A stretch of 64,000 nucleotides of DNA, taken from NCBI GenBank assembly GCA_905178155.1, contig CAJINV010000009.1, positions 1,485,907 through 1,549,906 of the forward strand, given 5' to 3'. Both the position numbers and the translations under genes were made by a program. Below the pieces are notes generated by a model. The model did not search any database, was not told the DNA's origin, and worked only from the letters and a program-made list of their open reading frames with translations. Shown in pieces: positions 1 through 64,000 of this stretch; positions within the stretch are counted from its first letter, which is position 1, and each line of letters opens with the position of its first letter. The DNA is from Amoebophrya sp. A120. Taxonomy: Eukaryota > Protista > Dinoflagellata.

Positions 1-927
1 AGCACGACCAGAACCTTGTTGGAGTCGCCGTCCTCCCCGAAGAAAACGGAAAACCTGATCACGAAAAGTCTACTCGACGATTTGTACGACGATTTTGAGG
101 ATTTGAGCGGAAACAACTTTGAAGGAGCGGAGGAGCTTTCCGCGAACCAGCCAGGGGACTTCGGGTCTTTTCGTCAGGGGGCTACGTCGCGCAGCGGGAA
201 CAACGGGCAGCATAGTTCTTCGCAGAAGAGCAATAGCGCGTTGCCGGGCGGGAATGTCATCGTCGTTCCGGAGTTGAGTACCGAAGTTTTGCAGCGACTA
301 AGGGACACGTTTGATGCGACAAAGCGTGTCTGGGAGCTCGCGGAAACGTGGGCGGTAAACGTCCAGAGCTGGCTGAATACGCCGTTTGTCACATCCCTGC
401 TGCAGAACTTCGACCAGAATGTCGCGCAGAAATGCGAGGAGACGATGCGGCAAATCGACGACCTCCTGGAAATCGACAAAAATCTGGCAGCCTCCGGTAG
501 CGGTGACCATTTTCAGCTCCAACTGGACCGAAAGTCGCAACGAAACAACACCAATGCGGCAGTCGGAAAGGAAAGGAGCTACACCGGTGGAAGCAGTAGT
601 CCTGCGAGCAGAAATACGAGTCCTAGGCCGCTGACAAACCTGATCCTGGCGCTGAGAAAAGAGATGGAGAAGTGGACGGTCGAAAAGAACCCGACTCTGC
701 TTTTACTAGCAAATATCGGTCCGCAGCAGGGAGCTGCTACCGGGCAACAATTCCCCCTCAGCTCGTCGAGCATCTGGGAGCACGTTTTCAAAGAGTGCGG
801 GGTGCCGGCAAATTCCACCATAGCCGCACAAGTGCAGACCATTTCGCTGGCGAATTTGGAGAATTACGGCCTGTTTTGGAAAAAAAAGGACTTCTTGCAG
901 CAAATTGCCCGGGATTACTCGTCCTAG
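1..927 (+). CDS. 3' part of an unknown protein (5' end outside window)
   Basis: The frame is open from the window start to TAG at 925-927 (303-aa ORF from 16) and is followed by AT-rich intergenic DNA. No recognisable motif. Confidence 0.6.
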   Translation, partial: STTRTLLESPSSPKKTENLITKSLLDDLYDDFEDLSGNNFEGAEELSANQPGDFGSFRQGATSRSGNNGQHSSSQKSNSALPGGNVIVVPELSTEVLQRLRDTFDATKRVWELAETWAVNVQSWLNTPFVTSLLQNFDQNVAQKCEETMRQIDDLLEIDKNLAASGSGDHFQLQLDRKSQRNNTNAAVGKERSYTGGSSSPASRNTSPRPLTNLILALRKEMEKWTVEKNPTLLLLANIGPQQGAATGQQFPLSSSSIWEHVFKECGVPANSTIAAQVQTISLANLENYGLFWKKKDFLQQIARDYSS

Positions 928-1997
928 AGCACATGACTTGTCTTGGGTCCACATTGCTTTTTTCATGTAACTGAGTTGCGTTTTACATTTACTGTTTCTG
1001 TTTCACTATTTGATAATATTTGTCGCTTCCTGAAGTTGTGGCTGAAAACGAATAAGCTCATCTTCCATCCCATATAAAGGAAGATCAACGAAGATGACTC
1101 TCTCCGCAAGTAGTTCCGCCAAATGACGAGTAAAGGGCATCGCCTACTGGAAAAGTAAAGACATGAATTATGTGCCGGAGAATCTATGTGCCGGAGAATC
1201 ATGAAGTTGAAGACTAGTAAACGAAAATTTAGAACATGAACAAATATTAGATGAAAAATCTATAGCAAGTAGAACCGGTGCTTTGACGCCATGCCCACGC
1301 TTTGGGCCTTGAACCTTTGACGCCATACCCAGGCAAGGAAAGAAAGAAAGCGCCGGTGCTGCGGTCAGAGCATACAGTAGATCGTGATCTCAAAAGTATC
1401 GCAAGAAGTGTATAAAAATGAATTCGAAAACTTGATGACCTACAGCAGTCTTGCTGATCGAAAAATGTAAAGAAATGACGTACAAGCTGCACGACTCCGA
1501 GATGGAAGACATATTACACCGCAGCTCGTACAAGTTCCATTTGATCCGATCGTAGAGAAATCAATCTGTGTTCATCGACTACTCACGACGTAAAATCACG
1601 CTTTTTTCATCTCGGCGCGAGCTTGTCTAGACGATCAAAGAAGGAGAATGAATTCGACGGCTCGCGGCCAAAGATAAGGAAGCAAGTTAGTAAAGACATT
1701 ACTGTGAAAAAAGTTCGAGTAGTGCTTTGTAGACCATACTAAACTAAGAAACTAAGTAGATGCCAGAGCCAGTTGGAATCGCGCTCGTCTAACGTTAGTG
1801 AAGCGCTTCGTAAAGCTAAAGCAAATACTATCTCAACTTTTTCTTTTTCGTTTCAAATCCGCTATCAAAAAGACCGTGACTGTTTGTAACTGAAACTGTA
1901 GGATTATAGAGACCCGTACAAACGAGATATCTTTTTTTCGGTATTTGTTTCTGTATGATTTTTGTAACAGAGAAGCTGAACAAGTACAAGCAAAAGA

Positions 1998-3809
1998 ATG
2001 AGAAAGGTTTCCTCGCGTCACGGCGAAAGCCCGATGTCGCTGCTTTCCAGATCAAAAATCGGCGGCCTTGTACTTCTCGTCTTTCAGCTGCAGGCTGGTT
2101 TGAAAGAAGTTCGATGTTCGCTGATGCAGACCACGACACCGGTCGACAGCAAGCAGACCACGACACCGGTCGACAGCACGACACTGGTCGACTGTAATGG
2201 ATATTACCGCCCTGTCGGCGGGCACCCGCCAAATCAGCTGCCTTCCAGCAGACACAACTACTTTCCCTCTACAACGTTAAAACCGAAGACAAAACAGATC
2301 TCCGCTCGTGCGCATGCGGCCAGCAACCAACCAGAACAGACCTCCGCTTGTACTGCTGAACAAGACTTGCCCGAAGCGGGGTCGGGCAGAACGGTGATGC
2401 CGCCGGACTTACTTTCGCATTACGGAAATCATTTGATAGCTGACGGTGCTGCAGCTGGATCTGGTGTCGGGGTTGCAGCTGCATCTGCTGAGGAAGGTGC
2501 ACCTGACGGGGCCCCAACGTCGCCGGCGGCGGAAACTTCTTTTAGAATAGACACTTCGGATGAGGAAGTCGACGGTGACGATTCGTCGAACGCGAGTCGA
2601 GACCAACATTTGAAACCCTCCGGTATCGGAGATGAATACGAGGAGGCTTTCGAGATCTGCAACGATCGTGCCCAGAAGGAGCAGAAAAGAAAAGCTTTTC
2701 TGAATGGAGCCAAGCGAATTTTGACGAAGACGGGGCCATTTCTCACGCTGGCCTGCTTGTGGCACCAGGGAGTCGTGCAACAGAAGGCACACCAGGCACT
2801 CGCGTTCCTGGACCGACAGGCGGCAATTCCCGGTTCCACGGCTTGGCATGAGTTGCAGAGCAGGGAGATGCGGAGAAAGCAGAAAGAGCAAGAATTTTTT
2901 GCCGCCTATGAGCAGAACTACACGGCTACCATCGACAAGCTGAGTGCCACTGTCTTGCGCGCCGCGGATGAGGCGGCTCTGCGTTCGGTGGAACACATCA
3001 CCACTCTGGACCATGCGTACGATACCACTGGCAGTGACGGTATCGATCTGAATAAAGCACTGACTGTTCCGGACCATATCCGGGACGCTGTGACTGCCGA
3101 CCAAGAAGTAGTCGCAAAGCTAGCGTCGCTGCGTGGCTTGCGGAAGGATAACATAAGGCAGCTTCGCGACCAAAGAACCTCTGCCCTTATTCGGGAAGCC
3201 AAACACACGGCCGTCACGTTTGTAACTATGCTGCAATGGCTCCCGCGCACCGCAAACGGCGATTTGCCGGCAGACCAGCACGATAAGATCATGTCAATGC
3301 TCGATAGATTCACAGACGGTGGGCTCGCACAAGAACTCAGGGAAACATGGTTCACAGCGAATGCAACGGGGTATTCGTGGAGACAAAGAGAGAAAGATCT
3401 GGGGGACGCGTGGGCAAAAACACTTTCGGATTATAATCAACTTTGGTGGCCTATTGGAGGTGAGGCATCTCCGCTGGAGGCAGAAGCTTCAGTGGCCGGA
3501 GTTTCGGCCCCGGTCTCCTCCGACAATTCGGACGCAGCTTGGACTCTAACGAGAAAAGCTCGGGACTCCTCAGCCACCCCGCCGGGCCGTTCCAACACGC
3601 AGCTGCGTCAACAGTGCTCGAGCTTCATTGACAGGTGGCAGAAAAGAATCAGGCAAGCCGCAGACGGTGCGAAACATGTAAGGTTCACCAACATGAAAAG
3701 TCCGAACCCTAGTTTGCAAGACTCCCAGAAGCGCAGGCTTCGGCCAGTAGTTTCACCTGGCGCAATCATTGCGACTGTGGTTGCTACCGCTTTCGCGGCA
3801 TGTCTGTAG
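1998..3809 (+). CDS. Hypothetical secreted/surface protein, 603 aa
   Basis: Intronless ORF from ATG. N-terminal hydrophobic stretch (IGGLVLLVFQLQAG), TTTPVDS repeat, central helical region, hydrophobic C-terminus (AIIATVVATAFAACL) resembling a GPI/TM anchor. Confidence 0.7.
   Translation: MRKVSSRHGESPMSLLSRSKIGGLVLLVFQLQAGLKEVRCSLMQTTTPVDSKQTTTPVDSTTLVDCNGYYRPVGGHPPNQLPSSRHNYFPSTTLKPKTKQISARAHAASNQPEQTSACTAEQDLPEAGSGRTVMPPDLLSHYGNHLIADGAAAGSGVGVAAASAEEGAPDGAPTSPAAETSFRIDTSDEEVDGDDSSNASRDQHLKPSGIGDEYEEAFEICNDRAQKEQKRKAFLNGAKRILTKTGPFLTLACLWHQGVVQQKAHQALAFLDRQAAIPGSTAWHELQSREMRRKQKEQEFFAAYEQNYTATIDKLSATVLRAADEAALRSVEHITTLDHAYDTTGSDGIDLNKALTVPDHIRDAVTADQEVVAKLASLRGLRKDNIRQLRDQRTSALIREAKHTAVTFVTMLQWLPRTANGDLPADQHDKIMSMLDRFTDGGLAQELRETWFTANATGYSWRQREKDLGDAWAKTLSDYNQLWWPIGGEASPLEAEASVAGVSAPVSSDNSDAAWTLTRKARDSSATPPGRSNTQLRQQCSSFIDRWQKRIRQAADGAKHVRFTNMKSPNPSLQDSQKRRLRPVVSPGAIIATVVATAFAACL
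2126..2192 (+). repeat. 27-nt coding tandem repeat, about 2.5 copies (QTTTPVDSK)
   Basis: gcagaccacgacaccggtcgacagca at 2126 and 2153; partial third copy at 2177-2192. Confidence 0.85.
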
Positions 3810-4777
3810 AATTATCGAGCTGGTGCCTGCTGTGACTAGCTGCAGAGTTCCTTCCGCAGGTACCGAAAGAGGGCAGCGCTCCGACCACATTCCCTAGATT
3901 CACTTTAAAACTGTGGTTGAACTGGTTTGGTCACATCTCATAGCTTCTTGTTTCTGTTTCTGTTTCAGTATTTACATAAGAGCTGGGAAATCATTCTCAC
4001 CCCGTCAGCATGGTAAATCATTCATTCGTTCTTTTTTTTTTACGTGGTAAACGGACAAACTCCTCATTGGATTGCATGTTAACCTCAGCTGGCATGTACG
4101 TAATAATCAGAGTAATTAGGAAAAGAGACGTGAAGTTTTTCAATCTCTTTTGTAAGATATCTACGCTCATAATCTGCTTGTAAACAACATAATCTGCTTG
4201 TAAAATATCGAATGCACATGTATAATCTGCAGGAAAGACATAGAACAAAATGAGTACGACATATTTTTAGAAGACCGAGAACCGTCATATTGAATCAAGC
4301 AGCAGCACAGGTCAAAGACAAATACGAAAATCTGAATCGGATTGTCGATGATCGTTCAGAAACTGGTGTTCTTCGTCGTCTTTTTTTCGTGAGGTTTCTG
4401 TTTGAACAAGTTTGTGAGTGTGAAGAGCACGATTCCAGTTCATTCTGATAAAAACTTCTTATTGGGTTTGGGGCTCGGAAGGAGCACAGAAATGTGGAAG
4501 TGATCGAGAGATGATGCACTGTGCGAACATACTTTTTTTGGACTTTGCTGGAGTGATGAAGTGGCAAAATTCCAAATTTTGTCCAAAAGCGAGACTGTAT
4601 ATTTAACCAGCGACCCGTCGGGTTTTTCATCTTTTTACCCTCGTAGTCGTTTTCCCCCGAAGATGATTGCCACCGCTGTCACCCCATCCACAGCTGTTTT
4701 CTACTCATTTTACTTTCCTAGCATAATTCCGCATCGACAGGGTAAAACAAAAATGCGATTTTCCACAAAAATGATCG

Positions 4778-7700
4778 ATGTCTTCTCGTAACCGGCGGCT
4801 GGCGACGCTGCTGCAGCGGTTCGGCGTAGAGAGCACGGTGCATAATTCCGGTGCGAACAAGGAGGAGAAGCAGAAGGCGCTTCGGCAGGCCTACTTCAAA
4901 CTTGCGAAGTCGGCGCACCCGGACGCGGCCCCGGAGTCCCTACGAGAGCAGGCGGAGCGAAACTTCGTGTCGTTGAACCGCCAATACGAGGAGGCGAGGA
5001 CGCTGTTGGAGCAGGAAGACACCTATTTTGCGCAACAGAGGAATTATTACGAGCATGCTCCACCCCACGAGGATGGCAGTACAACTGCAAGTGGAGGACC
5101 ACGCGGCGGCCCCGGTTACAACCCCTTCCAGCGCACTGGCAGTACGCGCACGGTGGGGAACAATCCCTTTGAAGACATGTGGGCCGAGACGGAGCAGACG
5201 AAAAGGTCGGAGAAGGACTTTCAGGCCGGAACCACCGCTGGCGTGCACACGCGCTACACGTTTTACCGCAACCAGGACGCCAACAACAAACACCATTTCC
5301 ACTGGACGGAGCGCGACCCGCAGGATTTGCTGCAGCAGAGCGACGCGTTTTCTTTCTTCGATAAGGCGAAAGCGGTGACGCTGGTCACGGGGGTGCTGTT
5401 TGGCTTCTACGTCGGGAGCCGGTTCACCGCGTCCGGAAAAACCTCATGGTTCGATCCCGCGAACGCCTCGGAGAAACCGATCGGGTTGACCAAGCCCGAC
5501 TACAAAATCGGGGTTTGGGTGGACGTATCAAATGCAAAAATGCCTGGGTCTGGAAGAATGCGCGACTTGTCATGCAGCTTTTCCATGACCCATGAGGTCT
5601 AGAATGCAGGACCTAGCATGACAGATTCTGTGCGATCTCTCTCATGCCTATTCTGCATGAGAAACTCCCTCCCGACTTGGTCAAAACTGGACGACTTTTG
5701 GTAATCATGCAACACAGATTTTTGCATGCGTCAGATTTAGCATGACAAGTTGCATTCTTCCAGACCCAGACATTTTTACATTTGATAGGACGCCGACACG
5801 GGCGAGAGCGTGGACGCGCGCGCGTTGCGTCGTGAATGGCTCGAGCAGTCCTGGTGGAAAAGCCTGCCTTTTGATCATGTCCTGTCTGGCGGCGCGCCGG
5901 TGGGAAGAATAAAAGCTTTCCATCCGAACGCGTTTGCGCCGAACTATTATTCCGCAGGTGTTGATGTCGATGAAGATACACGAAATAATTTTGGAGTGGA
6001 CGATGCTCGTGGACCGGCGACAGAGGATCAACTACACTCCGACGCAGTAGACAGCACCGTGAGTGTGTATCTAAAGCCGACCCTGCTGCGACTCGTCGAC
6101 TTCGCGATGGTATGGATTGCAAAAATGTCTGGGTCTGGAAGAGTTGGAACTTGTCATGCTGTTTTTGGACTCCAAAAAAAATTTTATTGCATGGCCAGCA
6201 ATAAGGGTGCACTTTGGGCCACACGGATAGGGCATTTCTCATGCGGAATGTGCATCAGGAAGCCCTCCAGAAGTCTGCGATGCTAGGTCATGCATTACAG
6301 GCGTCATGGGTCATGAGAAAGATGCATGACAAGTCTTGCATTCTTCCAGACCCAGACACTTTTGCATTTGATAGATGGACTTCGGGACCCCGATGCGCGA
6401 CGTGTACGATCGACGGGACTACTTTCGCGGGAGTCACATGTTTCGTCGGACCAGGTTATGCATTGCAAAAATGTCTGGGTCTGCCTCTGCAAGAATGCAA
6501 GATTTGTGATGCAGGTTTTCCATGTCCCATGAGGTCTGGAATGCGAGACCCAGCATGACAGATTCTTTGAGGTCTCTAGCATGCCTTTCCTGCATGAGAA
6601 ACTCCCTCTCAACTTGGTCAAAAGGGGACAGCTTTTGGCACTCATGCAACACAGATTTTTGCATTATTCGGAATTAGCATGACAAGTTGCAATCTTCCAG
6701 ATGCAGACATTTTTGCAATCCATACAGGTCCGAGCCGATTGTGGTGTTGGAGGAGGAGCAGGAGTTTGTCGTGTGTCTGCAGGAGAACGCAATTGAAGTA
6801 GCAGAGAACAAGAACAACACTATTTCTGGTGGCACTTCGTCAACAACATCCATCAGTTCCGCTCTGAAGGTTGCGGCAACTACTGCGTGTCCAACAAAGG
6901 AGGAAATCTCGCGAGATTCGACGACAGTAGAAGTGGACCCAGCATCCTCCTGGAATCAACCAGGCAACGAGGATTGTGCCAACGATAGTGGCGTGATGTT
7001 GCTGGACATGACATCTACAACTTCCAGTGTTGACCCATTGGAAGTATCATCTACAACGACTGCGGATGATACAGCGGAATCTGTAGCAGGAGCTCCGGAA
7101 ACATCTTTGCAGTTGCAGCGGCAGAGCGTGGCAAAAAAGATGTCGACGGCCAACCCCGTCGTTGTGTCCTGCGTTGCCAACAATCTCGACTCGTCATCTC
7201 CCGTTTTACTGCTGTGGCGGCAGGAAGTTGTAAACAGAGACGACCTAGTCCTAGACGTTCCTGCAACCGAACCTGTGCGCAGCGGAGTTCAGCGAGCAAC
7301 TGGTCAAGCACGGAAACTTGCAGAAAATAGAACAAGTCCTGAACAACAAACTGTATCGACAGGCAGTAGCACGAAGAAGCCGCTTTTGCGGGGTCGTTCT
7401 GGTGGTAATTTGCGGAGGAAAAGGAGCGTCACGGATCCGCTGGCTCGAACCCGTTCTGGGTCCTTGGGAATGGTCCCTGCCGATCTTGCGGCGAATGACG
7501 TTTCGTTGGGCACACCGTCGCAAACTACACATGCTGCATACCCTTCGGAGACAGCGGGTGTTGAGACGCGGCCGAGGCAGCATCAGTCGTCAGATGATAA
7601 TCTTCTCTCTGCTCACCAAGACCCGCGCGCGTCCGTCTGGATCATGACGCCGCCCTGGTATCGTGATTCGGTGCCGCAGGAAGCGTTAGCCACTGACCGA

Positions 7701-8525
7701 GAAGCGCAGGAAGCGGTCGTTACGCGCGGGCTCGTGGAGCTCTATGATCCAGTCATGAGGAAAAAGATCGGCTGGAACGAGGGAGAAGCAATTTCGAATG
7801 GAGACGGTGGAACAAGCAATTCTATTTCGAGTAGCACTTCTTCCTCTACGAGAACCTCCGTGAGGACAGGACTTCTAAGCGGCCAAGGGCAGCAGGATGA
7901 TTTTCTGCAAAACGCAAACAACCACAGCCAGCATTTCGACAAAAGTTCCGCGGCGAACCCCGCGCTAATCGACAGCACACGGTACGGCGACATTTCCGGC
8001 TTGCACCGAACGCGGTCCTATCTCCAGCATAATCTACTACCATTACGTGAAGAAGGGCAAGGGAGTCTAGTTTCTGGGTCTTCATCATATGCGCGAGGAG
8101 CTGGCGAGCAACAGGGCATACTTCAACACCACACGACCGCGGAAGATGGACACTATGACAAATCCGCACCAGCAGCACACATAGCTGCGGGAGAAGGGTC
8201 TTTCGCTGTTGTAGAGCGATCGACCGGCCAGACGGTCGTGCCAGCAGATGAAATTCCATCCAGCCACGGCCTCGCGAGAACAACCGCGAACCACCCACGA
8301 CCGTTGGACCCACGTACGCTGACGCGGAGCTCACGGCAGGAGCAGCGGCTTATGCTCAAGGAGAAGAATCTGAAGCGGGAACAAGAGCGACTTGCGTCTC
8401 AGATCGAGAAGACCAACGCGCGAGCGGCCGAGAAAATGTCAAGCAGTATCAGGGGAGAGAAAGAAGAACCAAATTCATACTTGATCATCGATAATGTTTT
8501 CAAACGAATCATCGGTCTCAGCTAG
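4778..8525 (+). CDS. DnaJ/J-domain protein with a TM segment and a long low-complexity C-terminus. Exons 4778-5524, 5789-6109, 6375-6454, 6728-8525
   Basis: J domain with HPD motif (LRQAYFKLAKSAHPD...ERNFVSLNRQYEEA). Removing three GT-AG introner introns (5525-5788, 6110-6374, 6455-6727) joins the ORFs at 4778, 5810 and 6687 in frame. Confidence 0.8.
5526..5787 (+). mobile_element. Family A TIR introner copy A1 (262 bp, TSD GGACG)
   Basis: ~50-bp imperfect TIR tatcaaatgcaaaaatgcctgggtctggaagaatgc... / ...gcattcttccagacccagacatttttacatttgata. GGACG at 5521-5525 and 5788-5792. Confidence 0.92.
6111..6373 (-). mobile_element. Family A TIR introner copy A2 (263 bp, TSD GATGG), reverse orientation relative to A1
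   Basis: Same TIR core (aaaaatgtctgggtctggaaga / tcttccagacccagaca). GATGG at 6106-6110 and 6374-6378. The interior is the reverse complement of the A1 interior. Confidence 0.9.
6457..6724 (+). mobile_element. Family A TIR introner copy A3 (268 bp, TSD CAGGT)
   Basis: tatgcattgcaaaaatgtctgggtctg...cagacatttttgcaatccata. CAGGT at 6452-6456 and 6725-6729. Interior colinear with A1. Confidence 0.9.
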
Positions 8526-11500
8526 CGATAAGGAAAGAGGAAGTGAAATAGAATCACTTTGTAGCGCTGGTGCAACTACAGACGACAAGTCTTTGCGAAC
8601 ATGTTACAAATGATCCACCAACTCCTGCTTATTGCACTATGTAACCCGTGGTCCTCGGTGCGTGGGGATGGCAAATCAATGAAACGACAAGACGCAGTCT
8701 GCTGATTGTAAATGCTTGCTCGAACGCCAACGCAAATGAAAACAGATACAAAATCTGGTCAGGGACAAAAATGAATAAGAATCGCGATCAATGCAAATAA
8801 AATCAAAAAACCTGATCTGGTCCTGGTCGCCGTGCACAGTAAGTATGTCGGATCAACTACAAAATCCAGCGTTCGGAGGACAATCCCGTTGTTCGCGTTC
8901 CAAATGAAGTCGCGTCTGTACGGCCCAGCAAAGGAAAATTCCAAGATCCTGAAGCGGTCCTTCTCTGCAGTTGCGAGAGCGATGAATAACCTGTGTTGCG
9001 AAAACCGTTTTCACAATGCTGCGCCGGAAGATATACAACAGACAATCTTCAGTGACTGTAGCTACCTCTGAGACAGCTCTACCGATGATTTTAGAAATGG
9101 TAGACCTCACACGTAGCGTATTGTTGATTTAATTTCAGAAAAAAAAGTATACACACCACTTCTGCCTGAAGTAGATCTATTGAGTGAAGAGTTAGAGTGC
9201 TTGTAGGTTATTATTTCCTGTGTGCCGGAAACAGAAAGTAGATACTTATTGATAGTGCCAGTTGTTTGTTCATCATTGAGGTCGGCTTAGTGGCAATTTA
9301 TTTAGCCAAAATAGGCTTCGATCTTCAATATTTCTCGAATATGAATATCTGAAGCCCTCAATGCGGAAATAATTTTTTACAGTGCGATAATCTCATTGTT
9401 TGAAAGGTCGATTTTATTACGCCACCATACGTCCTGCTGACGTAAGCACCGGTCGAAAGTGCTTTTTTGGAAAAGAAGTACTTGCTTTTCCTCGCAAACA
9501 CCGAGCACCATCACTCAGCACCCTGCGCGGTCGTTCACCAGACGCGCCAGAGTACCAAGTTCTTAGTTCGATTTTTTTGGCATCTCGCGATCCCACAGAT
9601 CCAGACTTCGGTATAATACTGTAAATATGCAGTGGCGCTTGTATTTCAACCATCCACTTACCTTCACCATCTGATTGGTTGCAAACTTCGCCTCTGCACA
9701 TGTCTGGAACAAGGTGCTAAATCAAGAACGACACTTGTGCTCTTTGTTCTTACGCAGACGCTCGGCTATTTTACCTATTTTTTGCGCATAGGTACGTACG
9801 GCTAGTACAGGCACTGCCACTGGCACTAAAAGAAGCATAGCATACGAATACAGCTGCATTCTGCAGCATATACAACGCATAGGAACTACGGCGGTCGTCC
9901 CGTCAGGTGCCAGTGCCGAAGTCTAACGTTTGAAAAGAGTTTCTTAAATTTGTGAAATTTCCACTCGGAGGTATTTTTACAAGTACATACGCACATCATC
10001 AGCACCGCTTTGCTTCGGTGCTGCCACCAGTTCCGGCTGCGGTAGAGTCGTTGCAAAGTTACTTAGTGCAGTAGAACATTTTTCACATTTTCACGTTTCT
10101 CTATCTTTTCTAAATTTGTACCTCTCCCCGTCGAAACACGGCTGCATTGACTGTACAGTGTATTTTGTAGCCGTTAGGAACAGAGTCACTGTGCAGAGAC
10201 ACGCACAGTAGCTTTGTCTCGACTTATACTGTGAAGGACCTCCCCACCTCCTCCGTCACCTTAGTGCACCGTTTGCTTAGGTGATCCCCAGGCGCAGCCA
10301 GGCTATTGCAATACGGCAGATTTTCAGAAGCTGCAACGTCGTTTCAGCGGACGAGAAAATGTCGTAGTGCGAAAATTTGGCTCAACACCGCCATTTTCGC
10401 TACTTTGTAAAATTTTTTTCCCCACCAACTGAACCCCCAGACTCCACTGGTTCTTGTAAAAGTTTACTATAGAGACTGCTCTGATAAAGAACGAACGAAA
10501 AAGGCGCGGTGCTTCGGCTTGTTGTACTACATTGTTACAATCGACCGACCTTAAGAAGTCGTGCTGCTTGTAGAGTTCAGCCTCATCGGCCCCGCCACTT
10601 TGGTTGCTCCATCCTTGAATCAGCTTCAAGCTGGAACAAGTATGTAAGTAATTATCTTCTATCGATACTAGAAAGAGGCTCTAGCTCGGATTGAGTCTAG
10701 AACAGACATACATGTTGGAAGAGGCATTTCTAGACGATTATGTATGATTGATCTAGAAACCACACGAAGCGCATACGTTAAAGTTTAACATCACAAGTGG
10801 AAAAATCAATCGGATTTCTTATAGCACTAAAATACAATACGTCTCGGACGAAGACAGACTGCTATAATAAGTTATCATAGGAGACTGATCGCCTACTCTC
10901 GCTCTCTCCGACGATACTAATCTGAGAAAACATAAAAAGAAGTCATGGCCTCATTACGACATCCACTGCCCGCGGGAACTCACGCTGGAAAAGAAAAAAA
11001 GCGAAAGACGAAAGACGAGCCGGGGATGTTGTTTCTGAAAACATGACGAAGATCCATTGCCGACCAGTTTTGTACTCTTGACCATCGATTACAGCAAAAC
11101 CGACGACAACAACTCAACGAAATTCTTAAGCTGGTGAAGGCAAAAACTGTGGGCTCTCCCTGCCCGAATACACCATTTGTTACTCCACAAGCACCTACCA
11201 CCTGACCTTTCGATCCGACAGGAGATAGAAGGGGGCAAAGCAGGTGAAGCAATATTACCACCAAGAAGTTTATTCTTGTTACCTTTTATTCCCCCAGCGA
11301 CACGAACATAAATCCTTTTTTTCACCTCGCGCACGACTAAAACCGCCCCGCAAATACGATTTGAAGGGGAGGACGCAGAACCACGAAAAAGCAGGAATCA
11401 GTATCGCCAGAGCCGAGCGTCTTCCCGATTCATTTGAGCCACCAGTTAACCCTAATTCAGTTTGGCAGATCATCGCAACAACTTCTGGAAAAGCTCGGAT

Positions 11501-11777
11501 CCAGCACACATTGCTTGGAAGCCGAAACGATCGGAGAAGTTTTCTGCCTGCAAGCAAAGAGGACCCTTCTTTTGCCGAATTAACAGAATTGCCTTACCAC
11601 GTTCATCCCTGCTGCAGCTGCAACTGTTTTATTGTGGACAATAATTTTTCTGAAAAACAATAACAAAAACGGAGCCAAAAACAACAGACGAAACCAGCTA
11701 ACATCAAAAGATCCACGAAGAAGCGAAGACGGCCATCAAGCTGGCGAACAACAGACAAAAAGTGACAAGTCCTTAGC

Positions 11778-14700
11778 ATGGCTGCCGCCGTGAGTAGCCA
11801 GCAGCCGCTAATCGGCGGCGGTTCCGCGGGCGCGTCCTCGTCGCTGCAGGTGCCCGTCCCGCAGCCCCAGAATGGAGGCGCGCAGAATGCGACCTCCCCT
11901 ACCTCTAAAGCGAGTACGCCGTCCAACGCGGCGACCAATCCGCAACGCATAATGGACAGCCAGTGGTTCATTGACCCGAAGCGCGCGAAGCAGCTCATCG
12001 AGTTCGTGGGCTTGAAGGGGCAACTGAAGCCGTTCGGGTCCTACACCTCCGGGTTGATCACCAAAACGTCCGACCTCGACGTGATGTATGAACGCCACGA
12101 ATCGGAACAGCACATCATTCCGGTACAGATTTTGCAGAAGTTTATGGAGGCCCTAGGAAAAGCGGGGTTCGTCAACTTTGTCACGGTCTTCCAGGCACAA
12201 CTACCGCTGCTGAAACTCGCGGACCGCCACGGCGTGGACATTGACATCATCGTCGACAACCAGCTGGGCTACCGAAATTCCGTGCTGATGGGGTCCTACG
12301 CGCGGATGGACCGCCGCGTGCCCGAATTCATCCGCCGGGTCAAGTGCTTCGCGAAAAGGTTCGAAATCGTCGGTAGTACTGACGGACACTTGAACAGCTA
12401 CGCGTGGACCCTGATGGCCATCTACTACCTGATGAAAGCCATGCCGGCGCCGCTGGTACCCAACCTGCAAGCGCTCGCGCAGGACGACCCAAGAGTGGAA
12501 AAAAAGTACATGCTTCCTTTTATATATTCTTCTACTAAGTACAAGTAGTAGTTCATACGAAAAATATTAAATCTTTCTCTTATTGAAACTTTCCACTGAT
12601 TTTTGCCGGCTGCGCTGTGAAAAAGTCGGTGTTCCGAAGTGAGTCGTCGCAGGGACGCAAAATTTGTATTCTGGTGCATGAAATTCAATTTGCAGGTACA
12701 TCAAGGACGGTCGTTGGGGCGCAGACCGGGAGTGGAACGTGACTTTTTTCACGGAGATCCAGAAAATCCCGCCATCCGCCAACACTCGGGCGACTACCGA
12801 GCTTCTGGGCGAGTTTTTCGAGTACTACTCCCACAAATTTGACTGGGATAAGAAGTGCGTGTCCATTCGGCTCGGGTTGACGCCGCACGACAGTCAGACC
12901 GGAGCGGACCGGAGCCAACTGGACCCTTACATCACAAACCCGAAGGACCAGAGCGGCTGGTACGTAGAGGACCCCTTTGATTTGTGTCACAACTTGGCGG
13001 GAAACGTCACCGCACGGGGGAAGGAGCGGATCATGACTGCATTGAAAAACGCAAACAACGAGATTCGGGCGCGCGGACCGGCCAGACTCGAAGAGGCGCT
13101 GAACAACGTACTTGGAATTTTTGGCTTCCTATATTGAATATTTGTAGTGGTGCTGTGTCGGGCTCGGGTCTTTATGTTTTTGTAGCGATTTTTTCTTCTC
13201 GCGACTACCTAAAAGGACAGATCGCGCTGCAGTATCTTCTCATGACTTTCATCATGCAAATCTAAAGGATAAAGATTTGGAAAATATTTGTGATATTTTG
13301 TTCCTGAAGCTGAAAAAGAAGATGGAGAAGAAAATGAACAAGATCTGTGAAAAAAAAACAGCTCTGTCCGCTCTCCTGGCGAGCCGCGGCCTTGTTCATG
13401 AAGTGCCGGGTAAATCTGGAAAAAGTCACGGAGGAGCAGTTTCGCGAGGCGTTCGCGGAAATGAAATTTGACGACGAGGTGATTTTGTGGTGGCCATCGA
13501 ACCGGCCACAAACGAGCCCAATCATGGATGCGTTTCTCCAATTTAGGTCGGATCACGACCGAAAAAGGGCACACACGAAATCGGAGTCCTACGTAGGACA
13601 GTGGCAAATACGGCTGCTGTACTGCTGCTGCGCCGTGCTGAAAGACGTACTTATTTTATACTTTGGTTTTCTCCTTGAGATCATGAATGTTTTTGGCTTT
13701 TGAAGAGGACGAGGACCAAGAGCAGCTGCAGCTCGCAGGCTTGTTTATTGGATGTTTTGTTGATAGGACGCAAACGCATAGACGTTCGAATTTTTCGATT
13801 CATCGATTGAAGGACAAAAACCGATTTCTTCCAGGCGTACAAAGACAACGACAACCACCTGCAACGGGTGACTGTGAACCCCGCCGCCCGGCAGTCGGGT
13901 CTCCACGTAGACAACCCGGTGATTCCCTCGATCAAGCAAGCCTTAGCCCCGTTCACCGGTGACCCGAGGCAGAAAAACTTTCAGGCGCTCCGGCACCTGT
14001 ACTTTATCTCGCAGAATTCGCAGCACCTCCTAGCCCCAGGATCGGTCGACAACTTGGAGTACGCACCGGAGGGGGAGTCCCGCGTGGCCGCGACGGATAA
14101 GCTCGGCTCGAACATGTCTACGGTGGCGTACCTGTTGGGCAACATGGACGCGAACTTTCTGGAACACTTCCTCCAGGACCCGAGAAACGGCCAGCTGATT
14201 AACACATTGCAAAAGTATCAATCTACAACTCAGATGTGATACAGATTTTTGCTGTTGCGAATGCAATTTTATTCAATTTGCTACGTAGTTTGGGTTCTTG
14301 TGATTTTTGCACTCTCTATACAACTAGTTGAGTCCAGAAAAGGCCAGCGCATGTCTTAGTCACATCGGGAGATGATCCTATAGCTTCATTGTCGATTTCG
14401 CGATATATTTCAGGTTGTACGACCTATTCGTGCGCAGAAGAAATCACGAGGGTCGCGGCGCTGCGACCACACCCATCGGGCCCCCCGGTCTCAACAAGGA
14501 TGCAGGAGACCCAGCAGCAAATGAGCTGGACACGGCGAGCGGGAGCGCAAATGCCGCGCCCGGCGGCGGCTCATCCCCACAGGGGAATGCCGCAAATGGA
14601 ACGGGTGCACAGAGCCGGAAGCAAAGTGTAGACCCGGACGCGAATCAGATGTTGACTCAAGCACAGATCGAGCTGGACGCGATGGATGCACTGCAAATGT

Positions 14701-17146
14701 CCAGTAACAACAAAGAATACCAGCCGCCGCAGGGGGCCCCCGCGCATTCCGTTGCTCCACCTGGAGCTGCGACGCCAGGCATGATGCACGCAAATACAAC
14801 AACTTCGGTGCCCCGCGCAATTCCACCGGCGCAACAAGGAGGTCAACATCTCAACACCAGTAACCCCGCGGTACTAAACGGCGGAAAAGGTGGTGGACCA
14901 CTGCCACAGAATCAGCAGCAAATGCTGGAAAATCAGCATGCACAGCAGCAACAGCACTCAGGCACGAACGGCAACCGGCCACCGGCGACCACGCAGTCCT
15001 CGCACAGCAACTTGGGCACCCCGACCGGAAATCAAGGACACCAGCCAGTGGGGACGAACAATCAACAAGTCCAACCGCAGCAGCAGCGCAGTCCGCAGAA
15101 CAATAATAACATGCAGGGGGACTCGTCCAGCTCCACCGCACCGTATCCGCGGGACGGCGCCGGGAAAGGCGGGGTGAAAACGATGCACCAACTCGGCGAG
15201 ATGATCTTCCATGGACTTCACGCCTATATCCCGAACCTGGGGACGTCGGTGCCGAAACCTTTCGTGGAGGAAACCGTGCGAAGTCTGGACAATTACGATG
15301 CCGAAGAACTGAGAAGAAGACTGCAAACGGTGTCATGATTTTTTCAAATTATCGGTCGACGTAAGGAGCATGTTGAAAACTACTACGGTGAGTGACGCGC
15401 GAAGAATGGCTTGTAGTGCTTAGATAGAAAGTCCTCACTGCAGCTCATGACAAAAATGCGGTGTGTCACAACGTAACAAAAGCGCGAACATATTACAACC
15501 ATGCTGTTTCTGACAAGAAGATTTTTTTTGCAAAAATACATGAAAAGCGCAAATATACAACACGCAGATTCAATCGATCGCCATGAAGCACAAGTCGTAC
15601 ACCCCTTCGATTTCGAGCAAAGTTAACGGCGGAAAATCTGGCAGTAATCAGAAATTGTTGTTTGACTCCTGGGTCAATTCCGTTGTCGCAGATTGGGAAA
15701 CTGCGAGAGTATATTTGTTGCCTGACTTTTGTAATTTCAAATGCAGTTACAGTTTACTTTCTTGAAGATGTGCATGTGCTTGCACATTTCTTTGTAGAGA
15801 CTTGTCATTGATATTGTCCTCTTTCCTGCTGTGTGCAATGATTTTAATGCGAAATTATAAAGCAATCACTATCACACAACAGGCCCGTCATCCTGATGCC
15901 GCTGCTGTGGACTCGAAGCGCGAAGTTGCGCCCACGATCATCAGCAGCAGTGCCCAGATGGCGTCGCAGATGCTGGAAAAGGCGACACAGCAGGTCGGCA
16001 ACCAACCCTCCAACCGCGATGGCGGACAGCCGGGGGGAAACCAGCCCTTTCTGACCGAACAGCAGATGATCGCTTTTCTGAAGCAGCTATCAAATGTAAA
16101 AATGTCTGGGTCTGGAAGATTGCAACTTGTGATGCTGCCTTTCGATTCCAAAAAAATCTGTATTGCATGAGCAGCAAAGGGAATGTACATGTAGTTTTTG
16201 CGTACGCGGAGAGGGCATTTGTCATGCGGAATATGCATCAAGAAGCCCTCAAAAGATCTGTGATGCTAGGGCACGCATCACAGACGTCATGGCTCATGCA
16301 AAACGTGCATGACAAGTCTCAAAATTTTCCAGACCCAGACACTTTTACACTTGATAACAGCATCCGAACCTTGTGACCGCGGCCGCTGAGAACCCAAGCT
16401 TGGTCGCCAGCTTCATGGGCCCCCACCAGAGCAAGCGAGCGGAGGAGATCGTGGAAAGCCTCGTGAATCAGCAAAGCGACAGCGAAATGAACACGAACGC
16501 GCCCGTATCGTAAAGAAAAATCCCCCCTCCCCATATCGAAAAGGTATGTTTGCGAAGATTTGTGTTGCTGATTTGAGGTCACAAATCACATTTGTCTTCC
16601 AAGAAGACAAGGGCAGAAGCTTCCACCCCATTACTGAAGCGATTTGTCATGCTGTTGGGCCTAAAACTGAGCCGCTTGCCATGCTGAACAACTAGACCCA
16701 TACGCCCCTGCCTAGCCTGGGGATCTGGCCGCAATGCCCCTCTGCAATACAGACCTGATTTGTGTATCCAAATCCAGCATCAGAAGTTTCGTTTTGATAT
16801 GGGGAGGGGGGATTTTTCCTTTTGATAGCCCGGTTCCTGGGAGCAGCGCAGCACGACCCCCCAACGGGGGATAGTCGCGGGCGGGCAACAAGGCCCACCG
16901 GGGGTCCCCGGGGGCGGGGGTCCCGGAATGAACGCTTTGCCGAAAAACGGCACGGTGCCACAGGTGCTGCGCAGGCCCGAAAATGCGGGACCAGGAGTCA
17001 ATGTGAATGGAGCGGCAGGCGGCGGCCCAGGAAACCAGCAACGGGGAGGCCCCGCTGCGCAACAGCAGTCTGCGGATCGGTCTGCATCGCTCAACCAGAC
17101 CCCGGACGTAGCACCCCCACCACCGCCTCCGCTGCAGTTTCAGTAA
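11778..17146 (+). CDS. Cid1/TUTase/Trf4-like non-canonical poly(A)/poly(U) polymerase with PAP-associated domain, a possible RRM and a Q/N/G-rich tail
   Basis: Nucleotidyltransferase motif FGSYTSGLITKTSDLDV plus third Asp (DIDII), LNSYAWTLMAIYYL, and PAP-associated YVEDPFDLCHNLA. Frame-preserving introns: 12506-12695, 13108-13361, 13647-13834, ~14214-14413, 15330-15882, plus two introners (~16087-16360, 16505-16828). Confidence 0.82.
16088..16356 (-). mobile_element. Family A TIR introner copy A4 (269 bp, imperfect TSD gCAGC/aCAGC)
   Basis: tatcaaatgtaaaaatgtctgggtctggaagattgc...ttccagacccagacacttttacacttgata. Interior colinear with A2. Confidence 0.88.
16506..16827 (+). mobile_element. Family B TIR introner copy B1 (322 bp, TSD GCCCG)
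   Basis: TIR tatcgtaaagaaaaatcccccctccccatatcgaaa / ttttgatatggggaggggggatttttccttttgata. GCCCG at 16501-16505 and 16828-16832. GT-AG intron 16505-16828 restores the frame. Confidence 0.9.
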
Positions 17147-20100
17147 ACGTCTGCATATTAGAGACAAAGATAAACAACAAGCTTGCTGCTGCAGCAAGCT
17201 TGGTCTCTATTCGCAGAGGGTACAGCAGATGAATCATCTGCGGAATTTCCTCGAAGTTGAGTACTACAGGAAAAACGGATTTGGCATTTCTAAGATTCGA
17301 GTGTGTCGCTCCTATGGGAGGACGCACGCACGCGACAAAAAAAAGTACAAAAATCTCAATTTGGCATTTATGTTGTTTTCGCGCACGCACAGTATACTCT
17401 TTCTATTTTTTATTCCACGAATTTCTTTCACTGAATCTTTATCTTTTCTACTACTGCTACAAGGCTTATTTGTTCTGCTACAAGGCTTTTTGTTCTCTCT
17501 CTACTTACTCTGTTACTTACTTACTGCTTTCGAAGCTGTAGAATTCCGGATGAGCGGCCCGAATTTTTCTCGCTAGTCAAACTTCGCTTGGCTATGCATT
17601 GTTTATCGAGGAGATTCGCTCATCCGATGTTTGTTTGATGAATTTTAAAGCACGAGAAGCGAATGTTGATCATTTGTTTTACTGGCAAGCACGGGGTGAA
17701 AACGCTATCGTTTTAGGAGCGGTAGAGGAACGGCGACTCCATGCGATACTGCCATTTTTTAAAAGCCGTTAGGGAAGGAAACTATCGACATTGAACACAG
17801 ACACGAAAAATACCGCCGCAGTGCTTTCTACTTTGCGACTATAATGCGGCAGTGGTACCATAATCAACGCGTCACATGATACAGGCGAATGAACCATGGT
17901 AATGAAACGCGAGAAAATGCCCTTTACTCGTATATAAGATGATGAAATAAGTAAAAAAGTTATATCTCCTGCGCCGTGTGCTGAGGAAGTCAACACCTTA
18001 CGCTAATCGGCTAGCTCATCTGCACTTATTTTGTACAAAAAAAATATATCTTTCTAGAAGACGGGCGGCAGACGCAGACACGCAATGACTATGGGGAATA
18101 ATGGGGACTGAAATAACGAACCAAACTTTTACCCTTTATGGTGTAGAGATTCATTTGATCTAACAACATTTTTCAACCAGTAAAGTTTTCCGCAGGAACT
18201 ATTCCTCTTCACCACCCGCCCTGTTAGGTAAGGAAATAGCTGACAACGCAAATCAGAGGACTCCGCTGTTGTCAACACCATGTATGATCTACTATCGAAA
18301 AGTTATCTACACTTCGTACGTCGACCGGCGCAAGAGCTAGTGCAGTGGTGGTGTAAAATAAATTCCAGCGCCAGCAAAGGAGCATGTAATTTCAGTGCTT
18401 GAATATCATCGAAAGATATACACTCCGAGTACAAAATTCTATCTGTCGTTGAACGATTGTTGTGTCAATGTCAGATTTTCTCAAATTTTGTGCTAGTAGA
18501 ATACAGTACGAATCAAGAGATCAGACAGCCGCGGCTTGGATAAAGGCGTTCGGATTATATGACTCCAGATTTGTCGTGGCGCAAGAGGGGGTTGACGAAT
18601 CCAGGTCTCTCGCAGGCCAGTTAGATTCGTGTGGAGTAGAAGAATTTTTCTTCTCATTCATCCAAGAAAAAAAAGAACTGGGATGCTCAGCCATGGTATG
18701 CGTGCATTTTTGGAGTTGTTGCACCGCATCGGAAGCTTCCTTCCAGAGGTCCTTTTCTCCGAGGCACGGATACTGGGCGGTCCGCCCCAGAAAAAAACTT
18801 TTGAAGACGTTTCTTACCGCACTAGAAAACAGCTCTGAAATCTCGTCGATATCAGCTGCGAGCCTATTCCACCTTCATATGTTTTTTACTGATTCGATAC
18901 ATTCGCAAAAATAGAAGTAAGATGATATCTCGAGAATGCCTCTTTTTTGCATTATGAAAAGTGTAGACATCATCGAACAAGTTTATCTTCGAGAAGAAGC
19001 ACTTTTTAAAAGTCTAGTAGAGATATAGGTATTCGGACGAGTTTAGTCTCGAAGAAAGATCAAGCAGAAAGCTCTTTCTTCATTCTCTATCTAAAGTACG
19101 CCGCACTATCGATGTTTCGTAGAACAATCTCTATCGTGGCCAAAAATCGAAAAATCCTTCCACAGCACTGGAGTCATTTCCTCATACTACAACAGAAACG
19201 ATTCTTTTGTACTATAAGAAATAGAATTTCTCGTCTTAAATTGGTTCTCTGAAAAATATTTTTATGATTTACCATTTTCTAGCGGCTATTTGAAACAAAA
19301 GAGATGGCGCTGAAATGTGTTGAAGAACTCGTGGGTATGTCTTGAAAAGCAATACAAGCGGCTTCTTGTTAACATTTCTGTCCATTCAATATTCCAAGCA
19401 GTGATTTGAAAATGAGTAAATGCAAAAAAATGCGACTTGCGACGATGATGGGAGCTATGTAGTAGCTCCTGGTCTATCATTGTCTCTCTGTTGCAGCTTT
19501 GCGCCATCAGAATTTATGATGTAGGAAAACCAGCTCTGAAGTGTGTAGTGGTCGGGAAAACCAAATTTTCCACTTGCCAACAAACGTACCGGAGAAATGG
19601 TAAGATATTTTGGTCAGCTGAAAGAATGTTATCTTCGGAAAGAAGAACGCGAACGGAACGGCAAAGAGAAAAGAAATCCCATGTAGTCTTTTTTGCAAAT
19701 GTGTTTGTTCTGTGTGACGTTGCTCCCGTTCCTTGCGTTCAAAAATGACAAAAAGGCACTCAATTTCGCAAGACCCAGAGCCGCTCCTTCCTAAAAAAAT
19801 GGATCGAAAAATTTCAAACGTCCATGCGAGATCCTTTTCGTCGAAGCCGAAAATTACAGGAGCTCCATCTACTAGAGAATGCCTTTTGCACGTTCTGCGA
19901 TCGATCCGTTATGTAGAAGGCAATTTCCAGTAGGCCGCAAGATCCGAATTTCTATTACGATTTCAGCTTTCAAGTGTTTTCCGCAGGTTTTGTAGGTTTC
20001 CTATTCCTTCCTACATGACGAAATCAATATTTTTCAAATAGCACTACGTCGAGGAGCCTCTATAATTGTGGTTCTCTCATTCAATATTTTCCGTTTCCAT

Positions 20101-20157
20101 TCTATTTTTTTGATTCAAATAACTCAAAGAAAGAGGAAAGCGGCAAGCAACAGCATA

Positions 20158-22542
20158 ATGTGTGTAGAAACTTCGATCGTGTCCTGGTCGCATGGAAGCG
20201 GGGGTCGCATCCACGCTAGCAAGAGTGCACCGCGCATGTGCAGCTTTGCAACACGTAGCACGGGACCGCTGCAATGGTTGTTTCTGTTATCGCATGTTGT
20301 TGGCAGCACTGTTTCGCGAGCCGCTCCGGAGCAAATGACGATGGGGACATCATCTGCACGCGGAGCTGTGCCGACAAAGCGAAAATCCACAAGCGCTGAC
20401 CGAACGACCACCAGGCAGTCAGCATCCGCCGGAAGTCGTGCTGTTACAAGAAGCTCAGAGCACCCTGAGCCGGCGTCCACAGCCTCTCACACTCTGATCT
20501 CCGCCTCCCGCCTTCAAGAAGAAGATAGATTTCGAAAGGCGCCGGAGCAACTTTTCGGGGCCGAAGACCACATCGTCTACGAGTTTCTCCAAAAGGTGCT
20601 AAAATACAAGGGAGGGCCGAGATTGGTGAACGACGAATCTAACGAAATTTGTGCCGTTTGTCACGATCGTCCCTTGGTTGAGCAACAAAAAATGTTGGCT
20701 CCAGGGAGCGCGGTATCGGGGGATGACGTAAGCGCGGCTCTTGCAGCACGCATGCGAACACTGGAACTACATGCTTCCCACTGCGAGGTCAGTGCCATGA
20801 AAGAACCATTGCGGCCGAAGATTCATATTCATTTTTGTGGCCATGCCGTGTGCGACGGTTGCGCAGCGGAGGAAAAGAGAAGGCAAGCGGAAGGGAAACA
20901 GCAACAGAAGTGTTTCTACTGCTCTGCGGGCTCGGAGCGAGACATGCTACCGATGCAGCGAACCGAGATGTTGCAGAGGGAGTGGCCAGTAACATCAAGC
21001 GAGCAGGTTCATCATCCACGGAGTCGACGCGGTGGAGGTGTGCGAACTGCAAACGAAAGAAGTGTGGCGTCCTGGTCGAGTGATGATCTTCCCGCTCCGA
21101 ACGGCAGTTGCAGCAGCGGTGATGAAGCTTGTCCTGAAATGCATGGCGAGAGGAGCCACGACGATCAAGCGAGAAAGACTGCTTGCAGGTCACACTGCCC
21201 GAAATGGCTGAAGCACCCTGCACTTACCGTCGCGGAGGTCGAGAAACGCTTCTTGTCTAAATTTCTTCACCCTGTTCGCGCTCGTGTTGGGACGAGGCAG
21301 GCTCTTCAGCCAGAGAAGTTGTCTGACACGGATCGGGCGGAGTTGTGGAAACGACTGGAGACGTACATGGAAAGGCAGAAGAAAGAGTGGACAGCATTTC
21401 TCAGGAAAGAGGTCCACAGACGCGGACAGCACGGTGGCAAGGACCTCATGTACAAAATTCTAAACGAGGGACCCAATGCGCAGGCTGACCTGCAAACAAC
21501 GATTTTCGTACGGCACCAGGCAATGCTGAAAAAGGTATTGGAAAACGAAGCAGAAGCCCTTCACTGGGTCTTGCAAATGCTCATCAAAAACGGAAGCCGA
21601 CCACGTGGCGGACCGACCGACCATTTGGCGTCCCTAACCGCCTTGGTGACTCGCATGGGACTCGCGGAGACGATGCCATTGCACGTCGCGCGGTGCATGT
21701 GCCTGCCGATGTATTGCGCGGCACACGTATATGTGGCCGCACGCGAAGGTGACCCCTGTGCCGGAGTTTTCTTCCCTCTCGCGTGCGATGTATCTCAGGC
21801 GTTATTGATCTCCTACGTCGGTCTGGATTGGTTTAATCACCTAAGCGTGTCGGCAGGACCTTGCGAAGTGTTTTTGCCTATGCTCGTCACTATTGCCTTG
21901 GCGAGTGGGTGCTGCACATCGATGCGGAACAATTTTGTCCCACCTCTCACACGAGCCGAGGAGTTGTCGATGAGGGGCCAACACTCCGTCAGAACTACAG
22001 AATTGGCACAAACTTCGGAGGAAAATGCGCCTGCAAACGAAGAACGCGATGCTGTCGCCGTGTGTCTCGATAGACTTCCAATGCTGCTTCCCTGCTATCG
22101 GTGCCTGCGTGGACCGCGCCTCATGGCGCCCTACCACCGCCTGCGTGCTCTCCTGCGCCAGTCAAGGGAAGAGCCGAGGCGCAGAGAGTTGTTTGCACGA
22201 AGACGTGCTAGGGAACGAGGAGGTGAAGAAGAGATGACAGGGGGCACGATGTCGGATGATGCGGATGACGTCGAAAGGCCTGCTCCCGTCTATGCGCTTG
22301 AAGAACAAGACGCCATCGACAAATTGCGGGACGCCTTGTCTGTTCGGCGGAATCGCGATTTTCGGCGGGAGCTGCGAGAAGACAAGAACTTTGCTGCCGT
22401 GGAGATGTACGTGACAAAAATAGCCAGAAGGAACGGGACTTCAGTGGCCAGGTTGCTGCCTCTGGATGACCTTTTCGCACTCAATTTGCTCGAGGACCTA
22501 CACTACGCACTTCGCTGGAAAGACGAAACTGCACCAAGATGA
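20158..22542 (+). CDS. RING-finger protein with hydrophobic (TM-like) segments; start uncertain
   Basis: 824-aa ORF (20068-22542); first ATG at 20158. Split RING-like motif CAVC...HFCGHAVCDGC...CFYC and Cys-rich hydrophobic stretches. Confidence 0.65.
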   Translation: MCVETSIVSWSHGSGGRIHASKSAPRMCSFATRSTGPLQWLFLLSHVVGSTVSRAAPEQMTMGTSSARGAVPTKRKSTSADRTTTRQSASAGSRAVTRSSEHPEPASTASHTLISASRLQEEDRFRKAPEQLFGAEDHIVYEFLQKVLKYKGGPRLVNDESNEICAVCHDRPLVEQQKMLAPGSAVSGDDVSAALAARMRTLELHASHCEVSAMKEPLRPKIHIHFCGHAVCDGCAAEEKRRQAEGKQQQKCFYCSAGSERDMLPMQRTEMLQREWPVTSSEQVHHPRSRRGGGVRTANERSVASWSSDDLPAPNGSCSSGDEACPEMHGERSHDDQARKTACRSHCPKWLKHPALTVAEVEKRFLSKFLHPVRARVGTRQALQPEKLSDTDRAELWKRLETYMERQKKEWTAFLRKEVHRRGQHGGKDLMYKILNEGPNAQADLQTTIFVRHQAMLKKVLENEAEALHWVLQMLIKNGSRPRGGPTDHLASLTALVTRMGLAETMPLHVARCMCLPMYCAAHVYVAAREGDPCAGVFFPLACDVSQALLISYVGLDWFNHLSVSAGPCEVFLPMLVTIALASGCCTSMRNNFVPPLTRAEELSMRGQHSVRTTELAQTSEENAPANEERDAVAVCLDRLPMLLPCYRCLRGPRLMAPYHRLRALLRQSREEPRRRELFARRRARERGGEEEMTGGTMSDDADDVERPAPVYALEEQDAIDKLRDALSVRRNRDFRRELREDKNFAAVEMYVTKIARRNGTSVARLLPLDDLFALNLLEDLHYALRWKDETAPR

Positions 22543-23430
22543 GGAGCAATTGACGAGATTCTTGGCGAAGAATAGTATTGAAAAGCAGCCATCTTGATTC
22601 ATTTATCGCTGTGATGTGAAAGTTAGGTACCTGAGTATAGAAAATAAAGTGAAACTCATTGACATGAAATCCGGAATGGTCGATGAGTCAATGATTACTA
22701 TGGAGCGCCATTTGCTGGAGGGCGGGAATCAATCAATTTCATTGAGTCCGCCGATTTAGATAAGAGGTAGTAGCGATGCAGTCACAACGCTAACCTCAAC
22801 AAATCCAATTGTTTGTCTGTGTAAGATGCTCCTTTTGCGCACTTCGTTAGGCGACCTTTTGCGGGTCGGCCACATCTGTTTTTGAGAACTCACTGAAGAT
22901 GGGCTGAAACCTTCAGAGAAAGGGAAGAGCTTCTATTTCAGCTGCTAAATAAGAAATCGCGGAACTGCTAAAAGATGGATGTCTCTGATAGAAAACATTG
23001 GATATTAGCTTCTGTGTTCCTTGTACTTGTTTTCGCTCGTTTTCGACAGACTTGGATCAGTTTTTGTTGATCTAGGTTGTTTCTTCCTCAGCGATATAGG
23101 AAAATGCTGGGGATCGAATGGCGATCCGAAAAATGGACAAAGTGAAGCGCAAAAGAGCCTCTCAAACAGGATGCAGGAGTAATGATATCGCTAGCTCATT
23201 GCTTATAGTGATAGTCATGCTCATTCGAAACTTTGGAATCTGGGCCGTTATTGATCTACCCCTACCAGGACGATTCTTCGTGAAGTGAGCGGTTCCGCAG
23301 ACACTACCTCGACTCAATTTTTTTTTCCGTGTTTCATCTGTGGCCTTTTATCTGTGTACACCCACTGAAACGGCACCTCGTGTTTCTACCGCAGTTAGCA
23401 GATCCACAAAGAACACTAGCACTCGCACCC

Positions 23431-24940
23431 ATGGCGTCTCAGGTCCAGGATATGCAACCTTGTTTGCGGCCATGCAACTGGGCCGAATTTCGGTCCAAGT
23501 ATGGAGTCGATCCCATGAATACGGCGTCGGAACAAGAGCTCATGCCTCTTGTGCAGCAGCGGGGAATCGAAGCGATGAAGCGCTACGACGTTGCCATGAC
23601 GCTTTATTACGGTCTAGATGTCGTACTCGGAGGAGCCGACTTCCTCGCGAAGAAACTCGCTTCGCAGCAAGGAGATGGGCCCCTGGATTTCACGATCCAC
23701 CTCGTGGGGTGCGAGATTGAGCTCATGTTCCTGAAGGATATCAAGAAGTTCGTGATGGACGAAATCGAGCGGCAGTGGAGTGCGAGATTGGGGCGGCAGG
23801 TGAAGTTGCATGTCGTTCTTTTCTGCGCGCCGAACAACGCTGCAAGCAACATACCCCCCGACGTCGTGCGCGACATCCTGGCCGGCGACCTACCCCCAGG
23901 AGTGAGTGGACATGAAGCGTTGTGGCAGGATCTTGTCGGGGGCGGTGGCAGCAGCCGGCTCCCGTTTCCGGACGTCGCCTTCTGTCTGAATGCGGGTTTC
24001 GGAGGGGGTTATGTCGAGTGGGGTGGCGCGCTCGAGCTGTTTCGGGATCAGCGCATTCCTGTGATTGCGACCGACTACACGGCCTATTCGGCACTGCGCT
24101 CGCTGCATCTTCTTTCCTCTGCCTACACGTGCGCGAACTACCTGCCGTGCGTTTTGAATCCCTTTCGCAAACTAAAAGGGCCAACGCCCCCAGACCAGTT
24201 TCATCTCACGGGCGAAAGGGAGCTCGTTTATCAGAACTACCTCTTCGGCATCAACTTGCAATCAACGCCACAGCTGATCCACACCTATCGCGACTACAAT
24301 TCCCCGGGTGAGCTGCTTCGTGTGCCGAAACCCCCACAAGCAAACGAGGTGGTCATGTCGTTTTCCTCCGATTCACGCAAATGCTTCTTCCACGAGAAAA
24401 ACAACGAAACTGCAGTCGCCGAAAGCAAATCTCCTGCCGCCGTGGAAGTGCTACACCTGAATAGCAAGACGTACATGATGGTGCATGATTGTATCTTCGA
24501 CGCCGATTCGGGACGAGCAGCGGCGTACTTACTAAGGGGCTTTGAAGCCACCGCTGTGCCGCTCAAAGCATTGCCGGATGATCTGCGACTCAGGTGAGCT
24601 TCATATGGACTTACTTCCTTTTCAGTATATGTTTAGACTGACTGTCATCGTCAGCGGCATGAATGCAAAATTAATAGAAGCAAACAATCAGAAAAACCGA
24701 AACTTCGTCATCTTCTAGGATTATCAGGGTTTGCTAAAAAAAATATTTCCTACCCCATCACCGCTGCGCAGGTCTGGCACACTTTGCCGCATTGTTGGTC
24801 TGCAGTCGGAGGACGGAAAGAAGCACAATAACAGAACCGGGATGATTGTAGACTTCCGGGAGGAAAAAGGTCGGTACATTGTCCACTTTGGTGGCGTAAA
24901 CGACACCGTTTCCGTGAAGATTGCGAACATCGTAGTCTAG
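23431..24940 (+). CDS. MSS51/MYND-type methyltransferase-fold protein with a short C-terminal SH3/KOW-like domain. Exons 23431-24593 and 24772-24940
   Basis: Motifs IHLVGCEIE, PDVAFCLNAGF, ATDYT and NPF, as seen in MSS51 C-terminal-like domains. GT-AG intron 24594-24771 joins in frame to SGTLCRIVGLQSEDGKKHNNRTGMIVDF. Confidence 0.6.
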
Positions 24941-25885
24941 GCGGAGATAGTCCCGCAACTTCGCCAGAGCTAAGGAAGGAAACACAAGACTTTCTACCTC
25001 TCTCAACGAACTCGGAAGGATGTTTGCGACTTAATTTTTTGATTACATCATCAAACAGTGTCACTTTAGTTTTAGTGTTGGTGTTTCTGCTTGGGTCTGC
25101 CTCATCGCTACATTTTTTTGCTGATTTATGACGAAGCACGAGCGCCATCCTCTTTCCTATTCATTCACTGTGATTCCAAAGTTAAGACAAGGAATCTTTC
25201 CTTGGACTTCTATTGCCAAGTCTCTCGATCATGCGGGATTCGCGGCGAGGATTCCTTTTCTATCAGAAGACTGTTTTTTTTTGCTGTAAGTTCTCGACGG
25301 GTCTTGCACTTGCTCCAAATTGTTTTTTTTTGCTCCAGGATCAAAGGGCATTTGTATTTGAAGCGACATTAAAACTCCAACTCGAAGAAAGAATATTTTC
25401 CGGGTTCGCACATGGAATCAAGCACATGGACATGTGCACATCAGCGGATAGAATTTTTTCGACTTCAGGTGAAATAAAAGCGACAAAAAATGCAAAAAGT
25501 AAAAACTCTCATGGACTTTACTACTAGTGAAAGCAAGCGTAAGCGATGAACTGATTCGTTGGTCGTTTTGTTGTTGGCTTTTGAAATGGCACGCCAGACA
25601 CACAGTAAATCCGATTGAGTTGGAGAGGCCCTGTCAGAGGGACGTAGGCACGTGTTGTAAGAAGTGAGTGGTGTAGAGAGTTTTCGAGGATTGCGTTTTC
25701 GAAAAGTGGTTCCATGATATGTCGTCAAGTTGGTCTTCCGAACGGAGCGTTTTTGTTAGTTGCAACGTAAAACAGTGGAAAATTGAGGAGCCTCACACCA
25801 CGACGCGACCCAGAACCAGAAGTGATGGCTTTGTCATGAGTAGAAAAAAGAACAGACGGCCGCTGCTTCATCTGCATGGTTCAAG

Positions 25886-27487
25886 ATGATCGCTACTCTA
25901 CTGACTCGTGCGGATGCAGCCCTGTACCAGTCTCCTTTGGCGGGGAAATTCATCTCCACAAGGAGTTTCAGCACGCGCGTCGCTGTCAAGACCAACGAGT
26001 ACGATGTTGTCATTGTCGGGGCGGGCGTCATCGGTTCCTCCACCGCGTTGCACCTGTCGAAAAAACTGGCGTCGAAGAAAACCCCGACTCGTATTCTCGT
26101 CGTGGACCGAAGAAGCGAAATCGCCGCCGAGCAGTCCAGCAAGTCATGGGGCTTCGTGCGCGTGCAGGGTCGGGACTACCGAGAAATCCCGCTGATGCTC
26201 GAGGCGAGGGATTTCTGGAAGAACCTCGGCGCGGAGGTCCAGTGGCAGCAGACGGGGCACATTGCGTTATACGACAGAGCCGATGCGCAGAAGGCGGGCC
26301 GAGTGAGGAACTGGGCTGAATACGCAATTCAGCACTTTGGAGTCAAGTACGAGATCCTGAACGAAGGGACGACAAGGCAAGAAACGCAAGACGCACGAGA
26401 TGAGCTCCACAAATTGCTGCCAACCTTACGAAACCCAGGTCAATACGGGGCGTGTTTCACACCAGAAGACGGGAACATTGATCCGAGGCTGGGGACGGAG
26501 GCGCTGGCAAAGAGAGCGCAGAGCGGAGGGGCGAGCTCCTCCTGTAGTGTCGAGTTTCGACTGAATACAGAAGTGCAGGGAGTTTCACAGGACCACAATG
26601 CACGAATCTCCCTGAAGCTCGGAACAACTCCTACCGCGACAGAGCGTATCACTGCGAAATCTCTTGTGATCGCGACTGCCGGGTGGGCGCCCGAGTTTCT
26701 GCGCGCCAACAAGCTTCCTACGTACCCGAGCCTGCGGCTGCACGCGAGTGCGGGGGAGTTGATGATGAAAAATACCGACAACCTCAAAAGCGAGACCGAC
26801 CACCCGACGGTCTGGTACCATGGGTTGTCTTTCCGAAAACACAAGCACATAGCAAGCTCCCCTTCACAGAATAAATCGGCTGCGAGCAGTTCCTTCACTT
26901 TTACTTTCGCAGACGGGGGCGCCGCGGAGGAACACGACTTTGGCTTGGAATCCGTCCTGTACGGCTGGCGATTTCTCCCGCACCTGAAGGACTTTTACAG
27001 TCAGACGAATCTGAAGTTTCGCCCGGAAAGCTTCCCGTCACCAAGGATAGACAAGTGCCCGGACGCGAATGAGAAACGACTGGAGAAGGCAGTGGCTAAG
27101 TATCGGAACATGTTTGGAGTACTACACGGAAGCACTAGTGGAGCGCAAACGCCGCCGGTCATCGAAATGTCGAAATCTTGGGCCGGTTGGATCGACATCA
27201 CGCCAGATATGATCCCGGTGATAGACTACGTACCAACGAAAGAAGATTATCGCAAAAATACAACCAGCAACATTGTCATCTCCTCTGGGTACAGCGGTCA
27301 TGGGCTCGGACTAGCACCAGCCGCAGGGCGACTGACCGCTGATTTGGTCGTGGCAAGTTTGATGCCAACTGGCACTCCAGATGAAATGGAGTCTTTGAAT
27401 GTTGAAAAGGTAAAAGAGGAAGCATACCCATTCAGATTTTCCAGGTTCCAAGAACAGTGGTTTCATTCTATTCAGAGTTTAGTTTAG
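25886..27487 (+). CDS. FAD-dependent oxidoreductase, DAO/sarcosine-oxidase-like (DadA family), with a probable mitochondrial presequence
   Basis: Rossmann motif YDVVIVGAGVIGSSTALHL, QSSKSWGFVR, WAGWIDITPDMIPVID and GYSGHGLGLAPAAGRLTADL. Confidence 0.9.
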   Translation: MIATLLTRADAALYQSPLAGKFISTRSFSTRVAVKTNEYDVVIVGAGVIGSSTALHLSKKLASKKTPTRILVVDRRSEIAAEQSSKSWGFVRVQGRDYREIPLMLEARDFWKNLGAEVQWQQTGHIALYDRADAQKAGRVRNWAEYAIQHFGVKYEILNEGTTRQETQDARDELHKLLPTLRNPGQYGACFTPEDGNIDPRLGTEALAKRAQSGGASSSCSVEFRLNTEVQGVSQDHNARISLKLGTTPTATERITAKSLVIATAGWAPEFLRANKLPTYPSLRLHASAGELMMKNTDNLKSETDHPTVWYHGLSFRKHKHIASSPSQNKSAASSSFTFTFADGGAAEEHDFGLESVLYGWRFLPHLKDFYSQTNLKFRPESFPSPRIDKCPDANEKRLEKAVAKYRNMFGVLHGSTSGAQTPPVIEMSKSWAGWIDITPDMIPVIDYVPTKEDYRKNTTSNIVISSGYSGHGLGLAPAAGRLTADLVVASLMPTGTPDEMESLNVEKVKEEAYPFRFSRFQEQWFHSIQSLV

Positions 27488-28261
27488 GCTAGGACTTTCA
27501 CCAAACGAGTTGGATTTTTGGTTTCGATGTTGTTTGGCTGGTGCGTTTTTGTGCATAGTTGTACAGCCTTCAAGAGTTTTTGCTTGCTGTTGATGTGCAG
27601 ATCTTTCCACAATTTTGCAAAGTGAGGATTTGATGTTGTTGTTTCCAGTGCCACAAACAAGAAGTGTAAGTGACCCAACGGTGGTCTGCGTCGAGCAGTT
27701 TGAGCCAAGAAAACGAAGTGACGAAATTTGGATGTTGCCTCAAGGTCGTTGCACTGACGAAGCAGGTCCCTATGCTGCAGGATCATGGTAAGGTTCACAT
27801 TGAAGATCACTACTTTCACACCAGCTACAGATGCTTACTTCTGCACAGAAAAGCCTAGTACGCACCAGATCCCGTGAAACTTTCGATCACCGAAAGAAAA
27901 AGAAAAGAAATGCAGGCGCGCTCCGAAACAACAACAAGCGATCCGTAATTGTGAAGCTCCGGAATACATGAAGAAGACAGATAAAGCTCCATTTGATCAG
28001 CGTCCGACATGCTAAAGCCCGCATGCGTTTGAGATCCTGTCCTTTACACCTGTTAGCGGAATGATGATCTTGTTCGTCAATTTCATTTTGTCCATACGGA
28101 TTCCGCCAGGAAACTGACTGTTAGCGACTTCATCTCTGTCTTCATAGTGGCTTCTTAGCTACATCCATAGTGATCTTTGTCAAAACGCAAGTTTTCATGC
28201 AGATTCGGATTCGCATTTTCCAGTGTCAGTACCTGTAGCTAGGACAACATTTTGCCACAAT

Positions 28262-30082
28262 ATGACGGCAATGAAGAAGGCAAAAAAGCGACCCGCACCT
28301 TATTGCGATTCGGGGGTAGCTGAGAAGGAAGCAAAAAGCCCAGCCGCTACTGAGGAGCCAGTTGCGGTGAAGCCACTGGGACGTTTCCTCGGAAAAGTGC
28401 ACGAAATCGAAGAGGCAGAGAAGAATCAGGCACAAGATCCAGCACCAACCAAAGAAAATGTGCCAGCTGAGGAGCAGCCCAAGAAGAAAGTAAAAAAGAG
28501 CAAAGCCTCGGAAAAAGAACCAGAAACCCCGGGAAACACGGATGCCTCCACCGTAGCAGAGGACGACCATGTAGTTGCTGCTGCAGTGAAACAAGACGAG
28601 CCGACAAAAAAGGTTAAAACTGTCGAAGCTCCGGTCGACGAAAATCTCCCCGATGAAGATCCTGCGCCCTACCCGTATGAAGCGGACGTCGCCGACCATT
28701 TCGAAACGCCACGAGAGGCGTATCAGGACTTGAAATCTATTCTGGATTTTTACATCAAGCAGACACACAACAGGTGCTTGCTCGGCTCCGACGACCGAAA
28801 TGCGAAGATCACGATCTACGACCCCTACTACTGCAAGGGAAACGCGAAGAGAAAGTTGACCGAGGTAATGAATAGCACTGCAATATCTACAACTCCAGAC
28901 GACGCAGAAGACGAAGACAAAGTAGAAGGCGAGGAAGTAAACGAGAAAACGATGGAAAAGCGCAAAAAGGACGAGCAGCGACACACTAAGCCCCCGGTCG
29001 AAGTGGTGAATCAGAAGCGCGATTTCTACAAAGATCTGGAAGAAAAAAATCTCCCAAAACACGACATTCTCGTCACAAATCCGCCCTTTTCCGCGGATCA
29101 CAAGAACAAACTTTTCGACTACATCTATGACGAGGCGGTGAAATGTGAAAAGGAAAAGCGCGACACAAAGCCCTGGTGCGTCTTGCTGCCTTCCTGGACC
29201 TGCTCGAAAAAATTCTACAGGCGATTTTTGTTCAAACTCAGCGCCGTGGTGGAGGAGAGGAAAAACCGGGTGAAGGAGCAGAAGAAAAAGAAGAAAGCGG
29301 AGCAGGGGAAGAAGGTCACAGATTCTTCAGCTGGAGCCGAGCAGAATGAGACAAAGAACTCCGATGACGCCAGTAGCAATAACATGAAAAACGCTGTTGC
29401 AGCAGAAAACAAGTTTGACGAGTTCGACGCAACCTCAGAGCGGAAAGCCGAAGTCTTTTACATTGCGCCAAGGAAGAAGTACGAATTCCAGCACGATTTC
29501 AACGCCAGCAACACGAAGTCCGCACCGTTCTTCGGGCTGTGGATTTGTGGCGGATTCAAGAATTATACCGGCTATGCGGATAAGTTCGGCGGAAAAAAGC
29601 TGACGCTAGACCTGAAGGGCCTGCAAGACCAAAAGCTCGCGAGGACGCGCGAAGATGTGCAGAAGCGGCAGGAACTGAACCCAAATCAAAAGTGGCGGGC
29701 GGAGAAGTTCGGCGGCAAGAACGCAAAAGGAAACGGCAAGGGGAAAGCCAAAGGAGTAGCGAAGGGACAAAAAGGAGCAGACTCTTCGTCGCAGGGAGGC
29801 AAAGCGAAAGCTGGCCAAAAGGGTGTCAAAAAGGACAACGACAAGAAAGCCACGGAGGGCAAAGGAACGACGAAAATTGAGGCAGGAAAAGTGGAAGCTA
29901 CAAAAAGCACAGAAGCTGTGCCTTCCACGAAAGAAGCGAGTACAGCTTCCACCCCTGCTGCCGGCACGGCGGCTCCGAAGGTCGACAAGGCGAATATTAT
30001 CTGTCGCCACTTTCAATCGGCAGCAGGTTGCAGTCGTGGGGACAAATGCAAATTCAGACATGTTAAGGCGGATGCTGAATAG
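28262..30082 (+). CDS. Putative N6-adenine methyltransferase (NPPF) with a C-terminal CCCH zinc finger
   Basis: DHFETP, IYDPYYCKG (motif I-like), DILVTNPPFS (motif IV), K-rich linkers and CRHFQSAAGCSRGDKCKFRH (C-x8-C-x5-C-x3-H). Confidence 0.75.
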   Translation: MTAMKKAKKRPAPYCDSGVAEKEAKSPAATEEPVAVKPLGRFLGKVHEIEEAEKNQAQDPAPTKENVPAEEQPKKKVKKSKASEKEPETPGNTDASTVAEDDHVVAAAVKQDEPTKKVKTVEAPVDENLPDEDPAPYPYEADVADHFETPREAYQDLKSILDFYIKQTHNRCLLGSDDRNAKITIYDPYYCKGNAKRKLTEVMNSTAISTTPDDAEDEDKVEGEEVNEKTMEKRKKDEQRHTKPPVEVVNQKRDFYKDLEEKNLPKHDILVTNPPFSADHKNKLFDYIYDEAVKCEKEKRDTKPWCVLLPSWTCSKKFYRRFLFKLSAVVEERKNRVKEQKKKKKAEQGKKVTDSSAGAEQNETKNSDDASSNNMKNAVAAENKFDEFDATSERKAEVFYIAPRKKYEFQHDFNASNTKSAPFFGLWICGGFKNYTGYADKFGGKKLTLDLKGLQDQKLARTREDVQKRQELNPNQKWRAEKFGGKNAKGNGKGKAKGVAKGQKGADSSSQGGKAKAGQKGVKKDNDKKATEGKGTTKIEAGKVEATKSTEAVPSTKEASTASTPAAGTAAPKVDKANIICRHFQSAAGCSRGDKCKFRHVKADAE

Positions 30083-30747
30083 ATAGGAAAGCGCAAACTG
30101 TATTTCTCTGCCTATCAAGTTCGAACGTGCTATGCAGGACTAGTTGAAGAATTTTACGCACGTTTCGGAATCTCGGGCCGCACGGGTAATTTAGACCCTG
30201 AATTTGCAACTGGTTACTTATTTTGCTGATGTTCTCGATCTAAGTGGTAGTTTTGTCTGAATCGCAACTCCGTTTCGTTTTTGTTCGTGGTGCGATGGCA
30301 GGTTCTGGAACCATTTTCCTTTCCTTTTCACACCAGCTTTAAGAGATTTCGGCACCGCTGCCATCCAAACGGTTTTCACGAACACTTTTCGTTGCCACTT
30401 CGATCTCTCTTTTGCTTCTCACAGCAAATTGTTGATGATGAAGATGGTTTTCTGCAAGTTCAGAGCTATCTCTATCGGTACGGTCTGCCCCTTGAGAATG
30501 TCAGAAAAGTCTTTGGAGTCGGTCAAAAAGACACAAAATCGGTAATTTTTTTCCTTGTTTTGTTTCGTGGTGTCGGAACGATGCGCTACGTGAAGGCTTG
30601 GTGATCATCCCGGAACACCTCCTCGTTCATCAGCCAAGGGTAGCAAGCAGTTGCTTATTTCTTCATAAAACTTTCTTTTTGCATCAGCGCTACTACGCAT
30701 GATCATGTGAAAGCTGTGTGCTATTATTTTTTACGTTTACGAGTAAA

Positions 30748-33700
30748 ATGCTGTCATCTTCTGTCGTAGCGAGCTCAACCAGGGCAACTCGGCGTCGTGT
30801 ACGCGCCGGAGTTCTGCGAACGGGAAAGTCGCACACGTGTCGGTGGGCTAAGTGGCACGCATTCTCTACGAACGTTCCTGGTCCCCGGAAAAGCCGAACA
30901 CCCGCGGTCGACGATGCTGTCTTTGGGTTCGATGCAGTCGAAGCGCGAAAAAGGAGCAAAGCGTCGACGATTGGACAGGGAATGTTTGGAAGCCATAACA
31001 AAAACGCCCCACGCGAAAAGAAACCGGGCACGGACGGGGCGGGAGCGGACCAAGAAAACGATATTTTTGTCAATCCAGATTCATCTTCAAACATCCCGGG
31101 CGGGAAGAGCCGGCGCGCCTTTCACATAAGTAGCGAAGGCAGCATGAAGCCCGCACTTGATGCGAATTCGCATCTCGAGGCGTTGGCCCAGCAGCAACGG
31201 GATAGCAGATCCGCAGGAAAAGTGCGGCAGCGGTATCTTGGAACTCAACCTGACAGCACAAACAGGAGTCGAATCGGTAATAACGACCGAACGCCTGCGA
31301 GCGGTAGCAGCGCTGCGAGTGAACCACGGAGCGCGGCAGCTAGCGGCGCCGCAAGCTCCTCGGCAGCCGCCGCAGCTGTGACACTGGAGGGAAAAACTGC
31401 TTTTTCCTCGACGGTGGCCGTGAATAAGGCGCACCAAAAACGCATGCAGGAAATGGAGGCTCGGGAGCAAAAGCTTACATCGCAGCACCGAGCCTTGCTC
31501 GACCAGTTTTCAGCGGTGGGATATTTTTTTTTCGGGCTATGAAGAAGTAGCTTTCCTTGAATATTGCAAAAGTGCAGAGCGAGATTGCCGCCATCAAACA
31601 GAATTTTTGGCACGTTGTGCTCATGATTTGAATTTGGAAACCAAAACCTTCAGCTTCGCGCCCGTCTGGCAGTATTGGAAAAGGAGAACGAGATCGCGAT
31701 CGAGGAAAAAGTGGAATGGCAGCAGGAACGCGCGTGTTTGCTGCACCAGAGTGCCGTGTACCGGCGCCAGTTCGAGGAGCTACAGGAGGAAAGGAAAGCA
31801 CAGGAAGAAAAACTCGCTTTCGAACGCGAAACGCTACGAGCTCTGGCCACCGAAGAACTTCTACCGATTGCTGCGGACTTCGCGGAAGAGACCGTGGACC
31901 GGGAAGAACCAGAGCAGAATCAAGTCAGCGCAGTCGAAGCAAAGAATCTCAAAACTGACGAAGACCGATCGCTCTTGTCTCCGTCTGGGCCAACATCGGC
32001 AACGGATGTACCAGCGCAAGCAGGAGGACAAGCTCCTTCTAGTGCTGCCTCGCATGATCCAAGCTGCAAGAACTTTTTGTCCTCTACTTCACCGGCAGCT
32101 GCGGCGGCATCCTCCGTGAATATGAGGGCACAGCAGAAGGAGGAACAAGTTGGCGATTCTACAGACCCTGTAGTAAGTCGACAACTCTCCATGGCTTCAG
32201 TGAAGATGTCCTCAACCAGAGACAGCAACATCGATGCGATTGCCAAACTGTTTGAAAGTTTGCGCGATCGCGCCGTGGAAACAGAACGGCTACTGCAGGA
32301 GGTCATCGACGGCGATTTGCATACTAGCGTTGGCGAAGGAAATTCAAGCGCGGCGCTGCAAGCTGGAACAGATGTTGCTGACGTAGAAAGCAAGGGACCT
32401 CCCAGCGCAAGAAGTGCAACGAGAAAATCAGAATTAGGCGTTCCTCCGGCAGACCTGCGAATGCGGCTAGCGACTCTGCGTTCGCAACGCGCACCCCTAA
32501 ATTCACTGAAAAGTGCCTTCGAACTGGTAGCCGGACTGAACAAAGATGCTTCCGTACACGGTACTAGCCCTTCGGCACAGGTGGTGCAGACCGACTCTTC
32601 TAACCCCGAGCAAGCTCCGACAGAGCTGCGACTCAGCCGGCTCATCGAGGAAGTGTCCGCGAAGAAGCAGGCAGCAGCCGACCAGAAAGTGCTGCGCATG
32701 CTCGACCAGGCGGAAAGCGAGAAAGAGGAGTTGATGAATCAGATTGCTCGATTGGAAACAGAGGTTGTAAGAAGTTCCAGAACGACCACGACCAATTCCA
32801 GTGCTGCGTCCGTTCTGGGTGGGAGCGCTATCATCAACACCGGTGCTCAGAGAAGCGAAGCCGATTCCCTGGAAGAGCTTTTGCGCCAAGAGCTGGCGGA
32901 CACGCGGGAAGAAGCGGAGCTGGAGAGAGCTTTGCGGGAGACGCAGGAAGTAGAGCTGGGAACAAGTAGTACTGGTGTTTTGACCGCGGGCAGTAAGGAA
33001 AGCGAACAAGAAAACAGAACTGTGCCTTCGCTCGGAAACTCCGAGCCCTCCGGTTCTACTCGGGGGAAGTCAAAAGCCTATAGTGCTGAAGATACAGGTG
33101 CCATTTCTGGGACGGGTAACAAGGAGCAATTCCATGGTGTTGATCAAGGAATATCCTTGCGTTCCGATGCAGAGGCATCTTCCCACATCGAGTCCAAACT
33201 TGCAATGCAGCGACACGAACTGGAAATACAGCATGCAAGAGAGTTGGAAGAAGTGATGCTCCTATCGGGAGAATTCAAACAACGAGCTCTCGGGCAGAAC
33301 CAGCGCGTTGACATTCTCAGACTCTTGAAGGGATTGCTGAAAAGCCGAAAGGCAGAGCGAACTACGTCAGGATCATCAAATCACGGTGCTCGCACGGAAG
33401 GAGAACGAGAAGCCAAGGTTGAGCTGACTGGTATAGATGCTGAGAAGAGCTCTACGGGAAAAATGGACGAGATAACAAGTTACGCTCGTCAAAAGGCTCT
33501 CGACAATACGACCAATACTTCTATCAGCAGCGCCAAGACGACAAGAAGTACAAGTAGCAGCACTGCCGCACCATCGAATGTTCCTGCCGTCGCTGAACTG
33601 TTGGAGATAGAAAAACGGAAGTCAGAAGAACTCCAGGGAAGACTGCAGGAGGAGAAAGCGCGCTACGAGTATGAGAAATCCTGGATGTTGGAGCAAATGG

Positions 33701-36700
33701 TGGCGAAGAGGCACAGGGATCTGCTGACCAGTTTGTTTGACAAAAGCAAGATTGCATCTGGACATCATTTATTGCTGGACAAGACAGAGAAAGTAGAAGC
33801 AGGAGAACAGTCCGGCGCAGATCTTCTCGCTAGAAGTTCTTCTTCGACGTCCTCTTCCTCGACTGTCGCATGGCAGCTGAAACTTACCGCAGCCGAAGCA
33901 AACGGAAACTTTGCAGACGTCGCAATTCTGCTCTCGCAAAGAGCATCGGTGTGGCTGCAGCGAAATTTCCGAGGCGGTGAGACTTTCGAGGTGGTGAAAA
34001 GGAACGTGACTGGTGGGAAGGAGCAGACCGTGCGGAAACCCATTTGGCAGAAATACTTGGTCCGCGCGCGGCCTGCAGCGCGTTCTGGTCAGACGGCAGA
34101 CGGTGCTAATCTTTCGAATCGAATTAGCAAGCTTTTGCACTTCCTTCCGCCGGCGCTGTTGGTGTCCTGGGTTCGCGGATTATCCGTGGCGGACGCACCT
34201 CTGACCTACACACTGCTGCTGAATTTTGTCAGCCGCCAGACGCAACGAGCACAACCAAGCGCAAGTGCTGGTTCCTCGAGTGAACAACTCTCTCCGAGCA
34301 CGAGCGGCACACTTTGCGGCCTCGTGGATCTCTTAGCGCAAGCGGGCGCTTTCCACCGGCTAGCATCAATCTCGCGTGACAAGGCCCCATTTCCAATGGA
34401 ATTCTCGTCATTGCCGGAGTTTCGAGGGCGTTTGCTAGAGCAGTACGAGCGGACGGTGGTCGTGCATTTGAGCCATCGCACTATTTTAGCAGAGTTGGAG
34501 GCAGCAGCAGCTCCATCTTCGGCAGTGTCTGCCGCTGCGCAAATCTTGGGAAATGAGCACCAGAAGCAGCCGACAAGACCTTCGTCGGGCTGCTACCCGC
34601 GGTTAGAGCTGCTCGAGGCCGTTTACAAGGCAGGAATGGGTCTCATCGGGAACGAATCGGCCTTCCTGCGGATGCGCAGCCAGAATTTCATGCAGGCTTG
34701 TTTGGGATCCCTGTTTCGTACTTTTCTGACGGACTCAGATTTCGAAGTGAATGAAACGGTGTTTTTGCGGCTTAACCTGAGTTCGCCGAAGAAGGTAGTG
34801 GAAGTGCGACAAGTGAACCCAGGCGGAAAAAATGATGCAGTCGATGTCTCGGATGGGGCAGCAAAAGCCGCACAGGACGATGCGGCATCAAGAGAAGAGG
34901 TAAAAGTAGGTGACATACGAGTCAATTAGTTTGGTTGACCATGACCACGACTGTATAGATCAATTGTCGACTTTTTCGGTAGGTTTCATTTCCAATTTCT
35001 CTCGAATGACACCGCAGCTTCTGGAAAGAATTGCATTTGACAGCAAACATGCATTTTCATTTTCTTTCAGGAAAAGGCGACTCCCCCTCCTGCCGCAGCG
35101 GACCCTAGCAAGCACCGAAGTGTTGATGTTGTGCTGGAGTCGCTGAGCACGACCAACAGTGGCGAAAGTGACGAACAGAGTGCAGCGTCCAGTACTACAA
35201 CTACTCGGTTGCGACACAAAGTTCCCGGCATGCAAGTGTACAAGTTGAGAGAGGCACGCTTAGGGGATCCCCAGCGCGCCGAGAAATCATCCGGCATCGA
35301 GCAGCTGCCGCAGCGCCTGGTGTCCCACACCCTGCACGGCTTGGCTTTTTTGGACCAAGTCGCGTCCTCTGTGGAGGCCGGTAACTACCGGAACAAGAAT
35401 CTCTTAGCTGAGCTGGACCTAGAGTACAGCTTCGCTCTGCTCGCGAGGATTGCCATGGACGATGCGGTGCGGCGAGAAAAAGTAGCTGCGCGTTCCGATA
35501 ATGACCGAACGGTGTCACAAGGACAAGTCAACGTCGTGAAGCAGTGGCGCATGATGCATGCCCTGCTGTCGAACGGTGAGAAAGTTCAAAAGGCGTGGCC
35601 AACTTACGACGCAGATCTCAGAGATGCTGTGAGCAAAATGGCGCGGCAGCAGGGCAGGGATGAACAGAGTGTGCTGTCAAATAAAACAAATGAAGATAAA
35701 AATTCGGAAGCAGAGCAAGGAAACGCCGCAGTCAATTCCGCCGAAAGCTGCGACACTACGGGAAATGAATCTGTGCAGGAGCAGAAAGCACTGACAACTC
35801 CAGTATACGTTGATGATCGAACGCGACGGTTTCTTTTTTTGCCTTCGGTAGACGCGAGTGGCTCCTCCCCGCAGAATGTTCTGCTCCACCCTCTCGATCC
35901 GCAGGCCGCTGAATTTCAGCGAGCCGCGTTGCTGCACCGTGCGATCGCGCAGGAGAAGGAGAGTCTCAGAAGGGAACAAGAACTGGAGGCAAAGCAACGG
36001 AGGCTCGACCAGGAACGACAAGAGTTTGAAGAAGAAAAATCCCTGTTCGAAGAGGAGCAGAAGGACCCAATTCTCGCTCGGAATGCGGAACTCGAAGAGG
36101 CCATCAGCGAGGCGTACACGCAGTCGGAACAGTACGGCGAGGAGATTTTCCACTTGGCCACTGAGTTGACAACCAGCTCGACGAAATTGGAAAAGTTGAA
36201 GTCCAGGGATGACTCCGAGCTGGTGAAGGCGAAAAGAGAAGTTGCGGAGTTGAAGAAAAAACAAGCCGAATACGAAGAAAAAATCGTGGAGAAAGCAGCC
36301 CTGATCGTCCAGGAGGAAGTGAAGTTGGCGAAGCAAGAGTGGGAACGGAGTCATTTGTTCGAACAGAACAAACGAGACGGAAACAACACGCAACCTTCTG
36401 GCGGTCACCAGCACAAGAAGGATCGTGCATCTTTCCCATCGACGTTCGAAACAAATGCGAGGATGTTCAGGAACAACCCAAGGTACTATCGGGACGGCTC
36501 GGATTCAACCTCACCTTTTACCGCACCAAGAGTGCAGAACACTCGAACAGCGAACGACAGTGGAGGCGATCCAGCGGGCCAGAAAGAGCTAAGTTTTGTT
36601 GGAAGTCGTCCGGTTCTGTGCTCGTCAAAAAGTGAGGAGGTTATACAAGCGCTGCAGAGGATAGACGAAGCGGAAAAAACCAATAGCAGTGTCGATGGCA

Positions 36701-37851
36701 ACATGTGCACAAGCGAGCAACACGAGAACGTGGACCCTGATCATACTCCAAAGCTCCGGTCGGAAACCAGCAGCTCAGGTGTGACTCCGGCAGAAATTGG
36801 CGTTTCCGGCATGCAGGATGAGATCGCCAGAGCCGAAAATGACAACGAGACTTCATCTTCTGCGGGAGTAGGTGCAAAGCGCGAGGGCGATCGCTCCATA
36901 CGCAGTGCTTTGTGCGATCTCGTTCAGATTGTGAAAAAGGAAGCCAACCTTTCCGTGCGCGCAAAACAAGAAGACGAAGGAGATGTTGTGAACCCCGGTT
37001 CAGATAGTAGTGCTGCTGACCTACACCGCGATAGGGTCGTCTTGGATCTTTCGCAGGAAGCTGCAGCTGCCAGCGTCCCCGTATTGGAAAAGCTCTTCCA
37101 GCTGCTGCGCCGAAAATCGCGAGCCTACACGGTCTTTGTCGAAGAATTGGGCGCGCGTTTAGCGTCGCCTGAGGCCGCCAAGGGGCCTACGATCGGATTT
37201 GATGCAAATGCGGAATTGAGTGCTTACCTGGCCGAGCTCGGAGAACTTCTTTCCACGGCGCACGTACTGGACGCACAGCTTCCAGCGCGCGTTGAGCATG
37301 ATCAGGTGAAGCCGATAAGCGCCCCAGTCGTACAACCTGATATCTCGCCCGTCCTGCAAGCCGAGAATGCACTTCGTATTTTGTTCTGGAAGGAGCTGCG
37401 ACGCAGGATCTTGGAAGTGGTCCCGGCCTACGTGCCGGAGGAAGGACCAAATCCTGCGATTTGTGGTCCAGAGCACCTCCATCTGCTGCGCGCCGCCTTA
37501 GCGATCTACCGCCCAGGCTGCGAAGACGGTAAGCGATTCATGCGCGCTGCATTGGGCTGTTTCCGGGATTTTACGGCCTTGGGTGAAGTAGGGTCAAATG
37601 CTGCACCCGGGGAGAAGAATTACGGGACCCGTCGTTTTCCCGCAGCAAGTTCTGCGAGCCGCCCACCATTACGGGGTGACGTGAGGCAAAATGCAGAAAA
37701 GCTGCGAGTTTTGAGTCATTTCCTCTGGGAAGTCGAGAGTTTTGACATCCAGGACACCAGGCTGGTGTCAATGCTGGCACAACTGAAGGGTGATGTGCAG
37801 CGCGCCCGTGAGAAGCATGAATGTGAAGAAGCGTCCGCAGAGAAAGAATGA
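30748..37851 (+). CDS. Very large (~2,280 aa) coiled-coil hypothetical protein. Exons 30748-31515, 31551-31613, 31654-34899, 35071-37851
   Basis: ORFs at 30718, 31675 and 35131 join in frame through GT-AG introns 31516-31550, 31614-31653 and 34900-35070. The R/S-rich N-terminus resembles a mitochondrial presequence. Confidence 0.65.
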
Positions 37852-38268
37852 TAGCCAAGTAAGTACCGGCACCGGTACCAGAAAGTGCATGTGCAACAAT
37901 TGACCTGGAAGCAGAGACAGTTGCGCTGGGGTTTTTTGACGCTCCTGTCGTTGCTTCAATCATAGAAAATGCGATAATAATAAGATGCCGACATTGTTGT
38001 CTTGTCTGCTTTCGGCGAAACGAAAAGCTGTTCACAGTTCGTCTTGCCAATGTGGAATGCACTGTCTAGACTTTGGAAATTGCATTTTTCTGTTGTGGGT
38101 TTTGGTTTTCCTTTTCGTTTCGCGCAAATATCTGCGTTCGCATCGCCGGATGATGTTTCTGAAAAGGACCTTGTGAGAGCGCGTACAGCTTTTGTTCCGC
38201 ACACTTGTTTTATCTTGTCGCGAGAGCGAGACGAAGAATTGCACCAGAACTCCCAACACGACTGCAAA

Positions 38269-38487
38269 ATGTTGCGTTCGCTCACGGTGGCGCTCGCGTC
38301 ACTGCTTGCAGCCTCGCCCGCTCTCGGCTTCGGGCTTTCGCTGAAAAAGGGCTTGCCGAAAGTGGAGACAAGGAAGGACTGCAAAGTCCGTTGCCAGCGG
38401 TTTGGCATGAAGTCCCTGGGAGAAGATTTCGCGGGGATGACGCCGCAGGAGTGCAGCGCGCATTGTGACGATGTTTTCAAAAAGTAA
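38269..38487 (+). CDS. Small secreted cysteine-containing protein, 72 aa
   Basis: aaaATG start. Signal-peptide-like MLRSLTVALASLLAASPALG and two CxxxC motifs (CKVRC, CSAHC). GC-rich coding island in AT-rich flanks. Confidence 0.7.
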   Translation: MLRSLTVALASLLAASPALGFGLSLKKGLPKVETRKDCKVRCQRFGMKSLGEDFAGMTPQECSAHCDDVFKK

Positions 38488-39174
38488 TTCCGAACTGCCT
38501 CGGTCACGGAATAGCAATACGAATACGAGTAGACATCGCTGTTGCATTCGATGGTGACTTAGTTTTTCACTTTTTTCCTCCTCTGTTGAATATTCAAACA
38601 AGATTCGATTTCATGTCGGTGTGAAAGGGTTGAGTACCACTCTTCGACAGTACCTCTAACCGTTTCTTCAACACGTAACTCCGTGCTGCCCTCCAAGCAG
38701 TACTCCGAAAGGAATCTTCGGAAAAATGTGATTTGCCTCAGCCTGGAAGAATATGTGTTGTGCCTCAGCCTCACTGTGGTTATCCATTTAGCATTCGACG
38801 AGCGATGATTCTGAATAGAAGACTCTGAGTTTTTCATGTTTTTTTCACTGATGCACTCCTGCTCGGTGACGGTGTCGGTTTTTTTTTTCTTTCTCGAGAT
38901 GGGAGAGAATCGAGAGATGAGTCTGGAGAGGAATAGATGAAACTTAGATTTCGGTTGTAAGCACGGATGAAGAATTTTACCTCAGGAAAAGCTACCAGTT
39001 CCACACAGCGGAGGATTTCACCTTCCTTCCGACCCAATCTAGTAACTAGAAAACTTCAAATCGGCATTATCCGAGAGACCACGATCCGACGGGGAGATAC
39101 ATCGCTCCAGATCACAAGAAAAACACCACCTACACCTACTACTAACAACGCTTCGAACGGCGTCACTCACAACC

Positions 39175-41040
39175 ATGAGTGCTGCCACCGCTGGTGCGGT
39201 TTTTGGGAACGTTCTGCCCTACTGCGAGCCGAACTGGTATTCCTCCAATTACAAATCGCCGTACTACAAGCAGACCCACATCGAGTGGCGGGCTCGCTGC
39301 CGCGAGTTCGTGGAGGACAAAATTCTGCCGTATGTCTCCGACTGGGAACAGAGCAAGGAAATTCCCCGCCACGTTTACAAGGAAGCGTACCAGGCCGGCC
39401 TGATCCCGTGCGTAGTCGGGGTCAAGGGCTTTGAGTTCGTCGACTGCGAGAAGCCGAAAGAGTACTTAAGTAGGGATCATGTCCTTAGTGTTTTCGAAGG
39501 TGACAATCACAATACAAAAATTATGAATGTTCTTTGGGTTTCCTACTCATGCATAAGCACATAGGTCCTCTTGTGCTTTGCTATTCCCTCTGAAAATGGT
39601 AAAAATTTTGAGGATGTCCTACAACAGCTACGACTACTTCCATGAGCTGATCTTCGTGGATGAGCTCGCCCGCTGTGCCAGTGGCGGGACGCTGTGGGGT
39701 ATTGTCGAGGGACTGCAAATCGGGTTGCCGCCTGTAATCAACTTCGGATCAAAGCAGCTGCAGGACAAAGTTTGCAAGCCGTGCTTGACCGGAGAGAAGA
39801 TCATCTGCCTTGCCATCACCGAGCCCGGAGCAGGGTATACAGTCGCATCCTTTTGAGTCGTGGCTTTGCGCACATACTGTTTCCACTCTTTAATAGCGAA
39901 AATGTTCGTGCATGATGTATTATCAAAACCCAAAAAAAAATTCTACAGGTCCGACGTCGCCAACATTCGGACGAGCGCGAAAAAGGAGGGCGACCACTAC
40001 GTCGTGAACGGGGAGAAGAAGTGGATCACCAACGGCATATTCGCCGACTTTTTCTCCGTCGCGGTGCGCACGGGTGGCCCGGGGATGAAGGGAATCAGCA
40101 TGCTGCTGATCGAGAAAACGATGCCCGGTGTGAAGACGCGCCGCATGGACTGCCAGGGCGTGCACCCGAGCGGTACCACATTTGTCACGTTCGACAACGT
40201 GAAAGTCCCCGTCGGGAATCTGATCGGGGTCGAGAACCAGGGTTTCGGCGTGATCATGAAGAACTTCAACCACGAAAGGTGGGGCTTCGTCATCCAAGCC
40301 AACCGGTTTTCGCGGGACCTCGTGGAAGAGGCCCAAAAATACGCACTGAAACGGTCCACGTTCGGCAAGAAGTTAATCGACCATCCGGTGATCAGATGGA
40401 AGCTCGCCGAGATGATACGGCAAGTCGAGGCAATGCACCACTGGCTCGAAAGTACTTCATGGTTTTATGGGGAACTGTTTGTCTGGCATAATGGTATTTG
40501 CTCAGCAACTGATGACACGAATTCGTCATTCTCGGAACCTCAGGACACATAAAACGAATCAAAATTTTTTGAAATGTACAGATCTCACCTACCAAATGAA
40601 CACCATGCCGTTTGAAGTGGCCCAGACGGAGCTCGGCGGCACGATGGCGTTGGCGAAGGTGAACGCATCCAAAATCATGGAATACTGTGCGCGAGAAGCA
40701 AGCCAGATTTTCGGCGGCAATGCCTACACGAAGAGTGGACTTGGTAATCTTCGATGAGGCCTTTTTGTAAATGCTGGCGTCAAGCCAGAACCTCTTTAGT
40801 AGGCTCTTCTTCCGTAATATTTTATCCTGGCTGGTTCAGAAGTTGTAGGGTCTTGTTTGTTCTTTTCCAAAATGAGAACGCACAATCAGGACAAAAATCA
40901 CATCATCAGGTGAAAAAGTGGAGCGACTTTACCGTGATGTGCGGGCGTATGCTATTCCGGGCGGAAGTGAAGAAATCCTGCTCGACTTGGGCGTCAGAGA
41001 AGCAGTCAAACTCGGGAAATCTAGACAGTCCAAGTTGTAA
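39175..41040 (+). CDS. Acyl-CoA dehydrogenase, peroxisomal (C-terminal SKL). Introns 39462-39627, 39835-39948, 40452-40581, 40744-40909
   Basis: After splicing: CLAITEPGAGSDVA, VVNGEKKWITNG, NFNHERWG, RSTFGKKL, QIFGGNAY and AIPGGSEEI. Ends ...RQSKL-TAA at 41040. Confidence 0.93.
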
Positions 41041-42300
41041 ACCACATAGAGCAAAAGCGTCCGGCAGAAGATCTGAGCAATTTAGTAAACTGTCAGATGC
41101 CCCCTTCGGACGTCGCTTCGGCACCACCGTAGTTCTTGCACTTCTTTGTAGAAAATCAGTTTTATTTTCCAATCTGAGGCCGCCAATGTCGTGTCACGTA
41201 CTTCTTCTTGTCCACCGCTGAAGTTTCGCCTCTATGGTGGAGCTCCCCGCCTTATGAAGACCACCCACATACGGCGTGACGAAGTAAACAATCTCGCTAC
41301 CGTAGTGCGCCACTTTTGTCGTGACAAGTGCAACCTCTGCCTCACACTATCTGTATCTTCGACTGCGTCCTTCGGGTGTAGAGAGTCAACACTTGCGGAA
41401 ATAAGGGCACGTTTGGTTTATTGATTTCTTTGAGTCTCAACAAGCAACGACAAATGGTTGAAATGAATTCTAGAATATACTGAAGTTGGAGTAAATAGCA
41501 ATTTCAAGATACTTGAGAAAATAGAAACAAAACAAAAGAAGGACGGGTGGCCTGTTTGAAAAGAAAATGAAAGATCTCACATGTCTGCGAAGAAAATAAA
41601 GCAGGAAAGAACAGGCGCCGATACCTCTTCTACCATTATTTTCCGCTTGTGGCAAAACACCGTGTCAGCAACGGTACTCCTGACTGTGACGACTACGTGG
41701 ATGCGCTACACACGTGCTGTATTAACTCTGGCCGCTTGCTCTTGAGTTCTTGTGTTTCCGGGCTTTTTTCTGTTGCTCCAATTTTTATTGCCAGGAATCG
41801 TCGCCGCTCCATGCCGTGGCACAGTCACACAGCGAGGTTTGCATACAAAAGATGTCCTTACAATTGAGTGTGCTGGATTGAGTCGAGCGGCAAGTTGTAC
41901 TTGGAGTGCGAAGATGGTAGGTGAAAATCTATCGTGTTTCGGTATGTGGTATGATTGATGTAGCTTTTTCTGAATTTCTATATATCGAAAGTTGCCGGAT
42001 CCGGAATCGAAGGGGAGGAAAAGGAACAAGGTCCAGCTTTTCCCGCGTAACGGAGCAAAACGTTCGACTTGGCAGCAGGCGATGGAACGACCCACGCGTT
42101 AGCATCGGCGGAACGACAGGACCAGCACTCCAGCGAAAACGTCACAATACTGCTGAGGATGGAGCACTGATATTAAGCGGCAACCTATGTCGTGAAGAAC
42201 TGCGACTTGCGCACGACGAGCTCGCGTAGTCATCTTTTTTTCTGGAGTCGGGACTTCGCGGCTTTCGCTTTTCTGAAGGCATCTCGTCCTTGCGAGGACG

Positions 42301-44531
42301 ATGAAGATGAATCCGTACTATTCCGCCCTGCACCGATTTCGGCTGCACAAATGGGAGGAATGCATCGACATCTGCACGGACCTGCTGAACGAAAATCCCC
42401 GAGACGAGGCGGTGTGATAAAAGTTAACGTTTTGCCGCGCCCTATTGAGCTGGTTTTGTGGCCCCAGAAGTACTGCAGATCACAGCAACGTTTTTCATTG
42501 GATGAAATAAGTTAGGAAATCAACATCACAACATTCATACTTGACAGGTTTGGTTTCTCAAATGCCGTGCCATGGTCAAGAAGGACTACCTTGACGACCT
42601 GGAGATGGAAGAGGAAGGGCTGGGCGACCTCGTTATGGATGACCACGCAATGGCCTCCGCGCCCCGCCCAGGTACAAGTCTTCGAAATCCAACCAGCGCG
42701 GGCACCGCGGGCGGGCAAGGACCGTCCCCTGTCATCCGCCCGGTGTCGCAGTCCGGGCGACCGCTCACGGGTTTCGCCCGCGCAGGCACCTCCCGAGCGA
42801 CAAGTAGCAGCGGCCGCAACGAGCTAGCGACCGCGATGGGCGCAACGAGGCCTGGCTCGAGTGCGCGACCCTTGACAAGTTTGGGGCGGCTGGTGAGGCT
42901 CGGCACAGCAAGCCTGAACCAAGCCAACACGAAGGAATTCATCATCCCGGAGCAGCTGAATCTCCCGAGATTTGCCCGAAAACCTGCACTGGCGAAAGCG
43001 CTCTGCGACTGGCTGCTTTACGTCGCACGCCACCCAAAGCGGGCATTAGAGCTCGCGGCGGAAGCGACGCAGGTCGCAGAGTTCAAGGACTGGTGAGCTT
43101 CTGGTTTGAAGTTTCGTTCTTCGTACTCTAATCACGTATTTGTTTTGCTGGTGCGTGTCAATTTTTTTCTCAATGTAAGCATTCCATCGCCTGTGGTCCA
43201 GCTATTCTCGCTTTATTACAAAAATAAACAGGTGGTGGAAAGCGCGGCTTGGAAAGTGCTACTTCCAGCTCGGCCTGATCGAGGACGCCAAGCGGCAGTT
43301 CTACTCGGCCCTGCGCGAGCAGGAATTCGGCGAAACGCATTTGGAGCTGGCGAAGGTCTTCCTCAAACTGGACCAGCCCAATGTCGCGCTGGAACAGTAC
43401 CGCACCGCCAGCGACAAGTTTGTCGGCGACACGGCGCTGCTGCTCGGCTTAGCGCGCACCTACGACGCCCTGAACCAGTCGCTGAACGGAGTGGCGATCT
43501 ACAAGCAAGTGCTGAAGTACGACAGCATAGACGCAGAAGCGATCAGCTGCCTCGCCAGCCACCACTTCTACACGGATCAACCGGAAGTGGCCTTGCGCTT
43601 TTACCGCCGACTCCTACAGACGGGACAGCAAAGGTCCGCGGAGTTGTGGAACAATCTTGGGCTGTGTTGCTTCTACTCGGGACAGGTACAACTTCTACTG
43701 GGAGGGTGCTGTCGCTCGATTTTTCAACTGTCTTGGTAATTTTGCTCTAGTAGACGACGACTTCTCATCCTCGTCATGCTTGGCTCCGATCATGCATTGT
43801 CGATGTCGGAGCGTATGACGAAGTAGATCTAGATTCCTGAGACGCCACCACTAAAACACACAGTACGACCTGACGTTGTCTTGTTTCGAGCGAGCCCTTC
43901 TTCTGGCAGACGACAGCAACATGGCCGACGTTTGGTACAACATAGGTCACGTAGCCGTGGGCGTAGGTGATCTTGGGCTGGCCTATGCAAAGGAAAACTT
44001 TCCGACTTGTCTTTCTCGTCTTATGCAGGTCTTGGTTGAGTTGTTCTCTCGCATAGTTTTGCTTGTCGAGACATGAAAAGTTCGCTGAGTTTTCTTTTGA
44101 TGGCGGTTATCAGTCATTCAAAATCTCCGTCTCAGTAGACCCGAATCACTCAGAATCCTTCAATAACCTGGGCGTTCTGGAGTTGAGGAAAGGTAACAAT
44201 ACCGCTGATTTTATTGCCTAGCTTCGTCCTGTAGGTGTAGATTGAGTCAATGTGGTTCTGGTTGATGACGAATGATGCAGAGTCATTATACAGAAAATCC
44301 CCAACGACCATCGCAGGCAACATCGAGCAGGCGCAAGACAACTTTAAAGCGGCAATAGGACTGGGCTCCCACTTCTTCGAGCCGGCCTTCAATTTTGGCC
44401 TGCTCGCTTTCAAGCTGGGCGAGTTCCGCGATTCCTTTGAGTACGCGAACAAGGCCCTGACTGCCTACCCCGACCACATCGAGTCCAAGGAGCTCTTGAA
44501 GCAGCTGAAAACGCACTTTTCGACGCTATGA
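42301..44531 (+). CDS. BBS8: Bardet-Biedl syndrome 8 / TTC8 (BBSome TPR subunit), multi-exon
   Basis: RPVSQSGRPLTGFAR, RLVRLGTASL, DWWWKARLGKCY, HHFYTDQPEVALRFYRRLLQ, ELWNNLGLCCFY, ADVWYNIGHVAVGVGDLGLAY and YPDHIESKELLKQLKTHFSTL match known TTC8 features. Confidence 0.93.
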
Positions 44532-45510
44532 TGGTCGCGGGGGGATATAGTTGCATATGCTATGGCTGTGGTCTTCCTCTCCTGGCTGTGACTCCTTCTT
44601 GTGTGGCTGGTCAATGCTGTTCTTTGGAAGTTTTTCGCCGTGCGGTAACGAGCTGGAAGAACATGAACATGCCGGCTCGGGGAAGGTGTGCGGTTCTTAG
44701 GTGTCGCAGGCCGTAGTACTTGGTACTGGGGCTGAGGCATTTTTCAGTGAAACAATTGTCGTGGTGTCATCCATGCTACTAGCGCGCCATTCTCTCGGTA
44801 ACTGTGCGTAGTTGCCACGGTATGATTTCGTGCAACATCGGTCCTCCACGAAAAGGAACGCAGACGGCTACAAATGAGGAGTCAGCCATGGCGAAAGTGC
44901 TCGAAAGAAAAGAGCGCAGTTTTCGCTGTGTGTAAATTGCTAAAAAATACGCAAGAAGTAAAAGTGGCAGTATAGAACGTACATCTGTCCTTGTCAATCG
45001 GCACAATTCCGCCCTGCGGAATGAGTACAAGTACTTCGAGTTGTCTGCGCGAAGAGCGATATTACTCAGAATCTGTCAGAGTGTGCTCGTTCGAGAATGT
45101 CGGCTCGCTCCTATCGAGACGACAACAAATTTTGGTTAACCACTCGCCTGAATTATAGCAGAAATGGCATGTCCCTAAGGAAATCGAGAAATCCTTTGAT
45201 CAGGTCCCCATTCACCTAAGTTACCCCGTTCCCCCGCGCTTGCTATGCGCTATTGCGTGATTCGGATTCCAAAAGGAAAAAATACGCTATTCTTTTGACA
45301 AAAGAAAACTTTTGCCGGGAAAATCGTCCCTGTCGCTATTTTCACTGCTTTCCTTTTTAGGTCCATTACAATGAACTCATAGTTATGGCTGCTTCCGCGA
45401 AAACTTAGTTTTACGATAATAAGCTGCTCTTCCAAGAAACAGAGAGATAATTTCACCTATTAAACCACTTGACAAATAACCAGCACGACAGTTGCATCCC
45501 ATTGACAACA

Positions 45511-46606
45511 ATGTGGAACTCGAAGTTGGGCAATGCCTTTCCCAAGGCGGAGATCGACAAGGCCGACGCGGGGCGCATGAAGTTTCTCCGCCAGTTGCGC
45601 AACGAGGGCAAAAACAGCGAATGCGTGGACTGCGGAGCAAAGGAGACCGCGATCCAGTGGGCCGTCCTGCCAATAGGCAGTTTTGTCTGCGTCCGCTGCG
45701 CAAGTTTGCACCGAGGGTTGGGCACGCACATTTCGAAAGTCAAGGGACTGACGGGCACCTACCTCTGGGGACCGGACGAAGTTGCGCACATGATCGGCAA
45801 CAGTGCGGTGGCTGAGATTTACGGCGGAGCGCAGCAGAGGCAGCCTCCGACCGCCGACGATGCAACCATTCGGGCTTTCATGTCCGAAAGGTAAAGATTA
45901 GCAACCGTAGGCAGCAGCTCGGAATGGAAAAATGGAATCTTGAGTCCTGCCCAACAGCAACACCGCTGTGCGATCGCCTAGATCATTATACGAGTTTTAG
46001 CCACACAAATTCGCATGCGCCCGCCCAGCTGCGTTGACAAAATGAAAGCCGCGAGAGAACGCCAAGAATCTGTACCGCAGGATATGCGCTACTAGACGCC
46101 CACTTTCGCACGCAGATTAATCGCAAAGGTGCCTTGGCGCTCGTCAGCCGCATGAGTTTAGACTTGAAATGTGCGGACATGTTACGTAAGTTTGGCCGCA
46201 AAAGTGATAACGGCATTAAACTTGGCTTCAGATTGAAGCTCTGAAACAGAAAAACAAAATCAATAAAAACAGACTTAAATCAATATCTTGTGCAGTAGGT
46301 TTTGCAAATTGAATTTTCAGGTATGACCGTCGGGCCTGGTTCTCTCAAGAAAAATTCAACGCGTACGAGCCGCAGAGGCACGGATGGAATTCTGAAAACA
46401 GCGCAGCGAACGGCAACGGCATGACGCGGCCCCAGGTGGTTGATCCGTTCGACGACAGCACCTGGACGGCGGCACCGCAGGCCGCGAAGGCTGGCGTAGT
46501 AGCAGCGAAGGGCAGCGACAAGCAAAACACCAGCCTGATGGACGAAGTCGATGCGCAGTTCGCTAAGAAGGAAACAAATGACTTTTTCGACTTGGACAAT
46601 TGGTGA
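45511..46606 (+). CDS. ArfGAP-domain protein. Exons 45511-45890 and 46321-46606
   Basis: NSECVDCGA...WA...GSFVCVRCASLHRGLGTHISKVK (ArfGAP zinc finger with catalytic Arg). GT-AG intron 45891-46320 is in frame. Confidence 0.9.
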
Positions 46607-46899
46607 ATACTGCTAATAATTTTGTCGCCGCATTGATAAGTACTCTAGCTCTACCACTTGTACAAAGTCAAAAGATAAGTTCGCGAAGCTACTTTCTACC
46701 CCTAGGAGATAGTTTTTTTGGTTTCACTGTCTACAGCACAGGCCCCGAACTTTTGGAGGCGACGCAGATGAACTTCTTTCAAAATGCGAAGTATATGTTG
46801 AGCAAGCAAGAGCGCAAATTTCTCTGCGCTGGAAGTTAAAAGGAATAAATTGGACAGACTGTGTATATGTTGAGGAACGCAGACGATGTTGCGCGCTAA

Positions 46900-49080
46900 A
46901 GTGTTCGCTGTTTTATTTTTTCTTACGACGCCGCTTCGCATTGTAGCCCATTCTATTTCTCCTTGCCATCGTAGCAGCAGCCCAGGCGCGCGGCCATGTG
47001 CGCGGCGCAGGCCGCTCCGCCGCGTAAGAGGACCAACGCGACCGGGTCGCATTTTTGTTGTTCTGGGGCCCTCTTCCGTTGCCTCTCCGCGGCCTTCCTC
47101 GGTGTCGTGGCGCGGTGATGGCGCGCGATTTGGGAAGCGGGGCCGAGGCCCGGCGGATGCGACCCCGGACCGACGGCGCGAGCCGTGCCCGCAGGGACCC
47201 GCCCCATGGTGTACTCCAGGCAGGCAGATGAAGAGCCCGGCCGCCACCGCCCGCGCAGCCAGGCAGGCAGGCGGGGGCCGCGGCGCTTGCCCGGGCGAAA
47301 GGCCCGGCCGGCCAGCGCCATCGGGCATGGGGCCCCGGCAGAAGGTGGCGCAACAGCTCGGCCCCGCCTGCACGCGTTCGCTGTGCGAAGGGTGCGAAGA
47401 TTTTGCCACCTCCGATGCCACCGCCGCAGGTTCCTTTTGTTGCCCAGCGCCCACTTACAGCGCCGCCGGCAGAGCGCGTGGGGCAGGGCTGCGCAGGCAG
47501 GCGCAGCCGAAGGCGGCCCATTTGGCGCGTTCCGTGGTGGCGCCGCCGGGGGGCCTGCATTCGAGACGCTTGGGAAGAGTTCGCTGCGTGTTGGCCCGAC
47601 GCCGGCTACATTCCTTCGGCATTTTGGCGGCAGAGGGAGGGGAGCCTGGTATGGCCTCGCCCCCAGTCAGTGCCTGCGTCCGGTGGCAGCAGCGAAGGAG
47701 CGGCGTGCTTTTAGGTTGCCGGCCGGGCCCCAGGGCCGGCGCCGGCGGCTACTGGCAGACAAACTCCCTTGGGCCGCGCGTGGCGTGTCTCTCTCTATTT
47801 TGGCGAGGGGCGCCCGCCCCACCCGAAGAATTCACCAGATCGCGGAGTGGCGGGGGGGGACTGGCTCAGCTCACTGGATATGACGACGGCGCTCGCGGAG
47901 GTAGTGCGGACTTGGTTTGAGGTTATGGCGCAAGTCATTGCTCGGGCCGGAGGCCGCGCGCCGCCCTTCCCGCCACGCTCTTCTGTTCTTGGGCCGGGCC
48001 GGTTTAGGGGAAGGATGCGATGCCCAGGTGGGCAGGAGAAGAAGCGAGCGCAGGGGGGGGCTGAAGCACTGAGGGGGTTGGGGGGGGAGCATGCGAAGGG
48101 CAATCGCTCCGGCTCTGCGCTGGGAAGTAGATGCCTGGGCCATCGCGCTCGTAGGCCCATCGGCGTCATTCTTTCTGCTATGCAGATACCGCAGCGCTTT
48201 CGGGGCTGCTTTGGCCTCTGCCTATAGAAAAAACCAACGGCAGACACTGGAGGCCTGGGCCAGTGCGTTTCGCCGGGCCTTTCCCAGCCTGGCCCAGCCA
48301 AAGTCCTCTTTTTGGCAGTGTCACAGATTTTCTGAGGGGCGAAGCGCCAAAAACGAAAAGAATTCGGCCAAAGTCGCCAGCGGCGGGCACTTACGCACAC
48401 AACGCGGGACGGGGCCGACATTTTTGAAGGCGTGGAGCAGAATCGGGCAAGTCCCCCATCCGGAGGAAGGCGGCAAAGTGGTGCGAGCGGCGGCGCCACT
48501 GGCGCGTCAGGCTCCGGCGGCAGTTTCCAGATGCTAGCGGCGCCGGTCGCGGGCGGGGCGACGGGAGTCGGCCGAGGGTTGGCGTGTGTTTCAGCTCGGC
48601 GCGGGCCTTGCCACCTTGCTGAGGAAGCCCGGCATTGGCGCCGCCGCCTCCACTGCCCCGGCCGGCGTCTTTGGCCGCTGGGCCTTTGAAGTTGCGGCCC
48701 TTTCTTTGCCCCGGTTTCCTTGGCGGCGTTCCCTTGCCCGCAGCAGCGCCGGCGGCCAGCGAGCTGGGTGTCTGCCCGGCGGCGTGAAGGTGGCGGCCGT
48801 GCACCCGGGCAAAGCCGCGCGGCCCGGTGGAGCCGGCGCCAGGCCGAGAAGTGATGGCCCTTGCCCGGGCTCCCGGTGGTCGTGGCTGGTTGATGGAGTC
48901 GCCCGCCCAGATCTATCATTTTGCGTCCCCGCCATTGCTTTTCGGTCGGCCCGCGCCCACCGGATTCCCGGCCGCGACCGAGCACAAGGCCAGGCGGCGC
49001 CCCTTCGCAGAGGGTAGCAAAGGATGTATGGAACGGGGCCGCCGAAGAATTTACGACATTGCCGGGTTTGCCGCGTAGCT
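46900..49080. mobile_element. GC-rich degenerate repeat/transposon relic; boundaries approximate
   Basis: Abrupt GC-rich block in AT-rich intergenic DNA. Many overlapping Arg/Gly/Pro-rich ORFs with no domain. No TIR or TSD found. Confidence 0.4.
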
Positions 49081-49679
49081 AGATGAATATGGGTGCCCGA
49101 AATTGATTCTACCGAATGTGTCAGGCTGTGTGGTCAATTGCATAGCCTGCGCGCCGGGTCGCTTCCCTTGATGAGTCGCGCATCTGGCTACACTCATCAT
49201 TTCTGTTCATGTTTGCACGAATTTCGGCACGAGATGTCGTGCGTGCCTGCGTTCGGGCACGCTAGGCGCAGTTGGTTAGAGTCTGAGAGAAGATGTCTCG
49301 CTGCGCCATTGCATGTGCGGCCGCATCGACTTCTGCGAAGCACACAGATGCCGATGCAGTATAGGCATGCAAAAAACAAAGTTCTCCGCGCGAATCCGTA
49401 TTCTCAGGCAGTTTTGGCCGACTACGGTCACAGACTACATACTGAGGAAAACAGTGCCAGTGCGAAAGAGTTAGCGGGATCGAGAGAGGACCCTTTTCGA
49501 TTCCGTTGTTGGGAATTACAACTACGTACCTACTAGTACTTTTGTTTTTACTTATCTTTTTTCATCATGCGACAGGGACAGAGCCCGTCAAAGAAATCTT
49601 GATTACTTGGCATTCCGCCACTGTTCGCTCTTGCGATTATTTCGGCATCTTGATGTTTGTCTTCTCTTCGTCTCCGTAA

Positions 49680-52386
49680 ATGGTATCGCTTTCGTCCGTT
49701 CCGCGGCAAATCATCCATCACCACTTATTTTATGGTAACTACGACGGACATCCGCCGGGCGATCTCGAACTCGCCATCTCCACATTGCGGCGACCCATGA
49801 CGCCACAGTTGACACAAGATGACAGCGACGAGCGCGCGTTGATTTTTCTTGCCGGCGACAGCAGTCTGGACAACAAATTTTGGCTCGGCCAGCGTGCACA
49901 GGCGCTAAATGGCTACGAAAATATCATCCTCCCCCCTCTGATGAAGCAAGACGTTTGCTTCTGGATCAACTCCTACCTGATCAGAAAAAATCTCCACGCA
50001 AATACCGCCTGCGTCAACTGCGCTGTCGAGGCGAGCTCTTTGTCCTCCCGAGCGTTTGGCGTGCTGCACAAACAGGACGCGATCATCCAAAAATCCCTAA
50101 CGCCCAAAGACACCCTGATTGTCAGCATCGGGGGGAACGACATCGCACTAGTGCCGAGTCTGTTGACCGTCGCGAACTTACTTGTCCTCAGTTGGTTGGT
50201 CCCGAAAACCTGCACGGAAAAATGTGCCTGCAGCGTCGGGCCGCCGAATCTCGTTCCGGACATGGGCTGTTGCTGCGGCTGCCATGTGCTGAACTGTGCC
50301 CAGAGCTATCTCTGCGGGTGGCCACCGGGATTTGGGTACTTCGTGGATTTATTCAAAAACCGCGTGAAGAACTATGTGAAGAAACTGGTGAAGATCTCTT
50401 CAACCGGGCGGGTGAAGAAGATGAAACCGAGACGCAGCAGCAAGAGCAGGCTTTGGAGCTAAGGGTGAACGCAGCAGAAGTGATTACCGAAGAGGGCATC
50501 TCCGAGAAGGTTTTGCCGTTCGAGTCATACGATCTCGTGGACAACGAGAGTGCCATCAGCCGACTCTTGTCGAGGGAGGCGAGCCATGAGGGAGACGTCC
50601 ATATGTTTAAATCAATTATGAGGGCGCAGAAGTTGAATATCATGTATCCGCGGTCGATTTTACATATCTCGGACCTCCTCAACTTGGCAGACGTACTGGG
50701 AAAATACTTTCCTAGTACGCATGAGAAGATGCTGAGGTTCCAGGAGGCTATGAGAGGATACTTCAAGTGGTCGCTGCCAGGAGACAGGAAGATGGTAAAC
50801 GGAGGTCTAGGAGTGCTTCGACGGCTAAAGCAAAAATTGTGATGCAAAAGGGTAATCTGTTTGTGGGCCTTCTGAGAGAGAAGTGCTAACAGCAGAAAAG
50901 AAAGTGCTAGTGGGCGTTCTGGCCGGGAGCCAGTACTGCTAACAGCCTGGAAGAGACCAGGGTCATTTTCGAACGGAAGGTAATTGGAATTGAGTGTTTT
51001 CGGATGCGGTTTTAAAGAGAAAGTAACATCACTACGGAGTCAAGGCAAGGAGGAGAAAAAGGAAGTTGTTTGAGTTGAACATAAAGCAGTCACTCTACGG
51101 GCAGGACATGCGTTTTCGCGTAAGCTTTTACATGTTGGTTTAGTGCCGGTTTTATAACATTACAAAAATTACGTTTTATAAACTTTTCAGCCGCGAGGGC
51201 TTCTCTTCCAACGCGAGGTTGGAAGTCTCCGTCGTTTTGTATTGCGCGAGGCAATAAGAAATGACACCCACTAGCGGTCACGCGAGGTGACTGCGAAACA
51301 GAAGACACAACAGTAGTAAGAAATAAATTTAAGATGTTTTAGTTGTTTTTCACTGAAGAAGCTCTATTCAGCGACAGTTAGTCATGATCTTTGTTGTTTT
51401 AAAAGATATCCAGTTCTCATAATTTGTGATCGTTTTATCAGAATAGGTTATACATATTTGTTTACGAAACTACTTTAAGTCGGGGGGTATGTTAAAATTT
51501 GATGTGCAAATCGATACCAAAATGCTCACATAGTTTCTTTACAAATGTTGTTCGAGAGAGAAAGCGATCGGATCCTTTTTGTTCGTGCGAGTCGAGTCTG
51601 CTCACAAAAAGCGATGAAAGAGCACCAGAATCTCGAATGCTTCCACCTCAACTTTTCCCCTCTGGGCCTCTGGCTCAAGCCAACCAATAATACCGCAGCG
51701 AGCTCTTTTTTTGTGCCAGCGAGAACGTGCACTATTTCTACGTATACGCACCGTGTTCTGCCACTGTTTATGATCCACATTTGCATGCGCAACTGGATCG
51801 AGCCCTAAAATCCACATTATTCAAAAACCGCGTGAAGAACTATGTGAAGAAATTGGTGAAGAACTGCGCTAAAACCGCGACGAAAAACAAGCCTCTTCGT
51901 GTGGTCATTTGCATGATTTACTTCCTGGACACGAACCCGCGGTCGGAATCCTGGGCCGGCTTTGCCTTGTCCTGCATGCGATACAATTCCTACCCCGCAA
52001 TCCTGCAGACCGCGATCCGACAAGTGTTCTACTGGGCCACCGCGACGATCAAGATTGAGAAGTGCGAGGTCATTCCTTTCGCACTGTTTGACGTGTTGGA
52101 CGGAAACACACCGGAGGATTACGTGGCACGGGTGGAGCCCAGCGAGACCGGGGGAAGGAAAATGGCAAAAGCTCTCGTGGAAAAATTGTATCCGGAGATG
52201 AGAGGCGAAAAAAGCGAGACTAGCATGATCACTCAAGATTCTGAGCACGAGGACGCAGATTCTCAACAGAACACACTGGCAACCGCATTGGGCGCTCCAA
52301 CGCCACAGTTCATGACAAGGAGCAGCAGTGTCAATGATGATGTTGAAAAAACGCAGTTTATTCAGCCCCCTGGCATGGGTTCTTGA
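49680..52386 (+). CDS. SGNH/GDSL-like hydrolase split by a 1.4-kb insertion (functional only if the insertion is spliced out)
   Basis: Block I IFLAGDSSLDN and block III VSIGGND lie in the 49680 ORF; VVICMIY...DYVARVEPS lies in the 51727 ORF. Both ORFs contain LFKNRVKNYVKKLVK. Confidence 0.75.
50395..51816 (+). mobile_element. 1,422-bp insertion flanked by a 46-bp direct repeat, carrying a 5'-truncated ORF
   Basis: ttattcaaaaaccgcgtgaagaactatgtgaagaaa(c/t)tggtgaaga at 50349-50394 and 51817-51862. A ~148-codon ORF remnant ends at 50842. Confidence 0.7.
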
Positions 52387-52913
52387 CAAACGATTAAGTG
52401 CGTTGTTTTACTACTTGGCTGCGCTTTTTCTTGATGTTCTCGCGAACTTGCAAAGTTGTCTTATTCGCCGTCGACGATATTTCTGGTGGGCAGAGGCGCA
52501 AAAGAAAAGCCGCCGCGTCATCATAATTCGCTGGTAATTGTGGTCGTGAAGAAATGGTTTCATGCAAAGTGGTCAAACGTGTGCGCTCTATCAGTCAAAT
52601 CGTGGACGTGGAATTTGAAAAATGTGGTCGGCAAGGAATTGTGCGACCAGTCGTTCTTTCACACGTTAGAATCAAAGTTGCTTTGTTGATTTGTTTTCGT
52701 GCCGGTTGTCGACAAACATTGACGACTATAGTAGAATCTACATCTTCCCATCTTCGCAAATAATTTTTGCCATAGGAGCCAAAGAAGCTGCGTTGACTTT
52801 GTGTACACGTAGAGGTGTTGAAGCCCGTGCTTTTCATTTCGCAAAAGGTGCAGAAAACTATAGCGCTTCTTTCACGTCGGCCAACCGCCGCAGCGCCGAC
52901 TAGTAAAACGAAA

Positions 52914-55900
52914 ATGTCAAACGTCCGACCTCAGCAGCTGACGAGCATCCGTCAGGAGACGGCGCAGGGCTTGGCCGAGATGCGACAAGGCCAACAGGAG
53001 GAGCCGCACGCGAAGCGCCAGAAAGTGGAGAACCTGCAGCCACTCGACGCTTCCCTGGCGGACATCCGCCGCGAGGCTATGGGCGTCGGCGCGGCGGGGT
53101 CGTCCAGCAGTAGCAGCAGCCGGCCCCAGACCATGACGGCACTGACGGGCAACGCGAATGCAAACCAGCTGTTCCCGCAGGTGGACAGTGAGAACGCGTT
53201 TTGGTTCTACTACCAAGATGCCCACGAGGACGTCTCTCTGCGGAACGGCGTGTGCCGGGTGTTGCTGTTCGGGAAGATTTTCCTGCCGAACCAGCAGCAG
53301 GTGTCCAGCACGTGTTGCGTCGCGGTGCACAACATGAAGCGAAACGTGTACCTCTTGCTGCGGGAGCAGGGGTTGACGCCAGAGGAGCACGCCAGGAAAG
53401 CCCAAGAAGCGTTTTTGGAATTCCGAGAAGCACAATTGAGAAAATCGCTGCGACAAGGAAGAAGTACCTATTTGTGCATTTTTTTGGTGGAAATTGATGC
53501 ATGATGATGCCGACCCCACATATTTTGCAAAAGAAGTTCTACGGTCAACGATCATGAAATGATCGCGACTTTCTTGCGAGCGCCGTATTATAAAAACAAA
53601 AATGACTTCTAACATGAGCCCTTGGCATGATCTCTACTCACAGACGCCGACGCGGCTTTGGCGCAGGTGACCTGGAAGGCGGTAAAACGAAAGTACGTGT
53701 TTGAGCGCGAGATTCCGCACCCGCACGGCGAACTGCAGTGGTGCAAGGTCACGTTCGACGGTTCGTGCAGCCAAATTCACGACGTTGGAGGCACCCACTA
53801 CTCGGACATCTTCGGCACGCAGACCTCCTTCCTGGAGATGTTGTTCAAAAAGCGGTCCCTGAAGGGCCCGCAGTGGATCCGCGTGACGAACGCCCAGCGG
53901 GGAAATGAGTCGCTCTCTTACTGCCGGTTCGAGGCCCACATTCCCAGCCACAAGTGCGAGTACCTCATGTCCAGCTACGACCTGTTCATGAAGAAGAAGA
54001 CCCCGGTGACCAAAATGCCCTCCATCTCCCCGCCCATCACTGTGGCGATTCTCGGCGTAATATCAAAAGGAAAAATCCCCCCTTCCCATATCGAAACGAA
54101 GTTTCTGATGCTGGATTTCCGTACACAATCAGATTTGTCTTGCAGTAGAGGACTGCAGGCATATGTCAAGCCTCAGTCGAGGGGTTTTGACGTAGGCGCC
54201 TAGCAAGACAAACGCGTATGCTCTAAGCCCAACAGCATCACAAACCGCCTGCGAAATGTGGGGCGCTGTCTGGTCTTGCCTTCTTGCAAGACAGACAGGA
54301 TTTGAGGTCACAAATGCGCATCACAAATTTTCAGACGGATACGTTAACGTTTTCAATATGGGGAGGGGGGATTTTTCCTTACGATAGGTAAAGACGCAGC
54401 AGAAAACCAAGGGCGGCCAGCACGAGTTGACCTACCTGTCCCTCTATCAAATGTAAAAATGTCTGAGTCTGGAAACTTGTAATGCTGCGTTGGGAATAGT
54501 GGATGCCCTGTAATGCACAGGCAAGCATGAGAAATATCTGCGCTAGCTACTCAGATAGAAGGAAGAAACATATACAAAAAGTGGCGACAGGGTTGCTATT
54601 TTAAAGATTGCGCTAAAGCAGCACCCCCCTTCCCCAAGGGGTTCCCCCGGGGCGGGCGCGATGGCGGCTCCGAGTAGGCGGAGCCCTGGGGCCCGATTCT
54701 TCGGAAACGCATAAGAAGGGCGCGCGGAAACAGGTCGGCTAAAGTGCTCGAAAGGGGTACGCTTTGGGGTTGTCCGTCATCGTGATAGGGTCAGCAAGTA
54801 TGACCAATAGCCCCCCAGTTTACGTAATAGCGCGCAACCGGCCAAAAAAGTAAGACTCGAGCAAGTTTGTAAGTCTAACCCTTCAAGGCCACGCCGAAGC
54901 TCCACCTTGCTCGCGGGCTTGGATGGTAAGGGGGTTCTGCCACATGTAGCGCCCACTGGTCGTAGTTGCGCGTAAGTAATCGATAGCGGTTTTGCGGATG
55001 CGGCCGGGTGGTAGTTAGGACGTGGAGCAAGTATCCACCTAGGGGTATCGGCAGAGGCTAAATCTGTTCTAACGCCCAGGTATTGGCAGAGGCTAAATCT
55101 GTTCTAACGCCCACCCGCCAGGAGTCAAATGGTCACTACTACTACGACTTCTTTGTGTTGCGTTTTTCGCATGACAAACTGCGTTTTTGCATGACAGGCC
55201 GAAGGGCCTCTTCTTGGACACGCGTCACAAACTTTTTGGTCATGCCAGACAACCATGACAACTCTCGCAATCTTCCAGACCCAGACATTTTTGCATTTGC
55301 TACCCTCGGGTGTCCCCAGGGGCACGGCTTTCAGGTGGACTCCCCCGCGCCCTGCAACGAGTACCAGGATACATTCTACCGGTGGGGGATATTGAGGGCC
55401 ATCGAGCTGCCGCCGACGGCGAAGCCGAATCAAAAAGTGGTCGACTACGTCTCCGCGCTGCGCCAGCCTCTTCCTGGTATACAAAACTACGAGATGCAGG
55501 TGGCAAACTCCGAGAAGCAGATGCTACTGGATTTCTTGAAGAAGTTGCAGCAAATCGACCCGGACGTCATTGTGCAGCACAACGCGTACGGCTTCGGGTT
55601 GGACGTGTTAGCGAACCGCCTCTCCGTCCATCGCGTGCAAAACTGGGACATGGTATAGTTAGAGGCTACGTTTATTTGGTACAACGCGGTCGCGGCCCCC
55701 CTGCGTCCACCAGAAAAGAAAGATATTTGCGCTAGTGTAGATTTGTTGATCTGTACAAGAAGATCCATGATGGTTTTTACCTTTACCCATAAACACGATA
55801 GATGTCCCGTCTGCGCCGCGTCGGGGATTTTCAGTACCGGAAGACGAGCAACTCGGGCTTTTACCTGGCCCGCCAGCTGACCGTTGGTCGGTTGGTTTGT

Positions 55901-58900
55901 GACTCCCTGCTCTCCTCCCGAGACTTGGTCGGAAAGCTGACCAACTACGAGCTGCCCAGTTTGGCGAAGAAGCTTTTCGATCAGGACGTCCCAGACCCGC
56001 CAGACTACCACGAGTGCGTGCTCGTTTCCACCACGGCGGCGGTGCAAAACTTCGACATGTTTCGGTACTGGCTGTGCTACACGTTTGACGAACTGCGACT
56101 GACGTTCAACATTCTGCACCGCCTGGAGATTCTGACGCTTTCCAAGCAGCTGACCATCATCGGCGGGAATCTCTGGGCACACTCGCTGCAGAACAAGCGC
56201 GCAGAGCGGAACGAATTTCTGCTCGTCCACGAGTTTTACAAGGAAAAGTATCTGTGCCCGGACAAGGCGGACATCTACGCCAAAAAGAACAAAGCCCCCG
56301 CGAACGAGCTGGATTTCATGATCAACGACGCCCTCGACGAAAGCCAGCAGGTTGCGCAGCAGCAAAACGCCCCAGGTGGGAAGGGCAAGGGGCCGCAGTA
56401 CTCCGGGGGGCTGGTGCTGGAGCCGAAAGTGGGGCTGTACGATGACTTTGTGCTGCTTTTGGATTTCAACTCGCTTTACCCGTCCCTGATCCAGGAGTAC
56501 AACATCTGTTTCTCCACCGTGCAGAGACCCCGAGGGGACATCATCGGCACCATGACGGAGCAAGAGCTGATGCAGGCCACGAAGCCGCCGCTGAGCAAAG
56601 ACGAGAAAAACGAAGGGATTCTGCCGCGAGTTTTGAGACGGTTGGTGTCCAGTCGGAAAGAGGTGAAGAAACAGATCAAAGAGACACCCGCGTCCGACAC
56701 AGCGAAGTTGCAGCAGCTGGAAACGAAACAAAAAGCCATCAAGCTGACCGCAAACTCCATGTACGGGTGTCTCGGGTTTTCAAACAGCAGATTCCACGCA
56801 AAACCGATTGCCGCCCTGATCACGCAACGGGGGCGGGGCGCGCTTTCGGAAACGCAACAACTGATTGAAGGGTATCTATTCTATGATAGATTGTCGTCTG
56901 TTTCCTATGCAGTTTTGTCTTATTCATTGATGTGTGCACGCTGGTGTTGAACAGAATATTTGAACGAAATGCATGTCAGTCAGGAACAGAACATGATGCA
57001 GCACACTGTTTAACTGAAACAATTTTCTTGACGTCGCCGTACCAAACACTACTGGTCAAAAACAGGCTTCAATACGACGTTGTGTACGGTGACACCGATT
57101 CTGTGTTTGTGCGGTCGTTCACGAAAGAGTACGGGGACGCCGTGAAAATCGCGCAGAAGATAAAGTCCGAGGTGAACAAAAAATACCGCAAATTGGAAAT
57201 CGACCTGGACGGCGTGTTCCAGCGAATTTTGCTGCTGAAGAAGAAGAAGTACGCGGGGCTGAAGGTGGTGAACTTCGAGAACAAGCAGTTCGAGCAGGAG
57301 TACAAGGGGCTGGACCTCGTTCGTCGCGACTGGTGCAAGCTGTCGAGCGACATGGGAAAGGAGATTCTGGAAAAAATTCTCGGCGGGGAGTACTCCGAGG
57401 ACGGCATCGTGGACTGGATACACGAATACCTGAAGGACATCAGGAAAAAAATCGACAACAACGAGATTCCAATGTATGTCCATTTTTTTTGGGCTACCAC
57501 TTATGTGTAGTTGTGACTCCTAGTCTTTGTATCCGCTTTGCTGTGAAGAAGCGAACGGGAGCAACCAGTTGCGTGTGAATGAAAAGCATGAAAAATATAT
57601 GTCTATGTAGTACTTATCATCACATCAGCGCGCAATACGTGATCACGAAGGGTATTTCGAAGATGCCGCACGAGTACCCGGACCCCCGCAACCAGCCGCA
57701 TGTCATGGTCGCAAAACGCATGATTGAGCGCGGACAGACGGTCAATGTGGGTCTCGAAGTTCAGTACATCCTGTGCCGGCCAAAGATGGTGGAGCAACCG
57801 AACGCTGACCCGATGTCGGACGAGAAAGTGTACACACCCGTCCCGAACTCGGCCATAAAGCCGGAGAACATGAACAACGTGGGTCTGTGTGCGTTCCACA
57901 TCTCGGAGCTGGAAGACGCGAACAACAACATAGAACTGGACAAGGAGTGGTACCTGAAAACGCAAATCCACCCGCCACTCATGCGGCTCCTCCAGCCCAT
58001 CCCGGGGACGGACAGCGGAAAAATCGCCGAAGCGCTCGGCATGGATGCGAGCCGGTTCCAAATCGCGAACCTGGGTGGCGGCGCTATCGACGACGAAATC
58101 GACTTTTCAAATTCGCTCGTCGAGGAAATATTGAATCCTATGACCAGATACAAGGGCGGGAAGTTGAACTTCGAGATCAGCTGTATTTCCTCCTTTTTTT
58201 TTATGCGACAAGGATGGACCTCTCCAACGACGGAAATACATGCAATTCTGTAGTACTAGATTTCCTCCGATATGCATAGAAGCTATTTTGACACAACTTG
58301 CAGGTCCAAACTGCAAGAAGGCTTCCTCGCTGCAGAAACTCCTGGGATTGAACGAAGATTTGAAGGTCATCGACGAAGATCTCGTGCTGCGTTGTGACTA
58401 CTGCGGCGCTTCCGATCCTTCCAGACTCTTCTACCAGATTGCCGATTCCCTGCGGCAGTTCCACAACCGCTATATGGACGGCTTCACGAAATGCACCGAG
58501 CCAACATGTATTTCTCTTTCATTTGGAAAGAGCATTCACGTTTTTTCGTGTTTCTTGGTTCTCTTGGTTCTTGAGTAAGTACTTCGCTATGTGAAAGCGT
58601 TTACGTGCTGCTGCCACCAAACCTCAACAGGTCGTCGCGTCTCGAAAACCTTATCGCTCGCCAGTATTGGTAGGAGGTGCGAGAACCCGCATTGTCGGAA
58701 CGTGGTAAAAGAGGAAGTTACGCAGCAGATGTTTCAGGACGAACTGAATTTGATGTTTGTGTGCGTTACGCAGGCCATAGCCGGCGTGCAGGGCGGCCGA
58801 AAGAAGGACCCGCGGCTGTTCCGGGCTTTGTCGAGCGTGCATGGCTACTTGAACGCTGCCGTCGGCAACAGTGCCTACAATCGCGTGAACCTTACCAGTC

Positions 58901-58977
58901 TCTTCGGCAAAGTCGGCTTCACCGTCCAAACCCCCTTGACAAGCGGCGTGGACGCAGCGGGGAGTGGGGGCGTGTAG
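52914..58977 (+). CDS. POLA1: DNA polymerase alpha catalytic subunit, multi-exon, interrupted by two introners
   Basis: Family B motifs YSGGLVLEPKVGLYDDFVLLLDFNSLYPSLIQEYNICFSTV, KLTANSMYGCLG, YGDTDS and KGLDLVRRDWC. Pol-alpha features FWFYYQDAHE, LLFGK, DPDVIVQHN and RAERNEFLLVHEF; C-terminal Cys clusters. Confidence 0.95.
54061..54386 (-). mobile_element. Family B TIR introner copy B2 (326 bp, TSD cGTAA/gGTAA), reverse orientation relative to B1
   Basis: tatcaaaaggaaaaatccccccttcccatatcgaaa...atatggggaggggggatttttccttacgata. GT-AG intron 54057-54387 gives ...ILG|VKTQQK in frame. Confidence 0.9.
54535..55140 (+). ncRNA. Candidate structured non-coding RNA inside introner A5
   Basis: No long ORF. 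Ten or more hand-identified helices with G-U pairs, repeated GCAAGU(A)-loop hairpins and a 35-nt tandem hairpin (see findings). No family assignment. Confidence 0.5.
55044..55113 (+). repeat. 35-bp tandem duplication
   Basis: ggtat(c/t)ggcagaggctaaatctgttctaacgccca at 55044-55078 and 55079-55113. Confidence 0.95.
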
Positions 58978-59521
58978 TAGCAGAGTGGGGTCTTCTTCTT
59001 TCCCATTCGAGGTGATGATGAGAGAAATGGCGACGATGCGAAGTTGCCTTGGATTAGCAAATAAGGATGTAGGTGTAGCAGCTAAGCCTAAGGCCGAGAA
59101 GAGCTTTTGCCTTTTGACTTGATTGAACATTGAAACTCGTTTTGTGACGAGAAGAACCTCTAAGTTGGAGTTCTCAGTTATTTGACTTTTACGCATTGCG
59201 ATCTATGCTGTCTTTTGCCGCAAAAGTGCCGCTGAGAACAAGCAATCTCACGTCTTGAAGTCGATGAGTCGGCACTTGCTTGGAAGGCTGTTCTCATGTA
59301 TGAATGTAACGATCACCTCGAGTCGCATAAGGGGGATTGGAATGTTAAGTAGAATAGAAGATTGATCTGTTGCTGGCGTTCGAGTTGGAACAGTGTTCAC
59401 GAAGTGGACAAGCGCAGCACTCTAATATTCAAGGAAAGCTGCAACTGTACGAGCCAAAAGCATGTAAATTCACGAGTAGTTGCCACTCAACTTATACGCA
59501 CACCGCAGCTACGCAACGGCG

Positions 59522-62137
59522 ATGTCGAGTTTCCTGGGGCTCGGCAACGACACCGGCCTGCTGAAGGCCCGGAAGACGAGCGATCCGCGGTCCGCTGCAG
59601 AGATGAAAATCAAGCGACACCGGGACATTTTTCAAGTGGTCAATGAATCGGTAAAAAACCTGCACACGGCTTTTCAGACCATCCAGAAACACCAGAAGCA
59701 GCTCCTCCAGTGTCTCGAGGAGCTTCTCTTCGACGGGTGCGCCCAGAATTGTGCGGACTTGGTCTCAGATTTCGGCTCCTTCTACAGTTTTTGCGCCAAC
59801 GACGACGAAACGCGGAAGGCGCTGAACCAGCTGGAGTTTGTGGAGAAAAAATCAACCAAAGTGTTGAACGAGCTCGAGGACAGCCTCTACCTGTTCGAGC
59901 AGCGCGACATCGCTTGGGGGCAACAGCAGCACTACGAAAAGAAGGTGTACGAGCTTCGTGCCGGGCAGACCGCGACGAGCGCGACGACGTCGAAAGTTTT
60001 GCGCAACGAGCAAAAGCTGAACGCCGCCAGAATCGATGCCACGGAGCTGCAGGAACAGTGCCGCTTGCAGGTGGAGGCGTGGAACGTGGAAATTGCGACC
60101 GCAGGGGAACTGGACGACTGGCTCTTTCGTGGCGTGAAAACAGGTATCGTAGGCTTGTGCAGTCGTTGGGGACAAGCCGCAACCGGGGTGCAGAACAACT
60201 CGAAAGCTGCATCGCCGACCATAAAGCCTGTGGCGCAAGTCGCGGCAAAAGCACAAGGGACCAGCGTCGCAACTGGCATCCCTGTAGTTGTTGCGAACAA
60301 AAAAGCGGCTGCCCCTGTCGGCACAACTGTCGCCGCCTCTTCCAGCTCCTTCTCGCCGACGAAAGCAGCGCAACAGACCACGCCCGCGAAAGCGACTACA
60401 GCTGGCACTGCAGCGTCGAAGGCCACGCCTTCGTTCTCTCCGTCTGTCCGCGAAAAAACTGGAAAAAAATCGGACATCAAAGAGAGAAACAGTACGAGTG
60501 TTGCAACTGTACCTGGGGTTTACCCAAACAACTTCCCATCCGCAGCTTCTCCGTCATCTGTTGCGGCAAACGCAGCGTCCTCTGCCTACCCAACGCACAT
60601 CGGCGGCAAAGTCGAAGTGCTCCACCGGCCGTCTTCGAAGAGCCTGCTGCAAACACCAGGAAGGAAGAGCGACAGTGGCGAAAGCCCGTCGTCCGCCTCG
60701 ACGTCGCCGAAGGCAGGGTTGGCTGGTAGTTCTACCCAAGTTGGTGCGGTAGAAAGAGGTTTTTCTCGAGAAGTTGTGGACCAAGGCGGAATGGGAGCGC
60801 CTCCCAGGGACGCCACTGCGGTGGCGCCGCAGCCCAACCTAGTTGCACCGGAAAGGACTGCCACAAGGCAAGACAATCTCACGGAGGTAGTATCGCAAAC
60901 ACCACAGGAGCCAGCAGAGGAAAACCCGCCTGACATTGAGCACTACCTTAGCACGCGGGCGCAGTTGAATCAGTTGGACGCACTAGCGCCAAAGCTCTTT
61001 AAGGACGATGAAGATGCGGAGCAAGAGATATCGATCTCGCTGGCGGCGCCCATGGTATTTCTAAATTGCAATTTGTGCTGGTCCCTCCTTGTCATGCTCG
61101 TGCTCACGGCTAAGTGTGAAGACCGTGACACGATTTTTACGAGCTCCACTCGTTAAGAGAACTTGAACCACTATGCCATCAAATTCCAGGTCAGCCGCAT
61201 TTCCCGCGTGTCTCTCGCTGGTCAGGATCTGCAAATCGTGCGGAGCACCAACCAGCAGGTAACCATTCGTGGGTCCATTCCTCTGACACTCGACAAGCAT
61301 CCAGACGTGATTCCGCTCAAGGAACTGTGCAAAAAGCGCCTTCCGCTCCGCATCGAGTCGTTCGGGATAGAACACTTCTGCTTCCGCAGCGACGTCGAAC
61401 TGGATGTCTACACGCACTTGCAATTTTCGCAGAATTGCGGCCTGAACTTGATCTTTCCTGATGCTGAAACAGAAGAAGGGCGTTCACCTCGTCCGACGGC
61501 AGAACTAAACGATCCTAATCCGATATTACCCGAGCAGGACGCGGTAGGAACGACAGAGGCTAACAGCTGCACAAATATGGGCCCAAGCAAGTACGAGATC
61601 GTGGAGCGCAAGCAGGGGAGCATGGACGCGGTTTGTTTCGCCGAGAACGCAGTGGACTACTACGAAATCGAAATTCTCGAGGTCATCCCGAGGGGCCAGA
61701 CCCGCACCGCCGCGTTCGGTTTTTTCTGGGAGCTGCCGACACAGAAACTCGCGCGGATCGGGAAGAACAGCCAGGAGCTGCGAAACTCCGTCGTGATCGG
61801 CGGGGAGCTGCCGCAGATCCACCTGGACGGGGTTTCCATAAAAAGGAACCTCGAGTGGCGGCCAAGAAAAGTACTGCAAGAAAAGGATCGGGTCGGCGTA
61901 CGCTGGTTGTGGGCGGAAGCGACCATCCAGGTCTTTCACAACTCGGAGCTCGTCGTGGAGAGAGTCCTCGACGGGGCCATCCGCGGGAAGAAGGAGCTCT
62001 TTCCTTTGGTGGACTGTGCCGGCAACGTGCGCAAGCTCCGGTTCGTGCAAGCGGCGAAGCCGCCGCGGAGGAAAAAGCGGGGCGCGGGTTGTGGAGAAGA
62101 CGATGACGAGAATAGTGTGTCGTCCGAAGACTCTTAA
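59522..62137 (+). CDS. Hypothetical protein: N-terminal helical (BAR-like) domain, S/T/A-rich linker and C-terminal SPRY/NHR-like domain. Intron 61055-61189
   Basis: The 59480 and 61163 ORFs join in phase 0 through GT-AG. HYEKKVYELR...RNEQKLNAA is BAR-like; YYEIEILE...DRVGV...FHNSELV...LFPLVD is SPRY/NHR-like. Confidence 0.65.
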
Positions 62138-62739
62138 TGTTGAAACATCGAATGTGTATGCCTGCAGATCTCCGACTCTTGTCGTTTCTGCGAGAGCAAG
62201 TACGTACCTCGATAAACAAGGGTATAACTACTGATAGTGATAGTGTTCGAACTCGAAGCTGTAGCTGCATAGCACGACAAGAAATTGAAGTGAGGTTTGC
62301 ACAACACGGTGACACGATCTCAAGGTGCGCTATGGATTCTATCACAATGGTGTCGGTCGACCTGGATCAGCTTTAATGCACGTAGGTCGTGTACTACCAC
62401 TAGCGGTGCAATGAATCGGTCGTGAGTAAAAACCGTGAAGATAATTCCTCATTCGGAACTACACCGTCAATTCGGTCTTATCGGTCACTCAGAGTCTCAT
62501 GTTGTGTTGCCGGATGCAGCGCGCTGTCATTTGAGGTCAGGTGAAACGAAGCTAAAAACATCTTTACCCTGCTACTCTACTTGACCCCTAAGCCCACAAT
62601 TTTTGGAAATTTCTAACTGTTCGCTATCTCTTTTTACATTCAATTCATCTTGCGGCATGTTTTCTCTGGCATTTGCTTTCACTGACTCCAATTTTAGGCC
62701 GCCCTTAAGGCTACGCCCTTCTTGAATCATACAAAAGTC

Positions 62740-64000
62740 ATTGCCACAAATCATGCCTCGTCAGACGTCCCAAACGGCCTCCACTCCGTCGCGCAGCAGC
62801 AAGATTGTTGCCGCCGCGGGCGTGTTTTTACAAACAATTCCGGGCGTTAACAGTCGCGCGCCCAATTTTGCGAAACTTTTGCGACGTTTTTGCGAGATTT
62901 GCCGTTTTGGCCCAGATCAGTCACGAGGACTATTTTGCTGCAGCTGCGGGCGCTTTGGTAAAGCCCGGCCACCCGCGATCCTCCCCTGTTTTCGCGCCCT
63001 TGGAGCGGGGCAACGAGAAGGCCGACCCCGAGCGCGGCCCCGATCTCGAGCGGGCCGCATTAGCAAGCAGACTGGGGCTGCCCACACATCTCTCCCGGGC
63101 TGCCCCTTCCCCCTTTCCAAAGAAATAGGTAGCAAAGGACGCGGGCCAGGCTTTGCCTCAGCCCCGGGGGCAGGGCGTTGTGGCCGCCGGCGATCCGCCT
63201 TGCACCTGGCCGTATTCATTCTCCCTACCAGCCGAAGCCACTAGGGCCCAGCATTGGCAGGCTGGCAGACTGGCGCCCTGTGTGGTCGCCCCGGGTACCG
63301 GCCAGGGGGCCGGCCAGGCAGGACGGCGGCGGCCGTTGCCTTTGCAAGAGTGCGCCTTCTGCGCGCCACATTGGCTGCGCACAGGCCCGCTTCCTTGGGT
63401 GGCCCAGCGCGGCTGCAGCTGGTGCGCCTGGCCTTGAGGGGGTGTCTGTGGGATAGATTTTCCTTTGGCCGGCGGCCTTGTCGTGCGCAGCATGAATGCC
63501 TTGCCGGCGGGGGGAACTTTGAAAACTTGGGGGCGAGGAGGAAAAACGGACACAAGGGATGTCGGAATCTTCCGGCAGAAATTGCGCACAAAAAAATCGA
63601 CTTCGGGGAAAGCGAGCCAGTAAGCCTATTCGCAAAAATCTCGCAAAAATTTGGGACCCCTTTCGCAAAAATCTCGCAAAATTACTAAGCCTGTTCGACC
63701 ATGAAAAATGGGAAATCGGACAAATCGATTTGCGCCATATGCAATTTATAAGCCTGTTCGCAAAAATCTCGCAAAAATTTCGCAAAAATCCGGCATCCTT
63801 TTTTGCAAATTTCGCAGAAATCTCGCAAAAATCTCGCAGAATTCCCGGGAAAGCGAAAAAGCGCAAGGGGCCTGCCGCTTTTTGTGTGTTGCCCCGCTCC
63901 CAGCCTCGATCAGGGGTCGGCGGCCATGGCCCGGGGCGCCGACCTTTGGCCCCGCGCGCGCGCGGCCCAGGCAGGGGGTGGGCCATGTGGGCGACGCCGC
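62740..64000. repeat. GC-rich repeat element with an array of TCGCAAAAA motifs; runs off the window end
   Basis: ttcgcaaaaatctcgcaaaa copies at 63629-63840 and inverted ttttgcga copies at 62866-62900. No protein domain in any frame. Confidence 0.55.

Follow-up and report, generated by a model that had tools for sequence, protein, structure and literature searches.

The window analysed here, a 64,000-nt stretch of the genome of Amoebophrya sp. A120, contains a gene that the Pfam families PF00136, PF03104 and PF08996 identify as POLA1 and whose protein is 100% identical to an Amoebophrya sp. A120 protein. One of its exons (54388..54439, + strand), delimited in run X1 by the joints 54056>54388 and 54439>55303, is followed by CCCTC (54440..54444, +), the left copy of a 5-bp target site duplication (TSD), and then by an 858-bp element (54445..55302, +) bounded by 30-bp terminal inverted repeats (TIRs) that are 90% alike (54445..54474 on the + strand, 55273..55302 on the − strand). 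The next exon (55303..55652, +) starts with the right copy of CCCTC. The joint 54439>55303 demonstrates that the element is excised from POLA1 RNA, in agreement with the first-pass annotation, and the frame is open once the exons are joined, with no stop in 811 codons. In all, 863 nt are skipped: one TSD copy leaves with the intron, its five letters being assignable to either side, and GT..AG borders are absent in all six registers of this non-canonical intron. The raw-read runs X14–X16 gave 89, 1 and 0 reads, solely TIR ends from a different locus, and so provide no test.

The TIRs, the duplicated CCCTC and four empty siblings in the window confirm that this is a genuine copy of an introner family, here called family A. 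The siblings lie at 5526..5787 (262 bp, +, oriented as the host copy), 6111..6373 (263 bp, −), 6457..6724 (268 bp, +) and 16088..16356 (269 bp, −), end in TA...TA, and have 5-bp duplications (with 4 of 5 letters matching in one sibling); family-A arms reach a depth of 29,000–52,000 in run X5. Introners of this kind are already published for Amoebophrya (Farhat et al. 2021, PMC7789003; Gozashti et al. 2025, PMC12130899) and include a family, fam12, with 331 copies of 252–260 bp. Like them, the host shell is a non-canonical intron that has TIRs, carries a short direct repeat across its exon borders, is removed from mRNA, and belongs to a repeated, non-autonomous, MITE-like family; unlike them, it contains a nested insert from a different family, and nesting is not mentioned in the main text of PMC12130899. 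Three motifs gave no match in the 12 of 14 files searched, and published families were compared by description only.

The nested insert, or cargo, is 605 nt long and occupies 54545..55149 (+) or, equally, 54543–55147, as CT stands on both sides of it and gives two equal border registers. The first-pass annotation had rightly called it foreign to the introner, but its borders of 54541–55140 are corrected by the empty-site joint 54542>55148, which occurs in runs X1, X2, X3, X5 and X9 (five of the eight runs, and all five contig runs), including ten contigs in X5. As had been reported, there is no long open reading frame, the longest stop-to-stop frame being 108 aa, and none of the nine frames scanned reaches the Pfam cut-off. 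A copy-specific 5′ part (54545..54586, +), recognized by depth and copy comparison, can in duplex tests pair in part with the sequence flanking the insertion; X5 depth at 54551–54573 is near single copy, and other cargo copies diverge at 54578 and 54587. The family body opens with a predicted 11-bp hairpin (54578..54602, +; pair probability at least 0.80). Towards the other end stand the two tandem copies, 97% alike, of a 35-nt hairpin that had already been recognized (55044..55113, +), which form the family's most abundant part by X5 depth, and a short tandem 3′ tail, (CTA)3-CGACT (55136..55149, +), defined by its sequence and by the loose ends of other copies after 55129–55133.

The cargo is not confined to POLA1. 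Contigs resembling it with 7–29 differing letters are found in X1, X2, X3, X5 and X9, and diverged copies, from under 80 to 95% alike, have different flanks and short tandem tails. The summed X5 depth on the family body is 208–16,401, against 43–53 for single contigs, with its maximum at the 3′ end; this suggests, very roughly, tens to hundreds of copies and is not a count. Four other 3′ ends match up to 55129–55133 and then continue with (ACT)n, (AAACG)3, (GCGAT)3 or CGGCA/CGGCT; one terminates in the identical CTACGACT before an unrelated flank, and 5′ ends vary among copies. The ends, TSDs and copy number of the family are drawn from contig fragments, with no second copy whole. Because diverged copies carry other flanks and tails, the cargo belongs to a second mobile family and is not a host RNA of the POLA1 intron. 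Of the three options in the first-pass annotation, the nested parasite is the one that agrees with these data, which show a separate multi-copy family with a member lodged in an introner that is otherwise common in its empty form.

On balance, and at somewhat better than even chance, we take the cargo to be one copy of a dispersed non-coding family of non-autonomous non-LTR retroposons (SINE/SIDE-like) inside a spliced TIR introner. In the contig fragments the family is dispersed, multi-copy and non-coding, lacks TIRs and LTRs, and has a fixed 3′ end with a tandem tail (five tails, including that of the POLA1 copy) and variable 5′ ends. Its RNA would be copied by a borrowed LINE reverse transcriptase via target-primed reverse transcription, which would account for the short tandem tail on a constant 3′ body, the copy-specific 5′ end, and the 2-nt overlap without target duplication; the duplication at the cargo is 0 or 2 nt (CT). 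Against this reading, the cargo has no poly(A) tail and no TSD beyond the possible CT, X5 depth is lumpy without a steady rise toward the 3′ end, and no autonomous partner element was found for the family. Some LINE clades leave no target-site duplication. The head of a strict SINE, derived from tRNA, 7SL, 5S or snRNA, was not seen either, with no tRNA and no Rfam match in the cargo down to E 10. In favour of the reading, reverse-transcriptase and LINE-like sequences of A120 appear in Dataset rows of PMC12130899.

The borders of the cargo also bear on whether it is a non-autonomous element that an enzyme of the recombinase or HUH type (DIRS/VIPER-SIRE-like, Crypton-like or IS200/IS91/Helitron-like) integrated at a CT core without target duplication, its hairpins acting on single-stranded DNA or RNA, which we consider unlikely. 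The insertion is exact, and CT on both sides without a TSD suits a recombinase; the second copy ending in the same terminal letters, the complementarity of the cargo 3′ end to an internal 8-mer (54958–65), and the TC...CTAG reading of the − strand point the same way, as do matches to DIRS, Crypton and IS91 in the A120 introner tables of PMC12130899. But cargo copies vary at both ends, and two shared letters are expected by chance at about 1 in 16 junctions. Tandem tails, moreover, are not typical of recombinase or HUH elements. Helitrons have TC...CTRR ends and a subterminal hairpin and insert between A and T; here, on the − strand, the site lies between G and C and no hairpin precedes CTAG, unlike in a Helitron.

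Distinctly unlikely is the possibility that the cargo forms the inner part of a longer, composite subfamily of TIR introners comparable to A120 families 38 and 196 (808–811 bp; PMC12130899), and spreads along with the shell. Family 38 resembles family A in its 5-bp TSD and TA/TA termini, at 808–810 bp, and X2 and X3 contain a second family-A arm reaching 54543, which in X2 continues into cargo-like letters. However, three other cargo 3′ ends enter flanks unlike family A, the exact POLA1 composite is at single-copy depth in X5, and family 38 is described with ORFs homologous to Copia/Gypsy, which the cargo does not have.

The first-pass annotation had regarded the cargo as a highly structured RNA. 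Its helices can indeed form, with 12 of 12 segments checked pairing where they had been placed, but those at 54744–60 and 54877–83/54930–36 lose to competing pairings in the ensemble, and folding beyond chance was not borne out. The minimum free energy (MFE) of the cargo is −221.5, against −212.0 ± 6.0 in 40 dinucleotide shuffles (z −1.6); z is −0.6 without the duplicated 3′ part and −0.28 for 54881–55135 folded alone, and none of 13 windows of 120 nt falls below −1.4. The z of −4.9 for the whole 858-bp element includes the long TIR duplex and comes from its arms. The claimed preference for the + strand holds insofar as that strand folds better (z −1.6 versus +0.2), although the same strand has an excess of G (181 G, 151 C). 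Other cargo copies do not conserve the repeated GCAAGT loops. Variants speak both for and against a predicted multi-branch domain (54830..54973, +) closed by 54830–44/54957–73 with pair probabilities of 0.91 and 0.59. Among 46 listed variants (40 of 113 from one comparison and six from another), those breaking the MFE, MEA and centroid folds number 17, 15 and 12, against 19.0, 18.2 and 15.7 expected (P 0.28, 0.16 and 0.13), so that any sparing of stems is not significant; the same single-site test on the − strand gives P 0.66–0.93. No pair has both partners changed among these variants.

Some of this structure can be drawn as a group I-like intron that reverse-spliced into introner RNA, with a 5′ exon end at U54544, an intron end at G55146 and a guide at 54571–90, a reading we judge very unlikely. 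For the 602-nt excision, 19 bp of duplex can form with U.G placed at the junction (−20.7 kcal/mol), an energy matched at 1.4% of 3000 junctions in the window and in 0.4% of shuffles (0.2% and 1.6% in an extended version), and four cargo tails have ACG near the end. P3 would be 54830–38/54965–73 and P7 54956–62/55001–06, and a P3/P7-like descriptor match occurs in 7 of 300 shuffles. GC-rich windows elsewhere in the cargo, however, reach equal duplex energies. Of the 10 empty-site joints listed in X5, none corresponds to the 602-nt product; the common empty site calls for 605 nt, a length at which the duplex lies near the null mean, and U|...G| fits in no register. Another copy shares the ACT that follows this G, and those letters therefore belong to the element. 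J3/4 and J6/7 are short in group I introns, and by eye no P4/P6 fits with such joints. The cargo resembles nuclear group I introns (IC1, IE) in a drawable P3/P7-like pseudoknot and guide-like duplex, but differs in its mismatched ends, the lack of a P4–P6 fit and of an Rfam match, and its position outside rDNA, to which group I introns of the nucleus are confined according to PMC8395846.

The proposal that the cargo holds a ribozyme stands in part. A motif resembling the core of the HDV ribozyme (54881..54926, +) consists of P1 (54882–87/54918–23, 6 bp), the 5′ strand of P2 (54899–904, 6 bp), P3 (54905–07/54915–17, 3 bp) and L3 (54908–14), in the order of the nested double pseudoknot. Its L3 residues U54908, C54912 and G54913 match U19, C23 and G24, which are fixed in HDV-like ribozymes (PMC6326823) and give the U...C-G arrangement of the reverse wobble. 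The core is the sole match in the window on both strands and occurs in 1 of 5000 shuffles, with a descriptor composed after the motif had been noticed; a first descriptor, in which G1 and the catalytic C were obligatory, returned 34 loose matches on the + strand and two on the −, none with a proper L3, and was discarded. The core lies within the longest stretch free of listed variants (34 nt; P ~0.04). P1.1 has one pair (C54910–G54925) and a G.G at its second position, compared with two C-G pairs in HDV-like ribozymes, and C54881 faces U54924 in place of the G1-Y pair. The best candidate for the 3′ strand of P2 by descriptor and pairing (55023..55028, +; six Watson-Crick pairs) has no catalytic C (J4/2, C-R-R-A) 4–5 nt before it in the POLA1 copy or two other copies, and its G55027 is altered in two other copies without a listed partner change. 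By eye, a second, weaker candidate that the descriptor missed (55121..55125, +; four Watson-Crick pairs and one wobble) follows G-C-C-A and so has C-C-A before it. The base of P4 has 5 of 6 positions paired in two other copies, versus 4 of 6 in the POLA1 copy. Judged by these residues, the core would be inactive in the POLA1 copy, and activity there is unlikely.

As a predicted feature of the family, the core may once have released element RNA from host co-transcripts, or may do so in other copies; release of this type by an HDV-like ribozyme has precedent in R2 and L1Tc. The cargo is like the SIDEs of R2 (PMC3414825) and the NARTc, RIME and SIDER elements of the L1Tc/ingi clade (PMC4035085) in being short, non-coding and multi-copy with a variable 5′ junction, in its HDV-type P1/P3/L3/P1.1 motif, and in its plausible co-transcription with host genes. 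It is unlike them in that its motif lies inside the element, 336 nt away from the 5′ end, rather than at the 5′ terminus, its tails are tandem repeats instead of poly(A), the P4 region is ~90 or 190 nt, the G1 pair and catalytic C are lacking in the POLA1 copy, and no partner LINE was identified. In a bolder version, which we find unlikely, the family is a ribozyme-bearing RNA parasite whose 3′ half (54881–55125) takes the HDV fold with a very large P4 insertion, is active in other copies, and has inserted repeatedly at one site of a several-hundred-copy introner, host splicing removing each insertion.

Rfam, with its models of group II introns, hammerhead, twister and other families, had no match at gathering score over the 64 kb, in line with the earlier remark that no hammerhead or group II domain V was seen; to E 10 there was none in the cargo, two weak matches (E 1.8 and 3.9) both lying in the host arm, and the hammerhead CTGAnGA is absent from the + strand. 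BLAST of the cargo against phages (two records, 30 nt) and plasmids (three records, 24–40 nt) gave chance matches only. Pattern scans returned 0, 121, 2 and 1 viral loci, 34 metagenome loci, and 48 and 18 in prokaryote genomes; BLAST of all 224 against the element showed nothing past the seed and no homologue outside, and because these loci are alike in the seed only, no covariance model could be derived from them. Likenesses to SRP, a telomerase template, the HCV IRES and IE introns were short matches without model support and were rejected.

A further reading, offered in the first-pass annotation, is a functional host RNA that is set free whenever the intron is spliced and guides or scaffolds the excision or mobility of introners. 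The intron is excised, and contigs identical to the cargo occur in X1, X2 and X3 (depth 5.8–13.7; cargo stretches without cover in these runs carry no meaning), versus none in X1 for the middle bins of both GT..AG introns of POLA1. But empty introners form spliced families with hundreds of members that lack the cargo, the cargo itself occurs in many diverged copies, its fold is hardly better than chance, and exon contigs in X1 have 6 to 25 times the depth. We regard such a host RNA as very unlikely, and the guide or scaffold role is not supported, as most family copies are empty; nor do these low-depth contigs support a stable released RNA.

The POLA1 joint is direct evidence that a TIR introner is still removable after gaining 605 bases, an indication that the non-canonical splicing of Amoebophrya recognizes introners by their ends. 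We propose that introner removal depends on the introner ends and takes the cargo along, and that POLA1, although essential, can therefore bear the insertion. In the open-access literature searched, we found no report of an HDV ribozyme in a dinoflagellate genome; the main text of PMC7789003 does not mention ribozymes, and the listed papers touching on Amoebophrya or introners plus ribozymes deal, by title and abstract, with other subjects. The repeat family itself, multi-copy and non-coding, has not been described before in A120. If the ribozyme-bearing version were true, it would be a retroelement with introners as safe harbours and the first self-cleaving ribozyme family of a dinoflagellate nuclear genome, and should some copies have an active core, or should introners be targets of the family, ribozyme-bearing retroelements would have a new niche.

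The exon at 55802-56869 matches the DNA polymerase alpha (POLA1) protein of Amoebophrya sp. A120 at 100% identity and its A25 counterpart at 66%. The family-A element at 54445-55302 in this gene has 30-bp TIRs and CCCTC on both sides, and four siblings in the window (262-269 bp) share its TA...TA ends and have their own 5-bp duplications, so the first-pass annotation's picture of an 858-bp POLA1 introner with shorter siblings holds in outline. X1, one of five sequencing runs whose assembled contigs were matched to the window, behaves as RNA, since it joins three GT..AG introns of POLA1 and also joins 54439 to 55303. The latter joint (one contig, depth 79, shorter side 30 letters) skips 863 nt, the element and one CCCTC. 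Because the element is removed in X1, the five POLA1 exons that include this joint give 811 codons with 0 stops, and GT..AG is absent in every register of the joint, 54445-55302 is a functioning non-canonical introner. It is of the kind published for the A120 and A25 genomes, whose non-canonical introns are known to end in inverted and direct repeats (PMC7789003, PMC12130899).

The window has other repeats. A second introner family (54057-54387 and 16506-16827, 73% alike, in opposite orientation) has a POLA1 copy, 54057-54387, that is spliced at GT..AG in X1; the non-canonical family-A copy follows 52 nt downstream. Two family-A copies, 6111-6373 and 6457-6724, lie in opposite orientation with 83 bp between them and form a long imperfect palindrome, with a third copy 323 bp upstream of the pair. 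A 49-nt direct repeat (50349-50397 and 51817-51865; 96%, inner period 12 nt) encloses about 1.4 kb, and an 11-nt unit forms two arrays (63630-63681 and 63758-63838), about 130 nt apart, that are possibly the arms of another introner.

The POLA1 copy, a TIR introner removed from POLA1 RNA, contains a nested 605-nt insert, the cargo. The empty-site joint 54542>55148 (CT fits either side) is found in all five contig runs (X1, X2, X3, X5 and X9, the last from an estuary); hence the empty form of this family-A subfamily is common, and the cargo can be placed at 54545-55149 or, just as well, at 54543-55147. Ten X5 contigs carry the joint, one of them with a shorter side of 34 letters, and nine rarer variants of the empty site are also listed. 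A loose end in X2, a two-contig consensus with agreement 0.67, follows the family-A arm to 54543 and then continues in cargo-like letters; a matching arm occurs in X3. Two origins would fit these arms: a second insertion at this site, or a derivative that arose by deletion between the TGCGCTA at 54539 and that at 54609.

A group I-like intron is very improbable. In its favour, excision of 602 nt would let 54571-90 form a 19-bp guide-like duplex with the flanks, with U.G at the junction (P 0.004-0.014; in the extended version, 0.002-0.016), and the cargo allows a P3/P7-like pseudoknot, as do 7 of 300 shuffles. However, the empty site requires 605 nt, the ACT that follows the presumed final G is part of the element in another copy, the guide is covered by a strong local hairpin, and no P4-P6 domain fits the cargo. 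The copy-specific 5' part of the cargo is complementary to the target, which templated extra bases at the 5' junction would explain.

The cargo belongs to a multi-copy family whose members have diverged; their 3' body is fixed and their tails vary. Contigs in all five runs, our evidence beyond the window, match parts of it with 7-29 differing letters. In X5, which we take for DNA, which may be the run that the window itself came from and whose unique contigs have depth 43-53, summed depth is 61 at 54551-54573, 2,100-4,700 at 54597-54665, 200-1,450 in mid-cargo, 5,700 at 54896-54918 and 7,400-16,400 at 55034-55125; as the tool warns, summed depth is not copy number, and we take these values to indicate no more than that there are tens to hundreds of relatives, which share conserved blocks. 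Four other 3' ends match the window up to 55129-55133 and then run into (ACT)n, (AAACG)3, (GCGAT)3 or CGGCA/CGGCT; one has an identical CTACGACT followed by unrelated flank, and two copies diverge upstream of 54578 and 54587. A 2,426-nt X3 contig (depth 76) starts with the family's 3' end and tail. Mobilisation as a recombinase or HUH element is unlikely, and a composite TIR subfamily, in the manner of the 808-bp family 38, is a still slimmer prospect. Outside the five runs, 224 loci from pattern scans (viral, metagenome, prokaryote) and BLAST (phage, plasmid) gave seed matches only and no cargo relative; a locus in a Verrucomicrobiota MAG (L218, 493-726) has a 107-nt tandem repeat with three seed copies, unrelated to the cargo beyond the seed. 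As far as the literature was searched, mostly in listings and abstracts, the family is undescribed.

Contigs (near-)identical to the cargo have depth 13.7 and 8.3 in X1, against 79-146 for exon contigs and 0 in the middle bins of two GT..AG introns, and 5.8 in X2 and 6.2 in X3; X1-X3 are RNA by guess, and contigs show neither ends nor levels. Cargo contigs at this depth would result equally from slow splicing, from an excised intron that persists, or from DNA. That the cargo is a host guide RNA seems hardly credible.

All of the helices proposed at first pass are able to pair, and the majority have high occupancy in the predicted ensemble, but the exceptional structure claimed with them was not borne out: the whole element reaches z -4.9 but includes the TIR duplex, whereas the cargo alone lies 1.6 SD below shuffles (z -1.6), with no 120-nt window beyond z -1.4. 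Between 12 and 17 of 46 listed variants disrupt a predicted pair, where 15.7-19.0 would be expected (P 0.13-0.28), a weak test because partner changes may be among 73 further variant rows. Hints for a shared fold are G54841A and C54961T, compatible with helix 54839-44/54957-62; an X3 copy with AA for GG in that helix and an A.A mismatch mended in the next; and loop changes clustered at 54673-77, 54794-800 and 55027-30. Against it, G54968A (all non-self depth in X5), T54966C, T54874A, C54811A and G54932C disrupt predicted stems, and no partner change is listed for them. None of these changes, for or against, was observed together with its partner in a single molecule. The cargo may plausibly have a conserved structure. 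Loops 54794-54800 and 55027-55033 keep (G/A)-C-N-N-G-T-(A/G) across copies, which would fit a C-N-N-G tetraloop with a bulged purine and a G.U or A-U closing pair. GCTAAA occurs four times in the cargo (54612, 54738, 55057 and 55092; two from duplication), mostly in predicted loops, and is a possible protein-binding motif.

Within the cargo, 54881-54926 can be drawn as the core of a hepatitis-delta-type (HDV-like) ribozyme, judged by features described in PMC6326823 and PMC3774820: a predicted P1 of 6 bp, P3 of 3 bp, GG for P1.1 and a 7-nt L3 whose U, C and G stand at the positions fixed in such ribozymes; a candidate P2 joins 54899-904 to 55023-28 by six Watson-Crick pairs. A descriptor requiring these features, not G1 or the catalytic C, has one match on both strands of the window and one in 5000 shuffles, odds that are truly weaker since it was drawn up after the motif was seen. 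The core lies in the longest run free of listed variants (54898-54931, P about 0.04), and the P4 base pairs better in two other copies than here. Several features count against activity: position 1 is a C that faces U, P1.1 consists of a single pair, G55027 of the candidate P2 is T or A in two copies, and the POLA1 cargo and two other copies lack a C 4-5 nt before 55023; in designed ribozymes, PMC6326823 reports, C-to-G at the catalytic place abolishes cleavage. Judged by its sequence, the core thus fails as an active HDV-like ribozyme. A weaker P2 partner, 55121-25, is preceded by C-C-A in the most conserved cargo block, which leaves room for an active form whose P4 would be very large. R2, SIDE and L1Tc elements carry an HDV-like motif at the 5' end (PMC3414825, PMC4035085), whereas that of the cargo is internal. 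The core may descend from an HDV-like ribozyme.

We lean slightly towards a non-autonomous non-LTR retroposon that, copied by means of a borrowed LINE enzyme, would have inserted into the POLA1 introner and survived in an essential gene because the introner is presumably recognised by its ends. A published table with 58 A120 rows, part of PMC12130899, holds reverse-transcriptase and LINE-like sequence; we identified no LINE partner for the cargo. Of the nested parasite, ribozyme or guide RNA first suggested, an active ribozyme is unlikely in this copy, which has neither a G1 pair nor, with its best P2, a catalytic C; the best reading of the cargo is a second parasite.
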